Shown here in pieces: positions 1 to 64,000 of a stretch of 64,000 nt of DNA. The notes below the pieces were generated by a model. It did no database searches. It was not told the DNA's origin and was given only the letters and a program-made list of their open reading frames with translations. A program made the position numbers and the translations under genes. Position 1 is the first letter of the stretch. Each line of letters starts with the position of its first letter. The stretch spans positions 2,996 to 66,995 of the forward strand of contig CAZOUV010000004.1 in the NCBI GenBank assembly GCA_964583105.1, given 5' to 3'. Source of the stretch: an uncultured Gammaproteobacteria bacterium (GTDB lineage: Bacteria > Patescibacteriota > Microgenomatia > UBA8517).

Positions 1-13
1 GCTTTTAAGTAAA

Positions 14-949
14 TTGATAATTCCAATGAAAAAAAGTTATTTTGTTGAGGAAACTGAAACTTTATTTAATCTTGCTTTTAAATTTCAACAAAATCTAAAT
101 ATAGAAAAAGAAATTAAAGAATATATTGACAAATTTGCCTGGTCATCATCAGTTGCTTATCTTGGTAAATTTCAAACCAGGGAAGATGTAATAAAAAAAC
201 TTCAGAATTTAATTAATGAAAACCTAAAAGATAAATTAAAAATAAATCGACTAACAAAAAAAGAAATAACTAACAACTACGTCAAGGCTTTAAAAATAAT
301 TGGGAAATCAAAAAAATTACTTAGTCTGGTAAAAATTTCACAGGAACTTCTATATTTACAAACTTATCGATTAGATATATTTTCCCTTTCTTATTTCAAG
401 GCATACTCATTATTTAAGGAAATTGCCAAAAGATTTAATTATCAGGTTGAGGAGCTGGTTTATTTAACAGGAAAAGAAATTATTGAACTTTTTGAAGACC
501 AAAGAGTTGAAAAAAATGAAATTCAAAAGAGGCAAAAAAACTATGCTCTTATTTTAAATAATAATCATTTTTCAATTTTTTCAGGGGATAGCATGCAAGA
601 AACTTCACAGCAAGCAGTTTATGGTCTTGAGGTTAAAGGAACGATAGCAAATAGGGGGAGGGCAAAAGGTGTGGCAAAACTCGTATTTGATATAAAAGAT
701 ATATCAAAAATCAATAAAGGGGATATTATAGTTTCTCCCATGACGAGACCAGAACTTGTGCCTGCAATTATCAAATCATCTGGAATTATTACAGATTTCG
801 GAGGAATTCTGTGCCACGCAGCCATAGTTTCTAGAGAATTCGGTGTGCCTTGTATTGTGGGGACTAAAAACGCAACCAAAATATTTAAAGATGGGGACAC
901 AGTTGAGTTAAATGCTTATGACGGTGTGGCCAGAAAAATTCTTATGTAA
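14..949 (+). CDS. PEP-utilizing-enzyme mobile (phosphohistidine swivel) domain protein; N-terminal ~200 aa unassigned
   Basis: C-terminal ~90 aa carry the swivel-domain signature GGILCHAAIVSREFGVPCIVGT with the catalytic His, as in the PEP synthase/PPDK family. The ORF starts with TTG at 14 (first ATG at 26) and the frame is open to the window edge, so the 5' end may be truncated. Confidence 0.55.
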   Translation: MIIPMKKSYFVEETETLFNLAFKFQQNLNIEKEIKEYIDKFAWSSSVAYLGKFQTREDVIKKLQNLINENLKDKLKINRLTKKEITNNYVKALKIIGKSKKLLSLVKISQELLYLQTYRLDIFSLSYFKAYSLFKEIAKRFNYQVEELVYLTGKEIIELFEDQRVEKNEIQKRQKNYALILNNNHFSIFSGDSMQETSQQAVYGLEVKGTIANRGRAKGVAKLVFDIKDISKINKGDIIVSPMTRPELVPAIIKSSGIITDFGGILCHAAIVSREFGVPCIVGTKNATKIFKDGDTVELNAYDGVARKILM

Positions 950-1105
950 ACTCATACCGATAAATAAACACGTTCCGCTTTATTAATACATATCCATTCC
1001 TTCACTGTTTTTATAAACTGGGTTTTAATATCTTTCGAACTTACAAAAATGTGGTCTAAGAATCACAGGCACAAACGAAGTTTTTATTTGCAGAGAGAAG
1101 AAAAG

Positions 1106-1387
1106 CTATCTAATTTTTACATTTTTAAGTAACTGATCCATTTGATTTGCCATTTCATCGCCAGCAGGTCCTTCGGGTAAATTGGATACAGCATTATCTA
1201 CCATATCCCCATATTTCCTACGGCCTTCTTCACCAGCATAACAATGAGGTATGGTCCCATCCTTGAGCCTTCTTGGACAGCCATCGGGGTTCTTTTTTGA
1301 TTGAGCCGGAGTGCATTTTTTACACAAACCTGCTATAGCAGTATTTATTATTTTTTCAGAGTTATCCACATACATATAATAGCGCAT
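1106..1387 (-). CDS. hypothetical small Cys-containing protein
   Basis: 93-aa ORF in an otherwise empty intergenic stretch; no recognisable motif. Confidence 0.25.
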   Translation of the reverse strand: MRYYMYVDNSEKIINTAIAGLCKKCTPAQSKKNPDGCPRRLKDGTIPHCYAGEEGRRKYGDMVDNAVSNLPEGPAGDEMANQMDQLLKNVKIR

Positions 1388-1573
1388 TTCTTGGTTTTGA
1401 CAAGATTAAAATTATTATCACTACCAATTTAAGTATTCATGCTAAGTTGTTATCGGATTGAGAAAGTATTTAATTTCTGGTGAGGGTATCACATATTTTT
1501 CTACTCATTCCTTCAATGTTTTGATAAATTGAGCTATAATATCGTTTGAGGCTATAAATATTGATGTTTGTTT

Positions 1574-1645
1574 GGGCCCATAGCTCAACGGTAGAGCAAT
1601 TCCCTCTTAAGGAAGAGGTTGATGGTTCGAATCCATCTGGGCTCA
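1574..1645 (+). tRNA. tRNA-Lys (anticodon CTT)
   Basis: Cloverleaf read by eye. Acceptor gggccca/tgggctc (one G-U), D-arm gctc-aacggta-gagc, anticodon loop cuCUUaa, T-arm gatgg-ttcgaat-ccatc. CCA is not encoded. Confidence 0.8.
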
Positions 1646-1723
1646 CACAGTTTATAAGCCTCTTCTGGTGTGTGTAGGTATACTGTTTTTCGCAGATTTT
1701 ATCGAAAATGATATAATCCGCGC

Positions 1724-2665
1724 ATGGCTCCCGAATACAAAATATCTTTACGGGTTGAGGCAGATTCCTTACCCAATATTATTAAAATTGTTGATCAAAT
1801 TAAAATTCTCGCAAAGCCTAGCGAATTATCTTTAAAAACTTCTCGTAAAGTGGCCAATGAAGAGAAAAGAAAACTATTTGAAAATAAAGGAATAGCCAGG
1901 ATATTTAAATGGCAGAAAATTGACAGTATAGTGAAGCCTTTGTATCTATCAGATGAGAGTAAAAAATTAACCTTGGCACAAATCGCTAAAGAACTTGGAA
2001 TTACAACTTATCAACTACAAATTTCTATTAGAAGACTAAAGGATAGTGGTGAAATTGAAAATATTAGAAAATATACTGCACGTAATTTTTCAATTAAACA
2101 AGAGCTTAAAAAGATAATTGAGGAAAATCCCGATAAGTACCGAACGCTTCAAGAATATGTTGACAAATTGGGAAATAAGGTAAGTTGTGAATATGTTAGA
2201 CAACTATTGAAAAAGTTTGATAAGGAAGGTTTAGTCTTTGTAAGTTTTAGAAATTATAGAAATCAGCAAAACTTAGATAAACTCGTGCAAGCAGCTGCCA
2301 AAAAGGAAAGACGTCAAGAAATAGTCGATGAGGTTAAAAAATTAATCTTAACTGGTAAAAGTATCACTGAAGTTGAAGAAATACTGGGGGAGAAGTCAAA
2401 GGGTATCATTAGAGTTAATACTGTAATTAATATGCTTCGTAATCGTGGAGAAATTCCTAGACAGAGAGAAATAAGAAGAGATAAAAATGAATTGATGGCT
2501 GCGGATAATATAATTAAGCAATTGTATAATGATGGTCTATCTTATTTAGAAATATCTAAAATAACCGGGCTTGATAAATATAGAATATATAACCATATTA
2601 TTAGACTAACCCGTAGAGGCGAAATTGTCAGAACACGAAAAAGAGGGAAAACTAAAACAAACTAA
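1724..2665 (+). CDS. hypothetical protein with several helix-turn-helix-like repeats (putative DNA-binding)
   Basis: 313 aa, lysine/arginine-rich. Segments such as LAQIAKELGITTYQLQISIRRLK and LSYLEISKITGLDKYRIYNHIIRL recur about 4 times and resemble winged-HTH units. No family assigned. Confidence 0.35.
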   Translation: MAPEYKISLRVEADSLPNIIKIVDQIKILAKPSELSLKTSRKVANEEKRKLFENKGIARIFKWQKIDSIVKPLYLSDESKKLTLAQIAKELGITTYQLQISIRRLKDSGEIENIRKYTARNFSIKQELKKIIEENPDKYRTLQEYVDKLGNKVSCEYVRQLLKKFDKEGLVFVSFRNYRNQQNLDKLVQAAAKKERRQEIVDEVKKLILTGKSITEVEEILGEKSKGIIRVNTVINMLRNRGEIPRQREIRRDKNELMAADNIIKQLYNDGLSYLEISKITGLDKYRIYNHIIRLTRRGEIVRTRKRGKTKTN

Positions 2666-2686
2666 ACTAAAGTTGTTTGTCTTTTG

Positions 2687-3112
2687 TCACAGTTTTTTAG
2701 AGAAGTAGGTCAATGAATTTCCTGAAGGAAAATCATCAAGTTTTCCGTAGGGTTTAAATCCTAGTTTTTCATAAAATCCTGGTGCCTGCCAAGAAAAAGT
2801 ATTTGTATAGATGATTGTACAGCCTCTTTTCTTTCCTTCTTTTTCCACAAGTTTAATTAGTTTTTTGCCGTAACCTTGTCCCCGTAGAGATTCTTCCACC
2901 CAAAGTGAATTTATTTCAATGCCGTTCCAAAGGACAGTAGCAATAGTACCTCCGTATACGTTTTTGTTTTTATCCTTCAGAAAAATATTTATAGTTTCAG
3001 AAGTTCTTTGATGGCCATGTTTTGTATGGTATGAAAGCATTCCATCAGCTAGGGTTTTATAATCTTTTGGTTTCGGTTTTCCTATTGTTATTTCAAAATT
3101 AGGATTGATCAT
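2687..3112 (-). CDS. GNAT family N-acetyltransferase
   Basis: 141 aa with the acetyl-CoA binding motif RGQGYGKKLIKLVE (Q/RxxGxG/A). Confidence 0.7.
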   Translation of the reverse strand: MINPNFEITIGKPKPKDYKTLADGMLSYHTKHGHQRTSETINIFLKDKNKNVYGGTIATVLWNGIEINSLWVEESLRGQGYGKKLIKLVEKEGKKRGCTIIYTNTFSWQAPGFYEKLGFKPYGKLDDFPSGNSLTYFSKKL

Positions 3113-3464
3113 ACAATAATTATAACAATTATATTGCCCGAAAAAGTATTACTATTTTCAAAAATGTTTTTAAGGGTTAATAAATATAGATTATATGTGT
3201 ATAATTTGTTTAAGTAGATTTAGTTACTATGACAAAAAGATACGGGACTCCAATAAAGACACTTGTCCAAGAAGGAAGTTCTGTCGCCCAAAATGTATTA
3301 GATCATGGGGTAGCTCCTGAAAACTACACATTGGGCCAAGCTTCTCATGAAGATGTGGCATATGGTCAAGCCGATCCTAGATCGGAAGCAGGTAACAGGT
3401 CTTTAGGTGCCAATACCGCGAGAGGGGGGAAGGGTCCGGATAAAAAAGGATAAAAATATTTTCG

Positions 3465-4538
3465 TTACAAAAATCTTACCTGCATTTTATCTTTTACTTT
3501 AATTGTTGTAGGAACTTCCTGACCAGGGAAATGTGCACTCTCTCCCCATATTTTTGCAAGCCTTTTTTCGCTGAAGTTTGTTCCCAGTTTAGTTGCAACA
3601 TCTGATAAGGAATCTCCTTCTCTCATTATAATAGGACTTTCGAAATTTGGTTCCTGGTCAGGTCCTACAAGATAGACACTTAAAAGTTTTAGTTTTTTCC
3701 ATATTTCTTGCCTCAGACTATCAAGATTTATATCTTTTTCGGCACTGATTAAAAGTAACTCGGGATTAATTTTAGTATTTTTTGGTATCATATCGATCTT
3801 GTTTACCACAAATAAACCAGGAATATAAACCCTGCTTGTAGAAAATACATCTATTAGAGAATCAATTGTTACCCTTTCTTTAATTGATATATCGGCGTTT
3901 TTAATTCCCATTTCAGCGGCGATTTCTTTGATGGTTTCCTGACTTAAATCCTGTTTAAGATTGGAGTGAATAGTAATTCCTCCTTCTGGTTTTTTGGCGA
4001 TTAATACATTTGGTTTAACCTTATTTATTCGTATTCCGGCTCCTTCAAGTTCCGAAACCATTTTATTTATATAATCTATTCTTTGGATGTCGGAAATTAT
4101 GATTAATAAATCCGAATTTCTGGCAACGGAAAGAACTTCTTTTCCTCTTCCTTTTCCTTTTGAGGCTCCTTCAATAAGTCCCGGAATATCAAAAATCTGG
4201 ATATATGCGTCTTTATAAAGCATCATGCCTGGGATAACAGATGTTGTGGTAAAAGCATATGCCGCAACTTTGCTTTCCGCGTTGGTAAGTTTATTTAAAA
4301 GTGTTGATTTTCCCGCAGAAGGAGGTCCTACTAAAACAACCGATGCATCCCCTGTTTTTTTTACTGCATATCCCCCTCCTCCACCCCCACCGCTTTTGGA
4401 CCCTGCTTCATATATCCTGTCTTCTATTCTTGCAAGTCTGGCTCTTAATTTTCCTATATGATGCTCCGTTCCTTTATGATAGGGAGTTTCCCTTATTTCT
4501 TTTTTGATTTCTTCTATTGTTTGGGTCAAATCAGTCAT
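3465..4538 (-). CDS. DRG-family (developmentally regulated GTP-binding protein-like) GTPase with C-terminal TGS domain
   Basis: Motifs: ...TEHHIGKLRARLARI...GGGGGGGYAVKKTGDASVVLVGPPSAGKSTLLN (G1), AFTTT (G2), DIPG (G3), NKID (G4), and a TGS-like C-terminus. This architecture matches eukaryotic/archaeal DRG rather than Obg. The track ORF extends to 4640, but that would overlap tRNA-Arg, so the start is taken at the internal Met (MTDLTQ...). Confidence 0.7.
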   Translation of the reverse strand: MTDLTQTIEEIKKEIRETPYHKGTEHHIGKLRARLARIEDRIYEAGSKSGGGGGGGYAVKKTGDASVVLVGPPSAGKSTLLNKLTNAESKVAAYAFTTTSVIPGMMLYKDAYIQIFDIPGLIEGASKGKGRGKEVLSVARNSDLLIIISDIQRIDYINKMVSELEGAGIRINKVKPNVLIAKKPEGGITIHSNLKQDLSQETIKEIAAEMGIKNADISIKERVTIDSLIDVFSTSRVYIPGLFVVNKIDMIPKNTKINPELLLISAEKDINLDSLRQEIWKKLKLLSVYLVGPDQEPNFESPIIMREGDSLSDVATKLGTNFSEKRLAKIWGESAHFPGQEVPTTIKVKDKMQVRFL

Positions 4539-4564
4539 ATAAGGTATAATTATAGCGTAAGAAT

Positions 4565-4639
4565 GCGCCTGTAGCTTAACGGATAAAGCAATGGTCTTCG
4601 GAACCATTGATGAGGGTTCAATTCCCCCCAGGCGCACCA
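4565..4639 (+). tRNA. tRNA-Arg (anticodon TCG)
   Basis: Acceptor gcgcctg/caggcgc, D-arm gctt-aacggata-aagc, anticodon stem atggt/accat with loop ctTCGga, T-loop ttcaatt (one A-C mismatch in the T-stem). CCA is encoded. Confidence 0.65.
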
Positions 4640-4728
4640 AGTTTTGCTATTAATTCAGATTTCGATACAATTTAACTATGGAAACATTATCGGATTTAAA
4701 AACACAACCTTCATAGCAAACAGAAGAT

Positions 4729-5241
4729 TTGATGGAAAAGATTGAAAATGGCAAATTTGACATATCTATTTTGGGAAAAGGATCTAACAAGGCTATGATA
4801 TTTAATAAGCCCCTTAATGTTGAAGAACCAGTACAGTTTGCCCAACCACAAGAATCAAAGATTGCTCGCTATATGGTCGTATCTCCTCAGTTCGGGTTAG
4901 GAAAAATTGATTTTGTAAAGGCAACACAACCAATAGAGGGTGGAGAGTGGGAAGAGAGTAATGTTGTTGCACCGGATCGAGAAGGATTATTTAAAGATTT
5001 ATTAACCAAATATAAAGATGATGATAGTGGATATACTAAATTAGGTGTCTATGCCAATGATGGGGGTGAATTCATTCTCCATATAGGGGGTGAGGGTTTT
5101 GAAATCGACCCAGATATATCTATCGAAGTATTTGCAAATGTTAAAGAATTAAACAAAATAAATCTAAATAGCAGTGAATTAAGTAGCCAAATATTGACAG
5201 CTAGAATAGCTACCGTCAGTGAAGCTTCGAGTTTAATATAA
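4729..5241 (+). CDS. hypothetical protein
   Basis: 170-aa ORF with good coding look; no motif recognised. Confidence 0.4.
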   Translation: MMEKIENGKFDISILGKGSNKAMIFNKPLNVEEPVQFAQPQESKIARYMVVSPQFGLGKIDFVKATQPIEGGEWEESNVVAPDREGLFKDLLTKYKDDDSGYTKLGVYANDGGEFILHIGGEGFEIDPDISIEVFANVKELNKINLNSSELSSQILTARIATVSEASSLI

Positions 5242-5342
5242 AAAGGAATCTATTTTTTTGTTTTTCAATATTTTTATTTGTTGTGTATATCTTGTTATTG
5301 ACACTCAACCTTCGTGTGATACATTGATACAAGTTTAAAATA

Positions 5343-6962
5343 ATGAAGTATATTTTTGTTTCGGGTGGAGTTGTAAGCGGCTTGGGAAAAGGAGTTACTT
5401 CAGCCTCCCTTGCCTTTCTTCTTAAATCAAGAGGTTACAAAGTTACCAACGTAAAGATAGATATGTATTTAAACGTTGATGCAGGAACTATACGTCCCCA
5501 AGAACACGGAGAAGTATTTGTAACTGATGACGGCATTGAAACCGATGAAGACCTAGGGCACTACGAGAGATTTGTTCATGAAAGTTTATCTAAAGAAAAT
5601 TACATAACTACCGGACAGATATATCAGGAAGTGATAAGAAAGGAAAGGGCTTTTGAATATCAAGGGGAGGACGTTGAAGCCATACCTCACGTTACAGATG
5701 AAATTACAAGAAGGATCAATTTAGCCGGTAATACTCATAATTCTGAAATTGTAATTGTTGAGTTAGGAGGAACCGTAGGAGAATATCAAAACGGTATTTT
5801 TTATGAAGCTTCCCGAATAATGAAACTTAAAAATCCCAAAGACGTAATTCACCTTCATGTAACCTACCTTCCCTATCTTGAAAATATAGGGGAGCTTAAA
5901 AGCAAACCGGCGCAAACATCAGTCAGAATATTAAACGGAATGGGAATACAACCTGACGCGATTGTTGCCAGAACCGATAGGCCCATTGATCAAAGGCGTC
6001 TTGAAAGACTTGCACTTTTTTGCAACATGAATCCCAAGGCAATATTTTCAGCACCCAATTTAAAATCGATTTATGAGGTACCACTTCTTTTTAGTAAACA
6101 AGGACACCATCTTGACACAACATGTTTAAGACTGTTGGGACTTAAAGTCAAGAAACATACAAAAATAGATAAATGGAGAGAAATGGTTAAGCGTGCTACC
6201 AAAAAGTGGCCAAAAACGCTTAAAGTGGCACTTGTGGGAAAGTATTTTGTTACAGGAAATTTCAGTTTAATAGATTCATATGTTTCTGTTATAGAAGCCT
6301 TAAAACACGCTTCTTGGAAATTGGGAGTAAACATTGTTTTTTCATGGATAGATAGTGAGCGGGTTGAAAAAGAGGGAACAGATATTCTTAAAGATCATGA
6401 TGGAATTGTTGTTCCTCAGGGTTGGGGAAAAAGAGGAACGGAAGGAAAAATTTCCGCAATCAAATACGCAAGGGAAAAAGATATTCCTTATTTGGGACTT
6501 TGTTTTGGTATGCAGATGGCGGTTATCGAATATGCAAGAAACGTACTTAAATTAAGTTCAGCAAATTCTATAGAGGCAGATCCGGAAACTAAATATCCGG
6601 TTATTCATATAATGCCCAACCAGAAAGAGTACCTTGCTAAGAAACAATACGGCGGAACGATACGTTTGGGTATGTGGCCTTGCAAACTTAAAAGTAATTC
6701 CAGACTTTCTAAAATATATGGCAATAAAAGATTAATTTTTGAAAGACACAGGCACAGATATGAATTTAATAATATCTATAAAGAAAGGTTTGAAAAAAGT
6801 GGTATGGTGTTTTCAGGTACTTCTCCAGATGGCAAGTTGGTTGAAGCTATTGAATTAAAAAACAACAAATTTTTCATTGGAACCCAATTTCACCCGGAAT
6901 ATCTAAGTAGACCTCTTACACCACACCCAATCTTTGTTTCGTTCCTTGCTTCAATGATATAA
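5343..6962 (+). CDS. pyrG: CTP synthase
   Basis: N-terminal synthetase domain starts MKYIFVSGGVVSGLGKG. C-terminal class-I glutamine amidotransferase with GLCFGMQ (Cys) and QFHPEY (His). 539 aa. Confidence 0.95.
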   Translation: MKYIFVSGGVVSGLGKGVTSASLAFLLKSRGYKVTNVKIDMYLNVDAGTIRPQEHGEVFVTDDGIETDEDLGHYERFVHESLSKENYITTGQIYQEVIRKERAFEYQGEDVEAIPHVTDEITRRINLAGNTHNSEIVIVELGGTVGEYQNGIFYEASRIMKLKNPKDVIHLHVTYLPYLENIGELKSKPAQTSVRILNGMGIQPDAIVARTDRPIDQRRLERLALFCNMNPKAIFSAPNLKSIYEVPLLFSKQGHHLDTTCLRLLGLKVKKHTKIDKWREMVKRATKKWPKTLKVALVGKYFVTGNFSLIDSYVSVIEALKHASWKLGVNIVFSWIDSERVEKEGTDILKDHDGIVVPQGWGKRGTEGKISAIKYAREKDIPYLGLCFGMQMAVIEYARNVLKLSSANSIEADPETKYPVIHIMPNQKEYLAKKQYGGTIRLGMWPCKLKSNSRLSKIYGNKRLIFERHRHRYEFNNIYKERFEKSGMVFSGTSPDGKLVEAIELKNNKFFIGTQFHPEYLSRPLTPHPIFVSFLASMI

Positions 6963-6974
6963 TATACCTTGTTT

Positions 6975-7059
6975 GCCGAGGTGGCGGAATGGTAGACGCG
7001 CCGGCCTTAAGAGCCTGTTCCATATTTGTGGAGTGGAGGTTCGAGTCCTCTCCTCGGCA
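6975..7059 (+). tRNA. tRNA-Leu (anticodon TAA)
   Basis: 85 nt. Acceptor gccgagg/cctcggc, anticodon loop ctTAAga, long variable arm (tcca...tgga hairpin) typical of type-II Leu tRNA, T-arm ggagg-ttcgagt-cctct. One C-U mismatch in the anticodon stem. Confidence 0.7.
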
Positions 7060-7079
7060 CAAAATGATAAAATAAATTT

Positions 7080-7646
7080 ATGGAAGGAAATAAAGATGTT
7101 GCCTTTAATCCAGTTTATGAGGCATCAATTTTAGATGATATATCTTCGTTGCGGCAAACGTTATCCCTGGCAGAAGTAAACAAGGCTTCATCGGTTGGGA
7201 GGTATGAGTTTGGTAGTGCGGTTACAGATGTAGGAAATAAAGTATGTGTTTTGAAGAACGATTCTGACGAGTTGGTGGTCATATTTGCTGTAGAATTTGT
7301 CAATGGAGGATCCAGGGACGTTGTTTCCATAGATTTTACCTCAACCAAAAAACCCACAGAGAATATTTTAGAAAAATATTCCTCAAAGCTTATGGGTATA
7401 AAATTACCCAATTCAAAGTATGAAATCCAAGAATCTTTAAGATTTAAAATAGCAGAAAAGCGATCGAAACCTGGCGCACCAATAATTCCCAGACTCGTTT
7501 ATTCTAAGGGAATGATTCGAATATATCCTGTAGGTGAACCGGGTGATAAAAGTACTCTTGCTACTTTTAAAATTAACAACAAAGAACAACAAAACGTTCT
7601 CAATACCGTCAAATCAAGTCTTATCGAGAAACCTACACAAACTTAG
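7080..7646 (+). CDS. hypothetical protein
   Basis: 188-aa ORF directly after tRNA-Leu; no motif recognised. Confidence 0.4.
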   Translation: MEGNKDVAFNPVYEASILDDISSLRQTLSLAEVNKASSVGRYEFGSAVTDVGNKVCVLKNDSDELVVIFAVEFVNGGSRDVVSIDFTSTKKPTENILEKYSSKLMGIKLPNSKYEIQESLRFKIAEKRSKPGAPIIPRLVYSKGMIRIYPVGEPGDKSTLATFKINNKEQQNVLNTVKSSLIEKPTQT

Positions 7647-7873
7647 ATTTTATTGACAACTCTAATTGTCCAGCCAGAATCACAACCTCGAGTGTTATCA
7701 TTGAAGTAGCTCATTGGGCCCGAGTATAGTACCGCGCTCGGCACAAGTACTTTAAAGGTTTTGTAATATAAAGATTATATATCTGAGCGAATCATAGGTA
7801 GTTGAAGATAAGAGTCTAGTAGTAAGTAGAAGCGTGAGGTAATTCTGTTAAAAAATAAAGAAAACTACCTTAA

Positions 7874-9199
7874 CTAGGTTTGGTCTACTACCAACGATAA
7901 TTTCTTTTGCATATCTTCTGGCGGGCAAATAATATTTTGGGGATTAAATCCCCCAGCAACCAATCTATCTTTTACTGATTTGTCCAAAACTATAGCAATG
8001 TCATCAGAATCGATATTCATTTCAGTTGGAATATCTGTAATGTTATAGAAAACTCTACTTGTCCCTTCTATAGCGGGATTTATTTTATAGTTAAGCTTTT
8101 TTAACTCACGATAAAATCTTTTTCCGTATCTCTCATCACTTTGTCGTGTGGCATGATACTCAACCTTTCGCCCCCCTGCAAGGTTTGCTACTTTTACCAT
8201 AGTATCTTCTGTCGGGTCTGCGGAAACAATTTCTATATCCATTCCCTGAGATTTCAGGTCACCTTTAACCTCTCTCAACAAATCCCTCAATGTTTTTATC
8301 TTTGTTTCTGCTTTTCTTTCGCCTGTTCTTTGTGAATATACCTCCTGATGATCAAGATCACCTACAACAACAATTCTTTTTTGATCAATGTTTCTAGTCT
8401 TACAATATTCAGCAGATATTTTTATTTTTGCAGCTATTTCATCTAGAGTCATATCATGTCCTTCGGGGCCAGGCAAAATCATATCTTCTGCTTTTACTGG
8501 AAGAATCAAAACCTCTCCCGCTTTTGCAAAATCAGCTCTATCTAATGCCTTAAATATCTCTTCCTGGCTTCCATTGGATTTAATCAGTTGCCAAACCTGC
8601 TCAGTTATAGGTACATCTGCATATTTCATAACCATTGATTCCCCTTTCTCTTTTTGTAAAGCATCCGCCAGTAGATCACCCTTACCAACAAATGCCGCTG
8701 TATGGCGATCTCCCATCTTGTATTTCATTTCTCCTGAAGAAACTTTCCCTTTTACCTTTTCCTGGGCGGAAGAAACTTTTCCAACAAATGAATCACCTCT
8801 TAACCACTTTGGCAAAGTATTCTTAAATCCCCAAGTTGTTCCCAGAACCAACGAAAGATATGGAAGATGATCTCTTAATGCGGGGGAAGCGGCAGCATAA
8901 TCTGCCATTGCATAAACTGCTTGTAAAAAATTATGCAGAAAAGGAGTTAATTCAGGTCCGGGAGAAGCAAAATGAGTATCAAAAGCGGCTTTTGTAAGCA
9001 AATGTGTCACAACGGTAGCACTTGGATAGATTATATCCATTTTGCTTAAGGGTCTGGCTGTTTCGGGGTCTAGCTTTAAAAACCTATCAACTTCGGATGG
9101 TTCAAGGCCTCGCTCTTTTGACACAGAGTTCAAGATAACATTTAGATCTTTACCCTTTAAGGGTTTAGGTAATTCGGGTAGGTTAATATGCTCTGGCAT
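7874..9199 (-). CDS. conserved hypothetical protein (441 aa), function not recognised
   Basis: Long, clean ORF of normal composition (e.g. ...IVVVGDLDHQEV...). Antisense ORFs 8141..8870 inside it are ignored. Confidence 0.5.
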   Translation of the reverse strand: MPEHINLPELPKPLKGKDLNVILNSVSKERGLEPSEVDRFLKLDPETARPLSKMDIIYPSATVVTHLLTKAAFDTHFASPGPELTPFLHNFLQAVYAMADYAAASPALRDHLPYLSLVLGTTWGFKNTLPKWLRGDSFVGKVSSAQEKVKGKVSSGEMKYKMGDRHTAAFVGKGDLLADALQKEKGESMVMKYADVPITEQVWQLIKSNGSQEEIFKALDRADFAKAGEVLILPVKAEDMILPGPEGHDMTLDEIAAKIKISAEYCKTRNIDQKRIVVVGDLDHQEVYSQRTGERKAETKIKTLRDLLREVKGDLKSQGMDIEIVSADPTEDTMVKVANLAGGRKVEYHATRQSDERYGKRFYRELKKLNYKINPAIEGTSRVFYNITDIPTEMNIDSDDIAIVLDKSVKDRLVAGGFNPQNIICPPEDMQKKLSLVVDQT

Positions 9200-9449
9200 A
9201 ATCTAAAATTATTTTTGATAAGTTTGGAATAAACTGGTTGAGAAAATCATAAAAAGTTGCTAGGTTTCCATTTTTAAAAAGTAGCTTCATTTCTTCAAGT
9301 TTATCTTCAGGGCAATACTTAATGGCAATGGTTTTTAAGTAAGTAGTAAGATCATTTGCAAGTTCCGGATTTTCTTCAACCTTCTTTAGTGTAATTTCCA
9401 AGATTTGTGAGGCGTTCATAATTACATCCAGAATTATGACATACAACAA
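9183..9449 (-). CDS. hypothetical small protein
   Basis: 88 aa; overlaps the start of the upstream gene by 17 nt, an operon-like arrangement. Confidence 0.3.
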   Translation of the reverse strand: MLYVIILDVIMNASQILEITLKKVEENPELANDLTTYLKTIAIKYCPEDKLEEMKLLFKNGNLATFYDFLNQFIPNLSKIILDYARAY

Positions 9450-9732
9450 TCAGTTATTCAATTAATCAATAGAAGTTTTACAAGGACAGGAGTGGGTCGC
9501 TGTTGCTGGTACAAAACATACTCGCAACGATATGACAAACCCTACTGCGATATACGCACACAACATGTTAAAAAATTCAGGAGACGAACAAATCAGAGAA
9601 GTAGCTGATGAGTTTGGCGAACCATGTCAGGATCCATTCTTACAAAGATCTATTAGTCAGTGATATAAGTTAACCTCTTTATGTTTGCTTATAAGTGATC
9701 GAGCTACGTATGTGATAAAATAGTAGTACGCA

Positions 9733-9805
9733 CGGAGTGTGGCTCAGTTGGTAGAGCGCCGCGTTTGGGACGCGGAGGTCCCCGGTTCGAGCCCGGGCAC
9801 TCCGA
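9733..9805 (+). tRNA. tRNA-Pro (anticodon TGG)
   Basis: Acceptor cggagtg/cactccg, D-arm gctc-agttggta-gagc, anticodon stem ccgcg/cgcgg with loop ttTGGga, T-arm cccgg-ttcgagc-ccggg. Confidence 0.8.
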
Positions 9806-9867
9806 CAGATTTTAGCTTCTTAAAATTCCTTTTGAATTGTTACTTTTTAATCGTGTAATATGTATAA

Positions 9868-10905
9868 ATGGCTAAATTTAAAAAATACTTGGCATTTTTG
9901 TATAACATAAGACATAATTATCCCGATCCTGACGACCCCCGTACTTTTTTGGAAGCCGATTTTGATGACCCCGAGACAATAACATCGTTCATAAAGCATC
10001 TGAAGGTCTGTGGTTATCGCGTACTCCCCATTGAAGCAAACATAAAATCATGGGAAGAGCTTGACAGAAACAAGGGGGATATTTTTATGGCGTTTAACTA
10101 TTCGGAAATTGTTTTGGGAGAAAAAGAAGGTGTTCAGATAACCAGATACCTTGAAGATCTTAAAATTCCGTTTACCGGTCCGGATGATGCCTCACAGGTC
10201 TTAATAAGAAATAAAATAAGGGCGAAAGAAATTTTGAGGGAAAATGGTATTCCGGTTTTACCGCATCAGGTTTTTAAAACAGGCGATGAGCCTTTTGACG
10301 AACAAATGAAATTTCCTCTGATAGTTAAACCTTCGAATCAGGGGTCTTCGGCAGGAATTACCAACAAAAGCGTTGTTGAAAACGTTTCAGATCTTTATAA
10401 GCAGGTAAAGGAAATTTTGGCAAGATTTAATGATGAGGTTTTAGTTGAACCATTTTTGGAAGGAAGGGAATTTTCTATTCCCCTTGTTGGAAGTAAGCCC
10501 GATATTTTACCTATCATAGAACCTGATTTTTCAAATTTGCCCAAAGATTACAAAAAACTTGATTCATACGAGGTTAAGTGGATTTATGAAGAAGGAAATG
10601 CGGGAAAAGATCATTTAATCTGTCCGGCTGAGATTGACGAAGATTTTAGACAAAAACTTGAAAATATTGCTTTGGATGTATGGAATGCTCTCAATATAAA
10701 GGATTTTTGTAGGATAGATATAAGATGTGACAACAATCTAAAACCCTACGTTTTGGAGATAAATTCCCCCGCTGGACTTATTCCGCCTGAAGTTTCCCAG
10801 TCAAGCTATTTACCGCTATCGGCAAGAAAAGCGGGTATTTCCTTTCCGGAATTACTTAAAAAAATAGTCGATTCGGCTTTGGAAAGATATAAAATTTTGG
10901 TATAA
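9868..10905 (+). CDS. ATP-grasp protein of the D-alanine--D-alanine ligase family
   Basis: Central and C-terminal ATP-grasp features (...IPFTGPDDASQVLIRNKIRAKEILRENGIPVLP...LIVKPSNQGSSAGI...). The N-terminus deviates from canonical Ddl. Confidence 0.6.
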   Translation: MAKFKKYLAFLYNIRHNYPDPDDPRTFLEADFDDPETITSFIKHLKVCGYRVLPIEANIKSWEELDRNKGDIFMAFNYSEIVLGEKEGVQITRYLEDLKIPFTGPDDASQVLIRNKIRAKEILRENGIPVLPHQVFKTGDEPFDEQMKFPLIVKPSNQGSSAGITNKSVVENVSDLYKQVKEILARFNDEVLVEPFLEGREFSIPLVGSKPDILPIIEPDFSNLPKDYKKLDSYEVKWIYEEGNAGKDHLICPAEIDEDFRQKLENIALDVWNALNIKDFCRIDIRCDNNLKPYVLEINSPAGLIPPEVSQSSYLPLSARKAGISFPELLKKIVDSALERYKILV

Positions 10906-10916
10906 TTACGGAAGTT

Positions 10917-10987
10917 GCGGGATTAGTTGATCGGTCCAACATTTGCTTTCCAAGCAAAGAAGAGGGGTTCGACTCCCCTATCCCGCT
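10917..10987 (+). tRNA. tRNA-Gly (anticodon TCC)
   Basis: Acceptor gcgggat/atcccgc, D-arm gttg/caac, anticodon stem tttgc/gcaaa with loop ttTCCaa, T-arm agggg-ttcgact-cccct. Starts 12 nt after the ddl-like stop. Confidence 0.8.
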
Positions 10988-11017
10988 CAGAAAGGTAGTC
11001 CCGCCCTTAGCACAAAT

Positions 11018-11233
11018 ATGATTGAAATATCTGAAAGATTAAAGGCAATTTTTCCTAAAGCTTTACCGACCGAAGTGGAAAACAGAGTAAGAATGGATTG
11101 TAAAAAGGGAATAATTTGTCAAGAAAACCCCGACATAAGTCTTAATGGACTAGTTATTAATCACTGGTTTGGTCAACCACAAGGTGGTTGCAATGAATGT
11201 TTTCGACAATACCCCCACAGACCATCTAGATAG
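11018..11233 (+). CDS. hypothetical small Cys-containing protein
   Basis: Track ORF 10943..11233 overlaps tRNA-Gly, so the start is moved to the internal Met (MIEISERLKAIF...). Confidence 0.2.
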   Translation: MIEISERLKAIFPKALPTEVENRVRMDCKKGIICQENPDISLNGLVINHWFGQPQGGCNECFRQYPHRPSR

Positions 11234-11323
11234 AGGCTTCCAACAATAACTTGTGTTGTGTATTGTTAGCTTCCAATAGTTTTAACCCATCAAGCAAACT
11301 TTTAGTTTTTTTTCATATCTTCT

Positions 11324-11352
11324 TTGAGGATATTAATAAGTTCGACTATAAT
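11324..11352 (+). promoter_or_regulatory. sigma70-like promoter module TTGAGG-17-TATAAT (copy A of a duplicated ~65-bp element)
   Basis: -35 TTGAGG at 11324, a 17-bp spacer, perfect -10 TATAAT at 11347. A near-identical copy sits at 12109..12137. Confidence 0.35.
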
Positions 11353-11481
11353 GTGGTTACCAGCTCCTAAAGGAAATTCAGAGGGTTAGTGTTGCTTTAT
11401 ACCCTATTTTTTCCTTTTTTGTGAGTTCGACCGCACCAAATTTTTATTATCTTTTTGTACTATACCCATTATAATCATCTC

Positions 11482-11510
11482 TTGACATTATGAACATATG
11501 TTCATATAAT
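11482..11510 (+). promoter_or_regulatory. perfect-consensus sigma70 promoter with an embedded 14-bp palindromic operator-like site
   Basis: TTGACA (11482-11487), 17-bp spacer, TATAAT (11505-11510), then ATG at 11519, only 8 nt downstream (leaderless-like). The spacer contains the perfect palindrome TGAACATATGTTCA (11491-11504), a GAAC-N4-GTTC Cheo-box-like dyad. Confidence 0.5.
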
Positions 11511-11518
11511 ACAGCTGT

Positions 11519-11995
11519 ATGTTTGGAAGGCCAAAAAGAATAAGAACTGTAAGATATAACCCTGAAATTACCTACTTCAAACCTCTTGGTATTCCATTTA
11601 GTCATCTTGCCGAAGAGAATCTCACTCTTGATGAAGTTGAGTCTGTTAGATTGCATGATTTGGAGGGATTGGAACAAGAAACAGCTTCTAAAAAGATGGA
11701 TGTTTCCAGAGTAACCTTTCTAAGGATATTGCACTCTGCTCATAAAAAGGTAGCAAAGGCTTTAATCTATGGAAGAGCTTTGAGTTTGAAAGGGGGTGAT
11801 TATGTTATGCCTAATAAAATAAAAAGAGGATTTGTGCCTGGAATAGGACGTGGGTTTAGTCCTCAAGGGGCAACTATGGAATGTGTTTGTCCTAACTGCA
11901 ATACAAAAGCCCCTCACACACGTGGGGTTCCTTGCTTCACAATCAAGTGTCCAAAATGTGGTTCTCAAATGGCAGGTACTTTCTGCAAACCTTAA
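11519..11995 (+). CDS. DUF134/UPF0251-family predicted DNA-binding protein fused to a C-terminal Gly/Arg-rich segment and zinc ribbon
   Basis: N-terminus MFGRPKRIRTVRYNPEITYFKP matches the DUF134 start (MPRPxKxRRV...YFKP). The C-terminus is GIGRGFSPQG...CVCPNCN...CPKCG (Cys4). Confidence 0.55.
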   Translation: MFGRPKRIRTVRYNPEITYFKPLGIPFSHLAEENLTLDEVESVRLHDLEGLEQETASKKMDVSRVTFLRILHSAHKKVAKALIYGRALSLKGGDYVMPNKIKRGFVPGIGRGFSPQGATMECVCPNCNTKAPHTRGVPCFTIKCPKCGSQMAGTFCKP

Positions 11996-12005
11996 TGTTT
12001 TTAAC

Positions 12006-12203
12006 CTAGACATTAAGTTCTGGTGAAAGATATTTGTGAGAAATACCAATTTTGTTTTTCAATAATCGCAGTCCATTAAAAAGGTTTTGTGTTTCCTCTT
12101 TATCTTCCTTGAGGATATTAAGAAGTTCGACTATAATCTGTTTATCAGATCCAAACATACTAGTGCCGTATAAAATATACATAAGGGTACTAGAAACTAA
12201 CAA
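12006..12203 (-). CDS. hypothetical small protein
   Basis: 65 aa. Its 3' end (...IIVELLNILKED) is duplicated in degenerate, non-coding form at ~11290-11360. Confidence 0.25.
   Translation of the reverse strand: MLVSSTLMYILYGTSMFGSDKQIIVELLNILKEDKEETQNLFNGLRLLKNKIGISHKYLSPELNV
12109..12137 (+). promoter_or_regulatory. sigma70-like promoter module TTGAGG-17-TATAAT (copy B)
   Basis: TTGAGG at 12109, 17-bp spacer, TATAAT at 12132, 68 bp upstream of the HD-domain gene. Copy of the 11324..11352 element. Confidence 0.4.
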
Positions 12204-12205
12204 TT

Positions 12206-12889
12206 ATGAAACCAAATTTTATAGATATATCACGGGTAACATCAAAATCGCTTAAAGATAAAGAATATTTCTCCTCATTTCCCGAATACTACCAATTGGC
12301 CTCTGTAACTGAAAACGGTCTATGGCATAAAAATCAAAATGTTTTAGATCACGTTATTGATGTTTACTCCGGACTTGAGACGTTATTAAAATTCAATGAT
12401 TTGAAGATTGAGCAGAGAGATAAATTAAAAATCTATCTATCGGAAGTCGTCGGAAATATAACAAGACAAAACGTTCTTAAGGTTGCAACTTTGCTTCATG
12501 ATATTGCCAAAACTGACGTACTAATTAAAAGTTCCGATGGTAAAACCCTGTGCCCAGGCCATGATTTAATTGCGGCTGCAAGAGTAAAAACCTTTGCAGA
12601 AAGATTTGATCTAGATAGCAAAGCAGAATCGAATGTAGAGCAAATAGTCAGATATCATGGTTTTACCTCAGACATCCTAAATTTAATGATTGCAAATCAA
12701 GACAAAGATAAATACCTTCGAATATTTAATGAGACGGTTAGCGATGTGGCTATTGAGTTGGTTCTTTTAATGCACGCTGATTTATTGGGCTGTGACTTAG
12801 AAAAAAGTGATAAAAATGGATACGACAAGAGAATTACTCTTTTAGGGTGGATGTTAACAAACTTACTTAATAAGGTTACAGTAAGTTAA
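12206..12889 (+). CDS. HD-domain phosphohydrolase
   Basis: Metal-ligand motifs H (LDHVIDV), HD (LLHDIAK), H (PGHDLI) and D (MHADLLG) in HD-superfamily order. Confidence 0.65.
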   Translation: MKPNFIDISRVTSKSLKDKEYFSSFPEYYQLASVTENGLWHKNQNVLDHVIDVYSGLETLLKFNDLKIEQRDKLKIYLSEVVGNITRQNVLKVATLLHDIAKTDVLIKSSDGKTLCPGHDLIAAARVKTFAERFDLDSKAESNVEQIVRYHGFTSDILNLMIANQDKDKYLRIFNETVSDVAIELVLLMHADLLGCDLEKSDKNGYDKRITLLGWMLTNLLNKVTVS

Positions 12890-13575
12890 TCTGCTTTGAG
12901 GTTTCCTACGATTACCGTTATGTCATTTGTTTGTGAAGAAACGGTTTTGGTGGCTTCTAATTGGTAATCTTTTTTCAAGGTTTTTTCCAAGGCAATGATA
13001 AAATCGCGATCGATTCCAGTTTTAACAGTTATTTCGGTTTTTGTATAGTCGTAGGTTAATGCGTTTCCGGTTGAAAGAACACTAAACCCGGCAGTTTCAA
13101 TTAAAGTCTGAACCTTTCCCGCTTCCCCTTTGATTCCACTTCCATTTAATATCTTTATTTTATACTGACTTAAACTCGCACTGGGACTTGCTGTAGGTTT
13201 TAGAGTAGGTGAGATTGAAGGTTCTGCGATGACTTCCTGAGTTTGGGAACTATCCGTTTTATTTGTATCTGCAATTTTCTGAATGCCAAAAACATAAGCA
13301 AAAATTCCCCCTATAAGAAGACCTAAAAGAAGCATTCCGGGAATTAATATCCAAAGAACATTAAACGATGATTCCTTATTTGTTTTTTCTTCCTTTTCAG
13401 GTTCCGTCTCTTCTTTGACTGTATCCGGTTTAATCTCCTCCTTTATTTCCGGAGAATATTCAATATTTTCTTTAAATGTGGGATTATCTTCTGCTTTATC
13501 AACAATTTCCGTTTTTTTAGATTCTCCGCTTTTTACTTCTTCTACAACCATCCTCATTTTTTTCTTTTCTTCCAT
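12886..13575 (-). CDS. membrane-anchored LytR_C (LytR cell-envelope-related attenuator C-terminal) domain protein
   Basis: Acidic N-terminus, one TM helix (ILIPGMLLLGLLIGGIFAYVFGI), Pro/Ser/Thr linker, and a C-terminal KIKILNGSGIKGEAGKVQTLIETAGFSV...TEITV LytR_C-like fold. Confidence 0.55.
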   Translation of the reverse strand: MEEKKKMRMVVEEVKSGESKKTEIVDKAEDNPTFKENIEYSPEIKEEIKPDTVKEETEPEKEEKTNKESSFNVLWILIPGMLLLGLLIGGIFAYVFGIQKIADTNKTDSSQTQEVIAEPSISPTLKPTASPSASLSQYKIKILNGSGIKGEAGKVQTLIETAGFSVLSTGNALTYDYTKTEITVKTGIDRDFIIALEKTLKKDYQLEATKTVSSQTNDITVIVGNLKAD

Positions 13576-13670
13576 ACTTTAATTATATATACATTTTACA
13601 GATTATATCAATAAAGCAATAGAGAAAAATTGGTCATTTTCGGTTAAAATGGTAAAATTAACAAGTATTT

Positions 13671-13746
13671 GGTGGGTGTAGCTCAGTTGGTTTAGAGCGC
13701 CACTTTGTGGAAGTGGAAGTCGCGAGTTCAAGTCTCGTCACCCACC
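13671..13746 (+). tRNA. tRNA-His (anticodon GTG) with encoded G-1
   Basis: Extra 5' G at 13671 opposite discriminator C. Acceptor gtgggtg/cacccac, anticodon stem ccact/agtgg with loop ttGTGga, T-arm gcgag-ttcaagt-ctcgt. Accessory DNA starts immediately 3'. Confidence 0.8.
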
Positions 13747-14136
13747 CAAGACTGAACTCATAAAAACGGGTGAGCTTGCTTTAGCCTCGAAGGAAGAGTT
13801 CGATATAGCTTTTTCAATATATTTAAATGGAGTCCTTGGTTTAATGGATAAAACTTTGTCTTTAATAGTTATTTCGCTTCCTGTAACCAACAAGATATTC
13901 TTTCTGTCTTCTGTCGTGCCATAATCCCATCTGTTTTTTAATGATATGGTGAAGTTAAACGTAGCAATCAAAGTATCAGTCCATTCGGATAGCTCATGAT
14001 CGGAGTTTTTCATTCTCCTATAAATGCTTTGTTTTTCAATCAAATACTTTTGTTTAAATCGTTTGTATTCTTCATTCGAAAGAAGTTCCTTGTCTTCATT
14101 TTCAACGGATAGCCACTTTTCGGTTAAGTTGTCCAT
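13738..14136 (-). CDS. C-terminal (coiled-coil) fragment of the large serine recombinase, in a different frame from the main ORF
   Basis: 132-aa ORF overlapping the stop of 14124..15293 by 13 nt. Together they total ~520 aa, the normal size of a large serine recombinase. Confidence 0.4.
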   Translation of the reverse strand: MDNLTEKWLSVENEDKELLSNEEYKRFKQKYLIEKQSIYRRMKNSDHELSEWTDTLIATFNFTISLKNRWDYGTTEDRKNILLVTGSEITIKDKVLSIKPRTPFKYIEKAISNSSFEAKASSPVFMSSVLGG

Positions 14137-15293
14137 CTTTGAAATGGCATTAGTATAGTCTGCCTTAAGTACGCCATGCTGTTTAAGTCTAACCGCCCGA
14201 TCCTGTCTTCCGCTTCTCTAAGCCATTTAATCATCCAATCAACATAACTTTTTTTAATAGTTAGGTTAGATAAGTATTTGCTGACTCGTTCCTTAAGTTC
14301 CGGGGCCGCTACCATAGGTTGATTACAGCCGATTCCCTTTTTACAACACTTGTAGTAATCAAAGACCTTACCGCTTTTTTTTGGATGAGTTTCCCCCGTC
14401 CAACGATAACCACATTCACCACACTTAATTGAACCTTGAAAATCAAAGGTATGAGTTTGGATTCGTGGATGACCTTTATTGACTAGAGCATCCTGAACAG
14501 CATCAAATTCAGAGTCGCTTACCATTGGAGTATGTTTACCTTGATAGGTAACACCATCGTAAATAAATCTGCCGGTATAAAAAGGATTTCGTAAGATATT
14601 GTATAACTGAGTTCTGCTTATTGATCTTCCCCTATTTGTTTTGATTCCCATTTGTATTGCTTTTCTGTAAAGCTCTTTAGTTGAAAACTTTCCTGTTATC
14701 GCCAGTTCAAAGATATGTTTTACTAATCTAAAGTAGAGAGGATGTGGAGATATTGTTCTTTCTCCTTGCCTTTTCTCTAAATCATTTTTGTATCCTGCCG
14801 GAGCCAGTCCTGGATAATCACCCAATTCAAGTTTTCTATCAACTCCCCGTTTAGTATCAATTCTTAAATCTCTGATAAACCTTTGTCCTTGGGAGCCTTC
14901 GATGGCCAAAGTAAAGTCTGAATCAGTTTCATCATAGGTTTTACTTGGCGTAACTATTTCAAGAATTCTTCCATCTGACAACCTTTGTCTGACAAGTCCT
15001 TCATCCTGAGGATTTCTAAAAAGTCTATTTGGTTTCCATGCAATAATGCCTTTGATATCTTGCCTTGTATCAATCATCTGAATTAGTTTGTTGAACTCTT
15101 CCCTTCCCGGTGCTTTTGCAGATTTACTTTCCGTATAAGTTGATAATATATTTAGTTTTCTCTCTTCCGCTAGTCGATAAAGTACTTCTAATTGATTCTC
15201 TATACTGACAACTTGTTGATCCTCACCTTCGGAGGATTTTCTAGCGTAGAGCAGATATTGGTCTTTCATAATTAATCTTTTGTCTAATTTCAT
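14124..15293 (-). CDS. large serine recombinase (resolvase/invertase catalytic domain + recombinase domain + zinc ribbon); probably frameshifted near its 3' end
   Basis: N-terminus LLYARKSSEGEDQQVVSIENQ (Y-x-R-x-S catalytic Ser motif), central recombinase domain, and a Cys cluster CGECGYRW...CCKKGIGC (zinc ribbon). Confidence 0.7.
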   Translation of the reverse strand: MKLDKRLIMKDQYLLYARKSSEGEDQQVVSIENQLEVLYRLAEERKLNILSTYTESKSAKAPGREEFNKLIQMIDTRQDIKGIIAWKPNRLFRNPQDEGLVRQRLSDGRILEIVTPSKTYDETDSDFTLAIEGSQGQRFIRDLRIDTKRGVDRKLELGDYPGLAPAGYKNDLEKRQGERTISPHPLYFRLVKHIFELAITGKFSTKELYRKAIQMGIKTNRGRSISRTQLYNILRNPFYTGRFIYDGVTYQGKHTPMVSDSEFDAVQDALVNKGHPRIQTHTFDFQGSIKCGECGYRWTGETHPKKSGKVFDYYKCCKKGIGCNQPMVAAPELKERVSKYLSNLTIKKSYVDWMIKWLREAEDRIGRLDLNSMAYLRQTILMPFQRWTT

Positions 15294-15298
15294 AGTAG

Positions 15299-15484
15299 TT
15301 AGTTAGAATATTTTGTCAATCCGACTGACTGGACTTTGTTCGAACTCTGAGGCTGTTTTATTAACATTTTGAATAAATTCATCATATTATTGGCCAAAGC
15401 GACTGCTTCTGAATCTGAAAGTATGGTGCTTTCTTCTTTAAAATAGATATTTTTAAACTCATCAATTGCTTTTTTTGGTAACAT
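15299..15484 (-). CDS. hypothetical protein (mobile-element cargo)
   Basis: 61-aa ORF co-oriented with the island genes. Confidence 0.25.
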   Translation of the reverse strand: MLPKKAIDEFKNIYFKEESTILSDSEAVALANNMMNLFKMLIKQPQSSNKVQSVGLTKYSN

Positions 15485-15490
15485 AAATTT

Positions 15491-15856
15491 TTATTTCTTC
15501 TCTTCAATTTCCTTTTCCAGTTTATCCAACCTGACTTCAACATCTGCTTTATCGTAAGCATCCAGGAAGCATCTAATTAGGAAACCCAGTGTATTTGCTA
15601 TTGGAGTAGCGGGAATATCCCCTCTCCAAACTCCATTTATTATCTTGGCAAGAAATATCTTTGCATCTTGGGCATTGTTCAAGCAGATTTCTTCTTCATA
15701 ATTTAATAGTGTTTTCTTTGGTGCCAAACCACCCTTTTTAACAGCCAGAGCTCTTTCTTCTTTTTTATGCGGATCATGAGTAAAACAAAAGGTACTATCA
15801 GATTGAGCATTGGCCTTACACTGAGAATTATTTTCTTTAATAAAAATGCATTTCAT
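15491..15856 (-). CDS. hypothetical protein, Cys/His-containing N-terminus
   Basis: 121 aa; CKANAQSDSTFCFTHDPH could be a small zinc-binding motif. Confidence 0.35.
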   Translation of the reverse strand: MKCIFIKENNSQCKANAQSDSTFCFTHDPHKKEERALAVKKGGLAPKKTLLNYEEEICLNNAQDAKIFLAKIINGVWRGDIPATPIANTLGFLIRCFLDAYDKADVEVRLDKLEKEIEEKK

Positions 15857-15857
15857 A

Positions 15858-16079
15858 CTAATTGTCAGTCTTTATTCCATACTTCTTCGTTAATTCCTCA
15901 GGAATGAACAAAACGTTGTCAAACTCATTAACCGGATAATTTTTCACCAAAACTTTTATTGTGTCGCTAGGCATTAATTTCCTAAACTTTCTTGCAAGAA
16001 TTTTTATTGTGTGTTTAGTAGACATGTCCCAATACCCTTCCATCTGAACTATAGAAAATAAGTTCCATAAAGCCGTCAT
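15858..16079 (-). CDS. hypothetical protein
   Basis: 73-aa ORF, tightly packed with its neighbours. Confidence 0.3.
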   Translation of the reverse strand: MTALWNLFSIVQMEGYWDMSTKHTIKILARKFRKLMPSDTIKVLVKNYPVNEFDNVLFIPEELTKKYGIKTDN

Positions 16080-16311
16080 TTAAACGGATCTTTTGTTCCA
16101 GTTCATTTAGATCTTTAGTTGTTTTTTCAATATCCGAAGACTTACTCAACTCTCTTTCCTTGTAGGCTTTCCATTCAGGAATACTAATTAAATCCTTTGG
16201 TCCCAAATCAAATAGCCATCTTTCAATTTTAAGCATGGAACTATAGTCAAAACCTTGCATATTAGTAATCGTTTTTTCTATCGTTTCAATCCTGTTTAGT
16301 ATTGTTTTCAT
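16015..16311 (-). CDS. hypothetical protein
   Basis: 98-aa ORF overlapping neighbours in operon-like fashion. Confidence 0.3.
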   Translation of the reverse strand: MKTILNRIETIEKTITNMQGFDYSSMLKIERWLFDLGPKDLISIPEWKAYKERELSKSSDIEKTTKDLNELEQKIRLNDGFMELIFYSSDGRVLGHVY

Positions 16312-16495
16312 AAGCTTTACTTGTAGGGGTATCCCCTTCAGACAAAGATGTTCCTCCCAAAATTGGAGGTGGCATTCTTTTACCGTTTATGTAAAACGGT
16401 TCTTTCATCGATACAATAGGTATGTACTTATCAAAGTCTTCCTCTTTCGGATTTAACTTTTTCTCTATATTTTTTAGTCTTGTTGATGTATTCAT
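16286..16495 (-). CDS. hypothetical protein
   Basis: 69-aa ORF. Confidence 0.25.
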   Translation of the reverse strand: MNTSTRLKNIEKKLNPKEEDFDKYIPIVSMKEPFYINGKRMPPPILGGTSLSEGDTPTSKAYENNTKQD

Positions 16496-16579
16496 ATTTT
16501 CTTAGTGTTATTATTAGTTAGTTATTTTTGCCTCCTAGCTTAAAAGTTCAGTTCGCAGGAAAACTAGGAGGCAATAAAA

Positions 16580-17122
16580 CTATCCTTTCGGTGTGATGAA
16601 AGGACTCTCTCCTTCAAAGACAAGTTCTAGATCGATATTTTCTAACTTCTCATCGACTAGTTTTTTAACCTCCTTTGACAATTCTTCCTTTGGCTTTGGA
16701 AAGAGATCATACTTAACGTCCATTGGGGTTTTGCCATTCTTGCGGGCTATTATCATGTCATATCCTCGTAAATCTCCCCAAGCTTCAATCTCCTCGTAAC
16801 CTTTTAAAGAATCCTGTATTCCTCTTTGAGTTATTTCGAGAATTTGAACATCTCCAGCTTCTCGGTTTAGTACCGCAAACATCCAGAAATGCTTTGCTCT
16901 ATTTCTAGGATCCGTTTGGTTTTTAACATTAGCAGGTACTTCTTCTTCTGTTCTTACCCGAACAGCAGTTTTTTTATCGTCTTTCTCTATCCAATATTTC
17001 CAGCCAACAACTACTGGAGATAAAATGCGAAAAGAATTGTCGCCTTCCTCTAGTGTCATATAGGCTGTTTTTGTCTTAGGTATTTCGTAGCCTTTGGGTA
17101 AAACGCTCATAAATTTATTCAC
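16580..17122 (-). CDS. hypothetical protein (possible phage-type DNA-binding/recombination accessory protein)
   Basis: 180 aa, acidic C-terminus, located just upstream of the replication genes. No motif recognised. Confidence 0.35.
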   Translation of the reverse strand: MNKFMSVLPKGYEIPKTKTAYMTLEEGDNSFRILSPVVVGWKYWIEKDDKKTAVRVRTEEEVPANVKNQTDPRNRAKHFWMFAVLNREAGDVQILEITQRGIQDSLKGYEEIEAWGDLRGYDMIIARKNGKTPMDVKYDLFPKPKEELSKEVKKLVDEKLENIDLELVFEGESPFITPKG

Positions 17123-17483
17123 CTCCTTTCTGTTTTCTGCTATATAAGTAGCAGTACTTGTTAACTTGAACTGAACTTTCTAATTTGAGTTGGGTTTGTA
17201 GTGTTAGCGGTTCCGCTTTTACCCCAAATAATGCTTCTGCATATTCCAAAATGGGAAATTCAACATTTGCTCGATAAAAAGAAAGTGCTGGTTTTTTGCT
17301 TCTTATATAAGGAAGAACATGTTCACAGAAATTTTTATACCTTTTAAGATTAAGAATTACTTTTGGTTTTATGTAAAGTTTTGTAAACTCTTTATCCTTA
17401 ACCACTAAAGCTTCCGCGTTTCTTTGACAGTAAGAACTTAGCACTTCTTCGCAGTTTTCAAATTTGGTTACTATATATTTCAT
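17115..17483 (-). CDS. hypothetical protein
   Basis: 122-aa ORF overlapping neighbours by a few nt. Confidence 0.3.
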   Translation of the reverse strand: MKYIVTKFENCEEVLSSYCQRNAEALVVKDKEFTKLYIKPKVILNLKRYKNFCEHVLPYIRSKKPALSFYRANVEFPILEYAEALFGVKAEPLTLQTQLKLESSVQVNKYCYLYSRKQKGGE

Positions 17484-18907
17484 ACTTTTTCTACCTCCGT
17501 TTCGGTTATTTCTTTGATTTCCTTAGGCTCTTCGGACACTAGGGACGCTTTTACAATCGTCTGTCGGTTCTTGTTAGGATTTGTGTATTCCAATCCATAT
17601 TGTTCTGCTAAGGATTCAATTAAGTCCGGATCAAATTCAATTCCCCTTTTACTTCTATCGGCATTTCTAATCATCTTGAAACCAAGTCCCCTTAGCTCTG
17701 ATCCAATTTTGTCTAGGCCATACCAAAACTTTTCTGCTCTTTCTAAATTTATTTGTGTTGTTATGTCTTGAGTCGATAAAAAGTTAGTATTTGCAATAAC
17801 ACTTCCTTGTAATGCAACAACCGCATTTAATAGTTTTGACTCAAGGGTTGATCCAGCTTCGTCTTTCTTTTGCGTTCTCGCATAGGCTCTAAAGTTAATA
17901 AAGTTCTTTTCATAATCAGGGAATAGTGTTCTTATCATCTGGTGGTATCCTCTTAAGTAGTTTTCGAGTTTTCCTGCTCTATCTTTGGTTAAGCCTATAA
18001 AGGAAGTATTAAAGTGAGCCATTCTAAAAGCGGTAAGCTTTTCTTTATAAGGAAGCCCTAATTCTGGTGTCGCTTCTACGTTAAATACTTTCTTGCTAAA
18101 GGGCATATTGAAAACAATGCATCTTGCTTCTGTTATTGCATCAACCATTACATTTGAAGTAGCTGCGGTAAGTCCAAATACTGAAAAATCCACCATATCC
18201 TTAAAAGCTCCTCTTTCCGGGTAAAGTACTCTCGAAGAGACAACTCCTCTTTCTGCTCGTCCAAAGATGAGATCTTCTGAATTACTTTTTTCTACCTTTA
18301 GTGGAAAGTTTCTAACATCAAAGAATAGCGAAGCTTCGTAATCACTTGCCCACCTAATAATATTTGGTTCTCTAAAGGTTTCTGTAAAGACTCCTCTTCT
18401 ACTTATGTACGCTAAAGCTTTAAGTGTTGGAGTTTTACCCCGGTCTTTTGTCGCAACCAAGAAAAGAATCGGAGAAAAGTTAAACTTCTCTATTAAGTGG
18501 GAATGAAAAGCAGTCCAAACCAAATAGTCATAATGAAGTTCTGTTGGCAAATCACTAAATTGCTTAAAGTAAGCTATTAACTCCGGATAAAGAGTTTTAT
18601 TGCAATATTGACAGACGGTAGTAGACGCGTCCTTAGTGTCCGTAGTGGTATGCTTTTCAAGTTCTTCAAGCACATTTTCAACCCTTGGTGTAAGCCAGGA
18701 TACTTTTTCTGGAGAGAAGTACTCTTTTCCACCAACAACAACTTTTGTAGTCAATTCTTTGTCAAAAGTTAGAAACTTAATGACTCCCTTTTCGTCAACT
18801 AAATCTACCAAGCCCTTAAAGTTGCCAAGATAAAAGACTCTATCTCTTTTCTCTTGAGTTACATCTTTAGCTGCTTTTGTTAATATCTCTTTATCCTTTT
18901 TCTTCAT
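17480..18907 (-). CDS. P-loop NTPase, putative replication protein (helicase/primase-associated)
   Basis: 475 aa. Walker-A-like LVATKDRGKT and a downstream hhhhD (LFFDV) Walker-B-like motif. Translationally coupled to the primase-zinc-finger gene. Confidence 0.45.
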   Translation of the reverse strand: MKKKDKEILTKAAKDVTQEKRDRVFYLGNFKGLVDLVDEKGVIKFLTFDKELTTKVVVGGKEYFSPEKVSWLTPRVENVLEELEKHTTTDTKDASTTVCQYCNKTLYPELIAYFKQFSDLPTELHYDYLVWTAFHSHLIEKFNFSPILFLVATKDRGKTPTLKALAYISRRGVFTETFREPNIIRWASDYEASLFFDVRNFPLKVEKSNSEDLIFGRAERGVVSSRVLYPERGAFKDMVDFSVFGLTAATSNVMVDAITEARCIVFNMPFSKKVFNVEATPELGLPYKEKLTAFRMAHFNTSFIGLTKDRAGKLENYLRGYHQMIRTLFPDYEKNFINFRAYARTQKKDEAGSTLESKLLNAVVALQGSVIANTNFLSTQDITTQINLERAEKFWYGLDKIGSELRGLGFKMIRNADRSKRGIEFDPDLIESLAEQYGLEYTNPNKNRQTIVKASLVSEEPKEIKEITETEVEKV

Positions 18908-19536
18908 ATCTGCAGTTTTCTAACTATTTCCATAAAACTCATATCTGGATTCAGTTTTTGCATATAGTCAATGCTGTTAAATCCGTGTTGGCCGCAACCA
19001 AAACAGTGAAAACTATTATCTTCATAGATATAGAAGCTGGGATTTTTCTCTCCGTGGAAGGGGCAGGGCGCTCTAAACTTATTGCCACACTGTTTCGCAT
19101 CCTCTAATAAGTACTGAATAGGATATTCTCTTGCCTGTTGTACTAATTTATCATTAAGGTGTTTTACTTCTGGCTCATAACCCGACAATCTTAACCAATA
19201 CTTTAACCAGTTTTTGAAGTTATTTTCGTACTCTTGAAGAGAATATGCTAAAACCTTTTTGTGTAGATCACTAGTTAGATTACTATTCTTAAACTCCTTT
19301 AAGTATTTCTCCTTGTTTTTATACAATTCCTTTATTTTGGTAACAGCAACATCTTCAACGCATTTTTTGAACTCTGGCTCAACTTCAGAACTGTATGGGG
19401 GATTTGTTTGATTGAATTTGCAACTCTTGTTTAGTGGATAGTTAGTGTAATCGATAGCATTTGAAGGTTGGTTTTTAATAAACTTTTCAAATTTTAAATT
19501 ATCTTTTTCTGTCCAACAGTTTCTTAAATTATTCAT
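18904..19536 (-). CDS. protein with C-terminal DnaG-type CHC2 primase zinc finger
   Basis: CPFHGEKNPSFYIYEDNSFHCFGCGQHGFNSIDYM matches the DnaG zinc-binding domain (CPFHxEKTPSF...FHCFGCG). Confidence 0.55.
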   Translation of the reverse strand: MNNLRNCWTEKDNLKFEKFIKNQPSNAIDYTNYPLNKSCKFNQTNPPYSSEVEPEFKKCVEDVAVTKIKELYKNKEKYLKEFKNSNLTSDLHKKVLAYSLQEYENNFKNWLKYWLRLSGYEPEVKHLNDKLVQQAREYPIQYLLEDAKQCGNKFRAPCPFHGEKNPSFYIYEDNSFHCFGCGQHGFNSIDYMQKLNPDMSFMEIVRKLQI

Positions 19537-19547
19537 GTAAATCTTTC

Positions 19548-19805
19548 TTATTTATTCTTTATTTCAAAAACCTTATTTCGGAATGTTTCCACGGCATCTA
19601 GTAAATCTTTTGGTTGAACTAGAGGAGCCTTTCTGCTCATGAAGTCATTAACTAATTGTTGACACGTATCAAAGGGGGAGAATCTGAAATATACCGTTTG
19701 TTCAACAGTTTTCGTACCAAGATATTCGATTCCTGGTTGGGTTAAAAGGAACGGGGCGACTTGTTTATCTTTACTTTCGTATATATTTTCCATTTTGTTT
19801 TCCAT
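19548..19805 (-). CDS. hypothetical protein
   Basis: 85-aa ORF. Confidence 0.25.
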   Translation of the reverse strand: MENKMENIYESKDKQVAPFLLTQPGIEYLGTKTVEQTVYFRFSPFDTCQQLVNDFMSRKAPLVQPKDLLDAVETFRNKVFEIKNK

Positions 19806-19999
19806 CTTTTATTTGTTCCATAAACTCCTTAATTTTCATTTGTTTGACACGATCAAACATCCTTTCGATTGCATCTGGCAATAAATCGGCGACCTTCTGA
19901 AAATCTGAGTTTGATTTCATGCTCCAATTGTCTTACCCAATGTGGGGAGCTGTAAAGATACCTAATGGGGATAAGACCTATCTGAAATGGGGACTTCCA

Positions 20000-20776
20000 C
20001 TATGGATTTTGGGGAAATGAGGAATATATTTGGTTATCTATAAAAATTCCAAACCCTTTTCGTTGAATACAAACCAGACCATTTGCCAAAAAACTATTTA
20101 ATTCAATTTTTTCTCTTATTTCTTTAAAAAGTTTTTTGGACGCCTCTTTTTGGGGCGCAGTTCCTTTAAAGTTTTTAAGGTCTCTCGGTAGATTGTAAAA
20201 ATCTTCATTTGTAACCCTGCTGTTTAGATTTTTTATCAGTAGATCCGCAGCTTTTAGTTGATATTCTCCTTCAAATTTAACCGAACTACCTAAAAAATTT
20301 AAAATTCCATTTTTAATGTCAAATTTCGGTAGGTAAAAGTTGAACCAATTTATAAAATCTACAAGCCTTTTTACATCAACCAGGCAGGCATAAAGTCCTC
20401 CTGGTTGTGGGCCAAAATCCCAATAATCCCTGTTGTACTTAATATAATAATTTGCTGTTTCGTCAGGTTCAAAATATGTTAATTGAATCGCCCTATTTGT
20501 TATTTGATCGTGCTTCGCATCCTTTGTTGTGCATGAGGTGCGTTTTGTAAACCACCGATTTTCTATTTTTTCAACAATTACTCCATTTTCAGAAAGTAAT
20601 CTCGGAACATTATCGTAGGAGTACCCAAAAGACCACGGAATTTCTTTAATGCTCGGATAATTAAAAGTTTTAATATCGCTTTTCGCTATATTTGCTATTG
20701 TATATTTATCCCCCCTTAAGATTGATTGGAAAATATTTTGAGCCACCAAGTAGGCGTCGTATTCAACGTTTTTCAT
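20000..20776 (-). CDS. hypothetical protein
   Basis: 258 aa, aromatic-rich; no motif recognised. Last minus-strand gene of the island block. Confidence 0.4.
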   Translation of the reverse strand: MKNVEYDAYLVAQNIFQSILRGDKYTIANIAKSDIKTFNYPSIKEIPWSFGYSYDNVPRLLSENGVIVEKIENRWFTKRTSCTTKDAKHDQITNRAIQLTYFEPDETANYYIKYNRDYWDFGPQPGGLYACLVDVKRLVDFINWFNFYLPKFDIKNGILNFLGSSVKFEGEYQLKAADLLIKNLNSRVTNEDFYNLPRDLKNFKGTAPQKEASKKLFKEIREKIELNSFLANGLVCIQRKGFGIFIDNQIYSSFPQNP

Positions 20777-20892
20777 ATTCCATTTAAATACCCGTTTATC
20801 ACGGGCATTTTATACCTGTATTTTACCACTAATGATTTCAAATTTCTTAGATTTTTCCGATAAAGTGGAGTAAAATCGGCTTACTAGCTCAA

Positions 20893-21213
20893 ATGGAAGA
20901 CGAAAACAACGATTCGATTAAGGCAATTCTCTGGATCGCAGGAATTATATTTTTTGTGTGGCTTATTTTCTCTTCTGACAACAGTTCTAAACCCGAACGA
21001 ATAACTGAAGATTTTGAAAATGGTAATTCAATTGATATGGAGGTTGACCGTTCAATAACAAGCGATAATTGGGAATGTACAAGTAATTGCTCTGGGCATG
21101 ATGCAGGTTATGAATGGGCAGAAGAAAACGGAATTACTGATGCAAGTGATTGTGGCGGAAAATCAGAGTCCTTTATTGAGGGTTGTGAAGCTTACGCTAA
21201 CGAGAATTATTAA
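20893..21213 (+). CDS. membrane-anchored small Cys-rich protein
   Basis: N-terminal TM helix (ILWIAGIIFFVWLIF) then a Cys-rich ectodomain (CTSNCSGHDAGYEWAEENGITDASDCGG...GCEAY). Confidence 0.4.
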   Translation: MEDENNDSIKAILWIAGIIFFVWLIFSSDNSSKPERITEDFENGNSIDMEVDRSITSDNWECTSNCSGHDAGYEWAEENGITDASDCGGKSESFIEGCEAYANENY

Positions 21214-21216
21214 AGA

Positions 21217-21453
21217 TTATCTCCACCAGTTAATTGTACCCGTTCTTCCTGTATATGGGTTGTAGTTTCCTTTTGAACTATAATTATCAAACTTATATCT
21301 ATTTGGGCTAGTTCTATAATAGGAATTAACGTAAGTTCCACTCCTTGTGGTATATCCTCTTACACGAATAGTCCTTGCTTCAATAAATGAGGTTGATGCT
21401 GTAAGTAAAGTTATAGCTATTGCCAAAGAAAGAAGAAATTTCTTTATCATCAA
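21217..21453 (-). CDS. secreted Tyr/Arg-rich small protein
   Basis: Signal peptide (MMIKKFLLSLAIAITLLTASTSFIEA) then Y/R/T/N-rich repeats. Confidence 0.4.
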   Translation of the reverse strand: MMIKKFLLSLAIAITLLTASTSFIEARTIRVRGYTTRSGTYVNSYYRTSPNRYKFDNYSSKGNYNPYTGRTGTINWWR

Positions 21454-21544
21454 TTAAGTATAACAGCTCCTGTCAATAATTTCTTAGATTTTTCTGGAAA
21501 AAGGGTGTAAAATTTGGCTAGTAAGTTGTTTATAAATATGTAAT

Positions 21545-21847
21545 ATGAATATTAAATGGCCTTCAATTATTTCTGGGGTCCTTCTGCTCTTAGGAATATT
21601 GAATATTTGGCCATACGACTATTACACAATCCTCAGATGGGTTGTTTGCGGAGTAGCCATTTTCAACGCAATTGGGTTCTCAAAATCACAATTAACAGGT
21701 TGGGTGCTCGTTTTTGTAGCTTTAGCTTTTCTCTTTAATCCCCTTTTCCCTGTTTACTTAAATAAAAGTTCGTGGGTGGGAATAGATCTAATCTCAGCAT
21801 TTGTTTTCTTTTTATCCGCTTATTCAATTAGACAAAAAGCGAAATGA
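21545..21847 (+). CDS. small integral membrane protein (3 predicted TM helices)
   Basis: 100 aa, almost entirely hydrophobic helices. Confidence 0.4.
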   Translation: MNIKWPSIISGVLLLLGILNIWPYDYYTILRWVVCGVAIFNAIGFSKSQLTGWVLVFVALAFLFNPLFPVYLNKSSWVGIDLISAFVFFLSAYSIRQKAK

Positions 21848-23223
21848 AAAAGTTGTTTCTATTATTGCTTGAGATAAGCTTGTCATCGCTCTGGATTCTC
21901 AATTTTTTTGCAGGAATAGTTGGTGCAATTTGGCTGCTAGCTACTGGTGGATGGGGTTTGGTAGTAATCGGCTTGTTGTATAGCTTCCTAATGCCCTGGG
22001 TTTACACTGTTGCCTCGCTACCCACATGGTTGATCGTGCCGCTAGTCGTAAAATCCGCTGAAAAGGGAAAAAGACTTACGACCGCAATATTAGGCTTTAT
22101 TCTTTCGGGATATAACAATTTTATTTTATCTATTTGGGTTATCACTATATTTGTATGGGTAGTTTCAAACACACAGTATCCAATAATTGCTGTTTTACTT
22201 TGGGGGTATTCAGTTGTAATGGGGCCCGTAGGATATATGGCAGCGAAGGAAGGCCCTGAAGCAGGAACTGGCACAACATTAGGGGTTCTTTTTACACAAA
22301 TCGCCTATTTGGTTCTAGTTGTTAATTTACTATTCGGGAACTCTACTCTTGATGGAGACATTTGGTTATGGATTCTTATATTTCTCTTCACATTATTTAC
22401 ATCCTGGATGGGTTACATGTCTGTTTCAGGTAATACACAAGAAAAACTTGGTGAACTCATTCCAATAGAACCCGAGTTAGATTCAAATAAAACTGAAGAT
22501 GCTGTCCCACTTTCTGATGAAGATATTGTTTCAGAGAAAGCCAATCTCGATTCTTCAGCTTACGATTTGATAGATATACTGGATAGGGATCTTATCGACG
22601 GTAAATTTAAAGAAGCTATTGTTATTTGTAACAAGATACTTAAGAAGGACCCCAAGAACATTCATGCGACATTTAATTTAGGCTTTTGTTATCAAAGACT
22701 GAAGCAACACAAAAAAGCCATAGGCTATTTTAACAAAACATTAAAGCTAGATGAAAACCATTTAATAGCCATGTCAAACAAAGCCATATCTCTCGGAGAA
22801 TTGGGAGAACTTAAAGACGCTAATTTACTATATAAAAGCCTGCTCAAACGGGCTATTTCAAATGGCAATAAGTCGGTTGCGATGTTTGCCAGCTATAACC
22901 TTAATAATTTTGGACAAAGTCTAGATTTGGCTGATGATTTGTTATCCGAAAACTCAGACGATCTAGACGCCTTATTTTATAAGTCCTTAGCACTGAAAGA
23001 TTTGCAACGATACAAAGAATCAATGACAACAGCCTACCACTTGCTAACCCTACAACCAGAAAACATTTTTGCTATGGGTTTAATTGGAGATATTTACTAT
23101 CAAATCAAGAAATATCAAGAGTCTATAGATATATTTAATGAATTGCTAAAAATAAACCCGAATGATCCTAACGCCACGAGAGGTATAAAGCAAGCAGAAC
23201 TGGAATTATTAAAAACAAATTAA
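21844..23223 (+). CDS. polytopic membrane protein with C-terminal TPR repeats
   Basis: N-terminal ~200 aa with ~6 hydrophobic helices. C-terminal ~230 aa with TPR-like 34-residue repeats (e.g. ...FNLGFCYQRLKQHKKAIGYFNKTLKLDENH...). Confidence 0.5.
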   Translation: MKKLFLLLLEISLSSLWILNFFAGIVGAIWLLATGGWGLVVIGLLYSFLMPWVYTVASLPTWLIVPLVVKSAEKGKRLTTAILGFILSGYNNFILSIWVITIFVWVVSNTQYPIIAVLLWGYSVVMGPVGYMAAKEGPEAGTGTTLGVLFTQIAYLVLVVNLLFGNSTLDGDIWLWILIFLFTLFTSWMGYMSVSGNTQEKLGELIPIEPELDSNKTEDAVPLSDEDIVSEKANLDSSAYDLIDILDRDLIDGKFKEAIVICNKILKKDPKNIHATFNLGFCYQRLKQHKKAIGYFNKTLKLDENHLIAMSNKAISLGELGELKDANLLYKSLLKRAISNGNKSVAMFASYNLNNFGQSLDLADDLLSENSDDLDALFYKSLALKDLQRYKESMTTAYHLLTLQPENIFAMGLIGDIYYQIKKYQESIDIFNELLKINPNDPNATRGIKQAELELLKTN

Positions 23224-23231
23224 GGATTTTT

Positions 23232-23477
23232 ATGAAACTTAAATCAATGCTCTCAATTCTGGTTAGCTTAATAATTCTTTACTTTGTGATTAGTTTTTCT
23301 TGGAGTTTGTTAAATACACAGACTTGCAGTGTTGGTGATTTGCCAAAAAATGCAACTTGCCAACAAATTGCCGAAAATAATTCAAAATATTGCAAGTATG
23401 TAATACTAAAATGGAAGAAGGTTGACTACAATGCAGAACTAAAAAAATGTCAGCAGTGGGAAGCAAACAACAAATGA
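23232..23477 (+). CDS. secreted/membrane small Cys-containing protein
   Basis: 81 aa with an N-terminal hydrophobic segment and 4 Cys. Confidence 0.3.
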   Translation: MKLKSMLSILVSLIILYFVISFSWSLLNTQTCSVGDLPKNATCQQIAENNSKYCKYVILKWKKVDYNAELKKCQQWEANNK

Positions 23478-23959
23478 ACAATAAAAACATTTTAGTGGTA
23501 ATTGGGATAGTGATCATATTGATGTTAGGATATTTAATTTTCCAAGATGATATTTCTTGGTATTCAAAAAGAAATGAGATATTAAAAAAAGCTAATATAT
23601 ATAACATCCCCGATGTTGCAGTTAAATGTTACGACTTCATTACAGACAAAAGTGATGATCCCGTGCCAAGTCAAGACTGCACTAATGAATATAATAAATG
23701 GTTACCAAAAACAGAGGAGTGGAAAAATCTTATTAAAACAAAGAAAGATATTAACTGTGGAGACTTTTACGACCCAAAAGATGCAAAATATTTTTACCAT
23801 TATATAAGTGGAGAACTATCTAGTGATTTTTATAAATACAACACCACACCTTCTCCAAAAAGTTTTTCCTGGAGGTCATCGGGAGACTTACATTGTACAT
23901 ATGATTCCTACGGCCTAGATACTAATCACGATTGCAATGCCTGTGAGAACTATCAGTAA
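23447..23959 (+). CDS. membrane-anchored Cys-rich protein
   Basis: N-terminal TM helix (ILVVIGIVIILMLGYLIF), then a 140-aa domain with 8 Cys and Tyr/Asp-rich stretches. Confidence 0.4.
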   Translation: MSAVGSKQQMNNKNILVVIGIVIILMLGYLIFQDDISWYSKRNEILKKANIYNIPDVAVKCYDFITDKSDDPVPSQDCTNEYNKWLPKTEEWKNLIKTKKDINCGDFYDPKDAKYFYHYISGELSSDFYKYNTTPSPKSFSWRSSGDLHCTYDSYGLDTNHDCNACENYQ

Positions 23960-24019
23960 ACAGATAAACAATTTTGCAAAGACGCATATTAGTTTAATAG
24001 CTAAGAAAAAGAAAAGTAT

Positions 24020-24697
24020 ATGATTTTAATTAAAAACACATCACTAATTGAGTACGATGATTTACTTGAGAAAGCTATAAAAATCTGCGTCCAATATGAC
24101 GCAGTTTCTCCAAGTCTGTTTCAAAGGAGATTGGAAGTGGGTTATGCTCGTGCGTCTCGATTAATTGATCAGTTAGAATTTGCAGGAATATTAGAATCAT
24201 CAAGGGGCAATAATTTACCTAGAAAGGTTCTTACATTTAAGAATAACAAGACGACCAAAAAGTCACCATTTTTTAAAGAAGGATCGGAAGGGTATCTAAT
24301 GAGTTGCGCACAACTAATTAAATATACTCTTGAAGCTCATGGTATTTGGGTAAGGGTTAACTCAATTGAAATTACATCGCAAAACATATGCTTTTATATG
24401 GAAGTTGCTCTTGGAACAATAATTAATAAGATTTTGAAATTAAAGAAGGAACTAGCTCTATCTCTTGCCTCACCTACCGGAAATATAATTATTGCAGCCC
24501 CATTTAAAGGAACTTCTTTAGTAGCTCTATACTTGCCTACTAAAAATAATTTAAGAAAAGCAAGCTATCGTGTTATTAATGAAGAATTTGTAATAAAACC
24601 TCCACAATACCCATATTTATATGCAATAAAAACCTTTTTCCAAAGATTCTTCTTACGAATATCAAATTATTTTTACGATCTTGCATATAAGATATAG
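24020..24697 (+). CDS. orphan FtsK-like protein: FtsK gamma (winged-helix) domain followed by an FtsK alpha-like domain, no ATPase
   Basis: Residues ~25-70 VSPSLFQRRLEVGYARASRLIDQLEFAGILESSRGNNLPRKVL match the FtsK/SpoIIIE gamma-domain consensus (SLLQRRLRIGYNRAARLIDQLE..GIV...GSKPREVL). The C-terminal LEAHGIWVRVNSIEI...FYMEVALGT...LAL.LA...IIAAPFKGTSLVALYLP resembles the FtsK alpha domain. Confidence 0.5.
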   Translation: MILIKNTSLIEYDDLLEKAIKICVQYDAVSPSLFQRRLEVGYARASRLIDQLEFAGILESSRGNNLPRKVLTFKNNKTTKKSPFFKEGSEGYLMSCAQLIKYTLEAHGIWVRVNSIEITSQNICFYMEVALGTIINKILKLKKELALSLASPTGNIIIAAPFKGTSLVALYLPTKNNLRKASYRVINEEFVIKPPQYPYLYAIKTFFQRFFLRISNYFYDLAYKI

Positions 24698-24905
24698 CTT
24701 TAAAAGTGTCCATGATTTCTCCTAAACTTATTCAAGAGTTTAAACAAATATATAAAGAAGAAATGAATGAAGACTTAACTGATCAAGAAGCATTTGAATC
24801 GGCACAAAATCTTCTTAACTTCTTTGAGTTGCTAATTAAAATTGATTTAAGAAACAGGATAAAATAGTATACTGGTTGTGCGAGGTTCATAACTCTGGAT
24901 ATAAC

Positions 24906-25334
24906 TTATTGACTTATTACCTTTCCTTCTATTGGGTCAATTGTTAGTTCGTATGTTGGTAAATACCCTGCGTGATCATGTTGATTATTCGAAATAACCA
25001 CAAGCATTTTTTCATCTTTCTGCCCCTTTTTTACTGTTGCCGATATAAAACTTGAATTTGCCGTTCCTTGTTCAAACATTTTTGGATATTCGTTTCTTGA
25101 GATGCTGAAAGAAGAAAATGGAACAGTTACATTTTCAAAAGGTTCAATATAAATTTCATCATTTAGAACAAGAATATCCAAGATACCTTGGTTCGTGTCA
25201 AGTGAAATCAAGGTATCTAATTGGGTATTCGAAATTAGGTTGGTATCTATGGCGAAATGTGATTTAGCTACACCAAAGCCCAACAAAGCTCCTATAAACA
25301 GTATTAATATTCCGAAGATAACTTTTTTCAGCAT
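24906..25334 (-). CDS. membrane-anchored extracytoplasmic protein
   Basis: N-terminal TM/signal anchor (VIFGILILFIGALLGFGVA), 142 aa. Confidence 0.35.
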   Translation of the reverse strand: MLKKVIFGILILFIGALLGFGVAKSHFAIDTNLISNTQLDTLISLDTNQGILDILVLNDEIYIEPFENVTVPFSSFSISRNEYPKMFEQGTANSSFISATVKKGQKDEKMLVVISNNQHDHAGYLPTYELTIDPIEGKVISQ

Positions 25335-25383
25335 AATGTTATTTTACACCTAAAATTGATAGTGGATTGCAATGGTGGGAGCA

Positions 25384-26112
25384 CTATTTATTTAAAGGGT
25401 AGCTCAATGTCACTAAATTGTGATCACAGGCATGACAGTTATCGTCAGCGTAAAAAATAAGATCAATATTATTTGTTACACTACTGTAAGACGCTCCCTG
25501 GGAAAGAATTGATTTTGTTGTTTCATTGCTGTTTAATTTATTGCAAATATTAATATCTTGTTCGATTGAGCTCATATAAACGTTTATTTTAGGATTATCT
25601 GCAACATTGCCATCGTAAAAATTAGTTAATAAAAAGCCATTTTTTGTATCGTATTTAATATAAATAGGATAACTTCCCCAATAATTTGCTCCTATTTTGG
25701 TAAGTGAAATAAAAATACCTGATAAATCTGATGTGTAATTATCCCCTACTAATATTGGTATAACATCCATACTAAAATAAAATCCTTCAGAGTCTGGAAT
25801 ATCTGGAACAAAACTGTAAACTTTTTTATATAAATTACCTACATCTTTATAAATATCAAGGCGAGGTAATGTAAGATGATCACCATCTAAAACAACGATT
25901 GTAACATTTGAATATATCCCATTCTTTTCAGCGACCTCAAAGGTTTTTGTATAACTAATCTTTAGGTTTGTACCTGTATCAATAATCAATTGTTTTGTTT
26001 TTGAAAATTGAATTTTTTCTAGGACGAAGTGAAAAACCAAATAACCAAACATAATCAAGGCGATTATTATTAAAAATAATATGAATTTTCTTTTTATAAT
26101 GGTCTTAAACAC
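25384..26112 (-). CDS. membrane-anchored extracytoplasmic protein
   Basis: N-terminal TM helix (FILFLIIIALIMFGYLVFHFV); 242 aa, Tyr/Asn-rich, C-terminal CHACDHN. Confidence 0.4.
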   Translation of the reverse strand: MFKTIIKRKFILFLIIIALIMFGYLVFHFVLEKIQFSKTKQLIIDTGTNLKISYTKTFEVAEKNGIYSNVTIVVLDGDHLTLPRLDIYKDVGNLYKKVYSFVPDIPDSEGFYFSMDVIPILVGDNYTSDLSGIFISLTKIGANYWGSYPIYIKYDTKNGFLLTNFYDGNVADNPKINVYMSSIEQDINICNKLNSNETTKSILSQGASYSSVTNNIDLIFYADDNCHACDHNLVTLSYPLNK

Positions 26113-26218
26113 CTTTACAATTAAATTGATTATACACCGAACATTTTTCTAAGGTGCCTATAATGAGTTATTTTCTTTCTTGTTGTATGGTGAGTTGAAG
26201 TGAGGGTATAATGAACGC

Positions 26219-26458
26219 ATGAATGATAGACAGGCGCAAAAAGTAGGATTTTGGAAATGGATGTCTTCTAAAAAATTAGGTATTATTTTATTTTGGATTT
26301 TCGTCTTAATAACATCCACACTTAACCAGACAGACGTATTTTCAACAAATCCTTTAAGTTTAATAATAAATGCAATGTATGGAACATTGGGTTATATTAT
26401 TTTTATTCTCCTGACATTCACAGCATGGTTTTATTTGGTAACGAATAGACGACCCTAA
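26219..26458 (+). CDS. small membrane protein (2 TM)
   Basis: 79 aa with two hydrophobic helices. Confidence 0.3.
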   Translation: MNDRQAQKVGFWKWMSSKKLGIILFWIFVLITSTLNQTDVFSTNPLSLIINAMYGTLGYIIFILLTFTAWFYLVTNRRP

Positions 26459-26577
26459 GGTCGAAAGAGTCGTTTAAATACCCCACCTTCTTACTTTCGT
26501 TTTGTTTATTGTATGCCATTCTGTGGCAATTTCTACAAGCCAAAATAGTAGAATTTGGTGGAAAATATAATAGGCAT

Positions 26578-27123
26578 CTACACTTCTAACACTTTTCTCA
26601 AATCATCCTGAGTGAAGTGATAATAGAGAGACGTCGACGAAAGGGACGTATGGCCTACAAACTTCTGAACTTGTGGCAAGGGTACCCCCTTGTCCAGTTT
26701 AGTTGTAATCCAATGGTGCCTAAAGGTATGAGGCCGAATGTTTTTATTAATTCCCGATGCTTTTACTCTTCTTTTTAAGGCTAAATAGGCTGATAACCTA
26801 CTCATGGCGTTATCATCTCTACCTCTGAAGATATAGCCCTCTCTACGGCCTCCTATGAGCTTACGGAGGCTTCCGGTCATGTTATCGGTAATAGGAATAA
26901 TCCGATCTTGGTGGTTCTTGGTATTTCTTAGAGTAAGAAATCTTTGTGCTGGATCAAAATCTTGAATCTTTAAGCTGGTTATTTCGCTAATTCTTGCTCC
27001 TGAATCCCAAAGCAGTTGGATAATTGTATTCATAATAAACTTCTGAGATGGGTAGCAATTAATGGGAGCATTCAGAATTTTTTGGAGGTCTACTTCTGTC
27101 AAAAAAGGTTGAGACTTTAGCAT
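26578..27123 (-). CDS. minimal tyrosine recombinase (catalytic domain only, 181 aa; no N-terminal core-binding domain)
   Basis: Complete catalytic set in order: R (DSGARISEI), K (RNTKNHQDRIIPI), H-x-x-R-H (HTFRHHWIT), Y (GHTSLSSTSLYYH). The upstream coding space is occupied by the terminator and 3' end of the next gene, so it is either truncated or naturally minimal. Confidence 0.7.
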   Translation of the reverse strand: MLKSQPFLTEVDLQKILNAPINCYPSQKFIMNTIIQLLWDSGARISEITSLKIQDFDPAQRFLTLRNTKNHQDRIIPITDNMTGSLRKLIGGRREGYIFRGRDDNAMSRLSAYLALKRRVKASGINKNIRPHTFRHHWITTKLDKGVPLPQVQKFVGHTSLSSTSLYYHFTQDDLRKVLEV

Positions 27124-27230
27124 TTTTAGTAACCTATAACTGTTAAAAAATTAGTTTTGAAGCTAATCTATATTAACATTATATCTATAAAGTATATATT
27201 AGGCTACCAGTACTTTAATGTCAATAAGTT

Positions 27231-27272
27231 ATAAAAAAAACAAAAAAGCAGGGGTTGCTTTCACTCCCCTGC
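27231..27272 (-). terminator. rho-independent terminator for the 27325..28557 gene
   Basis: On the minus strand: GCAGGGGAGUGAAAGCAACCCCUGC hairpin followed by UUUUUUGUUUUUUUU. Confidence 0.6.
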
Positions 27273-27324
27273 TAATTTATTTTCGTAACAATCTATCCTT
27301 TTTATTAAGACAAATGTTTTCTAG

Positions 27325-28557
27325 TTAAAGATTGGCAATAATATCAACATAAAGATTTCCAGCATCATTGCTGTAAGAACCAGTAATGTCATATATACCA
27401 AAATTTACCTTATCTCCTACCCCTACAGACGGTAATTCGTAAGTATGCAATGGGTTATATGTTCCCCAATCTACATAGTCTCCATTAACCCTTAAATCTA
27501 AAAGATCTGTACCATAGGAAGTATAAGGTGCTGCTACTCCATCAACCCAAGTTAAGAAACTCGGATAATCTGAAGTACTGTACTCAGCATCAAAGGTAAT
27601 GTGGCACCCTGATTGCCAACAAGCTGTGGCTGTACCCCTAGCATTAAATAGGTAATTTACACCATTTAATAATGGGTATAAAGAATCTTTGGGTGTTGAT
27701 TGGTTAGCTGGAACCGTAACGGTTTCTATATACCATCTGCCACTTACATTTCCATCACTCAGATTAGTATGGAATTCTTCAAGAACACTAGAACTCAAAC
27801 CAAATTTACGATGACCATTCATTGCATCACCTAAATCTATTTGAAGGATATCCAAAATCTGATGCCCGTTACAACCATAGGTATATGATAAATCATATGC
27901 ATATGTAGCTTCAGTTTCACCTTTTCCGATTGGTTTATTCTGATACCATCCCAAAACTTCTTCAACTTCCATAACTTGCCATCTATTTGTTCCCCAATCT
28001 CTTTCCCAATTGCCAGTATCTACTTCAGTATCTGGACAAAGATCCATTCCATTACCAACCCCATCACCATCCGTATCTCCAAACCATCCATAGGCTACAA
28101 AAGAATAAAACCTATCTGTTGTTCCTGCTTCTGAAAGAGTAGAGCCTTTGGCTGGTTCACCATTATTGTTTGGGGTATAGTACGCAGGGTCTGCGGTTCC
28201 ATCGTAATTAAAAGGGATAGTTCCCGAATTCTGGAACCAAAAACCTACATTCCATCCTGTTTCAACAGGGACAGCTGTTGCAAGATTGTAAATGTTAACA
28301 CCTGTTGATGTGGGAGTAATCAATTCACTTTTCCACATAACCATTTTACCTGCATCTAAAACAAGAAACTTAAATGGATTTGTATTAGAAGCCCAGTATT
28401 CAAACTGAACTAATACTCCATCAGATGCTGCAGGATTATTTGTATCAACAATGGAAAAGTTTTGGTAAGAATCAACAACGGAACGAGATATCGCATCGTT
28501 TCCAATAGTTATGTCGTATGCAAAAGCTGTTGAAACAAATACCAAAGTTAAAACCAA
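27325..28557 (-). CDS. secreted protein with Asp-rich calcium-binding-like (DxDxDG / thrombospondin-type-3-like) motif
   Basis: Hydrophobic N-terminus VLTLVFVSTAFA (signal peptide); DTDGDGVGNGMDLCPDTEVDTG; Gly/Tyr/Asn-rich. The annotated start is TTG. The in-frame upstream KIKKLLSVLGG plus a strong SD (GGAGGTGA at ~28585) suggest the true start lies a few codons upstream, possibly at a rare start codon. Confidence 0.5.
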   Translation of the reverse strand: MVLTLVFVSTAFAYDITIGNDAISRSVVDSYQNFSIVDTNNPAASDGVLVQFEYWASNTNPFKFLVLDAGKMVMWKSELITPTSTGVNIYNLATAVPVETGWNVGFWFQNSGTIPFNYDGTADPAYYTPNNNGEPAKGSTLSEAGTTDRFYSFVAYGWFGDTDGDGVGNGMDLCPDTEVDTGNWERDWGTNRWQVMEVEEVLGWYQNKPIGKGETEATYAYDLSYTYGCNGHQILDILQIDLGDAMNGHRKFGLSSSVLEEFHTNLSDGNVSGRWYIETVTVPANQSTPKDSLYPLLNGVNYLFNARGTATACWQSGCHITFDAEYSTSDYPSFLTWVDGVAAPYTSYGTDLLDLRVNGDYVDWGTYNPLHTYELPSVGVGDKVNFGIYDITGSYSNDAGNLYVDIIANL

Positions 28558-28930
28558 TCCCCCTAAAACTGATAATAATTTTTTAATTTTAATTCACCTC
28601 CCCCTAACACCTTTCTTTAAGCACTTTATGGTGTAAGTGCGAAAGCAAAAAAATAGACCACCAATGACGGCGGTCAATCAACTAACCAACTCAATAAACA
28701 ATCAGTGAAATTCACTACCCCATATTGTTCTAATTAAATCAATTTGTCAAGAAAATTTCTAACCGATTAATTGGGATATATTAATCTCACTGATTCTACA
28801 AAACATCATATTTTTAATAATAAATTCTGAATAAGATAGATACAAAAAGGGAGCCATTTCTGACTCCCTCCTTGCTTTTTATTGCTCTCGCAAAACCCTT
28901 TTTGGGGATTTTGTGAAGCAATACATTATA

Positions 28931-28979
28931 ACAATAGTTTACTAACCCTGTAAAATAGCTTCAGGTGATATAATAAGCC
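28931..28979 (+). repeat. duplicated leader/promoter-like element (copy 1) containing motif TAGTTTACTAACCCTG and an extended -10 TGaTATAAT
   Basis: acaaTAGTTTACTAACCCTGTAAAATAGCTTCAGgTGaTATAATaagccg immediately precedes the GTG start of 28980..29468. It is ~90% identical to 29471..29529. Confidence 0.5.
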
Positions 28980-29468
28980 GTGTCGGAAAAAACAGATAAT
29001 CTACTTACAGAGGGACTGATTGAAGGTTATGCAGGTGTTAAAAAACCAGTGAGAATTCAAAGGTCAGAATTTCTTGGAAAGGCAAATGACTTTGTGGGTT
29101 CGGATGGGGGTCACTATCATGACGAATGGTTTGCTGATGATAACGGTGGTGGACAGGAATTAGTAAAAGAAGGAGAGGAACAATTTACCAGATTATATGG
29201 TGGTGGTGTAATTCCTGTTGAGGAACTTCAAAAACTTGGTTTAAACACTAAAGACGTAATCTCTCGTTTAATAACAAGCGTGAGGCAACTTAAGGAAAAA
29301 ACTAGGTTACATGAACCATGTGCTTTAGAACTTCCAGGCGGTTGGAGTTATAAATATGAAATTATCAAAAAGAGTAAGGAAGTTCCACTGACTGTTGGTT
29401 ATGAGTCAATTGAACTTAACGGCAGAGAACTTTTTGCCCACGCCCATATACTTTCACCCGTAAAATAG
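28980..29468 (+). CDS. hypothetical protein (GTG start)
   Basis: 162 aa, acidic and Gly-rich (DGGHYHDEWFADDNGGGQ). Confidence 0.35.
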   Translation: MSEKTDNLLTEGLIEGYAGVKKPVRIQRSEFLGKANDFVGSDGGHYHDEWFADDNGGGQELVKEGEEQFTRLYGGGVIPVEELQKLGLNTKDVISRLITSVRQLKEKTRLHEPCALELPGGWSYKYEIIKKSKEVPLTVGYESIELNGRELFAHAHILSPVK

Positions 29469-29470
29469 AA

Positions 29471-29529
29471 GTTCCGTACATAGTTTACTAACCCTGTAAA
29501 ATAGCTTCAGATGCTATATAATCCGCTCC
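29471..29529 (+). repeat. duplicated leader/promoter-like element (copy 2)
   Basis: aGTTCCgtACATAGTTTACTAACCCTGTAAAATAGCTTCAGaTGcTATATAATccg precedes 29530..29817. Its 5' part is also related to the 29818 and 30738 elements. Confidence 0.5.
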
Positions 29530-29817
29530 ATGACTGAAAAAGCTGTCGTTGTAACCATTAAGCCCGAAGATATGCATTGTTCAAATTGTTTTTATGGTCA
29601 CCAAATTGTAGCTGGCATGGGCGGAGGCAATATCGAAGATGACGGAACAAAAACCAGTTGGGTGCTATTAAGAAGAATTCCTGTCGGCCAAACAAGAAAT
29701 TGTTTTGGATTGGTTGAAAAAGTTTTATCTCAACTAGATTTCATCAAACTCAATCATTTTATTTATCCGAACGAGGATGACACATGCATCAACCCCAAAA
29801 AATTTATGGCGAAGTAG
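29530..29817 (+). CDS. hypothetical small protein with CxxC and Gly-rich loop
   Basis: 95 aa: HCSNCFYGHQIVAGMGGGN... Confidence 0.35.
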   Translation: MTEKAVVVTIKPEDMHCSNCFYGHQIVAGMGGGNIEDDGTKTSWVLLRRIPVGQTRNCFGLVEKVLSQLDFIKLNHFIYPNEDDTCINPKKFMAK

Positions 29818-29970
29818 TTCCTGACATATTTCACTAGCCCCTGCCTATACATAGTTAAATTGATAGTTATAGTCAGTCATTAGAAGACTCTTTAACATCT
29901 GATAATCAGTGGAATTAAGATCAAAATTAGTTCGAACATCGTTCACTAGCTCACCCTGGGTTTTTAGCCT
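29818..29970 (+). repeat. array repeat copy 1, long form (secondary element 29818-29889 + 81-bp core 29890-29970)
   Basis: Core cTTTAAcATCTGATAATCAGTgGAATTAaGATCAAAATtAGTTCGAACATCGTTCACTAGCTCACCCTGgGTTTTTaGCCT. It is preceded by TTCCTGACATATTTCACTAGCCCCTGCCTATACATAGTTA, which recurs at 30738. Confidence 0.85.
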
Positions 29971-29984
29971 TAAGAAAGTTCTCT

Positions 29985-30296
29985 ATGTGGTTGCAACTAA
30001 GTTTTGGATTGATATTCTCTTCCTCTTTTATTATAATCGCTTCCATGACTGAATCACCCAATTTCCCTTGGTGCAAGGGATGTCCCCTACCTGAGATTTT
30101 GGGAAAAATTACTCAAGCCAGAAATGGAGTACTTGCTGCCAATGCTAATATTCGTCTTTCAGAATCACCCACACAAGCTCATCCTTACCGGATAGAAGCA
30201 CTGTGGAGAATGAAAAAATTCCGAAATGAAAGGGCTAGGCTTGATGAATTCAAAATAAGTTTGGGTGATAATTGTCCTTCTTGCACTCTTCTATAA
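29985..30296 (+). CDS. hypothetical small membrane-anchored Cys-containing protein (cassette)
   Basis: 103 aa. N-terminal hydrophobic helix; CKGCPLP...CPSC. Starts 15 bp after repeat copy 1. Confidence 0.35.
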   Translation: MWLQLSFGLIFSSSFIIIASMTESPNFPWCKGCPLPEILGKITQARNGVLAANANIRLSESPTQAHPYRIEALWRMKKFRNERARLDEFKISLGDNCPSCTLL

Positions 30297-30401
30297 GTAT
30301 ATACAAACCACTCGGACAGTTTATTAAAATAATTAAGCGTAAAAAGTTCGAATACTTTCCATCTAAAGCTGCAAAATAGATTCAAAAAAAACAAGACTGA
30401 A

Positions 30402-30725
30402 TTATTTACTGTTTTCCTCTATTTCTTTCCTAATATCTAAAATATCCTTCGTACTTTTTATAACAGCTTGCGTTAGGTTTTTGGGTAAATGGTGTTGATG
30501 TTTCTTTGGGTCTTTTCTCCCGCCAAGCATATCCCCCAATTCACCCAAAAACTGCGAATGCATAGCAATACACCCGGCCATATCATTTTGCTGGTTCTTT
30601 GTCCCTTTTTTGAGAGAAGCCTCTAAATTCTTCCTTTTAAATTTGTCGGCGAAAGGGTATTTTTTATCTTCCATTATTTGTACCATTATACTCCAAAGAT
30701 ATTGAAATTCTCCACCTATCCCCAC
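30402..30725 (-). CDS. hypothetical protein (cassette)
   Basis: 107 aa, basic/His-rich (KKHQHHLPK). Convergent with 29985..30296. Confidence 0.35.
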   Translation of the reverse strand: MGIGGEFQYLWSIMVQIMEDKKYPFADKFKRKNLEASLKKGTKNQQNDMAGCIAMHSQFLGELGDMLGGRKDPKKHQHHLPKNLTQAVIKSTKDILDIRKEIEENSK

Positions 30726-30737
30726 ACAGCAAAGAAG

Positions 30738-30894
30738 TTCCTGACATAGTTTACTCGTCCCTGCCTATACATAGTTATATTTATGGTTCTATTCAGTTGA
30801 TAAAAGTAAGGACTTTAATATCTGATAATCTGTCGAATTAGGTACAAAATGAGTTCGAACATCGTTCACTAGCTCACCCTGAGATTTTGAGGCT
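30738..30894 (+). repeat. array repeat copy 2, long form (secondary element 30738-30812 + core 30813-30894)
   Basis: TTCCTGACATAGTTTACTCGTCCCTGCCTATACATAGTTA...cTTTAATATCTGATAATCtGTCGAATTAGGtaCAAAATGAGTTCGAACATCGTTCACTAGCTCACCCTGAGaTTTTGAGGCT. Confidence 0.85.
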
Positions 30895-30927
30895 ATGAGC
30901 TCGCCTACAATGACTTTATCGGAACTT

Positions 30928-31794
30928 CTAAGCTAATAGTGATAAAGAAATTATCCCAACCAAAGTTACAACCATGCCTAGTATTTGTTGTTTGGTTAAC
31001 CGGTCTTTGAAAACAAAGTAAGCCAATAAGGCAAACAGGGCCGGATAAGAGCTGGCAATCGGAGCAATAATTGAACTCTGGCCTTTTGTGACCGCCAAAT
31101 TGAAAGAGAAAAGAGCCATGATGGAGACTAATGAGTTGAGAATTACAAAGATAATGTGTTTTTTGTCTTTGGGAACAGAGATTTTAATTGACTTTTTTCG
31201 TAAGTATAAAAGAACAATCGGAAAACCCCACCAGGAAATATATGCTGGCCAAAACCAACCGACTTGCTTAATTGGAATTTTAACAAAAGTAAAATAAATC
31301 CCCCAAGCTACCAGCGATATTAATGCAAAAGGCAAACCTTTATCGCTCAATAGTTGATGAACATTAATATTTTTTAGGTTGATTGAAGACAGAATTAGCC
31401 CAACCAAAACAATCACAATACAAAATACCTGAGACATATTTAGGCTTTCTCCCAAAAACAAAACGGAAAGAATAGAAACCAAAGCGCCAAATGAACCAGC
31501 GACAGTACCAACTAAAGAGGCATTTCCCCGACTGATACCTTCATATAAAGTTACTAAAGGAATAATACCAATAGGTAGTAAAGCAATCAGCCAAAGACTT
31601 GTTCCTAAAGTCATATTTCTCAGTTCTGGCCATGCAAAAGGGATATAAAGCGAAGCAAAAACAATACAAAAAACATAGTTTAAAACTGCAGAAGAATAGC
31701 CATTAGTTTTGCGGGCAACTAGACCACCAAAAATATCGCCAACCCCCCAACCGATAAAGGCAATGAGAGCAAATATGATAGCTTGCATCTGCAT
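30928..31794 (-). CDS. DMT-superfamily (EamA-like) transporter (cassette)
   Basis: 288 aa, ~10 TM helices, two EamA-like halves. Stop codon 34 bp from repeat copy 2. Confidence 0.6.
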   Translation of the reverse strand: MQMQAIIFALIAFIGWGVGDIFGGLVARKTNGYSSAVLNYVFCIVFASLYIPFAWPELRNMTLGTSLWLIALLPIGIIPLVTLYEGISRGNASLVGTVAGSFGALVSILSVLFLGESLNMSQVFCIVIVLVGLILSSINLKNINVHQLLSDKGLPFALISLVAWGIYFTFVKIPIKQVGWFWPAYISWWGFPIVLLYLRKKSIKISVPKDKKHIIFVILNSLVSIMALFSFNLAVTKGQSSIIAPIASSYPALFALLAYFVFKDRLTKQQILGMVVTLVGIISLSLLA

Positions 31795-31949
31795 CTAGTA
31801 TATCAAAATTTTATATGGAGTAGTTTTTAGGACAGTATTAGAACCTGAGCTCGCTTTTAAGGATTCGAACTGTCAACTATGGATAATTGCGTGTTAGTAG
31901 GTGACATAGGGAATGGGGTAAGTATTGTTAATTGCCAAAAACCAAAAGG

Positions 31950-32034
31950 CTTTTTAATATCTGATAATCAGTCGAATTAGAATCAAAATTAGTTCGAACA
32001 TCGTTCACTAGCTCACCCTGAGTTTTTGAGGCCT
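31950..32034 (+). repeat. array repeat copy 3 (core)
   Basis: CTTTTTAATATCTGATAATCAGTCGAATTAGaATCAAAATtAGTTCGAACATCGTTCACTAGCTCACCCTGAGTTTTTGAGGCCT. Confidence 0.85.
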
Positions 32035-32068
32035 AATATTTATAGAGGAGATATTGTATAGAAACTAA

Positions 32069-32251
32069 CTAATTAGGTGTAAACTTTTCTTCATGAGACA
32101 CCCAACGATATATTTTTGTTTTCTGCCCTGTCTTAGGATCTGTTAATGTTTCCTCACCTGGAACTTTTGCTGGGGTAAACCAACCCTTCCCTTTTTCTAC
32201 CCAACCACCAAACATGCTATCGCTAGTTGTTTCTGCAACTATATCTTTCAT
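32069..32251 (-). CDS. hypothetical small protein (cassette)
   Basis: 60 aa. Stop 35 bp from repeat copy 3; start ~75 bp from copy 4. Confidence 0.3.
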   Translation of the reverse strand: MKDIVAETTSDSMFGGWVEKGKGWFTPAKVPGEETLTDPKTGQKTKIYRWVSHEEKFTPN

Positions 32252-32325
32252 AAATTATCTGGATACTATATCTAATATTTATTATTGTCAATATAATCTG
32301 TAACAGGTTTTGTTATTAGTAAAGT

Positions 32326-32406
32326 CTTTAATATCTGATAATTGGTAGAATTAGGCACAAAATGAGTTCGAACATCGTTCACTAGCTCACCCTGAGATTT
32401 TAGCCT
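32326..32406 (+). repeat. array repeat copy 4 (core), followed by a TAGTTTACTAGCCCTTG motif at 32424-32440
   Basis: CTTTAATATCTGATAATtgGTaGAATTAGGcaCAAAATGAGTTCGAACATCGTTCACTAGCTCACCCTGAGaTTTTaGCCT. Confidence 0.85.
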
Positions 32407-32464
32407 CCAAGAATTTCTTTATATAGTTTACTAGCCCTTGCTAATTTTTATTATTTCCGAACTG

Positions 32465-33064
32465 CTAATTTACGAAACTCATTCTTGAAGATATGGTTAG
32501 CATCCAGCCGGGCTCTTCACCTTGAATTTCCCAACGTTTTTGTAAATGATCCCAAGTCATAACTCGAACCCCCACCCCGTACGGGGTTTCGTTTTCACCG
32601 ATAATCAGGGGATCCATAAGCCACATAAACTTCTTGCCGTCAGCTACTTTATCTATTTTATAAATTACTGAATAGTGCCCATGTTTTTTACTATTACCGG
32701 GAGTTGGATTTTTTATTAACCACAAAAAATCATGACCATAGTCATAATTCGGTGCCTGATACTCAACCAAGCAAAAATTACCTTCAGATAAAGCGTTTTC
32801 CATATCTTTCATATTAGCCTGTTCGTATTCCTTAATCTTTATATTATGTTTATTAAATACCTCGCTAATTTTGGATGTATCAGCAGTTCCCTGCTTATTG
32901 GTACCTAGTTGAAGATACAATTCATCATAAGACGTTTCAACTCCGAGGGTAGACAAAATGGAGAATACTGATGCAGGGCAACAATCTTCTTGTCTAATTT
33001 GAGTTTTAGGTATTATTTTTCCTGGTCCAATTGATTCTTCCGGTTCTAGCCTTACCCTTTCCAT
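32465..33064 (-). CDS. stand-alone C39-like (papain-fold, bacteriocin-processing-type) cysteine peptidase domain protein (cassette)
   Basis: Cys motif QEDCCPASVFSILSTLG, His motif HGHYSVIYKID, and a downstream WLMDP (Asp). These match the C39 order and spacing (Q..C-G/P-A...HY-VV...DP). There is no ABC-transporter domain. Confidence 0.55.
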   Translation of the reverse strand: MERVRLEPEESIGPGKIIPKTQIRQEDCCPASVFSILSTLGVETSYDELYLQLGTNKQGTADTSKISEVFNKHNIKIKEYEQANMKDMENALSEGNFCLVEYQAPNYDYGHDFLWLIKNPTPGNSKKHGHYSVIYKIDKVADGKKFMWLMDPLIIGENETPYGVGVRVMTWDHLQKRWEIQGEEPGWMLTISSRMSFVN

Positions 33065-33179
33065 ATAGTTAGAATTATATCAGCTTAATATTAAAGCAAA
33101 ATAAGTTTATGGCACAGTTTATGAAACCTGTTTATATATAGCTAGGATGATGATTACAGTTAGTTATTAGAAGTAGGGT

Positions 33180-33260
33180 CTTCAATATCTGATAATCAGT
33201 TGAATTAGGATCAAAATGAGTTCGAACATCGTTCACTAGCCCACCCTGTGTTTTTGGCCT
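33180..33260 (+). repeat. array repeat copy 5 (core)
   Basis: CTTcAATATCTGATAATCAGTtGAATTAGGATCAAAATGAGTTCGAACATCGTTCACTAGCcCACCCTGtGTTTTTGGCCT. Confidence 0.85.
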
Positions 33261-33271
33261 CAAATTTTTTT

Positions 33272-34456
33272 CTAAAGTATAGATCCTGCCCATGCGTAGT
33301 TAGAAAACTTTGGAGATTGATGTCTGCCAACTAGTTTAAGATTCGGAATTTGAGTGTCTGTGGCTATACGAGTTAGGTGTGCCAAATCTCCCTCAAGTGG
33401 AGTTTCTTTGGCTTCAATAGCTAAATTTTCATTTAAAATGAAGTCTATTTCATGTCCAGTTTTAAGAGCGAAATATTGGATTTGACCAACTCTTGAAAGC
33501 TGGTTAAATAGAGTGTTTTCAAATTGAGCTCCACTAGAAAGTTCTGCTAAAGTATTGGCAAGACCCGTATCACAAAAGTAAAGTTTTCTGGACTTTACTA
33601 CTTCTCTGTCAACACTTTTTGTAAAGACAGGAATAGTGCTTATTAAGTAAGTTTTTTCAAAAAAAGAAATATAGTTGGTTACGGTCGGACGGGATATTCC
33701 AGTGAGTCTTGATAATTTGGAATATTCTACCCTGCTACCTACTCTCCCAGCCAGAAGTTTGGCAAGAGAATACAAGTTCCGCTCATCAGAAAAATCAGCG
33801 AGAGAACGGATATCTATATTTACATACGAAGACATAATATCTGATAAAAGATCACGTTTATCAGACTCCGATTCAGCAAGCACTACTTGAGGGAAGCCAC
33901 CAAAGCGGATATATTCTTCATAATAAGAAGACAGACGGTTAAATTCCGAAACATTGAACGTTCCCTTTTGCCAGTTTGTTTGTGAGAAAGAAATGTTTTT
34001 AAAAGTGAGAAATTCTCCAAAGTCTAATGGAAATAACTCAAAAAGTTTTTTTCGTCCGGATAAAGATTCAGAAAATAGATTCTTAAGGTAATATGAGCTT
34101 GATCCGGTGACAATAAATTTGATTTTATGATGGTCAGACAAATACTTAATTGCACTGGGGCTATCCGGAGCCAGTTGGATTTCATCAAGGGCGATTACCA
34201 TTGGCTTATCAGATTGTAATCCTCGGGCAATAAATGCCTCATTAATGGATTCATAGTTTTTTTCATCAAAAAGCTCACGGTTATCTGGTCTCTGCAAATC
34301 CAGGTAAAGTGAGTTTTTATTAGAAATATTCAAAAGTAACTGTTGAATAAGAGTAGTTTTACCCGTTCTTCTCATGCCTGTGAGTACTGTAACTAACGGA
34401 GTTTGGACGTGAGAAAGAAGTTCTGTATAAATTTTGCGGTTGTAGAACATATGCAA
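33272..34456 (-). CDS. AAA+ ATPase of the DUF4143/archaeal-ATPase type (cassette)
   Basis: Walker A LTGMRRTGKTTL, Walker B VIALDEIQ, and a conserved C-terminal DUF4143-like segment. 394 aa. Stop 12 bp from repeat copy 5. Confidence 0.6.
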   Translation of the reverse strand: MHMFYNRKIYTELLSHVQTPLVTVLTGMRRTGKTTLIQQLLLNISNKNSLYLDLQRPDNRELFDEKNYESINEAFIARGLQSDKPMVIALDEIQLAPDSPSAIKYLSDHHKIKFIVTGSSSYYLKNLFSESLSGRKKLFELFPLDFGEFLTFKNISFSQTNWQKGTFNVSEFNRLSSYYEEYIRFGGFPQVVLAESESDKRDLLSDIMSSYVNIDIRSLADFSDERNLYSLAKLLAGRVGSRVEYSKLSRLTGISRPTVTNYISFFEKTYLISTIPVFTKSVDREVVKSRKLYFCDTGLANTLAELSSGAQFENTLFNQLSRVGQIQYFALKTGHEIDFILNENLAIEAKETPLEGDLAHLTRIATDTQIPNLKLVGRHQSPKFSNYAWAGSIL

Positions 34457-34534
34457 TCGTCACTTTACAGAAAGTGACACTATTTGTCAAGTGTCACTTT
34501 TACGTACGTTGTCTAAGGGGTGTCAACATGAGAG

Positions 34535-34605
34535 CTTTTAATATCTGATTATCAATGGAATTAAGATCAAAATGAGTTCGAAGATCGTTCACTAGCTCAC
34601 CCTGA
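34535..34605 (+). repeat. array repeat copy 6 (distal, 3'-degenerate)
   Basis: CTTTTAATATCTGATtATCAaTgGAATTAaGATCAAAATGAGTTCGAAgATCGTTCACTAGCTCACCCTG, then diverges (no GAGTTTTTGAGGCC). Confidence 0.8.
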
Positions 34606-34991
34606 TTAGCTCCTCAAGAGTCTAATCTTTATGTGATATATTAATACCGGTATATATCGTAAAGAAGATATGAAAGTATAGTTAATTGATTCTCGAGCCA
34701 TTTGCGTAGTTTTATGTAATACTTGTAAAACAGTTGTTGCTCAGGATATGGGAACCCCAATTGATGTTGCAATCGTTATTAATCAAACAAGAGGTCATTT
34801 ATCCTGTCCATCGGTAGGTGCTAGCGTAGGTATGGTACACGAGATATTAACAGTTGATATGCAAACAGCCTATTCACAATCTGGTTTGCATTTAGAAAAG
34901 AAATTTACTGATTATAAGTAAAAGATTTAAAATCTTGTATATTCAGTAAGATGTTATCTAAAAGGCAAGGTTAATATATACTTGAAGTTAA

Positions 34992-35306
34992 TTATTTTGA
35001 AGAATGTTCCTTAGTCAGTATATATGGATAAAGATTTTTGTTTACGGTTAAAGTAAGTCCTCTTGGACACAATCCTGCACTTCTTTGATGTTCACAAGCA
35101 CAGAGTAATTTGCCTGAAAGCATGACCATAGATTTGGGTATTTCAACTTCTGTAATACCGGTGCAAGGTAAAGAAGAATCAAAAATACCCCTGGAAAAAG
35201 TTTGAGGAACTGTGCCTGATCCTTCAGTGGTCAAAAATCTGCAAGTACTATAAGTTATTATTTCTTCTTCCTGGTCATCAGAAATGGTTTGACGATCTGT
35301 TTCCAT
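34992..35306 (-). CDS. hypothetical Cys-rich small protein
   Basis: 104 aa with 7 Cys (CRF...PCTG...CACEH...GLCPRG), acidic N-terminus. Lies between the last repeat and the second C39-like gene. Confidence 0.35.
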   Translation of the reverse strand: METDRQTISDDQEEEIITYSTCRFLTTEGSGTVPQTFSRGIFDSSLPCTGITEVEIPKSMVMLSGKLLCACEHQRSAGLCPRGLTLTVNKNLYPYILTKEHSSK

Positions 35307-35451
35307 ATGTTCGAATTATACACATTTAATAGCATTTTTAAATAGGCATTTTTTATGAGTAAAATAATCAACAATATGTTAATGTAAACGATTAATTCAA
35401 TAACAGTTATAATAAATAGACACGCGTAATTGAAAAGATTAGAATTAAAAT

Positions 35452-35547
35452 ATGGAATCTACACTACTTGTAATTTTATTAATTGTAATTTTCCGTTCAG
35501 CCAGATCCATAATGAAGAATCTCAAAAGATCTTCAGGACATTTTTAA
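35452..35547 (+). CDS. possible 31-aa hydrophobic micro-protein (below ORF-track cutoff)
   Basis: MESTLLVILLIVIFRSARSIMKNLKRSSGHF: one TM helix plus a basic tail, ~55 bp upstream of the C39-like gene. No clear SD was seen. Confidence 0.15.
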   Translation: MESTLLVILLIVIFRSARSIMKNLKRSSGHF

Positions 35548-35603
35548 AAATAATAATTTTTTTATACTTGTAAGCAATTTTTTTCACAGATATAATTTTA
35601 TGT

Positions 35604-36110
35604 ATGAAGAAGGTATCTTCTTGGAAAAAATATCATAGATTCCAAAAAAGACCGGGGTGGTGCGGTCCTGCAGTTATTCAAATGCTACTGGCTAAATGCG
35701 GAAGGCGAATTCCTCAGGCTGAAATTGCCAAAGATGTCTATAAAGACTGGTGGGGAACTTCACAACAAATGATTCTTGCTTATTTAAGCAGGTTTTTTAA
35801 GCTTGTAAATTTTAAGGAAAATGCAACGTTTTCGGATATTACTGATCATCTAACTAAAGGTAACTTAATTATTGTTAACTGGTGGGATGATTTTGATGAA
35901 AATGATCCGGGGGGGCACTACTCAGTTGTTGCTGATTATGACAGTAAGCTTGCGGCACTTACCCTTGCAGATCCTTCAAATGAAAGACCTGGTATTTGGA
36001 CAATCTCTGAAACTGAATTTCGATCCAAATGGTACGACAGTTTGGATGTGCGTGACAAAAAATGGATTACAGGCTGGATGCTCTGGGTTGATCCCAAAAC
36101 TTTAATTTAA
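35604..36110 (+). CDS. stand-alone C39-like cysteine peptidase domain protein (paralogue of 32465..33064)
   Basis: RPGWCGPAVIQMLL (Q/C-G-x-A), GGHYSVVADYD (His) and LADPS (Asp) are the three C39 signature blocks. 168 aa, no signal peptide, no transporter domain. Confidence 0.6.
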   Translation: MKKVSSWKKYHRFQKRPGWCGPAVIQMLLAKCGRRIPQAEIAKDVYKDWWGTSQQMILAYLSRFFKLVNFKENATFSDITDHLTKGNLIIVNWWDDFDENDPGGHYSVVADYDSKLAALTLADPSNERPGIWTISETEFRSKWYDSLDVRDKKWITGWMLWVDPKTLI

Positions 36111-36112
36111 TT

Positions 36113-37438
36113 TTATTTTCTTGTAATTGTGTAGCTTGCGGGGTGAAAAAGAAAAGCAACCGGTGAATCTTCAAGTAAAAATCTTTGAAAATCCAAATAA
36201 ATCTTTTTTCTTTCACTTTGGTTTGTTACGGTTCTTCCATCTTCCAATAATTTATCTATTCTTGCATCTTTATAATTTGCCAAATTAGAAGCTATTTGGC
36301 TTGAATGCCACAATGAATACTGGTCTGGGTCGGTGGGAATGTCGACTATTGCAAGAAAAGCATCAAAATCTTCAGGAATATTCGATATTACCTGAACATT
36401 TACTGAAATTCCCAAATCTCTCCAGTTTTTTGCAATTATTTCAGCTTCCGTTAATAGAACAGGAGTTGTGGCTATATTTAAAGACAGATCTTTGGTTACT
36501 TCTTTTGATAAATCCTTCATTAGTTCCTTGGCTCTAGTCAAGTCATAATCATATGGCTTTACTTGAGGATTATATGCCCATGAATTGGGAGAAATCGGAC
36601 TCACTGCCCTAACCTGTTCAAAAGATTTTTTATCAATAGCGTAAGTTAAGGCTTGTCTTAAATTTTTATCCGAGGTCTTTTTTTCTTTGGCGTTATTGAA
36701 AAACACGGCAGTAAATCTTTCATAATCAACTTTCTTTTCGACATTAAGGGTTTTCCAATCGTAAAAAGGGAAGGGATTAAATATATCCACAAGCTGATCA
36801 ACATTTCCAAGTTTTAGAGCCAGCTTAGCTCTTTCTTCAGTGGGGTAAAATTTGTAGATAACATCTTTACCCATATTTCTAGAAAGTTTTATTTGTTCAA
36901 CAAAGCTACCTACAACGGTCACTTTCTTTACTTTCCACTCCCCCGTTCCCAGAAAACCTTTTTTAAATATCGGTTTGGAAAGTACTACAGGAAAAGGTGC
37001 AAAAGGAGTTTCTAAATTAAAAATTATTGTTTTTGAATCAGGTCTTTCAATTTCTACGTCAGAGTAACTTATTTTAATATCTTCACTTGTGATTTTTTTA
37101 CCATCCTGCCATTTTTTCCCCTGGTCAATATGAAAAATCCATTTTTTTCCACCATCCTGACTTTCCAATGATGATGCAATTCCCGGTTTGATTTCACCTT
37201 TTTCGTTTACTTTGGTTAATCCTTCGCCCACAATTAAAAGAATTTGATCAGGAATGTTGTCAAGTCTGTATCTGCCCACTAAAGCAATACGTTTATTTTG
37301 AGTTTGAAAAAAATTAGGGCCTAAAAATCTTAAACTTAAAAAAAACAAAATTCCTGATAATATGCTTAGTAGAATTACCCACTTAAATCGTATAATAAAA
37401 GCAGATATCAGGCTGAATATATACCTGAAATTTTTCAT
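36113..37438 (-). CDS. extracellular solute-binding protein family 5 (Opp/Dpp-type) homologue, N-terminally membrane anchored
   Basis: Family-5 SBP N-terminal pattern LVGRYRLDNIPDQILLIVGEGLTKVNEKGEIKPGIASSLESQDGGKKWIFHIDQGKKWQDGKKITSEDI. 441 aa, shorter than typical OppA. Confidence 0.55.
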   Translation of the reverse strand: MKNFRYIFSLISAFIIRFKWVILLSILSGILFFLSLRFLGPNFFQTQNKRIALVGRYRLDNIPDQILLIVGEGLTKVNEKGEIKPGIASSLESQDGGKKWIFHIDQGKKWQDGKKITSEDIKISYSDVEIERPDSKTIIFNLETPFAPFPVVLSKPIFKKGFLGTGEWKVKKVTVVGSFVEQIKLSRNMGKDVIYKFYPTEERAKLALKLGNVDQLVDIFNPFPFYDWKTLNVEKKVDYERFTAVFFNNAKEKKTSDKNLRQALTYAIDKKSFEQVRAVSPISPNSWAYNPQVKPYDYDLTRAKELMKDLSKEVTKDLSLNIATTPVLLTEAEIIAKNWRDLGISVNVQVISNIPEDFDAFLAIVDIPTDPDQYSLWHSSQIASNLANYKDARIDKLLEDGRTVTNQSERKKIYLDFQRFLLEDSPVAFLFHPASYTITRK

Positions 37439-37444
37439 CTTTAT

Positions 37445-37654
37445 TTATATGGCAAGAGAAATTATCGAAATCAGAACAAATAAACCAGCGGTAATAAAGG
37501 TTAGTTTATAGAGAAGTTTTTCTATACCTCGTCTTGAAAAAGATGTTCCTCCCCCGAAACTTCTACCCAAACCCGATCCTTTTGATTGAATTAAAATCAA
37601 AACGACAAGGAATATAGAAATAATTATCTGTATTACAAGAATTATATTTTTCAT
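37445..37654 (-). CDS. secG: preprotein translocase subunit SecG
   Basis: 69 aa, two TM helices flanking the Gly-rich loop LIQSKGSGLGRSFGGGTSFSRRG, as in SecG. Confidence 0.7.
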   Translation of the reverse strand: MKNIILVIQIIISIFLVVLILIQSKGSGLGRSFGGGTSFSRRGIEKLLYKLTFITAGLFVLISIISLAI

Positions 37655-38055
37655 CTAGATATGAGCCAGTGAAGTATAGAGGAAATTACTGAAATAACCA
37701 AAGAAAATGCAATTATTGCCAATATACCCGTTAAATTAACGCTTGGAATATCGATCCATTTAGAAGCAATTCCCGAAAATGAAAAGTTTAATATTTTAAA
37801 ACCAGGAACCAAAAGTGTAACTAAATATAAAGCTATGGCAGATGAAACCCATCTGAAAAGACCAAATGTAATTAAATTCAAAGGAAGAAGAAGTATGTTT
37901 ATTACCGGTTTAACCAAAAGTGAAAGGATGGAAAGTCCTATACCGGCTATTAAAATACTATTGATTCCATTTGCGAGGTTCATTCCTCCAAAGATAACCG
38001 ATGCTAAATAAAGTGAAAGCGTATTGGTGATATATATTTTCAAAATAGATTTCAT
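37651..38055 (-). CDS. DUF360 / phage-holin-family-4-like 4-TM membrane protein
   Basis: ILLLPLNLITFGLFRWVSSAIALYLVTLLVPGFKI matches the conserved core of the DUF360 family (...LTLPLTILTLGLF..V.NAL.L.L...LVPGF.V). Confidence 0.5.
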   Translation of the reverse strand: MKSILKIYITNTLSLYLASVIFGGMNLANGINSILIAGIGLSILSLLVKPVINILLLPLNLITFGLFRWVSSAIALYLVTLLVPGFKILNFSFSGIASKWIDIPSVNLTGILAIIAFSLVISVISSILHWLISR

Positions 38056-38057
38056 AA

Positions 38058-39311
38058 TTAAACTTTAATTAAATTCTTTTTAAATAGCAAGTTATGATAT
38101 TTTTTTGCAAATCTGTGAGACTCGTCCCTGATCCTAGTTATCAGATTCAGTGCATTATTATCAGGAAAGTCAATGTATTCTCTTCCTTTAGTTACAGCAA
38201 AAACGGGAATTGAGTATTTTATAAAGATGCTTTCAAATACTTTTTTTTGAGCTTTTCCTCCGTCAACTAATATTAAATTTGGTCTACCCCATTTTTTAAG
38301 ATTTCTCTCCCTTCTTAATGCAATTTCTTTCATTGCATCAATATCGTTATTTTTGGATAAATGTATTTTGAATCTTCTGTATAAAGATTTATCTGCATTT
38401 CCATTAATAAAAGTGACCATTGATGCTGTTGCAAAATATCCAGATATATGAGATACATCAAAACATTCAATTCTGTTTATATTATTAACATTAAGCACCT
38501 TTTCTAAAGACCTAAGCTCCATTAATCTTATATCTTCACTCATGTTGGGGTTTTCTAAAAATAGATCTTCTGAAGCAAATTTCTGGGTTATGTATTTTAT
38601 ATTATCAATTTGATTTCTTATAACAATCGCGTCTTCATATTTACCGTTTTTAGAATAACTTTCCATTTCTTTACTAAGGTTTTTTATAACGTTTTTGATG
38701 TTTCCATCAAGAATATCTTTAATGTGTTTTATGTTATTTAAATATCTTTGTTGAAGTTGTTTTTTTATTTTAAAATCTTTTATCTTTTCAATAACATTTG
38801 GGCAAGGGTTGCATAATTTTATTTGACTATAAATGCAAGGTTTTTTCCCAATTTTATGATCAGAATAGGGAAATATTTTTCTTAAAAATTTAAGTACCGA
38901 ATATACTTTTTGAGATGAAGGAAATGGTCCATATACATATAAAGAATCGGATTCATCATTTTTTCTGACAGCCTTGATAGTTGGATATTTAGTATTAGTT
39001 ATTTTGATATATAAAGCGTGTTTGTCGTCTTTGGCAATAAAATTATACATAGGTTGAAGTTTTTTAATAAGTTTAGATTCTAATAAAAGTGCCTCTAGCT
39101 CACTGGTAACCTGAAGATAGGAAATACTGGTAGCTTCCTTAACCATTAAGTCTGTTTTTGGAGCGAGATTTATTTGAAAATAGCTTTCTACTCTTTTTTT
39201 AATATTTACGGCCTTACCAACATAGATAACCTTCCCGTTTCTCAGGAATTTATATATTCCTGGGTTTTCTGGTAAAAACTTTTTTAATATTTGGTATTTT
39301 GATTTTTCCAA
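38058..39311 (-). CDS. uvrC: excinuclease ABC subunit C (short form without C-terminal HhH region)
   Basis: N-terminal GIY-YIG (PGIYKFLRNGKVIYVGKA...R...E), central UvrBC-interaction Cys region, and an RNase-H-like endonuclease domain (RIECFDVSHISG). 417 aa. It lies in the uvrA/uvrB neighbourhood. Confidence 0.75.
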   Translation of the reverse strand: MEKSKYQILKKFLPENPGIYKFLRNGKVIYVGKAVNIKKRVESYFQINLAPKTDLMVKEATSISYLQVTSELEALLLESKLIKKLQPMYNFIAKDDKHALYIKITNTKYPTIKAVRKNDESDSLYVYGPFPSSQKVYSVLKFLRKIFPYSDHKIGKKPCIYSQIKLCNPCPNVIEKIKDFKIKKQLQQRYLNNIKHIKDILDGNIKNVIKNLSKEMESYSKNGKYEDAIVIRNQIDNIKYITQKFASEDLFLENPNMSEDIRLMELRSLEKVLNVNNINRIECFDVSHISGYFATASMVTFINGNADKSLYRRFKIHLSKNNDIDAMKEIALRRERNLKKWGRPNLILVDGGKAQKKVFESIFIKYSIPVFAVTKGREYIDFPDNNALNLITRIRDESHRFAKKYHNLLFKKNLIKV

Positions 39312-41103
39312 GTTTTATTAATATTCCTAATGTAAAAATTAAAGTTATTAAAAATATTGAAGCTAAATTATAAATTATTACTTCTGTTTTTGCACCTTTA
39401 ATTTCAAGACTTTCTCCACCTGCCTCAATTTTAATAATATGAGGTGTTTTTCGACCCAAAAAGCTAAAGGGGATTTTAATGTCATATTCGCTTTTTGCGT
39501 AAGGAGTGATAACACTAATATTTTCACTATTTGCTTCCTTAAAATCAAAAAACACTTTTGAAATAAGGTTATAATCTGCGGTTGTTCCAATATTTTCCAA
39601 TTTTATGTGCATTTTTTGTGAAACAAAAGGAATAAATTTTTCTATTTTGGCTGATATTTTAATTTTGGGGGTTCTTTCCTTGGGAAGCTGACCAAAGTTT
39701 ACATAAACATCTTTTTGTGGATTTGGGCCAAGTTTATATGAACCGGGGGGATATGGTTTTTGAGGATCTTCACCGTGTATAACAAAAGTAAAATGTCTTA
39801 GATCAAGTTTATTAAAAAAATCTATTCCTCCGGTTGTTGATCCCCAAGTAGGGTCAATTGCAACCCAAGTTTTTTTATTTTTATCCCAATATTCAGGCCA
39901 AGAATGTAAAACATCTGAAACAAGTGAAAGAGGTTGAATTTTAGGATTTTCAGTATATGCAAAGCCATTTATTTCCCTGGCCGGTATATTGGCGGCTCTT
40001 GCTATAGCTATAAATAAATCGGTATACTCCATGCAGATTGCACTATCGGGATTTTTAAGAGCTTGAAGCGCACCAAAACGATCCAGGTTCGGTTTAACCC
40101 TAGTAATATCGTAATTCAGGTAATTAACCACAAAGTCGTAGATTTCTTTAGGTGTATTGTATTTATTTGCTAATTCGATAATGGCATAATCGTCTTTTTG
40201 CCAAAACTCGCTAGATTTTAAGTTTCTTGAAAGAACTTCATCGGAGGGAACAAAAAACTGTCTTGGGAATGAAAATATCTGAACAGATCCTTCCAATTTA
40301 ATATCTACTCTTTGTCTGGGAGTAAGTGTATATCTGGCCAACCAATTTCCATCCAAATCAACCTTAATATTGTCCGGCTTAGGATCAAGAGAGGAGTAAT
40401 ACACTTTCTGTAAAGAGGTATCTGGTGGTAAAGCGATATCAATTGTTGCAAATTTAATTAAAGGATTTTCCAGATGATAGGTCATATTGAAGGAAAAAAC
40501 CTGAAATTCTCCAAAACCGGCCATTATTCCCGTTTTGGAAATAATGTTTTTGTTAAAACTATAAATTTTATAGTCATCTTTTAATTCTTTTCTTCCAGGA
40601 TTCGGTGAAATATAGGCTTCTTCACCAAACGAATTTGGAACAACTAATGAAATGTCATAAGAATAAAAATCTGAATCTGAAGATAAACGTGGGATAGAAA
40701 TTTCCCAGACTTCTCCTGTCCTTTGTGCAATAGAAAAATCGTCATATGTAATATTAAATGTTCGTTTATTGCCACGGCCAACAACAGAATTAGTAAAAGT
40801 AATAACTATATTTGTTTTTGTGTCATTGATAGTTGTTTCAACAGGAAGCTTTTTACCTTCTTCGTAGGCATTAATATTACCGGCTTTAATATTATCAAGG
40901 CTTAGTGTATAGGCTGTTGCGTAAAAATCAGTATAGAGATTTTCAAGAGTTACCCGATTTGTTATTGTTGTTATTCCCGATTCATTTACTTTATATGTAA
41001 CTTCAATGGATGTTTTAAATTTATCTTCTGCAAATACACTATTACTAGAAAGAAAAAATACAATAATCAAACAAAAAAGTATATTTACTATTTTTTGAAA
41101 CAT
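39250..41103 (-). CDS. secreted, C-terminally membrane-anchored transglutaminase-like cysteine protease domain protein
   Basis: Signal peptide, then a transglutaminase-core Cys/His/Asp arrangement: PDSAICMEYTDLFIAIARAANIPAREINGFAY...VLHSWPEYWD...WVAIDPT. C-terminal TM helix. The 3' end overlaps the uvrC start by ~60 bp. Confidence 0.55.
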   Translation of the reverse strand: MFQKIVNILFCLIIVFFLSSNSVFAEDKFKTSIEVTYKVNESGITTITNRVTLENLYTDFYATAYTLSLDNIKAGNINAYEEGKKLPVETTINDTKTNIVITFTNSVVGRGNKRTFNITYDDFSIAQRTGEVWEISIPRLSSDSDFYSYDISLVVPNSFGEEAYISPNPGRKELKDDYKIYSFNKNIISKTGIMAGFGEFQVFSFNMTYHLENPLIKFATIDIALPPDTSLQKVYYSSLDPKPDNIKVDLDGNWLARYTLTPRQRVDIKLEGSVQIFSFPRQFFVPSDEVLSRNLKSSEFWQKDDYAIIELANKYNTPKEIYDFVVNYLNYDITRVKPNLDRFGALQALKNPDSAICMEYTDLFIAIARAANIPAREINGFAYTENPKIQPLSLVSDVLHSWPEYWDKNKKTWVAIDPTWGSTTGGIDFFNKLDLRHFTFVIHGEDPQKPYPPGSYKLGPNPQKDVYVNFGQLPKERTPKIKISAKIEKFIPFVSQKMHIKLENIGTTADYNLISKVFFDFKEANSENISVITPYAKSEYDIKIPFSFLGRKTPHIIKIEAGGESLEIKGAKTEVIIYNLASIFLITLIFTLGILIKLGKIKIPNIKKVFTRKPRNI

Positions 41104-41120
41104 ATGTTACAAAGTATAGA

Positions 41121-44048
41121 TTAAAGGTATTTGGCTGTATATGAGTTTTTGGATTTTATAAGATCTTTAACACTTCCTTTTGCAACAATTTGACCCCCAC
41201 CTTCTCCTCCGTCAGGACCTAAATCAATTACATAATCCGCATTTTTAATTACATCGGTATTATGTTCAATCAAAAAAACACTGTTTCCCCGGTCAACCAA
41301 AAGCCTTAATACTTTTAATAATTTTTCAATATCTGCAAAATGAAGACCCGTGGTAGGTTCATCAAGTATATAAACGGTTTTTCCTGTTGCTTTTTTGCTA
41401 AGTTCTGAAGCAAGTTTTACTCTTTGAGCTTCTCCTCCGGAAAGAGTTGTTGCGGGCTGTCCCAGTTTAATATAACCCAAACCAACTTCTTTTAATGTTG
41501 CAAGTTTAGAAAGTATCATCGGATATCCATCAAAAAAATCGTATGCGTCATTTACGGTCATCTTAAGAATATCGGCAATATTTTTATTTCTAAATAAGAT
41601 ATCCAAAGTTTGAGAATTATATCTTTTGCCATGACATATATCGCAGGTAATCCAGATATCACTCATAAACTGCATTTCAATTTTTGTTTGACCCTGTCCT
41701 TCACAAGCCTCACACCTTCCCCCTTTTAAATTAAAGGAAAACCTGCTTTTTTTAAATCCTTGTGCTTTTGATTCTCTGAGATTAGCATAGACGTCCCTTA
41801 TGGGATCAAATACACCCGTATATGTTGCAGGGTTGGATCTTGGAGTTCTTCCAATCGGAGATTGATCAATAAGTATAACTTTATCTATTTCTTCTTTACC
41901 TTCCAAACGTTCAAATTTTCCGACACTTCCTCTATAGTCAGGGTTTAAATAACTAAAAAGAGCCGGATAAAGGGTTTCTACAAGAAGTGTCGATTTTCCG
42001 CTTCCAGAAACACCCGTAACCACAACAAGATTAGCCAAAGGAAATTCTACATCAATTTTTTTAAGGTTGTATTGGCAACAACCGTATAGTTTAATTTTTT
42101 GGGTTATTTCAGCATTTTTAAATGTTTTTGGGATTATTATTTTTCTTTTGTTGGAAAGAAATTGGCCCGTTATGGATTTTCTATTTTTTGATATTTCGGA
42201 AGGATTACCCTCAAAAACAATTTTTCCTCCGTTATCTCCAGCACCAGGGCCAAAATCAAAGACGTAATCGGCCTGCTTGATCATTTCTCTATCATGCTCA
42301 ACAACAATAACAGTGTTTCCCAAATCCCTTAATTTTTTAAGAGTATTTATAAGTTTTTGATTATCTTTTTGATGCAACCCGATTGTGGGTTCGTCTAAGA
42401 CATATAAAACTCCGGTTAATCCGGAACCTATTTGAGAAGCAAGCCTTATTCGTTGGGCTTCTCCTCCAGAAAGACTTCCTGCTTCTCTTGCAAGTGTAAT
42501 ATACTCAAGACCGACAGAAGAAAGAAAATTAAGTCTCGAAATAATTTCGTTTAATATTAAATTTGCTATCTCTTTTTCTTTAAGATTAAGTTTTTTTTCT
42601 TTAATTAAACTGACAGACCACTTAGTAATTTTTAAGATTGACAAATTTGTAACATCGGAAATTGATAATCCGTCAATTGTTACAGCTAAAGATTCCTTTT
42701 TTAATCTTTTACCTCCACATTGTTCGCAGACAATTTCTCTCATAAATTTTTCAATTTCCCCCTTTACGTAATCCGAAGTCGATTCTTTATATCTTCTATC
42801 CAAGTCTGCAATTATTCCAATAAACGGTTCTTGGATTCTTGTATACCTTCCCCATCTATTTTCTCCCTCAACCGTATACAAATGATTTCCGGTACCGTAA
42901 AGAAGAAGGTCGATTTCGTTTTTGGAAAGGTTTTTTATAGGAATTTTTGGGTTAATAGCATTATCTTTACAAACAGTTAAAAACGTTCTTGAATACCATG
43001 TTTCATGTTCAAACATTGAGGCAAACGGTAAGATCCCTCCTTCGGTTATAGATAATTCTTCTGCAAACAATAACTCCTTTTCTACTCTAAGAATTTTACC
43101 GAGCCCTGAACATTTGGGACAGGCTCCATGAGGAGAATTAAAAGAAAAATTTCTTGGTTCAATTTCTGCTATTTGAATATTATCTACGGGACATGCAAAT
43201 TTTTCAGAAAAAGTGTGATTTATAAATTTTTTAGGATACTCGGGAATACTAAAACCGGTGTCTTTAACGGCTGCAAAAATAGCATTTCCTTCTGAAAGAT
43301 TAAGCGCCTGCTGAAATGATTCCGAGAGCCTTACTTTTAAATTATCTAAAAAAATACTATCTTTAATATTTGTTTTGGTTAAGGATATTTTATCTATAAC
43401 TACTTCAATTGTGTGTCTGTTGGTTTTAATTAAAACAAAATCTTCGGATAAATCTTTAATAATTCCATCAAGTCTTATTTGCTTATATCCTTTAGCCTTA
43501 AGGTTATCAAAAAGAGATGAGAATTCTCCCTTTCTGTCTGCTACAACGGGTGAAAGAATTAAAAACCAACCTTTATGATTTGTTTTAACCTCTTCAAAAA
43601 CAATTTCCAATGATTTTCCTACAATTTGATCAAGTGTTTGATGAGAAATTTCCCTGCCGCATGTTGGACAATGAGGATGTCCGATACGGGCATAAAGGAG
43701 CCTTAAATAATCATAAATTTCAGTTACTGTCCCAACCGTACTTCTTGGATTTCGGGATGTGGTTTTTTGATCGATTGATATTGCTGGAGAAAGTCCTTCT
43801 ATATGATCACAATCGGGTTTTTCCATAATACCAAGAAACTGTCTAGCATATGTTGAAAGTGACTCAACATATCTTCTTTGGCCTTCGGCATATATGGTGT
43901 CAAAAGCCAGAGAACTTTTACCGCTTCCTGATACACCTGTAAAAACAACAAGTTTGTTTTTGGGAATATCAAGATCTACGTTTTTAAGATTATGCTGTCT
44001 TGCTCCTCTTATTTTAATATAATCCTGCATAATAAAATCCCGCCGCAT
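41121..44048 (-). CDS. uvrA: excinuclease ABC subunit A
   Basis: Two ABC ATPase modules (FTGVSGSGKSSLAFDT... and VTGVSGSGKSTLLVE...), two LSGGEAQR signature motifs, and zinc-finger Cys clusters. 975 aa. Confidence 0.95.
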   Translation of the reverse strand: MRRDFIMQDYIKIRGARQHNLKNVDLDIPKNKLVVFTGVSGSGKSSLAFDTIYAEGQRRYVESLSTYARQFLGIMEKPDCDHIEGLSPAISIDQKTTSRNPRSTVGTVTEIYDYLRLLYARIGHPHCPTCGREISHQTLDQIVGKSLEIVFEEVKTNHKGWFLILSPVVADRKGEFSSLFDNLKAKGYKQIRLDGIIKDLSEDFVLIKTNRHTIEVVIDKISLTKTNIKDSIFLDNLKVRLSESFQQALNLSEGNAIFAAVKDTGFSIPEYPKKFINHTFSEKFACPVDNIQIAEIEPRNFSFNSPHGACPKCSGLGKILRVEKELLFAEELSITEGGILPFASMFEHETWYSRTFLTVCKDNAINPKIPIKNLSKNEIDLLLYGTGNHLYTVEGENRWGRYTRIQEPFIGIIADLDRRYKESTSDYVKGEIEKFMREIVCEQCGGKRLKKESLAVTIDGLSISDVTNLSILKITKWSVSLIKEKKLNLKEKEIANLILNEIISRLNFLSSVGLEYITLAREAGSLSGGEAQRIRLASQIGSGLTGVLYVLDEPTIGLHQKDNQKLINTLKKLRDLGNTVIVVEHDREMIKQADYVFDFGPGAGDNGGKIVFEGNPSEISKNRKSITGQFLSNKRKIIIPKTFKNAEITQKIKLYGCCQYNLKKIDVEFPLANLVVVTGVSGSGKSTLLVETLYPALFSYLNPDYRGSVGKFERLEGKEEIDKVILIDQSPIGRTPRSNPATYTGVFDPIRDVYANLRESKAQGFKKSRFSFNLKGGRCEACEGQGQTKIEMQFMSDIWITCDICHGKRYNSQTLDILFRNKNIADILKMTVNDAYDFFDGYPMILSKLATLKEVGLGYIKLGQPATTLSGGEAQRVKLASELSKKATGKTVYILDEPTTGLHFADIEKLLKVLRLLVDRGNSVFLIEHNTDVIKNADYVIDLGPDGGEGGGQIVAKGSVKDLIKSKNSYTAKYL

Positions 44049-44167
44049 TTCTCGGTGGTAGAAGCATTATAATCCAAAACTTAGATTACTTAAAGATTGA
44101 CGTTTTTAGGATATAAGTTTTCAAATAATTTACTTCTACAATTTTATAGAGTAAAATCTCAGTTAAT

Positions 44168-44383
44168 ATGGAACATAGAGCCACATATGTACCCGATTTA
44201 CGTTCAATTCCTTTAAGTTCTGTAGATAAAGAAAAACAAATACCTGGCTATATAATAGCGGATATGGGTAAAGTTATTGACATTTCCAGTATTTTTAATA
44301 ATCTGGCATATTGTAAACTACCAAAAAGCGAACAATGTAAACGCTGTGTTGCTAGAGAAAACTGTCCCGAATTAGTACATTAA
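44168..44383 (+). CDS. hypothetical small Cys-containing protein
   Basis: 71-aa ORF between uvrA and uvrB; C-terminal CKRCVARENC. Confidence 0.25.
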   Translation: MEHRATYVPDLRSIPLSSVDKEKQIPGYIIADMGKVIDISSIFNNLAYCKLPKSEQCKRCVARENCPELVH

Positions 44384-46389
44384 CCTGAAATTTCTTTTAT
44401 CTTGTCCCTTATTTCCGCAGCAAGTTCGAAATTTAGATCCTGTGCAGCAAGTACCATTTCTTTTTTTAATCTTACTATTAACCTTTTTTTATCCATCGGC
44501 GTTAATCCTTCCAGATCGACATGGGGAAGTTTTTCAAACGTACTTTCTTTTTTTCCGAATATTTTCTCCATAGTTTGCTCTTCGTCTTCTTCTATGAGTT
44601 TTTCCCTTATCGGTTTTTGAATTGATTTTGGAGTAATACCATGTTTTTTGTTATAACTGACTTGATATTTCCTTCTTCTTGTGACCTCGTCAAGTGCCCT
44701 CTGCATGCTTCCTGTAACTTTATCCGCATACATGATCACCCTGCCTTCAACGTGTCTTGCCGCTCTTCCCATTGTTTGAATAAGAGTTACGTCAGAACGC
44801 AAAAATCCTTCTTTATCTGCATCAAGAATGGCAACTAACGAAACTTCCGGAAGATCCAAACCCTCCCTTAATAAATTGATTCCTACAAGAACATCGTATT
44901 TTCCTTTTCTTAAGGAATCTAAGATGTCTCCTCTATCCAATGTTTTAACATCAGAGTGAAGATAGTGAACCTTAAAACCCTTTTCTTCCAAATAAGATGA
45001 GAGGTCTTCTGCTGTTTTTTTGGTAAGGGTTGTAACCAGTGTCCTTTGTTTTTTTGCTACCTGTTTTTTTATTTCCTCCATACAATCAGCAACCTGGTTA
45101 GTTACTGGTCTTATATCAACTTGAGGATCGGGAATCCCCGTTGGTCTTACAAGTTGTTCCACAACGTTTTTACCCGACATTGAAAGTTCCCATTCGGAGG
45201 GAGTTGCCGAAAGTGCAACAAAATTAGGAATTCTTCTTATAAATTCTTCAAATTTTAAAGGTCTGTTATCAATTGCCGCTGGTAACCTAAAGCCATAATC
45301 GATTAAAGTTTTTTTTCTGGAATAATCTCCTGCATACATTCCTCTTACTTGAGGAAAAGTCATGTGGGATTCATCAACTATTACAAGCCAGTCTTTTCCA
45401 TATGGCTGATTAAAATAATCAAGCAAAGAATATGGTGCTTCCCCTGGTTTTCTTCCGTCAAAATATCTTGAGTAGTTTTCTATACCTTTGACGTATCCTA
45501 ACTCCTGTATCATTTCCAAATCGTATGTTACTTTTTGTTTTATCCTTTGTGCTTCTAAAAGCTTACCTTTTGATTTAAAGAACTTAAATCTATCCTGCAT
45601 ATCTTTCTTTATTTGATCAACGGTTTCTTTGTTTTTGGTAGGATCGGTCATAAAATGCTTTGCTGGATAAAGAATGAAGTTACCGTTAGTATTTTTAATG
45701 TTTTGACCTGTAACGGGATTTATTATTTCCACATTTTTAATTTTGTCTTCTAAAATTTCTATTCTTACTGCTTCGTCCTGATAAGAAGGATATATATCTA
45801 TTCGTTCGCCTCTTATCCTAAAGGTTCCTCTATGAAATCCAAATTCGCTTCGTTCGTATTGTAAGTCCAGAAGTCTGTCTATTATCTGTTTTCTTGTTAT
45901 TTTCATTCCCAGACTAAATTCAAACACGAAATGACCATATTCTCTGGGAGAACCTATGTTGTAAATACAAGAAACAGAGGCAACAACAATCGTATCTTTT
46001 CTTGTAAGAAGGTTTGTTGTTGCTGCAAGTCTTAATTTATCAATAAGTTCATTTATATCCGAGTCTTTTTCGATGTAGGTATCAGTTGAAGGTATATATG
46101 ATTCTGGCTGATAGTAGTCATAGTAAGAAACAAAATAGGAAACAGCATTTTGGGGAAACAAATCCCTCATTTCCTGATATAACTGTCCCGCAAGAGTTTT
46201 ATTATGGGAAATGATTAATGTTGGTTTTTGCAGTTTTTCAATTACATTAGCTATGGTAAAAGTTTTACCGCTTCCTGTTACTCCAAGTAAAGTCTGATAT
46301 TTTTGATTTTTTTTAATATTTGCGACTATTTTACCGACCGCATTTTTTTGGTCAGGTATCAATGAATATTTGGATAAAAGTTTAAACAT
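44380..46389 (-). CDS. uvrB: excinuclease ABC subunit B
   Basis: SF2 helicase motifs (GVTGSGKT; VDESH), a UvrB beta-hairpin region, and a C-terminal UvrB/UvrC-interaction coiled coil. 669 aa. Confidence 0.95.
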   Translation of the reverse strand: MFKLLSKYSLIPDQKNAVGKIVANIKKNQKYQTLLGVTGSGKTFTIANVIEKLQKPTLIISHNKTLAGQLYQEMRDLFPQNAVSYFVSYYDYYQPESYIPSTDTYIEKDSDINELIDKLRLAATTNLLTRKDTIVVASVSCIYNIGSPREYGHFVFEFSLGMKITRKQIIDRLLDLQYERSEFGFHRGTFRIRGERIDIYPSYQDEAVRIEILEDKIKNVEIINPVTGQNIKNTNGNFILYPAKHFMTDPTKNKETVDQIKKDMQDRFKFFKSKGKLLEAQRIKQKVTYDLEMIQELGYVKGIENYSRYFDGRKPGEAPYSLLDYFNQPYGKDWLVIVDESHMTFPQVRGMYAGDYSRKKTLIDYGFRLPAAIDNRPLKFEEFIRRIPNFVALSATPSEWELSMSGKNVVEQLVRPTGIPDPQVDIRPVTNQVADCMEEIKKQVAKKQRTLVTTLTKKTAEDLSSYLEEKGFKVHYLHSDVKTLDRGDILDSLRKGKYDVLVGINLLREGLDLPEVSLVAILDADKEGFLRSDVTLIQTMGRAARHVEGRVIMYADKVTGSMQRALDEVTRRRKYQVSYNKKHGITPKSIQKPIREKLIEEDEEQTMEKIFGKKESTFEKLPHVDLEGLTPMDKKRLIVRLKKEMVLAAQDLNFELAAEIRDKIKEISG

Positions 46390-46473
46390 GAGAACTAAAT
46401 TTTATCATGAAATATAAAAAATTATATTCGGATATTGTTTGGCTTTGATATGGTAAGTTCCAGTTGACGAATC

Positions 46474-47127
46474 ATGGAAATGTTTCGTAATATTTATGTA
46501 TTAAATATGGCATTAGTTGTTTACAAAAGACAAGCTCAAATACTGGATTTTATTAAGCAGCATATTCAGTCTAAAGGTTCTGCTCCAACATTGAGAGAAA
46601 TTGCTGATTCTATTGGTGTTTCATCCTTGGCTACTGTTCATGAACATCTTCAGTCTCTTGTTACCAAAGGACTTATCAAAAGAAAAGGAGGAAAGGTAAG
46701 AAGTATCGAACTTAAAAACATTGATCTGAATTTTAATCCTCAGGGTGTAAGTGTGCCCATACTGGGTTTTATAGCAGCCGGAGCTCCTATTGAACCATAT
46801 ACCGACCCCAACGCAACGATGTCTATTCCTCCTAACTTTTATTCTCAGAAGAAAAGAGTTTATGTATTACAAGTTCGTGGAGAGTCAATGATTGATGAAC
46901 AAATAAGGGATGGCGATTATGTTGTAGTTGAACAGGAAGAAAGCGCAAATAACGGTGATATTGTGGTAGCACTTCTAGATAACGGTATGGCAACTTTAAA
47001 GCGATTTTTTAAAGAAGCAACCAGAATCAGACTTGAACCGGCCAACGCAAAGATGTCCCCTATTTTTGTCAAAAACGTAAGAATTCAAGGAAAAGTCGTG
47101 GGACTTGTAAGAAGATACACAAACTAA
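46474..47127 (+). CDS. lexA: LexA repressor (likely true start at ATG 46507)
   Basis: N-terminal winged HTH (QILDFIKQHIQSKGSAPTLREIADSIGVSSLATVHEHLQSLVTKGLIKR), Ala-Gly cleavage site (IAAGAP), and an S24 peptidase Ser/Lys dyad (GESM ... LKRF). Confidence 0.85.
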   Translation: MEMFRNIYVLNMALVVYKRQAQILDFIKQHIQSKGSAPTLREIADSIGVSSLATVHEHLQSLVTKGLIKRKGGKVRSIELKNIDLNFNPQGVSVPILGFIAAGAPIEPYTDPNATMSIPPNFYSQKKRVYVLQVRGESMIDEQIRDGDYVVVEQEESANNGDIVVALLDNGMATLKRFFKEATRIRLEPANAKMSPIFVKNVRIQGKVVGLVRRYTN

Positions 47128-47363
47128 GTCTTTATACTGTCTGCCAAAGCTTGTAATTTATCGCTGTAAAAACCTCTTTCGTTCATTATAAGCGCGGCAA
47201 TTTTTTCCAAAAGAGTAGAATTAGGATTCTGACAAGTATTAGAATAATTTTTTCTTGCTATTGTAATGGCTTTTGAGTCACCCTCCTCAGTCATTATTGA
47301 AATAGATTCAGCTTCATAAGATGTGATATTTGGTATAATTCCAACAATTTCTTGAATTCCCAT
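47124..47363 (-). CDS. hypothetical small protein
   Basis: 79-aa ORF overlapping the lexA stop by 4 nt. Confidence 0.25.
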   Translation of the reverse strand: MGIQEIVGIIPNITSYEAESISIMTEEGDSKAITIARKNYSNTCQNPNSTLLEKIAALIMNERGFYSDKLQALADSIKT

Positions 47364-47470
47364 ACGTTATATATACCACATACATTATAGTTGTCAAAAT
47401 TTCAATATATATCTATGAACTTTAAGTTGATCCTCTTTAATATTAGATAAATAAATTATAAAATTACTTT

Positions 47471-48118
47471 ATGTCATTTTTTAATACTATTGTGGATATA
47501 TTTCTTCATTTAGATAAAAACCTTGCATCAGTAATAAGTCAATACGGATTTTTGACTCACGGTCTTCTTTTTTTGATTATTTTTATGGAGACTGGTTTTG
47601 TAGTAACTCCGTTTTTGCCCGGAGATTCCCTTCTTTTTGCAGCTGGAGCACTATCTGTCACAAGCTCTCTTAATATCTGGTTTCTTTATTTACTCATGCT
47701 TATCGCAGCAATTTTAGGAGATACAGTTAATTACTGGATAGGTCATTATATAGGGCCCAAAATATTTGAAAAAGAAACGAGATTTATTAAAAAAGAATAT
47801 TTAATTAAAGCTCACAAATTTTATGAAAAATACGGAGGAGCCGCAATCTTTTTAGCAAGATTTGTCCCCATTGTCAGGACTTTTGCTCCTTTTGTTGCAG
47901 GAATTGCCAAAATGACATATAGACACTTTATTGCCTATAACATAATAGGTGGTATCACATGGGTTTCATTATTTTTATGGACAGGATATTTTTTCGGTAA
48001 TTTACCATTTGTTAAAGAAAACTTTCATTATGTTGTTGTGGTAATAATCTTAATATCTATAACTCCGATTATTTACGAATTTATCAAATCAAAAACCAAG
48101 AGATATATCAAAGATTAG
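47471..48118 (+). CDS. DedA/VTT-family membrane protein
   Basis: FLIIFMETGFVVTPFLPGDSLLFAAGAL matches the DedA signature (...PGDSLLF...). 215 aa with multiple TM helices. Confidence 0.7.
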   Translation: MSFFNTIVDIFLHLDKNLASVISQYGFLTHGLLFLIIFMETGFVVTPFLPGDSLLFAAGALSVTSSLNIWFLYLLMLIAAILGDTVNYWIGHYIGPKIFEKETRFIKKEYLIKAHKFYEKYGGAAIFLARFVPIVRTFAPFVAGIAKMTYRHFIAYNIIGGITWVSLFLWTGYFFGNLPFVKENFHYVVVVIILISITPIIYEFIKSKTKRYIKD

Positions 48119-49769
48119 ATAAAAGGTTTCTTCCTGTCATTGCAGAAGGTTTTTCAATACCCTTAAGAGAAAGGATTGTCGGAGCAATATCCGCTAGAAT
48201 CCCGGCAGGCAGTGTTTGAGCTCTACCCATTAATTCTTTTGAAACTGCGATAAAAGGAACAGGATTACCATTATGTTCGGTGTCTATTTGTCCTGTGTGC
48301 GGATCTATCATTTCCTCAGCGTTTCCATGATCGCCTGTAATAATTAAAGTACCATTCAATGTAAGAACCGTATTGGCAATTCTTCCCAAGCATTCGTCGA
48401 GTATCGTGCAAGCCTTAACTGCAGGACCAATACTTCCGGTGTGTCCTACCATATCCGGGTTAGCAAAATTTACTAATATAAAACCATAGTCAAAAGGTTC
48501 TTTCAGTTTTGAAATTAAGGCTTCTGTTATTTCATAAGCCGACATTTCAGGTTTAAGGTCGTATGTGGCAATTTTTTGAGAAGGAATAATCAATCTTTCT
48601 TCTCCAGAAAAGGGCTCTTCTCTTAGGCCGTTAAAATAATAAGTTACAAATCTTTCTTTTTCACTTTCAGCAATTCTTAATTGTTTAAGGTTGTTATCAG
48701 AAATAATTTTACCTAAGGGAATATCTACATGTTCGGGTAAAAAAGCCGGATGAGTTCCCGCATCTATAAGCGATTTACTATATTCAGTCATGGTTACAAA
48801 ATAGAGATTTTTTAATTTATTTCCTCGATTAAAAACACTATCCCTTTTTTCAACCTTTTCTACCAAATGAGTTTTTTCGTATTTTTCCAAATAAGGATCA
48901 AAATCCAAAAAGATGCTTTGGTTTGAAAAGTCATCAACCACAAATGCGGCTGTCAATTGCCGTGGTCGGTCTATTCTAAAATTGAAAAAGATTACGGCAT
49001 CATTATCTTTAATAGTTGTAAGCGGTACGCCACTTGAATCTGTGATTATTGAAGGAGTGATAAATTCATCAGTTTTACCCTCTTTATAAGACATTTCTAT
49101 AGCCTCTTCAGGTGTTTTAACCAACTGGCCAATACCTTTTGTTAATGCCATATATGCCTTTTCGGTTCTTTCCCAACGCCTGTCTCTATCCATAGCCCAA
49201 TACCTTCCCATAACGGAAGCTATTGTTCCCACTTTTTCTCTCTGAATATCCTCTCTGACCTTTTTGATATATTCACTTGCTGATGTTGGAGGCGAGTCTC
49301 TTCCATCGGTAAATAAATGAAAAAAGACCTTATTTTGTAATGCAGACTTACCCATTAAATCGATAATTGCTGTCAAATGTTCCATATCCGAATGAATTCC
49401 TGAAGCTCCGACCAAACCCATGATATGAAGATTTGAAGAATTATTTTTGACATGTTCTATGGCACCCAAAAAAGCGGAATTTTGAAAAAATAAACCATTT
49501 GCAATAGACATACTTATTCTTTTTAAGTCCTGATAAACAATTCTTCCTGCTCCAATATTTAAATGCCCTGTTTCGGTATTGCCAGCTTCACTTCTTGGTA
49601 GGCCGACCGACTCTCCTGAAGCCGTAAGATGTGTGTGAGGGTATGACGCCCAAAATCTGTTCATGTTAATTGTATTTGCCTGCGATATGGCATTACCAGG
49701 TCCCGGAGGGGCAATTCCCCATCCATCTAAAATTACAAGACAAACAAATTTTGAATTAGTGAGTTTCAT
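48108..49769 (-). CDS. gpmI: 2,3-bisphosphoglycerate-independent phosphoglycerate mutase
   Basis: N-terminus MKLTNSKFVCLVILDGWGIAPPGPGNAISQANT... is the iPGM start; 553 aa; glycolytic neighbourhood with eno. Confidence 0.85.
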   Translation of the reverse strand: MKLTNSKFVCLVILDGWGIAPPGPGNAISQANTINMNRFWASYPHTHLTASGESVGLPRSEAGNTETGHLNIGAGRIVYQDLKRISMSIANGLFFQNSAFLGAIEHVKNNSSNLHIMGLVGASGIHSDMEHLTAIIDLMGKSALQNKVFFHLFTDGRDSPPTSASEYIKKVREDIQREKVGTIASVMGRYWAMDRDRRWERTEKAYMALTKGIGQLVKTPEEAIEMSYKEGKTDEFITPSIITDSSGVPLTTIKDNDAVIFFNFRIDRPRQLTAAFVVDDFSNQSIFLDFDPYLEKYEKTHLVEKVEKRDSVFNRGNKLKNLYFVTMTEYSKSLIDAGTHPAFLPEHVDIPLGKIISDNNLKQLRIAESEKERFVTYYFNGLREEPFSGEERLIIPSQKIATYDLKPEMSAYEITEALISKLKEPFDYGFILVNFANPDMVGHTGSIGPAVKACTILDECLGRIANTVLTLNGTLIITGDHGNAEEMIDPHTGQIDTEHNGNPVPFIAVSKELMGRAQTLPAGILADIAPTILSLKGIEKPSAMTGRNLLSNL

Positions 49770-51015
49770 TTTCTATGGAAGAAAGTCTATTATATTTTGC
49801 CACTCTTTCGCCCCTTGCCGGTGCTCCAAACTTTACATAATCGGCCCCAACTCCTACAGAAAAATCAGCTATAAAGGAGTCATTTGTCTCACCCGATCTA
49901 TGTGAAACAACTATTTTCCAATTAGCTTCTTTAGCTAATTTAATAACTGACAATGTTTCTGAAATGGTACCTATTTGGTTTGGTTTTACCAAAATTGCAT
50001 TACAGGATTTTTCATTAATTGCCTTCTGAACTCTTTTTGGGTTAGTGACTAAAAGGTCGTCTCCAACAATTGAGACTTGCCCCCCAAGTTCTGATGTAAT
50101 TTTACCCCAACTTTCCCAACCGTCTTCGTAGAAGGGATCTTCGATTAATGCAAGGTGATACTGATTATTAATTGCCTTGTAGTATTCTAAAAGACCGTAA
50201 TCATCAAGTGGAGAAGATTTATCCTTAATTAGATATTCTCCGTCCTTGTAAAAAGAAGATGCTGCAACATCAAGTCCCAGAAATACATCTCTCCCCATCT
50301 GATATTCGGTTTCTTTTATTGATTCGACAAAAAGCTCTAGAGCATCTGCATTTGTAAAAAGATTGGGGGCAAAACCACCCTCATCTCCAACAGAATGAAT
50401 GGCCCCCTTTCTTTGCAAATTCGCTTTTATCGAGTGATATATTTCTACACCAGACTGTAGTCCCTGTGAATATGTTTTTGAAGACGTTGGAATAATAAAA
50501 AACTCCTGAAAATCTAGATTACCGGCTCCATGCTTGCCTCCATTTATCATATTAAATAGAGGAATTGGAATTTTAATATCTGTCTTGATACCTGTTTTTT
50601 TGGCCAGTTCAAAAATATAAGAATAAAGCGTCAGTTTAGAATCACTGGCTCCCAATTTTGTTATAACCTCAGAAATAGCTAGTAGAGCATTTGCTCCAAA
50701 TTTTGACTTGTTTTCAGTTCCATCCAATTCAATAAGTTTTTTGTCAATAGAAAATATGTCAATTGTGTCCATTCCAACTATTTGCGGTGCTAATGTATTA
50801 TTTATATTCTGAACGGCCTTTAAAACACCAAGACCAAAATATCTTTCCCTATCATTATCTCTAAGCTCTATTGCCTCATGAATACCGGTAGAGGCTCCCG
50901 ATGGTACCGATGAAACAGCCACATACCCGCTTTCCGCCTGAGCCATTATTTCTATTGTGGGGTTTGCCCTCGAATCAAGTATTTCCCTTGCCCAAATTTT
51001 ATTAATTTTACTCAT
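49756..51015 (-). CDS. eno: enolase
   Basis: N-terminus KINKIWAREILDSRANPTIE and the enolase signature IVVSHRSGETND. 419 aa. Confidence 0.95.
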   Translation of the reverse strand: MSKINKIWAREILDSRANPTIEIMAQAESGYVAVSSVPSGASTGIHEAIELRDNDRERYFGLGVLKAVQNINNTLAPQIVGMDTIDIFSIDKKLIELDGTENKSKFGANALLAISEVITKLGASDSKLTLYSYIFELAKKTGIKTDIKIPIPLFNMINGGKHGAGNLDFQEFFIIPTSSKTYSQGLQSGVEIYHSIKANLQRKGAIHSVGDEGGFAPNLFTNADALELFVESIKETEYQMGRDVFLGLDVAASSFYKDGEYLIKDKSSPLDDYGLLEYYKAINNQYHLALIEDPFYEDGWESWGKITSELGGQVSIVGDDLLVTNPKRVQKAINEKSCNAILVKPNQIGTISETLSVIKLAKEANWKIVVSHRSGETNDSFIADFSVGVGADYVKFGAPARGERVAKYNRLSSIENETH

Positions 51016-51024
51016 TTTTAATTT

Positions 51025-53283
51025 TTACAACTCCCTCTCACTACCTACTATAACATCCTTAACCCGATAAATTGCGTCGGGATTTACCGATATACTTGTT
51101 ATTCCCATTTTTACAAGATTTGCTACAAAATCATCATATTGACTGGGGGCTTGTCCGCATATTGAGACGGTTTTTCCGTATTTGGAACATATCTTTATAA
51201 CTCTTTTTATAGACCAGATGACAGCCTCGCTTCTTTCATCGAAGGCTTTTGAAACTTCTGAATTATCCCTGTCTGTTCCTAAAACCAGCATTGTCAGATC
51301 GTTTGAACCGATTGATACACCATCAATTCCGATTTTAATAAACTCTTCTAACATAATTACATTGACGGGAAGTTCAACCATCATCCAAAACTTAAAAGTG
51401 GATTTTTCAAAAAGTCCGCTTAAGCCAACAAGGCTTCTGACCTTCTTAAGTTCAATGGGTGAACGTACATAGGGAATCATTATATGTAAATTTTCATATT
51501 TCTCTCTCACTTTTTTAACTGCCTCAAGTTCAAGATTGAAAACATCGGGATTCGAAATATACCGAAATGCTCCGCGAAATCCCATAAGAGGATTGGGCTC
51601 TTTGGGCTCCCAGTATTTTCCCCCTTTTAAACTTCTGTATTCGTTTGTTTTAAAATCGGTGGTCCTATATATCACAGGCCGAGGATAAAAGGCTTTAGCA
51701 AAAACCAGAATTTCTTTTGTAAGTTTTTTTATATAAACATCTTGTTTTTTTTGTTTTATTGCCTCTTTAGGATGAATTCCAATACCACCTATCATAAATT
51801 CGGCCCTCAAAAGTCCTACACCGTCAACCGGAAGTTTTGCAATTTTTTCAACATTATCGGATTCAGCAAGATTAATATACAATTTCGTAGCAGTCTTTTT
51901 CTCAAGTAAGCTTAGTGAAGGTGGGGTTTCAGTTTTAGATATGGTTTTTTTTAAACTACCTAAATAAACTTCACCTATTTCTCCGTCGACAGTAACTACC
52001 GTTTTTTCTTTAAGTTTTTGGGTCGCATCTTTGGTTCCCACCACACAAGGAATACCAAGCTCTCGGGAAACTATGGCTGCATGCGATGTAAGACCCCCTT
52101 CATCAGTGATAATTGCGGAAGCCTTTTTCATGGCGGGGACATAATCTGGGGACGTCATTTTAGCTACAAGAACATCACCCTGGGATATTTTATTAATTTC
52201 TTTATTTTTTCTTACAATTTTAACCTCACCGGTACCTATTCCGGGAGATGCTGGTGCACCAATTAATATCGGTGTAACCCCCGTCATTTTGTAGTTTAAC
52301 GGTACTTTGGAAATTAATTTAAGTGTGGTTACAGGTCTTGTTTGTACAATATACAATTTATTCTTCTCTTTAGCCCATTCAATATCCTGCGGGAAATAAT
52401 AGTGTTTTTGCATACTGTCAGCATATTTTGCCAATTTTATAATCTCTTCATCAGATATCTTCTGAACACCCATAAGATTTTGGGGAACTTTTACTTCTTT
52501 AGTTTCAGAGTTCTGCTTAATTAATTGAACGGATTGGTCGGAAACTTCTTTAGAAAGAATCTTAAAAGTATCTTTTTGTACAACGTACCTATCTGGTGTA
52601 ACTGACCCTTGAACAATAAGTTCTCCTAAGCCGTAAACCGATTCAATAATTATTTTATCCTTTTCATTATTTGTGGGATCTATTGAAAACATAACTCCTG
52701 AAACAGTTGATTGAATCATTTTTTGAACAACTACTGAAATTTTTACTTTTTCATGCGGAATTTTATTTTCAACTCTATAAAAAATTGATCTTGCGGTAAA
52801 AAGTGATGCCCAACATCTTTTAATTGCTTCAAAAAGGTTTGCTTCACCCTTAACGTTTAGTATTGTTTCCCCCATTCCCGCAAATGACGTCTTGGGCATA
52901 TCTTCAGCCGTTGCCGAAGTTCGTACGGCAACCAAAGAATATTTTATGAAACCAGACATTTTTTTATAAAGAGAAATTGTTTCCATAATTATTTCCCTAG
53001 GTATTGGTTTAGTTTTAATGATTTTTTGAATTTTTATGGCTACATCAGTTAACCTATCTGAATCAGAAACATTAAGACCCTTAAGAAGTGAGTATATTTC
53101 CGAGGAGATTCTGTTTTCTAACAAAAACATGTCATATGCATGCACTGTTAAGGCAAAACCGTTTGGTACGGGAAAGCCTGAGGAAATCATTTCACCCAAA
53201 TTAGCGCCTTTTCCTCCCACAACAGCCGTATCATCTTTACGAATTTTTGAAAGTGGAAGGACAAGTGGATGAGCAGAATTCAT
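51025..53283 (-). CDS. PEP synthase / pyruvate-phosphate dikinase family enzyme (pyruvate, water dikinase-like)
   Basis: N-terminal PPDK_N ATP-grasp (VVGGKGANLGEM), central swivel His domain (GGLTSHAAIVSRELGIPCVVGT), and C-terminal PEP-utilizers TIM-barrel domain. 752 aa. Confidence 0.8.
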   Translation of the reverse strand: MNSAHPLVLPLSKIRKDDTAVVGGKGANLGEMISSGFPVPNGFALTVHAYDMFLLENRISSEIYSLLKGLNVSDSDRLTDVAIKIQKIIKTKPIPREIIMETISLYKKMSGFIKYSLVAVRTSATAEDMPKTSFAGMGETILNVKGEANLFEAIKRCWASLFTARSIFYRVENKIPHEKVKISVVVQKMIQSTVSGVMFSIDPTNNEKDKIIIESVYGLGELIVQGSVTPDRYVVQKDTFKILSKEVSDQSVQLIKQNSETKEVKVPQNLMGVQKISDEEIIKLAKYADSMQKHYYFPQDIEWAKEKNKLYIVQTRPVTTLKLISKVPLNYKMTGVTPILIGAPASPGIGTGEVKIVRKNKEINKISQGDVLVAKMTSPDYVPAMKKASAIITDEGGLTSHAAIVSRELGIPCVVGTKDATQKLKEKTVVTVDGEIGEVYLGSLKKTISKTETPPSLSLLEKKTATKLYINLAESDNVEKIAKLPVDGVGLLRAEFMIGGIGIHPKEAIKQKKQDVYIKKLTKEILVFAKAFYPRPVIYRTTDFKTNEYRSLKGGKYWEPKEPNPLMGFRGAFRYISNPDVFNLELEAVKKVREKYENLHIMIPYVRSPIELKKVRSLVGLSGLFEKSTFKFWMMVELPVNVIMLEEFIKIGIDGVSIGSNDLTMLVLGTDRDNSEVSKAFDERSEAVIWSIKRVIKICSKYGKTVSICGQAPSQYDDFVANLVKMGITSISVNPDAIYRVKDVIVGSEREL

Positions 53284-53310
53284 ACTTTAATAATAACATA
53301 GAAGCCCAGA

Positions 53311-54342
53311 TCAATGAACTGGCTGGGAAAGAAGGTTTTTAAGTTCATTTATCCACGGTTCCGGTCCGGGATCGACTCCGTCCTGAAAAGATAAATATAA
53401 CCCCAGCCATGCACAAAAGTGGGGTATTTCCAAAACTTGGGTAAGACAAGTCTTTCCCTTAAGCGTGTAAGACGAGTAGCTAAGTTTCTGTTTATCAAAT
53501 ATTTTTTTAGTTATTTCGTATCTTAACTTTATGCGTTCATGGTCAAACTCGCTTTCAAAAAACAAATATTTAATTTTATCTTTAATATAATCAGGTTTTT
53601 GTGTAGCCTCAATTAGAACATGGTTCACTTCTGGAAAATCAAAAAATAACGTAAAAGTTCTTCCTATCTCACAAATCGCGTTTCTTCCTGCGTTTAGCGG
53701 TCCGATAAAAGATTTGGAGGAAAAGAGAACGGGGACTCTTTTCTCAAATTCCTTGGCTAGGTTTTCCATATTCCAGGATTTTCGAATTTCGGCAAGTTCA
53801 TTAAGAGAATCTAATAAATAATCTTTTGTAAAATCCAATACACCCGCCTTGATAAGGGATCCTAATAAGGCTCCAAATGAAAGTCCTAATCCGCTTTTGG
53901 GATAACCGGAAGGATTTGTTTCATTTGCATTGACAATCGCCCCTTTTATTTCACCGCTTTTTATAAGTTCCGCAATTTTTCCTCCTGTAGTAACTCCAAT
54001 TACTTTTGCATTAACTTTTTTTGCCGCCTCATATGCAGAAAGTGTTTCTTCGGTATTGCCAGAATAGCTGTTTAGCACCACAAGGGTATTTTGATTAACC
54101 CAAGAGGGAAGATTGTAATCGTTAAAAACAACAAAGGGCTTATCAAAACTATCTAAAATAAGACTTTCAATAATTTTACCCGCGTTTGAACTTCCACCCA
54201 TTCCGTTTATAACAACTGAATCAAAATCAATCTTTTTAATATTGCTCTGGAGTGCCTGATCAAATGTGGTTTTAATTTGTTCAAAAAAAAGCTCAAGTGA
54301 TTTTTCAATGCCCAAAGAATCAATATTTTGCATATTAATCAT
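53311..54342 (-). CDS. bifunctional phosphoglucose/phosphomannose isomerase (archaeal-type SIS-domain PGI/PMI)
   Basis: Two SIS-like halves. VVINGMGGSSNAGKII resembles the PGI/PMI family phospho-sugar binding loop. 343 aa; adjacent to the phosphohexomutase gene. Confidence 0.65.
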   Translation of the reverse strand: MINMQNIDSLGIEKSLELFFEQIKTTFDQALQSNIKKIDFDSVVINGMGGSSNAGKIIESLILDSFDKPFVVFNDYNLPSWVNQNTLVVLNSYSGNTEETLSAYEAAKKVNAKVIGVTTGGKIAELIKSGEIKGAIVNANETNPSGYPKSGLGLSFGALLGSLIKAGVLDFTKDYLLDSLNELAEIRKSWNMENLAKEFEKRVPVLFSSKSFIGPLNAGRNAICEIGRTFTLFFDFPEVNHVLIEATQKPDYIKDKIKYLFFESEFDHERIKLRYEITKKIFDKQKLSYSSYTLKGKTCLTQVLEIPHFCAWLGLYLSFQDGVDPGPEPWINELKNLLSQPVH

Positions 54343-54343
54343 A

Positions 54344-55774
54344 TCAATTAAAGGAATCCGTATTTACACCCGTTGTCCAATCAATTTCCTTATGAGTTTT
54401 TAATAAATCTCCCACTTGTTTTTTAAGTTCGTCATACTCCTCCTGGGTCTTACCCTCGAACTTTATTGTAACGTATGGTCCATTTTGGCTTGCTCTAATA
54501 ATTGCCATTTTATTTGGAGTGTCCATTCTTACTCCATCAATTTCTACATATTTAGCATCGGGATATATTTTTTTTAATTCAACTCCCAAAGTGTTTTTAA
54601 CGAAATCAAATTTAATATTATCTGCTAAACCGAGTTTAATTTCTGGGCTGGAATAGTATCTGGGAAGTTCAGAAACAACTTGTTTAAGGGTTTTTCCCAC
54701 TCGTTTAAGATAATTTAATAATCGTAAACTTGCATAAGCACAATCATCGTGCCCGTAGAAATTGTCCATAAAGAAAAAGTGTCCTGATAGCTCTCCTCCA
54801 AAAAGTCCTCTTTCTTCCTTCAATTTGGATTTAATAAACGAGTGGCCTGTCAACCACATTACCGGAATTCCACTATTTTGTTTAATAACATCAATTACCT
54901 GTTTTGAGCAGAGAGTGTTAAATATAATTTTTGAATTTGGTACAAAATCCAAAACGTCTTTGGCAAAAATTGAAACCAAAACGTCATTCCAAATAAAATT
55001 TCCTTCTTCGTCGACAATTCCAATTCTGTCTCCGTCAGGATCATAGCAAAACCCTAAATCTGCTTTTTCTTTTTTAACACCTTCTGCCAGTCTTTTAAGA
55101 TATTCTTTTTCTGTAGGATCGGGAGTACCTAAAGGAAAGTTGCCATCTAAATTTGTATTCTGCTCGACAACTTCACAGCCTGCCTCTCTTAAAATGTCTG
55201 GAAGAAATTTTCCTGATGTACAATTTCCTCCATCTACTACAATTTTAAAATTTAGTTTATCCGGCAACCTTTTAAAAAGATCCTTTTTATAATAGTCGAA
55301 AATTTCTTCTCTCTTAAGTAAACCTTTTGTTGTGGGCTTAACAAACTCACCACTTTTGGCAATACTTTTAAGTTCTTCAATTTCTTCTGTAACCATTGTG
55401 TCGGAAAAACCAACCGCTAATTTAAAACCGTTATATTCTTTGGGGTTATGTGAAGCACTTACATTGACCCCCCCTTTTGATTGATAATGGTATTGTGCAA
55501 AATACATAAAAAATACAAGTCCCAAACCATTATCCATAACATTAATTCCAGAGTCCAACAAGCCTTCCGTAATTGCTTTCTTTATGGAATCCGAGGATAT
55601 TCTATTGTCGCAAGTGACAACGGCTTCATTTATTCTTCTTTGACTTAAAAATGTACCGTAGGCTCGACCTATCACGTAAGCCCCTTCTTCATTAAGTTCA
55701 TCGGGTACTTTTCCTCTAATATCATAGCCTCTAAAGATGTTGTCCGAAAACTTTGCGTTTTTAATATCGTACAT
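54344..55774 (-). CDS. phosphoglucomutase/phosphomannomutase (alpha-D-phosphohexomutase)
   Basis: Active-site loop SASHNP (phospho-Ser), Mg loop CYDPDGDRIGIVD, sugar-binding GGELSGH. 476 aa. Confidence 0.85.
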   Translation of the reverse strand: MYDIKNAKFSDNIFRGYDIRGKVPDELNEEGAYVIGRAYGTFLSQRRINEAVVTCDNRISSDSIKKAITEGLLDSGINVMDNGLGLVFFMYFAQYHYQSKGGVNVSASHNPKEYNGFKLAVGFSDTMVTEEIEELKSIAKSGEFVKPTTKGLLKREEIFDYYKKDLFKRLPDKLNFKIVVDGGNCTSGKFLPDILREAGCEVVEQNTNLDGNFPLGTPDPTEKEYLKRLAEGVKKEKADLGFCYDPDGDRIGIVDEEGNFIWNDVLVSIFAKDVLDFVPNSKIIFNTLCSKQVIDVIKQNSGIPVMWLTGHSFIKSKLKEERGLFGGELSGHFFFMDNFYGHDDCAYASLRLLNYLKRVGKTLKQVVSELPRYYSSPEIKLGLADNIKFDFVKNTLGVELKKIYPDAKYVEIDGVRMDTPNKMAIIRASQNGPYVTIKFEGKTQEEYDELKKQVGDLLKTHKEIDWTTGVNTDSFN

Positions 55775-55782
55775 CGTTATGT

Positions 55783-56400
55783 TTATTCTAACTTTGAAAT
55801 AAGTAGTAAATCAAGCTCCGAAATCAAATCCGACTTAGAAGTTTTTACTTTTATGTCAATTTCTGCAAGTTTACTTATTATTTCTTTTAAACTTTCCCGA
55901 GAATATTCCTGCGCTTGTCTTTTTAACCTTGCTATCTGCCAGGGTTGATAAGGTAAGGTATTTTCCGAAATTTTTACCCAATAAAGGTCTCTAAAGCGTT
56001 TGCAGAGAACGGAAAAAACAAATTCAATGGGCTCTGACTTAATTACTTCATGGAGATATTTAACGGAGATGTTATCCAAAAAGTTCCAGATTATTTTAGG
56101 TAACTTAAATTCCTCGATTTTTGTGTCTTTGGGAAGTTCTATTAAAAACATTTGAGGAATATTTCCTTCGTTATAGATGACCATTGTCCCCGGAACTTTT
56201 GAAATATTGGAAATATCTTTTTTGGAAAGCAAATTATATTTCCTTATTATTGTCAGCCTTTGAATATTAAATAAAGATGGTGTTTGGGAAATTTCATCGT
56301 TTGATATTTCCCAGCCTCTTTTTTTTGCTATTTCAATAAATTTATTAAGCCTTTCGTATAATTTTGTAGTGTAATCGCCATGTAAAACTATTATTTTCAT
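55783..56400 (-). CDS. DNA polymerase III delta-subunit-like (HolA-like) protein, short
   Basis: 205 aa. N-terminal MKIIVLHGD...(clamp-loader delta N-domain-like) and a C-terminal helical region. Weak, composition-level similarity only. Confidence 0.3.
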   Translation of the reverse strand: MKIIVLHGDYTTKLYERLNKFIEIAKKRGWEISNDEISQTPSLFNIQRLTIIRKYNLLSKKDISNISKVPGTMVIYNEGNIPQMFLIELPKDTKIEEFKLPKIIWNFLDNISVKYLHEVIKSEPIEFVFSVLCKRFRDLYWVKISENTLPYQPWQIARLKRQAQEYSRESLKEIISKLAEIDIKVKTSKSDLISELDLLLISKLE

Positions 56401-56402
56401 TT

Positions 56403-56819
56403 TTAATTGTTATTTAACTTTTTTATAAGATTGTTTACTTTTGTATAAAAATTTCTTTTTCCCCGTCTGATATGTGGAACCAAACTTCCGGAAAAATTTT
56501 TAGGTATGTGGGTTACTTCATGAAGAAGAACCTTGCTTTTTTCATGCTCGGAAAGTCTGTCGTATCTTTCCGAAATTACTTCTAAAATATATGCAGGATC
56601 CTCTTTTAGCACCTGTTGCCATATTCTTGAAAGTCCCCATATTCTTGCATATGCCCTGGTTTTTGCGTTTATAGAGCGAAGGGTGAATATTCTTGGAGTT
56701 TTAATCCAATCAACATCAGCTTCTTTTATCACTTTTTTGAGGAGTTTGTTTAATTTTGGATCGTATGACCAAGCAACGGCTTCAGCTCTTTTCATCTTTA
56801 GTATCTTATCACGGAACAC
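56403..56819 (-). CDS. DUF45/YgjP-like predicted zinc metallopeptidase (HExxH)
   Basis: LLHEVTHIPKNFSGSLVPH contains the HExxH...H arrangement of YgjP/WLM-like hydrolases. 138 aa. Confidence 0.45.
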   Translation of the reverse strand: MFRDKILKMKRAEAVAWSYDPKLNKLLKKVIKEADVDWIKTPRIFTLRSINAKTRAYARIWGLSRIWQQVLKEDPAYILEVISERYDRLSEHEKSKVLLHEVTHIPKNFSGSLVPHIRRGKRNFYTKVNNLIKKLNNN

Positions 56820-56845
56820 GCTTTTCTATCCTACTTTTGAAATAA

Positions 56846-57115
56846 TTAGAGCTTAAACAACTCCGTTCCTTCCTTAATCGCTTTTTCTACCTTTAAACCC
56901 ACCACCTCTCCTTTCGATGCTGATTCCTTCTTTTCGTGTTCTATTTGAATCGAATCAACGTTTTGCTCAAATACATCTTCTCCTCCCCTTACGAATTTAA
57001 TTTTATCCCCCACCGCAAGATCGGCGGCAAGCTCCACAATTGCCACCTGAATTTTGTCGTAGTAGTGTATCACTTTTCCAATTTTAAACATTTTTCTCAC
57101 CTTCTTTCTTTGCAT
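56846..57115 (-). CDS. hypothetical small beta-barrel-like protein
   Basis: 89 aa (...GKVIHYYDKIQVAIVEL...GDKIKF...GEVVGLKV...). No confident family. Confidence 0.3.
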   Translation of the reverse strand: MQRKKVRKMFKIGKVIHYYDKIQVAIVELAADLAVGDKIKFVRGGEDVFEQNVDSIQIEHEKKESASKGEVVGLKVEKAIKEGTELFKL

Positions 57116-57584
57116 GTGTCAAGGCTATGGCCAAAGCATCAGCCGCATTGTCAAAATGCGTTTTTTTATGTGCCTTACTCTTAACTTGATTTCCCAATAT
57201 CTTTCGTATTGCTTGTTGAACGGCCTTTTTGTTTGACTTACCACTGCCTGTAATAATCTTTTTAATTGTTCCGGGAGCATAACTTTCAATTTTAATTTTA
57301 TACCTTGATGCTGCCAATAACATTACACCTTGAGCCTGTCCCACGGAAATAACTGTTTTTGCATTTGTGGCAAAAAAAATCTTTTCGAAAACAAAAACGT
57401 CTGGAGACAATTTTTTTAACAGCTGTGATGTTTCTTTAAATATTTTATTTAACCTGTCCTCCGTCTTGGAATCTTTGGCCGTTTCAATAAGACCCCATTC
57501 AATAACTTTATTATCGCTACCTATTGATTCAATAAACCCATAACCCGTTGTTGCCGTTCCCGGATCAATTCCCAATATCCTCAT
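57084..57584 (-). CDS. ruvC: crossover junction endodeoxyribonuclease RuvC
   Basis: MRILGIDPGTATTGYGFIE (catalytic Asp in an RNase-H fold) and conserved downstream acidic residues. 166 aa. Confidence 0.85.
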   Translation of the reverse strand: MRILGIDPGTATTGYGFIESIGSDNKVIEWGLIETAKDSKTEDRLNKIFKETSQLLKKLSPDVFVFEKIFFATNAKTVISVGQAQGVMLLAASRYKIKIESYAPGTIKKIITGSGKSNKKAVQQAIRKILGNQVKSKAHKKTHFDNAADALAIALTHAKKEGEKNV

Positions 57585-57599
57585 TAACTTAAGTATAGC

Positions 57600-58235
57600 T
57601 TAGAGCTTTATGAAGTAAAGAATTTTTGCTTTTGTTTTAAGATCGGAGATCCATTCAGTATATTCCTGAGAAAGTTTTTGTTGAAAAAGTTGTTCTTTAA
57701 CCTCACTTTTTACCTTATCGAATATGGGATTTGTACCAAATAAAGATTTATTTGAAGTAAAGTAATCTTTTAATTCCTGATCAGTAATTGTTATTTTAGG
57801 ACCAAGTACTTTTTCAACGATTATCTGTATTTTTATTTGCTCAACAAGATTTTTCCTGGTTTGATTTCTAAAAGAAAGTGCCTCATCCAAGGTAAGTCCT
57901 TGTGCTTTAATCAGCTCTTCGATACGAGCGATTTCCACATCAATATCTGCCTGTGTAACCTTAATCTTGTTTGTAGAAGCCTCTTCGTATATCAGACTTT
58001 TTTCGATAAGGCTATCCAAAATCTGCTGACCTCCCTGTTTTTCCAATTCTTTAGTAAGGGAACGTCTGAAAACCGGTTTACCGTTTACCCAAGCGGCAAA
58101 AATCTGAGAGCGTAAAAGAAAAAGTATTAATATTACGGTTAAGGGAAGAAAAATGCTTAATATAATTTTTCTAGTAAATATTTTCTTACTAATTTTCTTT
58201 AAACTTATCAGAATCTTATTTATTTTTTTCTTCAT
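57600..58235 (-). CDS. membrane-anchored SurA-N-terminal-domain (PpiD/PrsA-like chaperone) protein
   Basis: N-terminal TM helix then AAWVNGKPVFRRSLTKELEKQ...; helical chaperone-domain pattern without a PPIase domain. Confidence 0.45.
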   Translation of the reverse strand: MKKKINKILISLKKISKKIFTRKIILSIFLPLTVILILFLLRSQIFAAWVNGKPVFRRSLTKELEKQGGQQILDSLIEKSLIYEEASTNKIKVTQADIDVEIARIEELIKAQGLTLDEALSFRNQTRKNLVEQIKIQIIVEKVLGPKITITDQELKDYFTSNKSLFGTNPIFDKVKSEVKEQLFQQKLSQEYTEWISDLKTKAKILYFIKL

Positions 58236-58584
58236 GTTTATTTATAACACGTCTAGATGCTCTTGAATAGATCTTTTCAATCTCTCTGGGGTTTTTGGTT
58301 CTTAAATAAAATAGTTTGCCGTGTTTAACACCAGAAGTTCCATGTTTAATTACCTTAATGTCATCTAAGGTGGGAAGGTTTAAGGGGAAAATCCTTTCTA
58401 TGCCAATTTTCTGTTCACCAATTCTCCTTACAATAAACGAAGGATTTTGCCCGGATTTGATCGATATCACAATACCTTCAAAAATTGCTGATCGGTTTTT
58501 GCCAGATTCAACAATTTTTTGAGTTACCCGGACACGGTCTCCTACACCAAAGGTGATATCTTTATGTTGGGTAAATAGTGGCAT
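58216..58584 (-). CDS. rplS: 50S ribosomal protein L19
   Basis: GDRVRVTQKIVESGKNRSAIFEGIVISIK...FIVRRIGEQKIGIERIFPLNLP...KLFYLR matches the L19 pattern. Confidence 0.85.
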   Translation of the reverse strand: MPLFTQHKDITFGVGDRVRVTQKIVESGKNRSAIFEGIVISIKSGQNPSFIVRRIGEQKIGIERIFPLNLPTLDDIKVIKHGTSGVKHGKLFYLRTKNPREIEKIYSRASRRVINKHEEKNK

Positions 58585-58614
58585 AACTTGGTTATTTTAC
58601 ACAGAATTACTCTT

Positions 58615-61600
58615 TTATTCAAGAATCTCCGAAATAGTGTCTCTCAATGACTTGTTTAAATTAACCTTCAGAAAAAGGGGTATTTTTTTATTGTTACCGT
58701 CAAAACAAAGGACAACATTCTTGTTTCCGGGATTTTTCATAAGAAACTCTCTTAAACTTTTTAGCTTTTCCGGAGTTGTTGATCTGGGAATTTTAATAGA
58801 AAAGGTATCTTCTAAACTCTCTGTGCTTTTAACATCAACAGATTCAACAATCAAAGTGGGAGTATCTCCCCTTGTCCCAAGTTTGGCACTTATTAGTACC
58901 GGCTTATTATCAAGCCAGAGGTTTTTGGTAAGTTTGTAGATTTTTGGGAAAACCACCAGTTCAATCTGACCTGTGGGATCTTCTATTTTAACAAAAGCCA
59001 TCTCAGAACCGTTTTTGGTAATTATTGTTCTTACTTCTCTTACAACACCTGCAACTTTAATATTATCGGAGTGCAATATTTCAAAAGATATTTCGTTAAT
59101 TTTGTGAGTAGCCTTTAAATCCAAAGAGCCAATAATTTCGGATACGGGTTTTCCTGAAAGGCTAAATCCCAATAACTCTCTTTCAAAAGTTTCGATTTCT
59201 TCGTCAGAAAATTCATTTAAAATTGAAATAAAACCTGAAATTTTTTTAAGATTTTCATCATTTTTGGTTGGGCCAAAAAGGTCTTGTTGCCCCTTTAAAC
59301 CAATATTTTTGGATATTTTTGAACGTATTTCCTCCATTTTTGAAAGTAGGGATGCACGATTTCCAAACATTGAGAAAGCGCCAACTTTAATCAGACTTTC
59401 AAGAACTTTTTTGTTTACTTTCCTTCCATCTACTTTAAAAATAAAATCTGAAAAAGATGTAAAAATTCCTTTGTTTCTTGCCTCTAATATGGCCTCTATT
59501 GCAGCTTTACCAACATTTTTGACTCCACCGAGACCAAATCTTATAGCCCTTCCAGTTAATGAGTTATTTTCACTTACAATAGTAAAACCAAAATCCGATT
59601 CATTTATATCGGGAGCTAATACCTTTATTTTCATACGTCTGCATTCCGATACAGCCTGTGAAATTTTATCAGTATCTCCTTCTTCTGCACTAAAAAGTGC
59701 TGTCATATATTCAACAGGATAATTAGCTTTCATAAATGCGGTTTGATAAGCGACTATGCCATAAGAAGCTGCATGGGCCTTATTAAATCCATATGACTGA
59801 AATGGTTCAAATAGCCGCCAAAGGTTTTCTGCAAACCCTTCAGTCTGTCCGTTTTTAACGATACCATCAACAAACTTTTGTTTTTGTGCAGCCATCTCTT
59901 CTGGTATCTTTTTACCAACGGCTTTTCTGAACTTATCAGCTTCTTCCCAAGAGTAACCTGCTAAATCCAAGGCACAAAATAATAAATCGTCCTGATAAAC
60001 CATTAACCCGAAAGAGGCTCCTAAAAATTTTTCCATTCTCGGATCCAAGTATTTGACTAATTTTGTGTTATGTTTTCTCCTTATATATTCCGGTATCTGA
60101 GAGATGGGACCAGGCCTATAGAGAGCAACCATTGCCATCAGATCTTCAACTCTAGTCGGTTTAAGTTCTTTAAGGTATTTTGTCATTCCGCTTCCTCCTA
60201 ATTGAAAAACACCCATCGTTTCACCTCTTGCAAGCATGGAGAATGTTTTTTTATCGTCAAAAGGAATATTTCTTAAATCAACTCTTTTACCTGTAAGTTT
60301 CTCTACAATATCTACGGAAGAACCTAAAATTGATAAGTTTCTAATTCCTAAAATATCGAATTTTATAAGTCCGACGTCCTCACAAGCATGCATTTCGTAT
60401 TGAGTAATTACCTTTTCACCAGAAGGCTCCTTTTGTATTGGTGTAAAATCTGTAAGTTTTCCTGGAGAAACCACAACACCTGCTGCATGAACGGAAATAT
60501 GACGCACATTTCCTTCAACCTGTTTGGCTAAATCAATAATAATTTTTGTATCCTGATCAGAATCATAGAGTGTTTTTAGTTCAGGTGTTTCAGATAGGGC
60601 CTTTTCTATGGTCATTGGAAAACCCTGCGAACCCATTGGAATTATTTTTGAAATTTTATCTCCTACTGAATAAGGGTATCCCAAAACCCTAGCAATATCC
60701 CTTACCGATCCTCTTGCTAACATTCTTCCAAAAGTACATATTTGAGCAACACTATCATGCCCGTATTTTTGCGATATATAAGTTATAATTTCCTCTCTCC
60801 TATTATCTGCAACATCCAGATCAATATCTGGAGGAGACGGTCTAAACGGATTTAAAAATCTTTCGAAAGGAAGATAATACGTTAGGGGATTAACCGTTGT
60901 TATTCCCAATACGAATGAAACAAGACTTCCTGCGGCAGAACCTCGGGTATTTGTAATAATACCTTTTTCGTTAGCCCAATTCACCATATCCATAACAATC
61001 AAAAAATAAGGTGCGTATCCTTTTTGACAAATAATTTCAAGTTCATGTTCTAGTCTCTGAGAAACCTCTTTTGAAATATTAGGAACTTTTTCTTTGAGTT
61101 TTTGGTGTGATAAATCTCTTAGAAAAACATCGGGGGTTTTACCGCTTGGTAAATCAAACGTGGGGAAAAACCATTTTCCTAAAGAAATTTCTATGGCACA
61201 CTTGCCTGCAATTTTCAAAGTATTTTCCAAAGAATCCGGAAGATCTTTAAAGGTTTCGTACATTTCATCAGGGGTTTTAATATAAAAATCGGGTGTGTCA
61301 ATATAACGCATTCTGTTTGTATCTGAAATGGTTTTTCCTGTAGATATACAAACAAGGGCGTCCTGTGCTTTAGCATCTTCTTTACGTATATAATGAGCGT
61401 CATTTGTTGCTACAAGAGGAATTCCTAAATCTCTGCTTAATTTAATAATCCCTTTTTCAGCCTTTATTAATCCTTCGTTGACAGCAACTAACGATCTTCT
61501 TATTTCATTATTATCCGTTTCATCGATCCATTTTTTATAATTGTGGCGTTGAATTTCAAGATAATAATCGTCAGAAAATATCTTAATAAACCACTCTGCG

Positions 61601-62073
61601 GTTTTTTTAGCTCCTTTATAATCGTCCGCTATGAAATATTGACCTATCTCTCCCAAGGGACATGCGGATAAGCAAATAAGACCTTTGGAATATTGTTCCA
61701 AAGTTTCTCTATCAAATCTAGGTTTATAATAATAACCCTCTAAATGTGCAAGTGAGGTTAACTTCATCAAATTTTTATAACCTTCATTGTTTTTAGCCAA
61801 AAGAACAAGATGGAAATTTTGAGTTTTACCCTTTTCACTTTTTTCCCGCATACTACCTGAGGTCATATATCCTTCAAGTCCAATAATCGGTTTAATATCC
61901 TGTTTTTTTGCTTCTTTGTAAAAATCTATAACCCCATACATTGCACCGTGATCTGTTATCGAAACGGCGTCCATGCCGTTTTCTTTAACAAATGAAATTA
62001 ATGAGGGTGTGTTCGATAATCCATCTAAAAGAGAATACTCTGTGTGAACATGAAGGTGAACAAACTTATTCAT
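58615..62073 (-). CDS. dnaE: DNA polymerase III alpha subunit
   Basis: N-terminal PHP domain ([15 protein letters not shown]), polymerase palm/fingers core, and a C-terminal OB region. 1152 aa. Confidence 0.95.
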
Positions 62074-63382
62074 TTTTATTCTCTCTGTTTAGTAAAGATG
62101 TAATAATACCAATATTTCCTTTGCCGTTTAATTTTTTCTGAATAACTCCTACTAAATATCCAAATATTTGTGTTTTCCCGTTTTTATACTCCTCATAAAC
62201 CGCTGAATTTTCAGCCAGAACCTCTTTAAACGCTTTTTGTGTCTCCTCCTCTGAGGAATAGGAGATATTTAATGTTTTTAATATTTTTGCTGCAAGACCT
62301 TGTGGTTCTTCATAATCTTTATCCATCTTTTTATTTATGATTAAATCGGCAACTATTTTGGGACTAACGTCTTTTGATAATTCAACCACCTTTTCAAAAT
62401 ACTCCGCCCTTTTACTGTCTGTCACTAGAATTTCTACATAATCGACGGGTAATTGATAGCTATTTTTAAACCGCAATCTTTTTTCTTGAGGTAATTCGGG
62501 AATATTTTTACTTAAAGTTTCTATTTTATTTTGATCAATTCTTATAGGAGGAATATCCGGTTCAGGAAAATATCGATAATCTTTGGCCTCTTCTTTTATT
62601 CTTTGACTAAAAGTTTTAGCGGAACTTTCATCATAACCTCTTGTTTCCTGAATTATTTTCTTACCTTCTGATAAAATTTCTTTTTGTCTCTCAATTTCTG
62701 AATTTATTGCCTTACTCAAAAATTTAAATGAGTTAATGTTTTTAAGTTCGACTTTATATTCCGGTAATCTTTCATCGGAAGATAATGATATATTAGCTTC
62801 CAGTCTCATCGAACCCTTTTCCATATCAGCATTTGAAATATTTAAATACCTTGCAATCAGCTGAACTTCCTTTAAAAAATTAACAACAGATTCGGAATCA
62901 TGAAAATCCGGTTCCGTAACAAGTTCCATCAATGCAACACCAGATCGGTTAAAATCTATAAGGGTTTTTCCTGATTGATGAACTAGCTTGGCAGTATCTT
63001 CTTCCAAATGAATTCTACGTATTGAAATTTTATTACTACCTTTTTTTGCTTTATAAAATCCATTAATACAGAGTGGAAGATCATACTGGGATATTTGATA
63101 ACCCTTAGGTAAATCAGGATAAAAATAATGTTTTCTATCAAATTTTGAAAAATTATTTATTTGGCAATTAAAAGAAAGTCCAAACATAATTACATATTCA
63201 ATTGCTTTTTCATTTGCGTAAGGCAAAGCTCCCGGAAGCCCGAGGCATACTGGACAAGTAAGAGTGTTGGGGGGCTTTCCAAAATGATCGGATGAACAAC
63301 TGCAAAACATTTTAGATTTAGTTTTAAGTTCAATATGGACTTCCAAACCAATGATCGGAATATATTTATTTTGATCAATCAT
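62066..63382 (-). CDS. gatB: Asp/Glu-tRNA(Asn/Gln) amidotransferase subunit B (short form)
   Basis: N-terminus [23 protein letters not shown] and central GatB catalytic region. 438 aa. Overlaps dnaE by 8 nt. Confidence 0.85.
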
Positions 63383-63384
63383 TT

Positions 63385-64000
63385 TTAATTCCCTGATAAA
63401 AATCTGTCCCCGTATCTTTTGGAAAAAAAGTAAATTGAAATAGAAACTGCCGAAATAACAAACAAGAAAAATTTGACTCCTAGAATTTCAACAATACTTC
63501 CGGAAAATAATACGGGTAATACCGAAGCAACAGTGACCAAAAACCAAAAATTCCCAAATACTCTCCCCCTTAAGTCTGTTGGAGTTTTTTCTTGAATAAA
63601 GGTTTGTGAAGGCACAACCACACCAATAAAGGTAAAACCAAGCATGAGTAAGGATATGAAAGATAATATTACTTTAAGATAATAAGGTAGTAAAGGAATC
63701 AAAAATGTAAAAGTAAAAATTATAGTCCCTATACTAATTAGTGAATTTTCAATAACTTTCTTCTTTCTCCAACCTTTACTAAGTAATTTAGGAAGATTAA
63801 GTGCTCCGATAATTGCCCCCATTCCTGCAGGAACCAAAAGATATAACCCTGCCGCATTTAACGGAATAGATAGTAAATCTTTTGCAATTATTGGAACCTC
63901 TACTACCGAAACCTGTAAAGCTACATGAAAACCTATAAGAAGAAGAACCGGAGTTAAAACCTTTCTTTCATTTTTGATAAATTTATAACCTCCGAAAACA
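63385..64000 (-). CDS. MFS-type transporter, 3' part (gene continues beyond window end)
   Basis: Hydrophobic helices throughout. The frame stays open upstream of the annotated TTG (63837) to position 64000 with further TM segments (...[10 protein letters not shown]). Confidence 0.5.

What the first reader, a model, noticed from the sequence alone, without database searches (positions are those of the whole stretch)
11479..11995. Textbook sigma70 promoter with an embedded GAAC-N4-GTTC palindrome (Cheo-box-like) driving a leaderless DUF134-zinc-ribbon fusion gene
TTGACA-17-TATAAT sits with the ATG only 8 nt after the -10. The 17-bp spacer holds the perfect 14-bp palindrome TGAACATATGTTCA. This matches the Gram-positive LexA/DinR SOS-box consensus CGAACRNRYGTTCG in its central 12 positions. 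A lexA gene is present in this window (46474..47127), so the gene may be SOS-regulated. Alternatively the DUF134 product, itself a predicted HTH protein, may autoregulate through this operator. The encoded protein fuses DUF134 to a Gly/Arg-rich stretch and a Cys4 zinc ribbon, domains that are usually separate neighbouring genes (DUF134 plus DUF5320-type).
Basis: partly seen in the sequence, partly recalled or inferred. Interest (0 to 1): 0.55.

Follow-up and report, generated by a model that had tools for sequence, protein, structure and literature searches.

The report
DUF134 regulator's own operator site
The palindrome inside this near-perfect promoter is not a DNA-damage (SOS) box but most likely the docking site of the small DNA-binding protein encoded right behind it, a self-repressing switch that is conserved from tiny-genome bacteria to archaea and gives an uncharacterised regulator family its first predicted target.

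Summary
TTGACA-17-TATAAT (11482-11510) is the only perfect sigma70 consensus in the window. It holds a perfect 18-bp palindrome, TATGAACATATGTTCATA (11489-11506). The ATG (11519) follows 8 nt after the -10 with no Shine-Dalgarno sequence.

The SOS reading fails:
- This is the only GAAC-N4-GTTC in 64 kb.
- None lies at the divergent uvrBA/lexA promoters.
- lexA promoters of relatives carry a direct repeat instead.

- **Conservation:** the same palindrome family precedes DUF134 genes or their operons in CPR bacteria, DPANN archaea, Dehalococcoidia and Firmicutes, about 125-fold enriched.
- **Position:** it always overlaps the core promoter or start site.
- **Covariation:** the first residue of the predicted recognition helix tracks the operator. 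Arg goes with ..CATATG.. (35/35) and Gln with ..TATATA.. (35/35), with at least 3 independent switches.
- **Structural parallel:** the only PDB sequence relative, B. subtilis DeoR, reads TTGAACA with the aligned arginines.

The protein is DUF134 joined to a G/R linker and an unnamed Cys7His module. That module also exists as stand-alone small proteins.

Most likely this is a negatively autoregulated, leaderless one-gene cassette. The mechanism is classical, but the family had no described operator. The signal it senses is unknown.

The parts
11482..11487 (+). -35 hexamer TTGACA
   Evidence: In CPR homologues TTGACA sits 2-3 nt upstream of the box.
11489..11506 (.). Perfect 18-bp palindrome TATGAACATATGTTCATA, the predicted operator of the DUF134 protein (core GAACATATGTTC, 11492-11503)
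   Evidence: Conserved upstream of DUF134 genes or operons in 56 of 80 genome loci within 150 nt. Covaries with residue 64 of the protein.
11505..11510 (+). -10 hexamer TATAAT, overlapped by the operator's last two bases
11511..11518 (+). 8-nt discriminator or ultra-short leader (acagctgt) with no Shine-Dalgarno sequence
   Evidence: The same 6-8 nt geometry is seen in L081, L085, L002, L005, L042 and L055.
11519..11995 (+). Gene for the 158-aa DUF134-linker-Cys7His protein
   Evidence: The N-terminus MFGRPKR aligns with the conserved MRGRPKR of homologues, so the start codon is correct.
11525..11806 (+). DUF134 (PF02001) domain, aa 3-96. It has a sigma-70-region-4-like HTH: helix 53-59 and recognition helix from residue 64.
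11708..11710 (+). Codon of Arg64, the specificity residue that covaries with operator position +/-3 from the dyad
   Evidence: It aligns with base-contacting R34 of B. subtilis DeoR (PMC11229326).
11807..11881 (+). Gly/Arg-rich linker (aa 97-121), a degenerate copy of the DUF5320-type N-terminal motif MPNLDGTGPxGxGxxTGRG. The model gives low confidence here.
   Evidence: consensus; PF17253 in homologues.
11882..11986 (+). Cys7His module C-x-C-P-x-C-x5-H-x2-G-x-P-C-x4-C-P-x-C-x8-C (aa 122-156), predicted zinc-ribbon-like, covered by no Pfam family
11979..12029 (+). Imperfect inverted repeat across the stop codon. It is a possible weak terminator and marks the end of the cassette.
   Evidence: I1, 20-nt arms, 80% complementary. 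No T-run follows, and the terminator scan did not call it.

Best explanation
The palindrome is the operator of the protein encoded immediately downstream. The window comes from a Candidatus Woesebacteria (CPR) genome.

Proposed mechanism:
- A dimer of the DUF134/UPF0251 protein places one sigma-4-like HTH on each half-site (A/T)TGAACAT.
- Arg64, at the start of the recognition helix, reads the G of the central CATATG.
- The site fills the -35/-10 spacer and overlaps the -10 of a consensus sigma70 promoter. A bound dimer therefore excludes RNA polymerase and the gene represses itself.
- Transcription should start at or within about 3 nt of the ATG, so the mRNA is leaderless.

The C-terminal Cys7His module probably binds metal. 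It either holds the dimer together or modulates DNA binding in response to a metal, redox or cofactor signal.

What is shown and what is inferred:
- Shown by computation: the anatomy, the conservation of the box with the gene across bacteria and archaea, and the covariation with residue 64.
- Inferred: dimeric binding, repression rather than activation, leaderless translation, and any sensing role of the tail.
For: 1. **Footprinting.** In 80 genome loci, class-consensus boxes (up to 2 mismatches) occur 57 times in the 150 nt upstream of DUF134 starts (56 loci, 4.8 per kb). Elsewhere there are 27 (0.038 per kb), about 125-fold fewer. A stricter palindrome filter gives about 60-fold. Of the 27 elsewhere, 17 precede a DUF5320 gene, usually one heading an operon that contains DUF134. 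One precedes a MinD-like ATPase gene of the same cluster.
2. **CPR loci.** In 253 kb of CPR loci, the core GAACATATGTTC with up to 1 mismatch is found only in front of DUF134, in 17 of 23 loci.
3. **Position.** The box always overlaps core promoter elements. In CPR the layout is TTGACA-2/3 nt-box-(T)ATAAT. In DPANN archaea it lies between a TATA-like box and the ATG (-17 to -19 in 17 loci). In Dehalococcoidia it lies just downstream of the -10.
4. **Covariation.** The residue aligned to R64 is Arg in 35/35 loci with C/G at dyad +/-3 and Gln in 35/35 with T/A. Mutual information is 1.0 bit, the top of 100 columns (next 0.73). There are at least 3 independent joint switches on an NJ tree built without these residues. 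His63 goes with GCAT-TATA-ATGC boxes and Ala/Val63 with TGACATATGTCA. Arg-G and Gln-A are the classic preferred contacts (established knowledge).
5. **Fold.** The model gives pLDDT 88-97 for aa 30-90, with a helix starting at residue 64. It matches ECF sigma region 4 and the DeoR DNA-binding domain bound to DNA.
6. **DeoR parallel.** DeoR is the only PDB sequence relative (E 0.003). It binds TTGAACA half-sites, and its base-contacting R34 and R39 align with R64 and R69 (PMC11229326).
7. **Metagenome sample.** Of 120 metagenome places with the exact 16-mer, the first downstream ORF is DUF134 in 44, DUF5320 in 7 and NifX-like in 4.
8. **Promoter.** The perfect promoter is unique in the window, against 0.01 expected.
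Against: - There are no binding, expression or TSS data for any member. The held literature has only incidental mentions of DUF134/UPF0251/COG1342.
- The covariation rests on at least 3 inferred switches, so part of the 70/70 agreement is shared ancestry.
- The same 16-mer is also the promoter palindrome of 13 ArsR-family genes in metagenomes. The sequence alone does not identify the binder.
- Only one site exists in the 64 kb. No regulon beyond self-control is visible here, and the physiological role is open.
- The sign of regulation is inferred from position only.
- The tail's metal binding is inferred from conserved Cys and His residues.
Confidence: 0.85

Rival explanations
1. SOS box: LexA (46474/46507-47127) binds GAACATATGTTC as a Gram-positive-type Cheo box and makes the DUF134 gene damage-inducible.
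For: The core fits CGAACRNRYGTTYC in its 12 central positions (the consensus is from my own knowledge). The ortholog L081 even reads CCGAACATATGTTCAT. A lexA gene is in the window.
Against: - There is no other GAAC-N4-GTTC in 64 kb and no match to the 16-mer with up to 3 mismatches.
- In particular there is none in the 46390-46506 region between uvrB (44380-46389, minus strand, followed by uvrA) and lexA. A LexA box would be expected there.
- lexA promoters of relatives (79-89% identical LexA) carry GTTCG-N6-(G/A)TTCG between -35 and -10.
- PMC7739468 cites the Patescibacteria SOS study among cases where LexA evolved direct-repeat recognition.
- The box accompanies DUF134 in DPANN archaea.
- It covaries with a DUF134 residue.
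- No LexA, UvrA or UvrB gene lies in any of the 120 metagenome loci that carry the 16-mer.
Confidence: 0.03
2. The site is an SmtB/ArsR-type (12-2-12-like) operator bound by a metal-sensing ArsR-family repressor encoded elsewhere in the genome. DUF134 would then be a target, not the binder.
For: - 13 of 120 metagenome places with the identical 16-mer lie 16-67 nt upstream of ArsR-family (PF01022) genes.
- Published SmtB/ArsR sites have the same core, for example AATACCTGAACA-GA-TGTTCAAGTATT (PMC8790569).
- DPANN DUF134 operons contain ArsP_1-type permease genes.
Against: - No ArsR-like ORF is found in the window (hmmsearch, E up to 10).
- ArsR operators normally sit at the arsR gene or at a divergent partner.
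- Box variation tracks the DUF134 recognition helix. An unlinked ArsR would not explain that.
- The 12-2-12 flanks match only 9/12 here (read).
Confidence: 0.04
3. The palindrome has no regulatory role. It is a chance AT-rich palindrome in the spacer of a strong constitutive promoter, or a by-product of promoter sequence constraints.
For: A perfect 18-bp palindrome is expected 0.64 times per 64 kb at this composition. The half-site TGACAT/TTGACA resembles the -35 hexamer itself.
Against: - The same box is conserved at orthologous and non-orthologous promoters over bacterial and archaeal phyla with different promoter types.
- It also appears at DUF5320 and MinD-like genes.
- It covaries with the protein.
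Confidence: 0.02
4. DUF134 binds the site but acts as an activator or as a promoter-specificity factor (its HTH is sigma-region-4-like) rather than as a repressor.
For: The fold is closest to ECF sigma region 4. The half-site GAAC resembles ECF -35 elements (own knowledge).
Against: - The promoter is already a 12/12 consensus with an optimal 17-nt spacer, so it needs no activator.
- The site occupies the spacer and the -10 in bacteria, and the TATA-to-start interval in archaea. These are positions typical of repressors.
- A palindrome implies a dimer, not a sigma subunit.
- No sigma region 2 is present.
Confidence: 0.06

Closest known systems
Bacillus subtilis DeoR (SorC family) N-terminal DNA-binding domain and its operator
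   Same: It is the only PDB sequence relative of the DUF134 profile (E 0.003; ISRPTVSRLL aligns with the DUF134 consensus ISRVTFLRIL, window VSRVTFLRIL). The fold is the same sigma-4-like HTH. It binds as a dimer to an inverted repeat whose half-site is TTGAACA, using R34 and R39 (PMC11229326). These align with window R64 and R69. It is a repressor whose operator overlaps the promoter.
   Different: DeoR has a large sugar-phosphate effector domain and works as a tetramer on a 39-bp composite operator. Its half-sites are spaced differently (TTGAACA-AAA-TTTCAA). DUF134 has no SorC effector domain and carries a Cys7His tail instead. DUF134 half-sites abut (ATGAACAT|ATGTTCAT).
LexA / DinR Cheo box (CGAACRNRYGTTYC) of Firmicutes and relatives
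   Same: It has an identical 12-bp core, GAAC-N4-GTTC, with an ATAT centre. It is a palindrome overlapping a promoter.
   Different: The box is not found at lexA, uvrB or uvrA in the same window. Relatives' lexA promoters use a direct repeat. The box goes with DUF134 into archaea and covaries with DUF134 residue 64.
SmtB/ArsR 12-2-12 operators
   Same: The core TGAACA-NN-TGTTCA is shared. The exact 16-mer precedes 13 ArsR-family genes in the metagenome sample (PMC8790569). Both sit in a promoter-overlapping, autoregulatory position.
   Different: The binder there is a winged-helix ArsR dimer. No ArsR gene is in this window. Here the box's variation follows the DUF134 helix.
ECF sigma factor region 4 bound to -35 DNA
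   Same: These are the best structural matches (SigR, sigmaE, SigD region 4; rmsd 0.6-2 Å over about 50 residues). Both recognise GAAC-like elements (own knowledge).
   Different: DUF134 has no region 2 and no sign of core-RNAP binding. It recognises a dyad, so it acts as a free dimeric DNA-binding protein.
DUF134 / DUF5320 / NifX-like (PF02579) / MinD-like Fe-S ATPase gene neighbourhood of anaerobes and archaea
   Same: The window protein is a DUF134 member. Its linker is the DUF5320-type N-terminal motif. Its tail module is fused elsewhere to Nitro_FeMo-Co domains. The same box heads those operons.
   Different: In the window, and in 253 kb of CPR loci, none of the partner genes is nearby and the only boxed gene is DUF134 itself. 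The CPR version is a stand-alone, fused, self-regulated gene.

Membership tests
LexA (SOS) operator, Gram-positive Cheo-box type | Sequence fits CGAACRNRYGTTYC | tested here: met
   GAACATATGTTC fits the 12 central positions. The flanks are T/A, not C/G.
LexA (SOS) operator, Gram-positive Cheo-box type | The same motif lies upstream of lexA itself and of core SOS genes (uvrA/uvrB, recA) in the genome | tested here: not met
   It is the only GAAC-N4-GTTC in 64 kb. There is no match with up to 3 mismatches elsewhere. The uvrB-lexA intergenic region 46390-46506 has none. recA is not in the window.
LexA (SOS) operator, Gram-positive Cheo-box type | The lineage's LexA recognises this palindrome | tested here: not met
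   lexA promoters of L206, L207 and L209 carry GTTCG-N6-(G/A)TTCG direct repeats. PMC7739468 lists the Patescibacteria study among direct-repeat LexA motifs.
LexA (SOS) operator, Gram-positive Cheo-box type | The motif's distribution follows LexA | tested here: not met
   The motif follows DUF134 into DPANN archaea. No LexA, UvrA or UvrB gene lies in the 120 metagenome loci with the 16-mer.
DUF134 / UPF0251 (PF02001, COG1342) protein | Pfam PF02001 match above the gathering score | tested here: met
   83.2 bits against a cut-off of 27, aa 3-96. Full-length homologues are annotated as UPF0251.
Autoregulated HTH repressor with palindromic operator | A dyad-symmetric site overlaps the core promoter of the regulator's own gene | tested here: met
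   The 18-bp perfect palindrome sits within the -35/-10 spacer and overlaps the -10.
Autoregulated HTH repressor with palindromic operator | The site is conserved with the gene across distant taxa | tested here: met
   56 of 80 loci have it within 150 nt, about 125-fold enrichment. Further sites lie at operon heads.
Autoregulated HTH repressor with palindromic operator | Recognition-helix residues covary with operator bases | tested here: met
   R64/Q64 against C:G/T:A at dyad +/-3 agrees in 70/70 loci, with at least 3 independent switches.
Autoregulated HTH repressor with palindromic operator | The protein binds the site and lowers transcription | not testable with these tools
   This needs EMSA or footprinting and reporter assays.
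SmtB/ArsR 12-2-12 operator | TGAACA-N2-TGTTCA core within an imperfect 12-2-12 repeat | tested here: met
   The core is identical. The outer flanks pair 9/12 (example sites in PMC8790569).
SmtB/ArsR 12-2-12 operator | A cognate ArsR-family gene is adjacent or divergent | tested here: not met
   No ArsR-like ORF is found in the window. The adjacent gene is DUF134.
DUF5320 (PF17253) | Pfam PF17253 match | tested here: not met
   The window protein has no hit at E up to 0.01. The motif MPNLDGTGP..TGRG is degenerate here (MPNKIKRGFVPGIGRGF). Several homologues do carry PF17253.
Leaderless mRNA | No Shine-Dalgarno sequence, and the start codon lies within a few nt of the predicted TSS | tested here: met
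   There are 8 nt between the -10 and the ATG, and no purine-rich SD. The N-terminus aligns with homologues. The same geometry is seen in 7 of 22 CPR promoters.
Leaderless mRNA | The mapped 5' end coincides with the start codon | not testable with these tools
   This needs dRNA-seq or 5' RACE.

The most novel reading that the evidence does not exclude
The DUF134 gene with its promoter-embedded operator is a self-contained, horizontally exchangeable one-gene sensor cassette shared by CPR bacteria and DPANN archaea.

- The same protein-operator pair works under a bacterial sigma70 promoter and under an archaeal TATA promoter.
- The fused, so far unnamed Cys7His module is the sensor. It would bind a metal, an Fe-S cluster or a cofactor intermediate. 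This would tie the regulator to the enigmatic NifX-like/MinD-like/DUF5320 system. In other proteins the module is fused to NifX-like domains.
- In the streamlined Woesebacteria genome, only the sensor-regulator remains near its box.
- An internal start at Met97 (Shine-Dalgarno-like AAGGGGGTGA at 11790-11799) could additionally release the free tail protein.
Probability: 0.25. Interest if true: 0.7.

Novelty: new member of a known kind. Interest (0 to 1): 0.55.

Why it matters
DUF134/UPF0251 (COG1342) is a widespread family. Relatives were found in 215 stretches of species-representative genomes in one scan. It is annotated only as a 'predicted DNA-binding protein', and I found no functional study in the held literature.

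This locus, read together with its relatives, gives the family three things:
- a concrete operator;
- a one-residue specificity rule (Arg reads G, Gln reads A);
- a core regulon (itself, DUF5320, NifX-like, MinD-like Fe-S ATPases, ArsP-type permeases).

All three can be tested directly by EMSA and reporter assays.

It is also one of very few predicted transcription factor-operator pairs for CPR bacteria and DPANN archaea. The same pair sits in bacterial and archaeal promoter architectures.

Finally, it is a caution for motif-based SOS or ArsR regulon prediction. One 16-mer is a look-alike for three unrelated regulator families.

Tried and rejected
- **SOS reading.** I searched the window for GAAC-N4-GTTC and for the 16-mer with up to 3 mismatches and found only the site itself. 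I inspected the uvrB/lexA intergenic region. I fetched four lexA loci of relatives and found a direct repeat, not the palindrome. The reading is rejected.
- **ArsR reading.** It arose from the metagenome scan. No ArsR-like ORF is in the window, and the reading does not explain the covariation. It is kept only as a low-probability rival.
- **RNA element.** The only Rfam matches in the window are its six tRNA genes; none lies in this region. The palindrome lies upstream of the predicted TSS, so an RNA hairpin role was rejected.
- **Further regulon members in the window.** No second box was found. No DUF5320, NifX-like or MinD-like genes were found.
- **Solved structures.** No DUF134 structure exists. 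The single-sequence search gave nothing. The profile search gave only the DeoR DNA-binding domain at E 0.003.
- **Literature.** Searches for DUF134, UPF0251, PF02001, COG1342, DUF5320 and PF17253 gave only incidental mentions. The Patescibacteria SOS paper (Sanchez-Osuna 2017) is not held. I know its motif only through the citing sentence in PMC7739468.
- **The tail.** Pfam and NCBIfam gave no significant family.
- **Palindrome statistics.** On its own the palindrome is not significant, so the argument does not rest on it.
- **First palindrome filter.** It required xTG..CAx ends and missed most CPR sites, whose right arm ends ..GTTCTA. I replaced it with class consensuses and a core search.
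Full report
**Observation**

Reading 11200-12300 confirms the anatomy. TTGACA lies at 11482-11487, followed by a 17-nt spacer, TATAAT at 11505-11510, 8 nt, and the ATG at 11519 of a 158-codon ORF ending at 11995.

The perfect palindrome is 18 bp, TATGAACATATGTTCATA (11489-11506). It is longer than reported and runs two bases into the -10.

The exact TTGACA-N17-TATAAT is unique in the 64 kb, against 0.01 expected. A perfect 18-bp palindrome alone is not unusual at 35% GC (0.64 expected). The case therefore has to rest on context and comparison.

The protein matches PF02001 (DUF134) over aa 3-96 at E 2e-23. Its tail carries C122, C124, C127, H133, C139, C144, C147 and C156, all invariant or nearly so among 23 full-length homologues. 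This is a Cys7His pattern rather than a Cys4 ribbon.

LexA homologues that are 94-97% identical come from Candidatus Woesebacteria. The window is therefore a CPR/Patescibacteria genome.

**The SOS reading**

The core GAACATATGTTC does fit the Gram-positive LexA box (consensus from my own knowledge). Four lines of evidence speak against that reading.

- GAAC-N4-GTTC occurs once in the window, at this site. The 16-mer with up to 3 mismatches also occurs only here.
- The window contains the best place to look for a LexA box. lexA (46474-47127, more likely starting at 46507 because homologues are 206 aa) is divergent from uvrB (44380-46389) and uvrA (41121-44048). That intergenic region has no such site.
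- In lexA loci of relatives (LexA 79-89% identical), the lexA promoter spacer carries a direct repeat, GTTCG-N6-(G/A)TTCG (L206, L207, partly L209).
- PMC7739468 cites the Patescibacteria SOS study among cases where LexA evolved direct-repeat recognition. I could not read that study itself.

**What the box goes with**

The full-length architecture (DUF134 + G/R linker + Cys-rich tail) is common. There are 102 protein clusters at about 100% coverage and 215 confirmed stretches in species-representative genomes. These come from Patescibacteria and also from DPANN archaea: Aenigmatarchaeota, Woesearchaeota, Nanoarchaeota, Iainarchaeota, Nanohaloarchaea and Micrarchaeota. DUF134-only relatives occur in Dehalococcoidia and Firmicutes.

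Printing the 90 nt upstream of each gene showed the same palindrome family almost everywhere:

| Box | Found in |
|---|---|
| ATGAACATATGTTC(AT/TA) | CPR and Aenigmatarchaeota |
| ATGAGCATATGCTCAT | Dehalococcoidia |
| ATGAATATATATTCAT | many Woesearchaeota-type loci |
| ATGCATTATAATGCAT | another archaeal group |
| ATGGGTATATATTCAT and ATGAATAATTATTCAT | further bacterial MAGs |
| TGACATATGT(C/T)A | a Berkelbacteria-like group |

Quantitatively, class consensuses with up to 2 mismatches hit 57 times in the 150 nt upstream of DUF134 starts (56 of 80 loci, 4.8 per kb). They hit 27 times in the remaining 702 kb (0.038 per kb). A stricter palindrome filter gave about 60-fold enrichment.

Most of the 27 'elsewhere' hits are not background. 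Seventeen lie 30-90 nt upstream of a DUF5320 gene. Such a gene typically heads an operon of this form:

- DUF5320
- two ArsP_1-type half-permeases
- a NifX-like gene (PF02579)
- DUF134

One more hit precedes a MinD-like ATPase with a 4Fe-4S insert.

In 253 kb of CPR loci, the 12-bp core with up to 1 mismatch occurs only in front of DUF134 (17 of 23 loci).

In a sample of 120 metagenome contigs carrying the exact 16-mer, the first downstream ORF is DUF134 in 44, DUF5320 in 7 and NifX-like in 4.

Archaea as a rule have no LexA (established knowledge). The box therefore belongs to the DUF134 system, not to SOS.

**Who binds it**

The model of the window protein is confident over aa 30-90 (pLDDT 88-97). 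It shows strand 32-36, helices 37-48 and 53-59, and a long helix from residue 64. Foldseek places this HTH next to ECF sigma region 4 and the DNA-bound B. subtilis DeoR domain.

I aligned 81 proteins and paired 70 of them with their curated boxes. The residue at window position 64, the first of the recognition helix, is Arg in all 35 loci whose box reads ..CATATG.. at the dyad. It is Gln in all 35 whose box reads ..TATATA.. or ..TTATAA...

- Mutual information is 1.0 bit, the highest of 100 columns; the next is 0.73.
- On an NJ tree built without residues 63-64, both characters change together at least 3 times.
- Position 63 adds a second layer. His goes with GCAT-TATA-ATGC, and Ala/Val with TGACATATGTCA.
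- Arg-guanine and Gln-adenine are the textbook preferred contacts (established knowledge).

The only PDB sequence relative of the family profile is the DeoR DNA-binding domain (E 0.003). Its ISRPTVSRLL aligns with the DUF134 consensus ISRVTFLRIL (window VSRVTFLRIL). DeoR binds TTGAACA half-sites, and R34 and R39 are among its base-contacting residues (PMC11229326). By chain-length offsets, these align with window R64 and R69.

Together this makes the DUF134 protein itself the binder.

**How it most likely works**

In every lineage the box overlaps the core promoter.

- **CPR.** The module is TTGACA-2/3 nt-box-(T)ATAAT. A dimer on the box would occupy the spacer and the -10.
- **DPANN.** The box lies between a TATA-like element and the ATG, at -17 to -19 in 17 loci.
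- **Dehalococcoidia.** It lies just downstream of the -10.

These are repressor positions. The window promoter is already a 12/12 consensus with optimal spacing and needs no activator. I therefore infer negative autoregulation.

The window has 8 nt between the -10 and the ATG and no Shine-Dalgarno sequence. The N-terminus (MFGRPKR) aligns with the family's conserved MRGRPKR. The mRNA should therefore be leaderless or have at most about 3 nt of leader (sigma70 start-site spacing is established knowledge).

The same geometry recurs in the closest relatives L081-L085, in L002 and L005, and in the SQ-class L042 and L055. Other CPR orthologs have 18-26-nt leaders with AAAGGA. The archaeal genes are leaderless by the same reasoning.

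**The tail**

A full-library search with aa 97-158 found 806 relatives. They fall into three groups:

- many stand-alone 50-90-aa proteins that begin MPNKDG(R/T)GP.. and end with the same CxCPxCG..H..PC..CPxC pattern (P0279, P0286, P0248, P0251);
- signal-peptide proteins with 2-3 tandem copies (P0230, P0233, P0236);
- 600-1000-aa proteins combining PDZ or rhodanese domains and a C-terminal Nitro_FeMo-Co domain with three or four stretches matching the tail.

No Pfam or NCBIfam model covers the module.

But the fused form is the norm in CPR and DPANN, and the Cys-rich part is a separate, unnamed module linked to NifX-like domains.

Eight conserved ligands suggest two Zn sites or an Fe-S cluster. 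Whether the module dimerises the regulator or senses a signal is not shown.

**A look-alike worth noting**

Thirteen of the 120 metagenome sites lie just upstream of ArsR-family genes. Published SmtB/ArsR 12-2-12 operators share the core TGAACA-NN-TGTTCA (PMC8790569). The same 16-mer therefore resembles operators of three unrelated families: LexA, ArsR and DUF134.

Here the ArsR reading is unlikely. No ArsR-like ORF is in the window, and the covariation points to DUF134. The genome outside the window is unseen, however.

**Limits**

- There are no experimental data for any family member in the held literature.
- Part of the 70/70 covariation is shared ancestry.
- The window shows only self-regulation, so the physiological role in this organism remains open.

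**Verdict**

The mechanism is an ordinary one: a dimeric HTH autorepressor on a promoter-embedded palindrome. It is assigned here to an uncharacterised but widespread family, with a specificity rule and a core regulon, and it is conserved across the bacteria-archaea divide.

Noticed in passing
window 11270-11465 and 12055-12235: A degenerate direct repeat of about 190 nt brackets the DUF134 cassette. Its 55-nt core (11316-11370 and 12101-12155) is 87% identical. Each copy holds a TTGAGG-17-TATAAT promoter-like site, found only twice in the window against 0 expected. Copy B is the promoter, leader and first codons of the HD-domain gene (12206-12889). Copy A is a decayed duplicate with a frameshift on the minus-strand reading IIVEL(I/L)NILKED. 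This suggests the cassette was inserted or duplicated here. Orthologs sit in varying contexts.
   Followed up: partly
window 13672-19536: tRNA-His (13672-13747) is followed by a large serine recombinase gene (14124-15293, minus strand; Resolvase + Recombinase + Zn_ribbon_recom). After it comes a run of minus-strand ORFs without Pfam hits and one with a DnaG-type CHC2 zinc finger (18904-19536). This is probably an integrated mobile element or prophage remnant.
   Followed up: partly
window 46464-46509; L206, L207 and L209 at about 2950-3003: The lexA start is probably 46507, not 46474, because homologues are 206 aa. The lexA promoter reads TTGACG (46464-46469), 18 nt, TAATAT (46488-46493). In relatives the spacer holds a direct repeat, GTTCG-N6-(G/A)TTCG, a candidate LexA box for this lineage. 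The window's copy is degenerate (..ATCATGGAAATGTTTCG..).
   Followed up: partly
L088, L096, L120, L123, L127, L128, L130, L133, L144, L158, L170, L183, L199 (sites listed): The identical 16-mer ATGAACATATGTTCAT lies 16-67 nt upstream of ArsR-family (PF01022) genes. Some of these are divergent from small CxxC...CCSHC metal-binding genes. Two unrelated HTH families thus share one operator sequence. DPANN DUF134 operons also carry ArsP_1-type permeases. Whether this is convergence or regulator replacement is unresolved.
   Followed up: partly
proteins P0224, P0227, P0229, P0230, P0233, P0236, P0248, P0251, P0279, P0286 (relatives of window aa 97-158): The Cys7His module CxCPxCG-x4-H-x2-G-x-PC-x4-C(P/S)xC has no Pfam family. 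It occurs as stand-alone 50-90-aa proteins and as tandem copies behind signal peptides. It also occurs in large PDZ or rhodanese proteins that end in a NifX-like (Nitro_FeMo-Co) domain.
   Followed up: partly
window 11790-11809: A strong Shine-Dalgarno-like AAGGGGGTGA lies 7 nt before the in-frame ATG of Met97, which is exactly where stand-alone tail proteins begin (MPN..). It may only reflect the codons of the invariant K-G-G-D. It could also allow internal initiation of a free tail protein.
   Followed up: no
L067 at 8803 and L076 at 9881: In two Firmicutes loci a variant box (TATGATATAAGTCATA and TATGATATAGGTCATA, 2 mismatches to the TGACATATGTCA class) lies about 90 nt upstream of a gene starting MLSIF..MFCYQC(G/E)QT. 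That sequence looks like a hybrid-cluster protein, although this was not checked. It is a possible extra regulon member or another factor's site.
   Followed up: no
L013 at 4870-4982: In the complete Berkelbacteria genome CP011213.1 the box is separated from the DUF134 start by three tandem copies of a roughly 28-nt unit (caatttgatttcaaacttgtttataat). The leader is therefore 111 nt long instead of about 20.
   Followed up: no

What the first reader, a model, noticed from the sequence alone, without database searches (positions are those of the whole stretch)
13671..20850. tRNA-His-adjacent integrated element with a large serine recombinase and a primase-zinc-finger/P-loop replication module
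Accessory DNA starts at the nucleotide after tRNA-His(GTG). The first genes are a large serine recombinase (13738..15293, Y-x-R-x-S motif and zinc ribbon), followed by ~11 co-oriented small ORFs. These include a 475-aa P-loop NTPase (TKDRGKT) translationally coupled to a protein ending in a DnaG-type CHC2 zinc finger (CPFHGEKNPSF...FHCFGCG). No structural phage genes are present, so this looks like a small integrative plasmid-like or satellite-like element rather than a full prophage. The right end is not defined. The minus-strand block ends near 20.8 kb, but surface-protein genes and the tyrosine recombinase/array continue to 36.1 kb, where core genes resume. tRNA-His to 36.1 kb could be one composite island.
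Basis: partly seen in the sequence, partly recalled or inferred. Interest (0 to 1): 0.6.

Follow-up and report, generated by a model that had tools for sequence, protein, structure and literature searches.

The report
Decaying integrative replicon at tRNA-His
This is a small mobile DNA element, with no virus-particle genes, inserted by a serine recombinase at the end of the tRNA-His gene of a candidate-phyla-radiation bacterium. It carries its own replication helicase, but this copy looks disabled. It belongs to an undescribed family whose recombinase genes end inside tRNA genes, which is a rare target for this enzyme class.

Summary
tRNA-His is at 13672-13747. A large serine recombinase (LSR) gene converges on it, and its stop codon lies 10 nt inside the tRNA. 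The LSR is not one ORF: a 1-nt deletion near 14205 splits it into 389 + 132 aa. The 475-aa P-loop protein has the fold of an SF3 (D5/PriRep1/NrS-1-type) helicase. It belongs to a family with no Pfam model (708 clusters) that is often fused to DnaG- or AEP-type primases. The coupled 210-aa protein has only the DnaG zinc-binding domain, and no primase catalytic domain was found. No virion genes are present.

Related Microgenomates/Woesebacteria genomes join LytR_C directly to the C39 peptidase, so 13.75-35.6 kb is lineage-specific. Related LSRs end inside convergent tRNA genes at 16 junctions (8 His). One relative (helicase 58% identical) occurs both integrated in comM and as an 8,061-bp circle.

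Relatives at tRNA-His also carry a DUF6804 gene, and one carries a membrane FtsK-like gene. Fragments of that gene lie at 21.5-24.7 kb, so the element probably extends past 20.85 kb. Best reading: a probably immobilised copy of a modular, AICE/SCC-like integrative replicon. Its right end remains undefined.

The parts
13672..13747 (+). tRNA-His(GTG), the integration target. The cloverleaf is intact and G-1 is at 13671. CCA is not encoded; the gene is followed by CAA.
   Evidence: ARAGORN; Rfam RF00005, 66 bits; sequence
13738..13790 (.). Left att junction (tRNA-side half plus element-side half). The sequence GTCTT|GGGTGG(C/G)TGA is conserved on the LSR strand in 5 related tRNA-His elements. The crossover is inferred within a few nt of 13745-13752.
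   Evidence: Junction alignments. The crossover position is inferred, not shown.
13738..15293 (-). Large serine recombinase gene, disrupted by a 1-nt deletion near 14205 (ORFs 14124-15293 and 13738-14136). The stop codon TGA lies inside tRNA-His, antisense.
   Evidence: Pfam PF00239/PF07508/PF13408; phrog_95 integrase, E 2e-55; intact homologues of 510-548 aa; DNA alignment; tblastn with the L103 LSR
15299..15484 (-). 61-aa gene always found immediately upstream of this LSR clade (candidate accessory or directionality factor). The C-terminal third is out of frame here because of a 1-nt deletion near 15360.
   Evidence: tblastn, 67-70% identity to L005/L006 and also L038, L011, L031; DNA alignment. 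The function is inferred.
15491..15856 (-). 121-aa protein with a Cys/His-rich N-terminus. It recurs near the LSR in relatives (L057 45%, L100/L101 39%).
   Evidence: tblastn; only weak family hits
15858..16495 (-). Three small overlapping ORFs (73, 98 and 69 aa) with no homologues in any library or locus.
16580..17122 (-). 180-aa protein, a possible ssDNA-binding protein. It is conserved with the 122-aa gene in relatives (L100/L101 61%, L099 37%).
   Evidence: phrog_8542, E 5e-13, and a weak SSB hit phrog_1607, E 1e-3; tblastn; no PDB or Pfam hit
17115..17483 (-). 122-aa protein of unknown function. Its start overlaps the helicase stop. It is 61% identical in L100-L102.
17480..18907 (-). 475-aa SF3-type (D5-like) helicase. 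It has Walker A (ATKDRGKT), Walker B (D197), a motif-C-like TSN (N252) and a C-terminal winged-helix-like domain.
   Evidence: AF2 model, pLDDT 84; Foldseek PDB: ASFV PrimPol, NrS-1, PriRep1, D5, E5, SaPI5; BFVD; family of 708 clusters, often fused to primases; invariant residues
18904..19536 (-). 210-aa protein with a helical N-terminal part (WLKYWLRL motif) and a C-terminal DnaG-type CHC2 zinc-binding domain. It has no catalytic primase domain.
   Evidence: PF01807; TIGR01391, residues 148-208 only; PDB 1d0q/2au3; homologues of about 203 aa; low-confidence model
19548..20776 (-). 85-aa and 258-aa genes at the head of the minus-strand operon. No family is assignable.
20777..20892 (.). Divergent intergenic region. 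The 36-nt motif at 20841-20876 is repeated at 21478-21513, upstream of the DUF6804 gene.
   Evidence: the repeat finder family D6; sequence
20893..21453 (.). Two small secreted or membrane proteins: 106 aa on the + strand and 78 aa on the - strand (phrog_29674).
21545..21847 (+). DUF6804 membrane protein. It is the conserved first gene of the divergent module in related tRNA-His LSR elements (L103 73%, L005/L006 47%).
   Evidence: PF20619, E 2e-22; tblastn
21844..23223 (+). 459-aa protein. Residues 1-260 are homologous (52%) to the multi-TM N-terminal domain of the L103 FtsK-like protein. The C-terminal part is TPR repeats.
   Evidence: tblastn; Pfam TPR
24020..24697 (+). 225-aa fragment with FtsK gamma then alpha domains, the same order as in the L103 element protein. 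The ATPase motor domain is absent.
   Evidence: PF09397/PF17854; tblastn with L103 residues 224-281, and no motor hit in 20.5-27 kb
24906..25334 (-). 142-aa gene, 47% identical to the last gene of the DUF6804 cluster in L005. This is the furthest gene with a link to related elements.
   Evidence: tblastn
35604..36110 (+). Peptidase_C39 gene, the first conserved host gene on the right. It lies next to LytR_C in L008 and L009.
   Evidence: Pfam; synteny tblastn
12886..13575 (-). LytR_C-domain gene, the conserved host flank on the left.
   Evidence: Pfam; loci L006-L015 and L103

Best explanation
The block is one copy of a family of small, modular integrative replicons of CPR (Microgenomates/Woesebacteria-like) bacteria.

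How such elements work, shown for relatives and inferred here:
- A large serine recombinase recombines an attP that overlaps the 3' end of its own gene with the 3' tip of a tRNA gene, here tRNA-His.
- This leaves the recombinase ORF terminating antisense inside the tRNA. No long direct repeats are formed.
- After excision the circle is replicated by an SF3 (D5-like) hexameric helicase. The helicase is translationally coupled to a DnaG-type zinc-binding-domain protein, with a 122-aa protein and a possible ssDNA-binding protein.
- Priming is presumably supplied by the host DnaG or by an unrecognised activity.
- A divergent membrane module (DUF6804 plus a membrane-anchored FtsK/SpoIIIE-like translocase in relatives) may move the DNA between cells.

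In this window the copy is probably immobilised:
- The recombinase and its small partner gene each carry a 1-nt deletion.
- The FtsK-like gene is split, and its motor domain is missing.

The element spans at least 13.74-20.85 kb and probably reaches about 24.7-25.3 kb. It lies inside a 21.9-kb lineage-specific island (13.75-35.6 kb) that also holds a separate tyrosine-recombinase and repeat-array unit.
For: Shown here:
- LSR domains and the catalytic-serine motif.
- The frameshift relative to intact homologues of 510-548 aa.
- A 10-nt overlap of the LSR ORF with tRNA-His.
- The junction is confirmed by an independent contig.
- The helicase model (pLDDT 84) best matches SF3 helicases of primase-helicases: 9ivf, 6k9c, 7pds, 8apl, 8wh3, 7ola, and viral toprim/AEP-helicase fusions.
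- Family members are fused to DnaG-type or AEP primases.
- The zinc-binding domain is present.
- No virion genes were found.

Comparative evidence:
- C39 is adjacent to LytR_C in L008 and L009, so 13.75-35.6 kb is an insertion or variable region.
- The same geometry recurs at 16 LSR/tRNA junctions across 9 tRNA species. Eight are at tRNA-His, and five of those share GTCTT|GGGTGGCTGA.
- Different cargo sits behind related LSRs at the same site: a DnaB-type helicase in L006, no helicase in L103 and L104.
- L003 is an 8,061-bp circle of the element integrated in L001. The junctions share TCC, and joining the flanks restores a 504-aa ComM ORF.
- The DUF6804 gene (L005, L006, L103) and the FtsK-like gene (L103) are conserved, and pieces of the latter are found in the window.
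Against: - No right-hand att site, displaced tRNA fragment or attP-like arm could be found between 13 and 40 kb. The extent of the element is inferred from gene content only.
- No empty site or circular form of this particular element was found. Exact-protein look-ups failed or gave only the occupied junction.
- The two 1-nt deletions could be assembly errors. The independent contig L004 stops 20-25 nt short of the LSR frameshift.
- No primase catalytic domain and no origin iterons were detected, so autonomous replication is not demonstrated.
- The SSB assignment is weak (E 1e-3).
- The FtsK-like link rests on one intact relative (L103). The proven circular relative (L003) has no FtsK-like gene.
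- Foldseek TM-scores are low (0.3-0.4 against PDB, up to 0.61 against BFVD), although probabilities are 1.0.
Confidence: 0.8

Rival explanations
1. It is a phage satellite (PICI/SaPI- or P4-like). The element excises, replicates with its primase-helicase-type module, and is packaged by a helper phage of the same CPR host.
For: The element is small and has no virion genes. The SF3 helicase resembles the SaPI5 primase-helicase and other phage primase-helicases. Homologues of the helicase (about 43% identity) sit in 32-40-kb IMG/VR contigs, one of which has tail-fibre-like, virion structural and endolysin genes.
Against: No small terminase, capsid-size redirection, helper-interference or pac/cos-related genes were recognised in this element or in the 8-kb circular relative. 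The LSR clade was not found in IMG/VR. Relatives carry a membrane FtsK-like translocase, which points to cell-to-cell transfer.
Confidence: 0.15
2. It is the remnant of a full prophage. The structural and lysis modules were deleted, leaving only the integration and replication genes.
For: The LSR is frameshifted and the neighbouring module is rearranged, so decay is ongoing. Helicase relatives occur in real phages.
Against: Related elements with the same module order are complete at 5.5-11 kb without virion genes, including a closed 8,061-bp circle. There are no phage structural remnants anywhere between 13.7 and 28.6 kb.
Confidence: 0.07
3. It is a still-active element. The two 1-nt deletions are assembly or consensus errors, or are bypassed, and the element excises normally.
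For: The replication genes (ZBD protein, helicase, 122-aa and 180-aa proteins) align full-length with homologues. The frameshift site is not covered by the independent contig.
Against: There are two independent indels, both in the integration module, while the long host ORFs (975 and 1152 aa) are intact. The NCBI record itself lists the 389-aa product (P0035). The FtsK-like gene is also fragmentary.
Confidence: 0.25

Closest known systems
[quoted passage not shown] 2011, PMC3218068)
   Same: It has the same three-module logic in about 9-24 kb: a site-specific integrase, its own replication protein(s), and a single FtsK/SpoIIIE-type translocase with small membrane proteins. Integration is at a tRNA gene. 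A serine recombinase is used for a tRNA target, which that paper calls rare.
   Different: The host is CPR, not Actinomycetales. The replication protein is an SF3 helicase plus a ZBD protein, not RepSA, RepAM or Prim-Pol. The FtsK-like motor is absent from the window copy and is seen intact only in L103. No Pif/NUDIX or Spd homologues were recognised.
Staphylococcal cassette chromosome (SCC/SCCmec) elements (Bebel et al. 2020, PMC7581432; PriRep1 structure 7pds)
   Same: Large serine recombinase(s) insert the element at the extreme 3' end of a conserved host gene without long repeats. The element carries a helicase-centred replication operon with ssDNA-binding or priming partners. PriRep1 is among the best structural matches to the 475-aa protein.
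   Different: The target is tRNA-His, not rlmH. There is a single LSR rather than the CcrAB pair. No CCPol-MP-type primase-polymerase is present. There is no sequence-level homology (no Pfam or PDB sequence hit).
SaPI/PICI and P4-type satellites with primase-helicase replicons (SaPI5 structure 7ola)
   Same: These are small integrated elements that replicate after excision with an SF3 helicase linked to a primase module.
   Different: They use tyrosine integrases (from my own knowledge) and carry helper-exploitation or packaging genes. None of those was found here.
Ralstonia filamentous phage phiRSM1 (cited in PMC3218068)
   Same: A serine recombinase integrates it into the 3' end of a tRNA gene.
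   Different: It is an inovirus. Its recombinase type and all of its cargo differ. It was not compared by sequence here.

Membership tests
Large serine recombinase (serine integrase) | N-terminal resolvase catalytic domain with a serine nucleophile | tested here: met
   PF00239, E 5e-13, residues 15-156; motif YARKSS
Large serine recombinase (serine integrase) | Recombinase domain plus zinc-ribbon domain | tested here: met
   PF07508, E 8e-15; PF13408, E 2e-8; phrog_95 integrase, E 2e-55
Large serine recombinase (serine integrase) | Uninterrupted ORF including the C-terminal region (about 510-550 aa in this clade) | tested here: not met
   A 1-nt deletion near 14205 splits the gene into 389 + 132 aa
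Large serine recombinase (serine integrase) | Short att sites with a 2-bp crossover and no long direct repeats | tested here: inconclusive
   No repeat of the tRNA end occurs in the window, which is consistent. The right att site was not found. In the relative pair L001/L003 the junctions share only TCC.
SF3 helicase (D5 / PriRep1 / NrS-1 / P4-alpha type) | AAA+-like core with Walker A, Walker B and motif C (Asn) | tested here: met
   G157, K158, D197 and N252 are invariant or nearly invariant. Mapping these residues to the motifs is my reading of the alignment.
SF3 helicase (D5 / PriRep1 / NrS-1 / P4-alpha type) | Fold similarity to solved SF3 helicases | tested here: met
   Foldseek probability 1.0 and E 5e-6 to 8e-4 against 9ivf, 6k9c, 7pds, 8apl, 8wh3 and 7ola. 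TM-scores are only 0.30-0.39. BFVD best hit: E 1e-14, TM 0.61.
SF3 helicase (D5 / PriRep1 / NrS-1 / P4-alpha type) | Match to a curated sequence family (Pox_D5, DUF3987, VirE, etc.) | tested here: not met
   No Pfam, PHROG, NCBIfam or PADLOC hit
SF3 helicase (D5 / PriRep1 / NrS-1 / P4-alpha type) | Hexameric ATP-dependent 3'-5' unwinding | not testable with these tools
   Needs biochemistry
DnaG-type primase | CHC2 zinc-binding domain | tested here: met
   PF01807, E 8e-15; 1d0q, E 3e-9
DnaG-type primase | RNA-polymerase (DNAG_N plus Toprim) catalytic core | tested here: not met
   TIGR01391 matches only residues 148-208 (51 bits against a cutoff of 284). No Toprim or AEP hit occurs in any element ORF, even at E <= 10.
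AICE (Int + Rep + FtsK-type Tra) | Site-specific integrase at the element end, often next to a tRNA gene | tested here: met
   Serine type, at tRNA-His, but frameshifted
AICE (Int + Rep + FtsK-type Tra) | RepSA, RepAM or Prim-Pol replication protein | tested here: not met
   No such Pfam hit. The replication module is an SF3 helicase plus a ZBD protein.
AICE (Int + Rep + FtsK-type Tra) | FtsK/SpoIIIE motor domain (PF01580) translocase | tested here: not met
   The window has only gamma and alpha domains and no motor remnant. An intact 588-aa protein (TM + gamma + FtsK_SpoIIIE) is present in the related element L103.
Prophage | Capsid, terminase, tail and lysis genes | tested here: not met
   No such PHROG hits between 13.7 and 28.6 kb
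PICI/SaPI/P4-type satellite | Helper-exploitation or packaging genes (terS, capsid-size redirection, etc.) | tested here: not met
   None was recognised. Unknown small ORFs remain, so absence is not proven.
SCC element | Ccr-type LSR inserting at the rlmH 3' end | tested here: not met
   The target is tRNA-His

The most novel reading that the evidence does not exclude
CPR bacteria host a previously undescribed family of serine-recombinase elements. It may work as follows.

1. The family systematically targets the 3' tips of tRNA genes. I found 16 junctions across 9 tRNA species.
2. Its attP overlaps the recombinase's own stop codon. The enzyme's C-terminus is therefore rewritten on integration: the ORF ends inside the tRNA antisense strand, or fuses in frame to ComM in L001. 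This could act as a built-in switch of state or directionality.
3. The recombinase is combined, in a mix-and-match way, with a Pfam-less SF3 helicase plus ZBD replication module. It is also combined with an AICE-like single-protein (membrane FtsK-type) DNA-transfer module. That would be the first such conjugation-like system proposed for CPR episymbionts.
Probability: 0.2. Interest if true: 0.65.

Novelty: new variant of a known kind. Interest (0 to 1): 0.42.

Why it matters
Mobile elements of CPR/Patescibacteria are poorly charted, and my literature searches returned no paper describing this family. This locus and its relatives offer four things:

1. A ready-made set of natural serine integrases with mapped or closely bracketed attB sites in universally conserved tRNA genes. 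One fully resolved attP/attB/attL/attR set lies in comM. These are useful for integrase tool development and for genetics in uncultivated lineages.
2. A large helicase family (708 clusters at 50% identity) with no curated model, repeatedly fused to two unrelated primase types.
3. A hint that FtsK-type DNA transfer, known from actinomycete AICEs, may operate in CPR bacteria.
4. A practical point for genome annotation. The region from tRNA-His to C39 is a recombination hotspot in Microgenomates-like genomes, and the copy here is probably a fossil.

Tried and rejected
**Searches for the right att site**
- A repeat of the tRNA-His 3' end in the window: only the tRNA itself was found. Looser searches, including the L005 'P-arm', found nothing meaningful. 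No tRNA-3'-like motif occurs at the distal ends of the window or of six relatives.
- The repeat finder over 13-38 kb gave no plausible att pair.
- I looked by eye for dyad symmetry between the att arms and found nothing convincing.

**Searches for other forms of this element**
- Exact-protein look-ups for an alternative context of the window's own genes: the helicase and the 258-aa protein are not on record. LytR_C returned only the occupied junction.

**Function of the remaining proteins**
- The structure of the 210-aa ZBD protein came out at pLDDT 46 and was unusable, so no fold search was run.
- PDB sequence searches for the 180-aa and 258-aa proteins gave nothing, or antibody noise.
- Pfam at E <= 10, NCBIfam and PADLOC gave nothing on the unknown ORFs.
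- No relation was found between the 85-aa gene and DUF5659, or between the 258-aa gene and the 248-aa gene of L100.
- Origin iterons or tandem repeats in the intergenic regions: none was convincing.

**Library searches**
- IMG/VR with the single helicase sequence gave nothing. With the LSR alignment it also gave nothing.
- Rfam found only the tRNA between 12.5 and 37 kb.

**L005**
- I considered L005 as an unintegrated attP form. It may instead be a tandem insertion next to another element, so I did not rely on it for the crossover position.

Full report
**1. What is in the sequence**

ARAGORN finds tRNA-His(gtg) at 13672-13747 on the + strand, and Rfam agrees at 66 bits. A block of 12-13 minus-strand ORFs runs from 13738 to 20776.

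The recombinase has the Resolvase, Recombinase and Zn_ribbon_recom domains. It matches PHROG 95 'integrase' at E 2e-55 and carries the motif YARKSS.

It is not one ORF. The span 13738..15293 is 1556 nt, and the ORF list shows 14124-15293 (389 aa) plus 13738-14136 (132 aa). A merged query finds intact homologues of 510-548 aa at about 70% identity over 98-100% of its length. The NCBI record itself holds the 389-aa product. DNA alignment with the two closest homologous genes shows a single-base deletion near 14205, and tblastn with a third homologue switches frame at 14202-14205.

The conserved 61-aa gene just upstream of the LSR (15299-15484) also has a 1-nt deletion, near 15360. This puts its C-terminal third out of frame.

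The LSR stop codon (TGA, 13738-13740) lies 10 nt inside the tRNA, on the antisense strand. The tRNA is followed by CAA rather than an encoded CCA.

A Logan contig from SRR14492171 (L004) is 100% identical to window 12858-14181. The LytR_C / tRNA-His / LSR junction is therefore independently assembled. That contig stops short of the frameshift.

**2. The replication module**

*The helicase.* The 475-aa protein (17480-18907) has no Pfam, PHROG, NCBIfam or PADLOC hit. It nevertheless belongs to a large family:
- 34 close relatives.
- 708 clusters at 50% identity with E <= 1e-3.

In many members the homologous region is the C-terminal part of a 700-980-aa protein. The N-terminus of those proteins is one of two primase types:
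- a DnaG-type primase (Zn ribbon, DNAG_N, Toprim), or
- an archaeo-eukaryotic-type primase (RepB_primase or AEP, with PriCT_1).

An AlphaFold2 model built on 30 sequences is confident (pLDDT 84, pTM 0.77). Foldseek against the PDB returns, at probability 1.0, the SF3 helicase parts of these proteins:
- ASFV PrimPol
- NrS-1 polymerase
- PriRep1
- vaccinia D5
- mpox E5
- the SaPI5 primase-helicase

MCM and ORC follow further down the list. BFVD returns toprim-helicase fusions, VirE, DUF3987, DUF927 and D5-like proteins, with a best hit of E 1e-14 and TM 0.61. Invariant residues fit Walker A (G157, K158), Walker B (D197) and a motif-C Asn (N252). I conclude it is an SF3 helicase with no curated sequence model.

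*The zinc-finger protein.* The helicase ATG overlaps the stop of the 210-aa gene. The last 60 residues of that protein are a DnaG-type CHC2 zinc-binding domain. The rest is a conserved, apparently helical region with the motif WLKYWLRL. Its structure model was too poor to use (pLDDT 46).

*What is missing or weak.* No Toprim or AEP catalytic domain was found in any ORF of the block, even at E <= 10. The '180-aa SSB/SSAP' idea has only weak support: phrog_8542 of unknown function at E 5e-13, and an SSB PHROG at E 1e-3. There is no PDB or Pfam hit.

*Intactness and modularity.* The ZBD protein and the 122-, 180- and 121-aa proteins are all full-length relative to homologues in L100-L102 (61, 61, 61 and 39% identity). 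In those loci an unrelated 566-aa P-loop protein occupies the helicase slot, so the modules are exchangeable.

**3. Is it an insertion?**

A scan of GTDB genomes with the LytR_C flank returned nine Woesebacteria/Microgenomates/Patescibacteria loci. They share the window's order of tRNA-Gly, Pro, Leu, Arg and Lys.

In L008 (a Woesebacteria chromosome) and L009, the Peptidase_C39 gene (window 35604-36110) lies directly beside LytR_C. SBP_bac_5, a 134-aa gene, UvrC and a transglutaminase follow in the window's order. Nothing from window 13.75-35.6 kb is present in those genomes.

The region from tRNA-His to C39 (21.9 kb) is therefore lineage-specific.

L007, L008, L010, L013, L014 and L015 have no LSR within 10 kb of tRNA-His. 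L006, L011, L103, L104 and L106 have an LSR of the same clade (42-70% identity) at the same position, but with different cargo:
- a DnaB-type helicase in L006
- no helicase in L103
- a 5.5-kb mini-element in L104

This is the opposite of the 'ubiquitous syntenic block' that would refute mobility.

**4. A family signature**

I ran an LSR HMM together with ARAGORN over all fetched loci. In 16 distinct junctions the LSR ORF ends inside a convergent tRNA gene:

| tRNA | Junctions |
|---|---|
| His | 8 |
| Val | 1 |
| Ser | 1 |
| Lys | 1 |
| Asn | 1 |
| Thr | 1 |
| Trp | 1 |
| Gln | 1 |
| Leu | 1 |

In five tRNA-His cases the overlap is exactly 10 nt, and the junction reads GTCTT|GGGTGG(C/G)TGA.

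Ghinet et al. [quoted passage not shown] They cite phiRSM1 and a group of Mycobacterium AICEs at tRNA-Leu. A pipolin study shows the usual pattern instead: tyrosine recombinases go to tRNA genes with direct repeats, and LSRs go to protein-coding genes.

**5. Proof of mobility in a relative**

The relative has a helicase 58% identical and a ZBD protein 32% identical to the window's, plus an LSR of a different clade. It sits inside a comM-like gene in two samples (L001, L002). In a third sample it is an 8,091-bp contig with a 30-nt terminal overlap, which means an 8,061-bp circle (L003).

- The circle junction joins L001 positions 13259 and 5196 through a shared TCC.
- Joining the host flanks restores an uninterrupted 504-aa ComM ORF.
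- The attP crossover lies 4 nt before the LSR stop codon.
- In the integrated state the LSR ORF therefore reads on, in frame, into ComM (712 aa against 559 aa).

**6. Where does the window element end?**

I found no att-like repeat, displaced tRNA fragment or P-arm-like sequence. That is expected for an LSR crossover at the very tip of the tRNA, but it leaves the right end undefined by sequence.

Gene content suggests the element extends past 20.85 kb:
- L005, L006 and L103 all carry a DUF6804 gene transcribed away from the LSR operon (47-73% identity to window 21545-21847).
- In L103 the DUF6804 gene is followed by a 588-aa protein with a multi-TM N-domain, an FtsK gamma domain and an FtsK_SpoIIIE motor.
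- The window holds the N-domain (52% identity over 260 aa) fused to TPR repeats at 21844-23223.
- It holds a gamma-plus-alpha fragment at 24020-24697.
- It holds no motor domain.
- The 142-aa gene at 24906-25334 matches the last gene of the L005 DUF6804 cluster.

I therefore place the probable right limit at about 24.7-25.3 kb. The transfer-like module appears degenerate. The tyrosine recombinase (26578-27123) and the 130-nt repeat array (29.8-34.6 kb) appear to be a separate unit.

**7. Mechanism**

*Shown:*
- The LSR architecture and its position.
- The SF3 fold and primase association of the helicase family.
- Excision and circularisation, with restoration of the target gene, in a relative.
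- Variable occupancy of the site across related genomes.

*Inferred:*
- LSR-mediated attP x attB recombination at the tRNA-His tip.
- Replication of the excised circle by the helicase, the ZBD protein and a possible SSB, with priming borrowed from the host.
- The 61-aa protein as an accessory or directionality factor.
- FtsK-type intercellular transfer.
- Immobilisation of this copy by the two indels and the broken FtsK-like gene.

**8. Comparison, novelty and score**

In function the element most resembles two known kinds:
- AICEs, which combine Int, Rep and an FtsK-type Tra. Some use serine recombinases at tRNA-Leu.
- SCC elements, which combine an LSR inserting at the 3' end of a conserved gene with a helicase-centred replication operon (PMC7581432).

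It fails the membership tests for both, and for prophages and PICI/P4 satellites (see the table). The kind of thing, a small integrative replicon in a tRNA-linked island, is well known.

The variant features are:
- the CPR host
- the systematic overlap of the LSR ORF with a tRNA gene
- the helicase family with no curated model, paired with a ZBD-only partner
- the possible AICE-like module

I rate it a new variant of a known kind, of moderate interest (0.42). The rating is lowered because this particular copy looks defective and its right boundary is unresolved.

Noticed in passing
window 29837-34612 (also 28932-32441): Six copies of a repeat of about 130 nt lie between small ORFs at spacings of 374-1356 nt. 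The conserved core is about 70 nt (…CTTTAATATCTGATAATCAG…GAGTTCGAACATCGTTCACTAGCTCACCCTGAG). A second 28-39-nt repeat (ATAGTTTACTAACCCTGTAAAATAGC) is also present. A short (181-aa) Phage_integrase-domain gene at 26578-27123 and a 410-aa protein with no family hit lie just upstream. The layout looks like an integron or cassette array, but Rfam has no hit and the predicted hairpins show no covariation.
   Followed up: partly
L001 11584-13722 and L003 5217-6896: In the comM-integrated relative, the LSR ORF fuses in frame to the 153-aa C-terminal part of ComM (712 aa). In the circular form it ends after 559 aa. Integration therefore rewrites the recombinase C-terminus.
   Followed up: partly
L038 6984-7246: Two different tRNA-His genes lie in tandem next to an LSR that is 50% identical to the window's. 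One of them lies entirely inside the 3' end of the LSR ORF, on the antisense strand.
   Followed up: no
L104 4563-11578 (GCA_009772455.1): Two LSR elements sit in tandem beside tRNA-His. The distal one carries an EcoRI-type methylase and a GmrSD/HNH gene (defence-like cargo). Its LSR does not abut a tRNA.
   Followed up: no
L100 10609-12309; L101 4365-6065: An unrelated 566-aa P-loop protein replaces the 475-aa helicase. It sits exactly between the conserved ZBD and 122-aa genes (each 61% identical to the window's). This is a clean module swap.
   Followed up: partly
window 20841-20876 and 21478-21513: A 36-nt motif (83% identical copies) lies upstream of both the 106-aa gene and the DUF6804 gene. 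It may be a shared promoter or operator.
   Followed up: no
window 21217-21453 (-): A 78-aa signal-peptide protein rich in Tyr, Asn and Arg matches PHROG 29674 (unknown function) at E 1e-21. This is the only strong phage-family hit in the divergent module.
   Followed up: no
window 1574-13747 versus L011, L013, L015, L103, L104, L106: The order of the dispersed tRNA genes (Lys-ctt, Arg-tcg, Leu-taa, Pro-tgg, Gly-tcc, His-gtg) is conserved across Microgenomates-like genomes, although the intervening protein genes vary. In L008 and L009 tRNA-His lies on the other side of the C39 gene.
   Followed up: partly
L017 (IMG/VR UViG_3300031949_000092): A 40-kb predicted phage carries a 43%-identical homologue of the helicase. 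It also has tail-fibre-like, virion structural, endolysin and GroEL genes.
   Followed up: partly

Follow-up and report, generated by a model that had tools for sequence, protein, structure and literature searches.

The YR locus

Positions are counted from the first nucleotide of a 64,000-nucleotide stretch of contig CAZOUV010000004.1, which is the whole stretch of DNA that was analysed and is called the window in the following. The gene under study codes for a tyrosine recombinase (YR) of 181 residues and is read from the minus strand. It is preceded by a predicted promoter, an inverted-repeat site and a leader. The relevant features are:

13672-13747, plus strand: tRNA-His, overlapped by the 3' end of the large serine recombinase gene
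13738-15293, minus strand: large serine recombinase (LSR) in two ORFs, 14124-15293 and 13738-14136, owing to a frameshift; Pfam Resolvase, Recombinase and Zn_ribbon_recom
26450-26463, minus strand: terminator-like hairpin about 115 bp past the YR stop codon; from a terminator scan, consensus match only
26578-27123, minus strand: YR gene, 181 aa, ATG start; from the ORF listing and Pfam/NCBIfam matches
27124-27169, minus strand: conserved leader; it contains an outer TTAGC(C/T) repeat and, ahead of the ATG, an SD-like AGG (27133-27135)
27170-27199, minus strand: 30-bp inverted-repeat site, ATATATACTTTA / TAGATA / TAATGTTAATAT (12-bp arm, 6-bp centre, 12-bp arm)
27196-27224, minus strand: predicted sigma-70-type promoter of the YR gene, TTGACA (27224-27219), 17-bp spacer, TAATAT (27201-27196)
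about 27240-27275: intrinsic terminator that belongs to the neighbouring gene; it lies upstream of YR promoter and site
27325-28557: neighbouring gene, 410 aa, beyond that terminator and upstream of the YR gene
29881-34628, plus strand: array of six direct repeats of about 81-100 bp, which separate one-gene cassettes

The coordinates of the ORF, its length and the motifs quoted in the original prediction hold according to the ORF listing, Pfam and the family alignment. A terminator and a neighbouring gene had also been noted upstream; both are present, and the YR's own promoter and site (27124-27224) lie closer to the gene. Because a terminator-like hairpin follows the YR gene, the unit looks monocistronic. 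Promoter, 12-6-12 site, 181-aa gene and hairpin make up a module of about 0.78 kb.

Domain architecture of the recombinase

Tyrosine recombinases usually clamp their DNA between a core-binding and a catalytic domain. The YR matched the Pfam model Phage_integrase (PF00589) with E=1.7e-32 and 113 bits (cut-off 27.1) over positions 2-169 of the 172-position profile. The NCBIfam models of the Xer recombinases were matched in their C-terminal parts only, namely at positions 96-262 of 263 (XerA), 103-283 of 290 (XerD) and 106-285 of 295 (XerC). All three scores stayed below the equivalog cut-offs: 123.6 bits for XerA (1e-35; cut-off 220), 105.6 bits for XerD (cut-off 329.6) and 93.2 bits for XerC (cut-off 335). 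The nearly complete Pfam domain and the restriction of the Xer matches to C-terminal parts indicate that the YR is an Xer-like catalytic domain alone, devoid of an N-terminal core-binding domain. The same absence had been predicted, and both Pfam and the Xer alignments confirm it. No SAM-like N-terminal Pfam domain was found in the protein, which begins at the equivalent of residue 103 of XerD or 96 of XerA, and the ORF listing of the window contains no longer in-frame ORF upstream of the YR start.

The catalytic set consists of R44 (in ARISE), K69 (NTKN), H132 and R135 (HTFRH), H158 (VGHTS) and Y167 (LYYH). All six residues are invariant in an alignment of 27 family members. An AlphaFold model of the YR reached a pLDDT of 81 and is confident except around the C-terminal segment that carries the tyrosine. 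In sequence and fold searches of the PDB, the catalytic domains of XerA and XerD ranked first (4a8e, 5hxy, 5dcf, 1a0p); identity to XerA-, XerD- and XerC-type matches is 22-29%.

Alignment to XerC, XerD and IntI, as proposed in the original prediction, identified Xer catalytic domains as the closest relatives, with integron models far below their cut-offs: TIGR02249 reached 79.3 bits (cut-off 265) and NF011946 reached 55.2 bits (cut-off 435), the match being broken into two stretches. The IntI-specific insertion, whose presence was likewise to be checked, is absent from the YR. K69 and H132 are separated by only 63 residues, which leaves no room for it; the corresponding residues of IntI1 are K171 and H277.

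Conservation and selection in the YR family

A search of 5.8 billion proteins yielded about 45 relatives with 55-100% identity to the YR and a length of 180-182 residues, the exceptions in length being fragments at contig ends and one 215-aa call with an upstream start. The same start Met is present in every member of the 27-sequence alignment. Below the family, the next matches are generic Xer-like proteins of 294-302 residues with 28-29% identity, and no full-length orthologue of the YR was found among the 5.8 billion proteins. The family appeared equally isolated when 1.84 billion cluster representatives were searched with a profile: two full-length representatives of it scored 353 and 284 bits, followed by one 195-aa protein (170 bits) and by generic recombinases with at most 153 bits. 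Other, unrelated Phage_integrase-only proteins of 180-195 residues exist in the databases.

The family is rare, with four NCBI entries and, in a low-sensitivity scan of genome contigs from 185,579 species representatives with the single protein, one close relative, which was already known. Among viral contigs, IMG/VR and GenBank phage records no close relatives were detected, the best matches having at most 33% identity. Of the cluster members, one carries the label Candidatus Dojkabacteria and one the label 'Patescibacteria group'. No published description of the family was found in the literature.

For seven YR loci compared at the DNA level, dN was 0.08-0.22 and dS was saturated. Where it could be computed, dN/dS was 0.036-0.055, that is, about 0.04, and by this measure the YR gene is under strong purifying selection. 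These data bear on the two alternatives that the original prediction had left side by side, a truncated remnant of a longer integrase or a naturally minimal recombinase. A decaying leftover of a full-length enzyme would account for the missing core-binding domain, and the frameshift in the nearby LSR gene means that the region does contain decay. Against it stand the length and start shared by about 45 relatives, the lack of full-length orthologues and of any truncation point, the low dN/dS together with the invariant catalytic residues, and the fact that the gene keeps a conserved promoter and leader of its own. The remnant is thereby refuted, with a probability close to nil, and the minimal recombinase is supported by the conserved length and start and by the strong purifying selection. 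The best explanation of the sequence data is that the YR is an intact member of a small and tightly conserved family of Patescibacteria, which descended from Xer-like enzymes and has lost the core-binding domain entirely.

Promoter, inverted-repeat site and leader

A promoter scan found 10 of 12 consensus matches for the predicted YR promoter. The spacing between -35 and -10 boxes is constant in nearly all of 12 aligned loci, and the sequence of the spacer varies. The 30-bp site overlaps the -10 box, lies 47-76 bp upstream of the ATG and is conserved in all 12 distinct loci. Its 6-bp centre varies freely among the relatives and its arms change together. For example, the arm pair is ACAAAA/TTTTGT in locus L002, ACATAA/TTATGT in L004, L009 and L031, TTAGCATAA/TTTAGCTAA in L027 and GAAACAAAA/TATTGTTTC in L025. 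Nine of the 12 arm positions were found altered on both sides. Symmetric cells make up 76% of the arms as compared to 66% in shuffles, none of 500 of which reached the observed value, and the symmetry fell to 29-55% when the register of the site was slid.

A site-profile search detected exactly one intact site per locus, contiguous with promoter and gene. A second copy was found in none of the loci, the whole window included. This is how a resolution site would be expected to look at rest.

The conservation is not confined to the palindrome. Over the 84 nucleotides before the ATG, the mean ungapped pairwise identity among YR loci is 72%; the values for comparison are 41% at four-fold degenerate sites, 29-30% in the flanks and 27% by random expectation. 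The conserved DNA ends about 110 bp upstream of the ATG and at the stop codon, and the loci are unrelated beyond these points. Sequence comparison thus demonstrates strong selection on the non-coding DNA upstream of the YR gene.

Two inverted arms of about 12 bp around a variable centre of 6 bp are the geometry of core sites of the dif, lox and FRT type. The 30-bp site is a candidate for the sequence at which the YR binds and recombines. A similar placement is known from difSL, which lies immediately upstream of the single recombinase gene xerS (PMC1914069). A protein-binding site in double-stranded DNA appears to be a simpler explanation of the palindrome than an RNA hairpin. If the promoter is real, the predicted start of transcription falls within the left arm, which makes such a hairpin unlikely.

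Since the palindrome overlaps the -10 box, binding must affect transcription, and a palindrome over a promoter would look identical if it were merely an operator. The YR might then be mainly a DNA-binding regulator like MrpR or YopR, or a relaxase-like nicking enzyme such as MpsA or TcpM, and the palindrome its operator or oriT. This fits the weak precomputed Pfam matches to MrpR_C_cat and the occurrence of MrpR/YopR and SroF among the fold matches. Precedents exist in phages of the SPbeta type, in which an LSR integrase occurs together with a repressor of tyrosine recombinase fold (PMC10516654), and in MpsA of SGI1, which acts at an oriT near its own gene (PMC6414798). However, MrpR retains three of seven catalytic residues along with its core-binding domain (PMC10516654), whereas all six catalytic residues are invariant in the YR family, an indication that the chemistry of DNA cleavage and joining has been retained. 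Moreover, there is one site per locus as opposed to the many operators of MrpR. With respect to a relaxase, MpsA is a full-length protein that requires MpsB, and neither a conserved partner nor transfer genes were noticed beside the YR in the loci read. A predominantly regulatory or nicking function is consequently improbable.

Large serine recombinase and mobile context

In the window, the LSR forms the far end of a stretch downstream of the YR that resembles a mobile element. The original prediction had listed two serine-recombinase ORFs; they are found at the place given there, and they represent one LSR split by a frameshift and not two enzymes. In the window and in L001, L004 and L010, the YR is followed after 2.7-11 kb by an LSR gene of the same strand. 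Two window genes beside the LSR (15491-15856 and 16286-16495) are homologous to the two genes that directly follow the YR in L010. Other downstream genes that look like those of mobile elements are HTH_3 repressor-like genes, a zeta toxin and an HTH_17 gene. The stretches also contain replication genes, which are RepO and DnaG/DnaB in L001 and a primase in the window. An ORF with FtsK gamma and alpha domains was seen 1.9 kb downstream of the YR in the window. The genes flanking the YR differ between loci on both sides, and across the loci read no conserved neighbour that could supply a separate core-binding domain (MpsB-like) was found on either side.

In L001, the module lies within an insertion of 16.6 kb that cleanly splits comM into fragments of 218 aa (ChlI, Mg_chelatase profile positions 1-25) and 281 aa (Mg_chelatase profile positions 37-206, Mg_chelatase_C). 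The LSR of this locus abuts the 3' comM fragment. In L027, the 3' end of the LSR is located about 770 bp upstream of the module, an order that is expected in a circular form. L020 and L021 represent a related genome with the backbone of the window (uvrC, holin, SBP and the tRNAs His, Gly, Pro, Leu and Arg), and its syntenic region contains neither YR nor 30-bp site. The stretch of the window from 13.7 to 36 kb is thus a variable island, in which the module is an accessory component.

L032 and L004 were compared to each other. Their YR genes are 84% identical at the nucleotide level (dS 1.17), and the two loci have in common only the site plus gene, the tRNA-Pro plus 53 bp, and the repeat of about 91 bp. 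In L004, a 7.8-kb LSR element lies between YR and tRNA-Pro; in L032, about 150 bp separate the YR stop from the convergent tRNA-Pro. A 42-aa ORF that follows the YR of L032 resembles, by eye, the N-terminus of a 192-aa gene of L004. The comparison of these sequences suggests that L032 is a deletion derivative. Module and upstream repeats can clearly survive where the interior of the 7.8-kb LSR element is missing. The module may be located beside LSR elements rather than inside them. Contigs often end just past the YR (L003, L008 and L032), which fits a conserved anchor adjoining a variable hotspot.

The module might also be a single-recombinase Xer system with an adjacent dif, which resolves dimers of the host chromosome in the manner of XerS/difSL. 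Its architecture equals that of difSL-xerS, where the flanking genes are likewise non-conserved (PMC1914069), and Xer families are the best sequence matches. In the window, GC skew changes sign near the module region, and the module lies in a zone of about 13-36 kb in which skew and gene orientation switch sign. Some upstream neighbours recur as well: Obg, CYTH and NUDIX in L002, L008 and L009, and uvrA to SBP in the window and L009. In addition, contigs continue through the YR and break just past it. In the other loci, however, no consistent skew switch at the module was found and the skew followed local gene orientation; both flanks of L001 and L004 have positive skew, and L002, L010 and L031 show the opposite sign change. 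A chromosomal system is also at odds with the comM-splitting insertion of L001, with the syntenic region of L020 and L021 that lacks YR and site, and with the rarity of the family both in NCBI and in the low-sensitivity scan of species representatives. Finally, the YRs of window and L009 are 75% identical, compared to 47-53% for the syntenic proteins UvrC, transglutaminase and SBP. A role in resolving host chromosomes is therefore quite unlikely.

The repeat array

The six repeats of the window (29881-29982, 30805-30905, 31944-32039, 32318-32419, 33171-33271 and 34528-34628) share a core of about 81 bp with at least 85% identity. The distance of about 2.8 kb between array and YR gene that had been reported is correct: the first repeat, at 29881, is 2.76 kb from the YR start codon. 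One copy of this repeat family occurs in L008, 255 bp upstream of the site and in the same relative orientation. Repeats of other families were found upstream of the YR in L004 (three copies) and L032 (one copy), which share an unrelated repeat of 91-115 bp, and in L010, whose 39-nt repeat, present in three copies, is again unrelated. An upstream repeat array of one kind or another hence recurs in the window, L008, L004, L032 and L010. No array was detected in L001, L002, L009 and L031, although the YR is present.

Conversely, a 21-mer of the repeat core was located in nine metagenome loci, none of which contained a YR in the DNA examined; in five of the nine, a tRNA-His lies 0.4-2.3 kb from the repeat. 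The window family is also present in the syntenic region from tRNA-His to SBP of L020 and L021, without a YR. An association of gene and repeat in other genomes, on which the original prediction had made a functional link depend, is thus seen in L008 and missing in L020 and L021.

The three repeat families show no significant similarity to each other (p>0.1), and the YRs beside them are 75-83% identical and have nearly identical sites. The LSRs also differ between lineages (24-31% identity). Within these three families, the sequences suggest that repeats and LSRs are specific to lineages and that the YR is constant.

Several features that would connect YR and repeats were looked for. An attC-like fold is absent from both long repeat families, with z from -1.8 to +0.2 on both strands overall and from -0.1 to -1.8 for the 81-bp repeat, and the consensus fold of the repeats contains no compensatory pairs. 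The YR half-site does not occur within the repeats above background (p 0.1-0.9). Rfam searches of the window and of the repeat-bearing loci matched tRNAs only and gave no match for the repeat. Downstream of the YR, no significant repeat-like sequence was found in five loci; an attL-like repeat core just past the YR stop was considered and rejected, as it was not significant in any of them. Similarity of the repeat to the junction on the LSR/tRNA side was not significant either. The idea that the repeats mimic the adjacent tRNA at its 3' end (tRNA-His in the window, tRNA-Pro in L004) was also rejected, with shuffle p-values of about 0.13-0.19; the best local alignments between repeats and tRNAs are generic T-loop matches to the wrong tRNAs.

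Could the YR nevertheless move the cassettes between the 81-bp repeats in and out, like the recombinase of an integron or of a tRNA-linked island? The repeats are located upstream of the YR promoter in five loci, with the same orientation within each family, and the cargo between site and first repeat differs between window and L008 as well as between L004 and L032. The arrangement resembles intI-attI-cassettes, and the 3' end of the YR gene in L032 is close to a convergent tRNA-Pro. However, the repeat families are mutually unrelated while YRs and sites are nearly constant, the half-site is absent from the repeats, and the two long families have neither an attC-like fold nor covariation. The site is intact and contiguous with -35 box, -10 box and gene at all loci; because the palindrome is uninterrupted, the cassettes were not inserted there. 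Repeats without YR and YRs without array, the failure of tRNA mimicry in shuffles, the missing repeat-like sequence downstream of the YR and the low scores of the integron-integrase models all speak against such an activity, which we regard as unlikely.

In a more far-reaching variant, the module would be the platform of an integron-like gene capture in Patescibacteria that does not use IntI, with the unstructured, lineage-specific repeats as cassette attachment sites. The repeats would then have to be recognised by means other than a palindromic half-site or an attC fold, and we consider this variant distinctly improbable. Given the lack of an attC fold in the two long families, the missing half-site and the repeat family that occurs without YR in a syntenic genome, the relation between YR and array is one of co-location only. 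The link to the 81-bp array that the original prediction had drawn is not established, every test for a mechanistic connection having been negative.

A putative resolution module

We tentatively favour another function, although we hold it to be somewhat short of an even chance: the module may be a self-contained and autoregulated resolution system of the Xer/dif type, probably carried by a mobile element. Two YR monomers would bind the two arms of the site and thereby repress the promoter of their own gene. If two identical sites come to lie on one molecule, as in a replicon dimer or in tandem copies, the YR would exchange strands across the 6-bp centre and so resolve the molecule to monomers. 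The replicon served would most likely be the replicative, LSR-integrating mobile element that accompanies the module and not the host chromosome. XerS/difSL, Cre/loxP and ResD/rfsF act in this way.

A resolution function is supported by the conserved length and start of the protein, the invariant catalytic residues, the co-varying arms, the single intact site and the location in mobile or variable DNA. The presence of one intact site and of replication genes agrees with it; L032 does not agree well. The lack of close relatives in viral collections (IMG/VR and GenBank phage, at most 33% identity) was counted against it. Neither a recombination product nor a locus with two sites was seen among the loci examined, so that catalysis at the site is only inferred.

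To our knowledge, the exceptions among tyrosine recombinases that function without a core-binding domain are the FimB/FimE invertases, and these depend on bending proteins of the host. The YR family would represent an independent case derived from Xer, held at 181 residues under strong selection and provided with a defined 30-bp candidate site. With 0.78 kb, a small protein and a short site, the module is a minimal system that can be tested directly. It could reveal how a lone catalytic domain finds its DNA and brings it into synapsis, and a compact tool for recombination might be made of it. The findings also add to the poorly known biology of mobile elements in Patescibacteria, where replicative, LSR-integrating elements would carry a second recombinase. 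The link to the array, if true, would mean a second, non-IntI route to cassette arrays.

Comparison with known systems

Cre/loxP of P1, ResD/rfsF of F and TnpI/IRS of Tn4430 each combine a single tyrosine recombinase with an inverted-repeat core site beside its gene on a replicating mobile element. The logic proposed for the YR module is the same. Cre, ResD and TnpI differ from the YR in their length of 260-343 residues and in their core-binding domains, and no relationship to it was found beyond the superfamily. P1 is also named as a comparison in the difSL-xerS paper (PMC1914069).

The XerS/difSL system of streptococci and lactococci resembles the module in its layout: a single recombinase with a site of about 30 bp immediately upstream, probably in the promoter, forms a stand-alone, monocistronic unit with non-conserved flanks (PMC1914069). 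In contrast, XerS has about 356 residues and an N-terminal domain, and the XerS equivalog model gave the YR 45.6 bits (cut-off 267). Moreover, all genomes of its clade carry XerS/difSL at the terminus of the chromosome, whereas the YR module was found in a comM insertion and is absent from a syntenic relative.

As with IntI, a specific site precedes the recombinase gene, and an array of single-gene cassettes bounded by repeats lies on the same side. The difference is that the two long repeat families are unstructured and that the YR site is never interrupted by cassettes. MrpR and YopR are the reverse of the YR, as they kept the core-binding domain and lost most catalytic residues. The 'simple' architecture of tyrosine recombinases comprises a core-binding and a catalytic domain (Smyshlyaev et al. 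2021, PMC8138268); the YR departs from it by the missing core-binding domain.

With the catalytic domains of XerA, XerD and XerC, the YR shares the same R-K-H-R-H-Y geometry, with nine residues from H to Y. Identity is only 22-29%, and the core-binding domain of about 100 residues is wholly absent from the YR.

FimB and FimE show that recombinases without a core-binding domain can function. These invertases of about 200 residues likewise consist of the catalytic domain only and align with the YR from end to end (query 3-167, profile 8-176 of 200). The corresponding models PRK09870 and PRK09871 (198-200 positions) gave 37.8 (cut-off 221) and 35.5 (cut-off 222), respectively. In contrast to the fim system, the YR locus has one palindromic site and lacks an invertible segment between two inverted sites. 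As the YR is closer to Xer than to FimB/FimE, its loss of the core-binding domain looks independent.

Integrases in the element-like DNA near the minimal recombinase

The large serine recombinase (LSR) of the window appears to bound an element of roughly 12.7 kb, which extends from 13.75 to about 26.5 kb and has several genes of unknown function in addition to a CHC2 primase. In its last codons, the LSR gene overlaps with the 3' end of tRNA-His (window 13672-13747, +). At locus L001, an LSR-bounded insertion of 16.6 kb splits comM, a Mg-chelatase-like competence gene, into two parts (262-918 and 17531-18376); its cargo includes the module of the minimal tyrosine recombinase (YR), replication genes, and a helicase with the domains DUF4011 and DUF3320. 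L031 contains a second tyrosine integrase, which adjoins tRNA-Arg and is located 5 kb downstream of the minimal YR. This enzyme suggests that elements beside the YR module are not restricted to LSRs and can also employ a standard tyrosine integrase. In the element-like DNA around YR, a family of 53-61-aa proteins recurs at several loci.

Window 13738-15293, minus strand: LSR, frameshifted into ORFs of 389 aa and 132 aa with a 13-bp overlap
L031 9162-10136, minus strand: full-length tyrosine integrase, 324 aa
Window 24706-24867, plus strand; window 15299-15484, minus strand; L008 9684-9869; L009 14455-14625: 53-61-aa protein family

Between about 12000 and 36000 of the window, both GC skew and gene orientation switch sign, from positive skew and plus-strand genes before about 13 kb to negative skew and minus-strand genes after about 36 kb. 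The switch would fit a replication terminus or merely convergent gene blocks.

Direct repeats at the recombinase loci

The array of the window (29881-34628, +) comprises six small cassettes, which are set apart by a highly conserved direct repeat of ~81 bp and encode an EamA transporter, a C39-like peptidase, an AAA_14/DUF4143 ATPase, and small ORFs. For this repeat, neither an Rfam match nor significant folding was found. Members of the repeat family also occur near tRNA-His in other metagenomes, at loci that lack YR. Two copies of a shorter repeat are placed between the array and YR, each directly 5' of one plus-strand gene of unknown function (28980-29468 and 29530-29817). The repeats upstream of YR in L004, L032, and L010 are unrelated in sequence to that of the window. 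In L004, tRNA-Gly and tRNA-Pro flank the entire block of array, YR, and LSR element; in a related genome, these two tRNA genes adjoin each other.

L008 9565-9664; L020 (syntenic, YR absent) 6289-6364; L016 2837-2928; L019 1190-1379: ~81-bp repeat family
Window 28934-28972 and 29480-29518, plus strand: 39-nt direct repeat, copies 95% identical
L004 4960-5074, 5508-5622, and 6150-6264: direct repeats upstream of YR
L032 8749-8841: direct repeat upstream of YR
L010 1105-1143, 1841-1879, and 5083-5121: direct repeats upstream of YR

A candidate activation factor

Downstream of the Xer-like YR, 1.9 kb away, is an ORF with FtsK domains.

Window 24020-24697, plus strand: 225-aa ORF, N-terminal FtsK gamma domain and, after it, an FtsK alpha domain

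The order of the two domains is unusual, and a motor domain is absent. Another ORF, at L001 2495-2677, is weakly gamma-like. Because XerD of E. coli is activated by FtsK gamma, it is conceivable that the 225-aa protein acts as an element-encoded activation factor.
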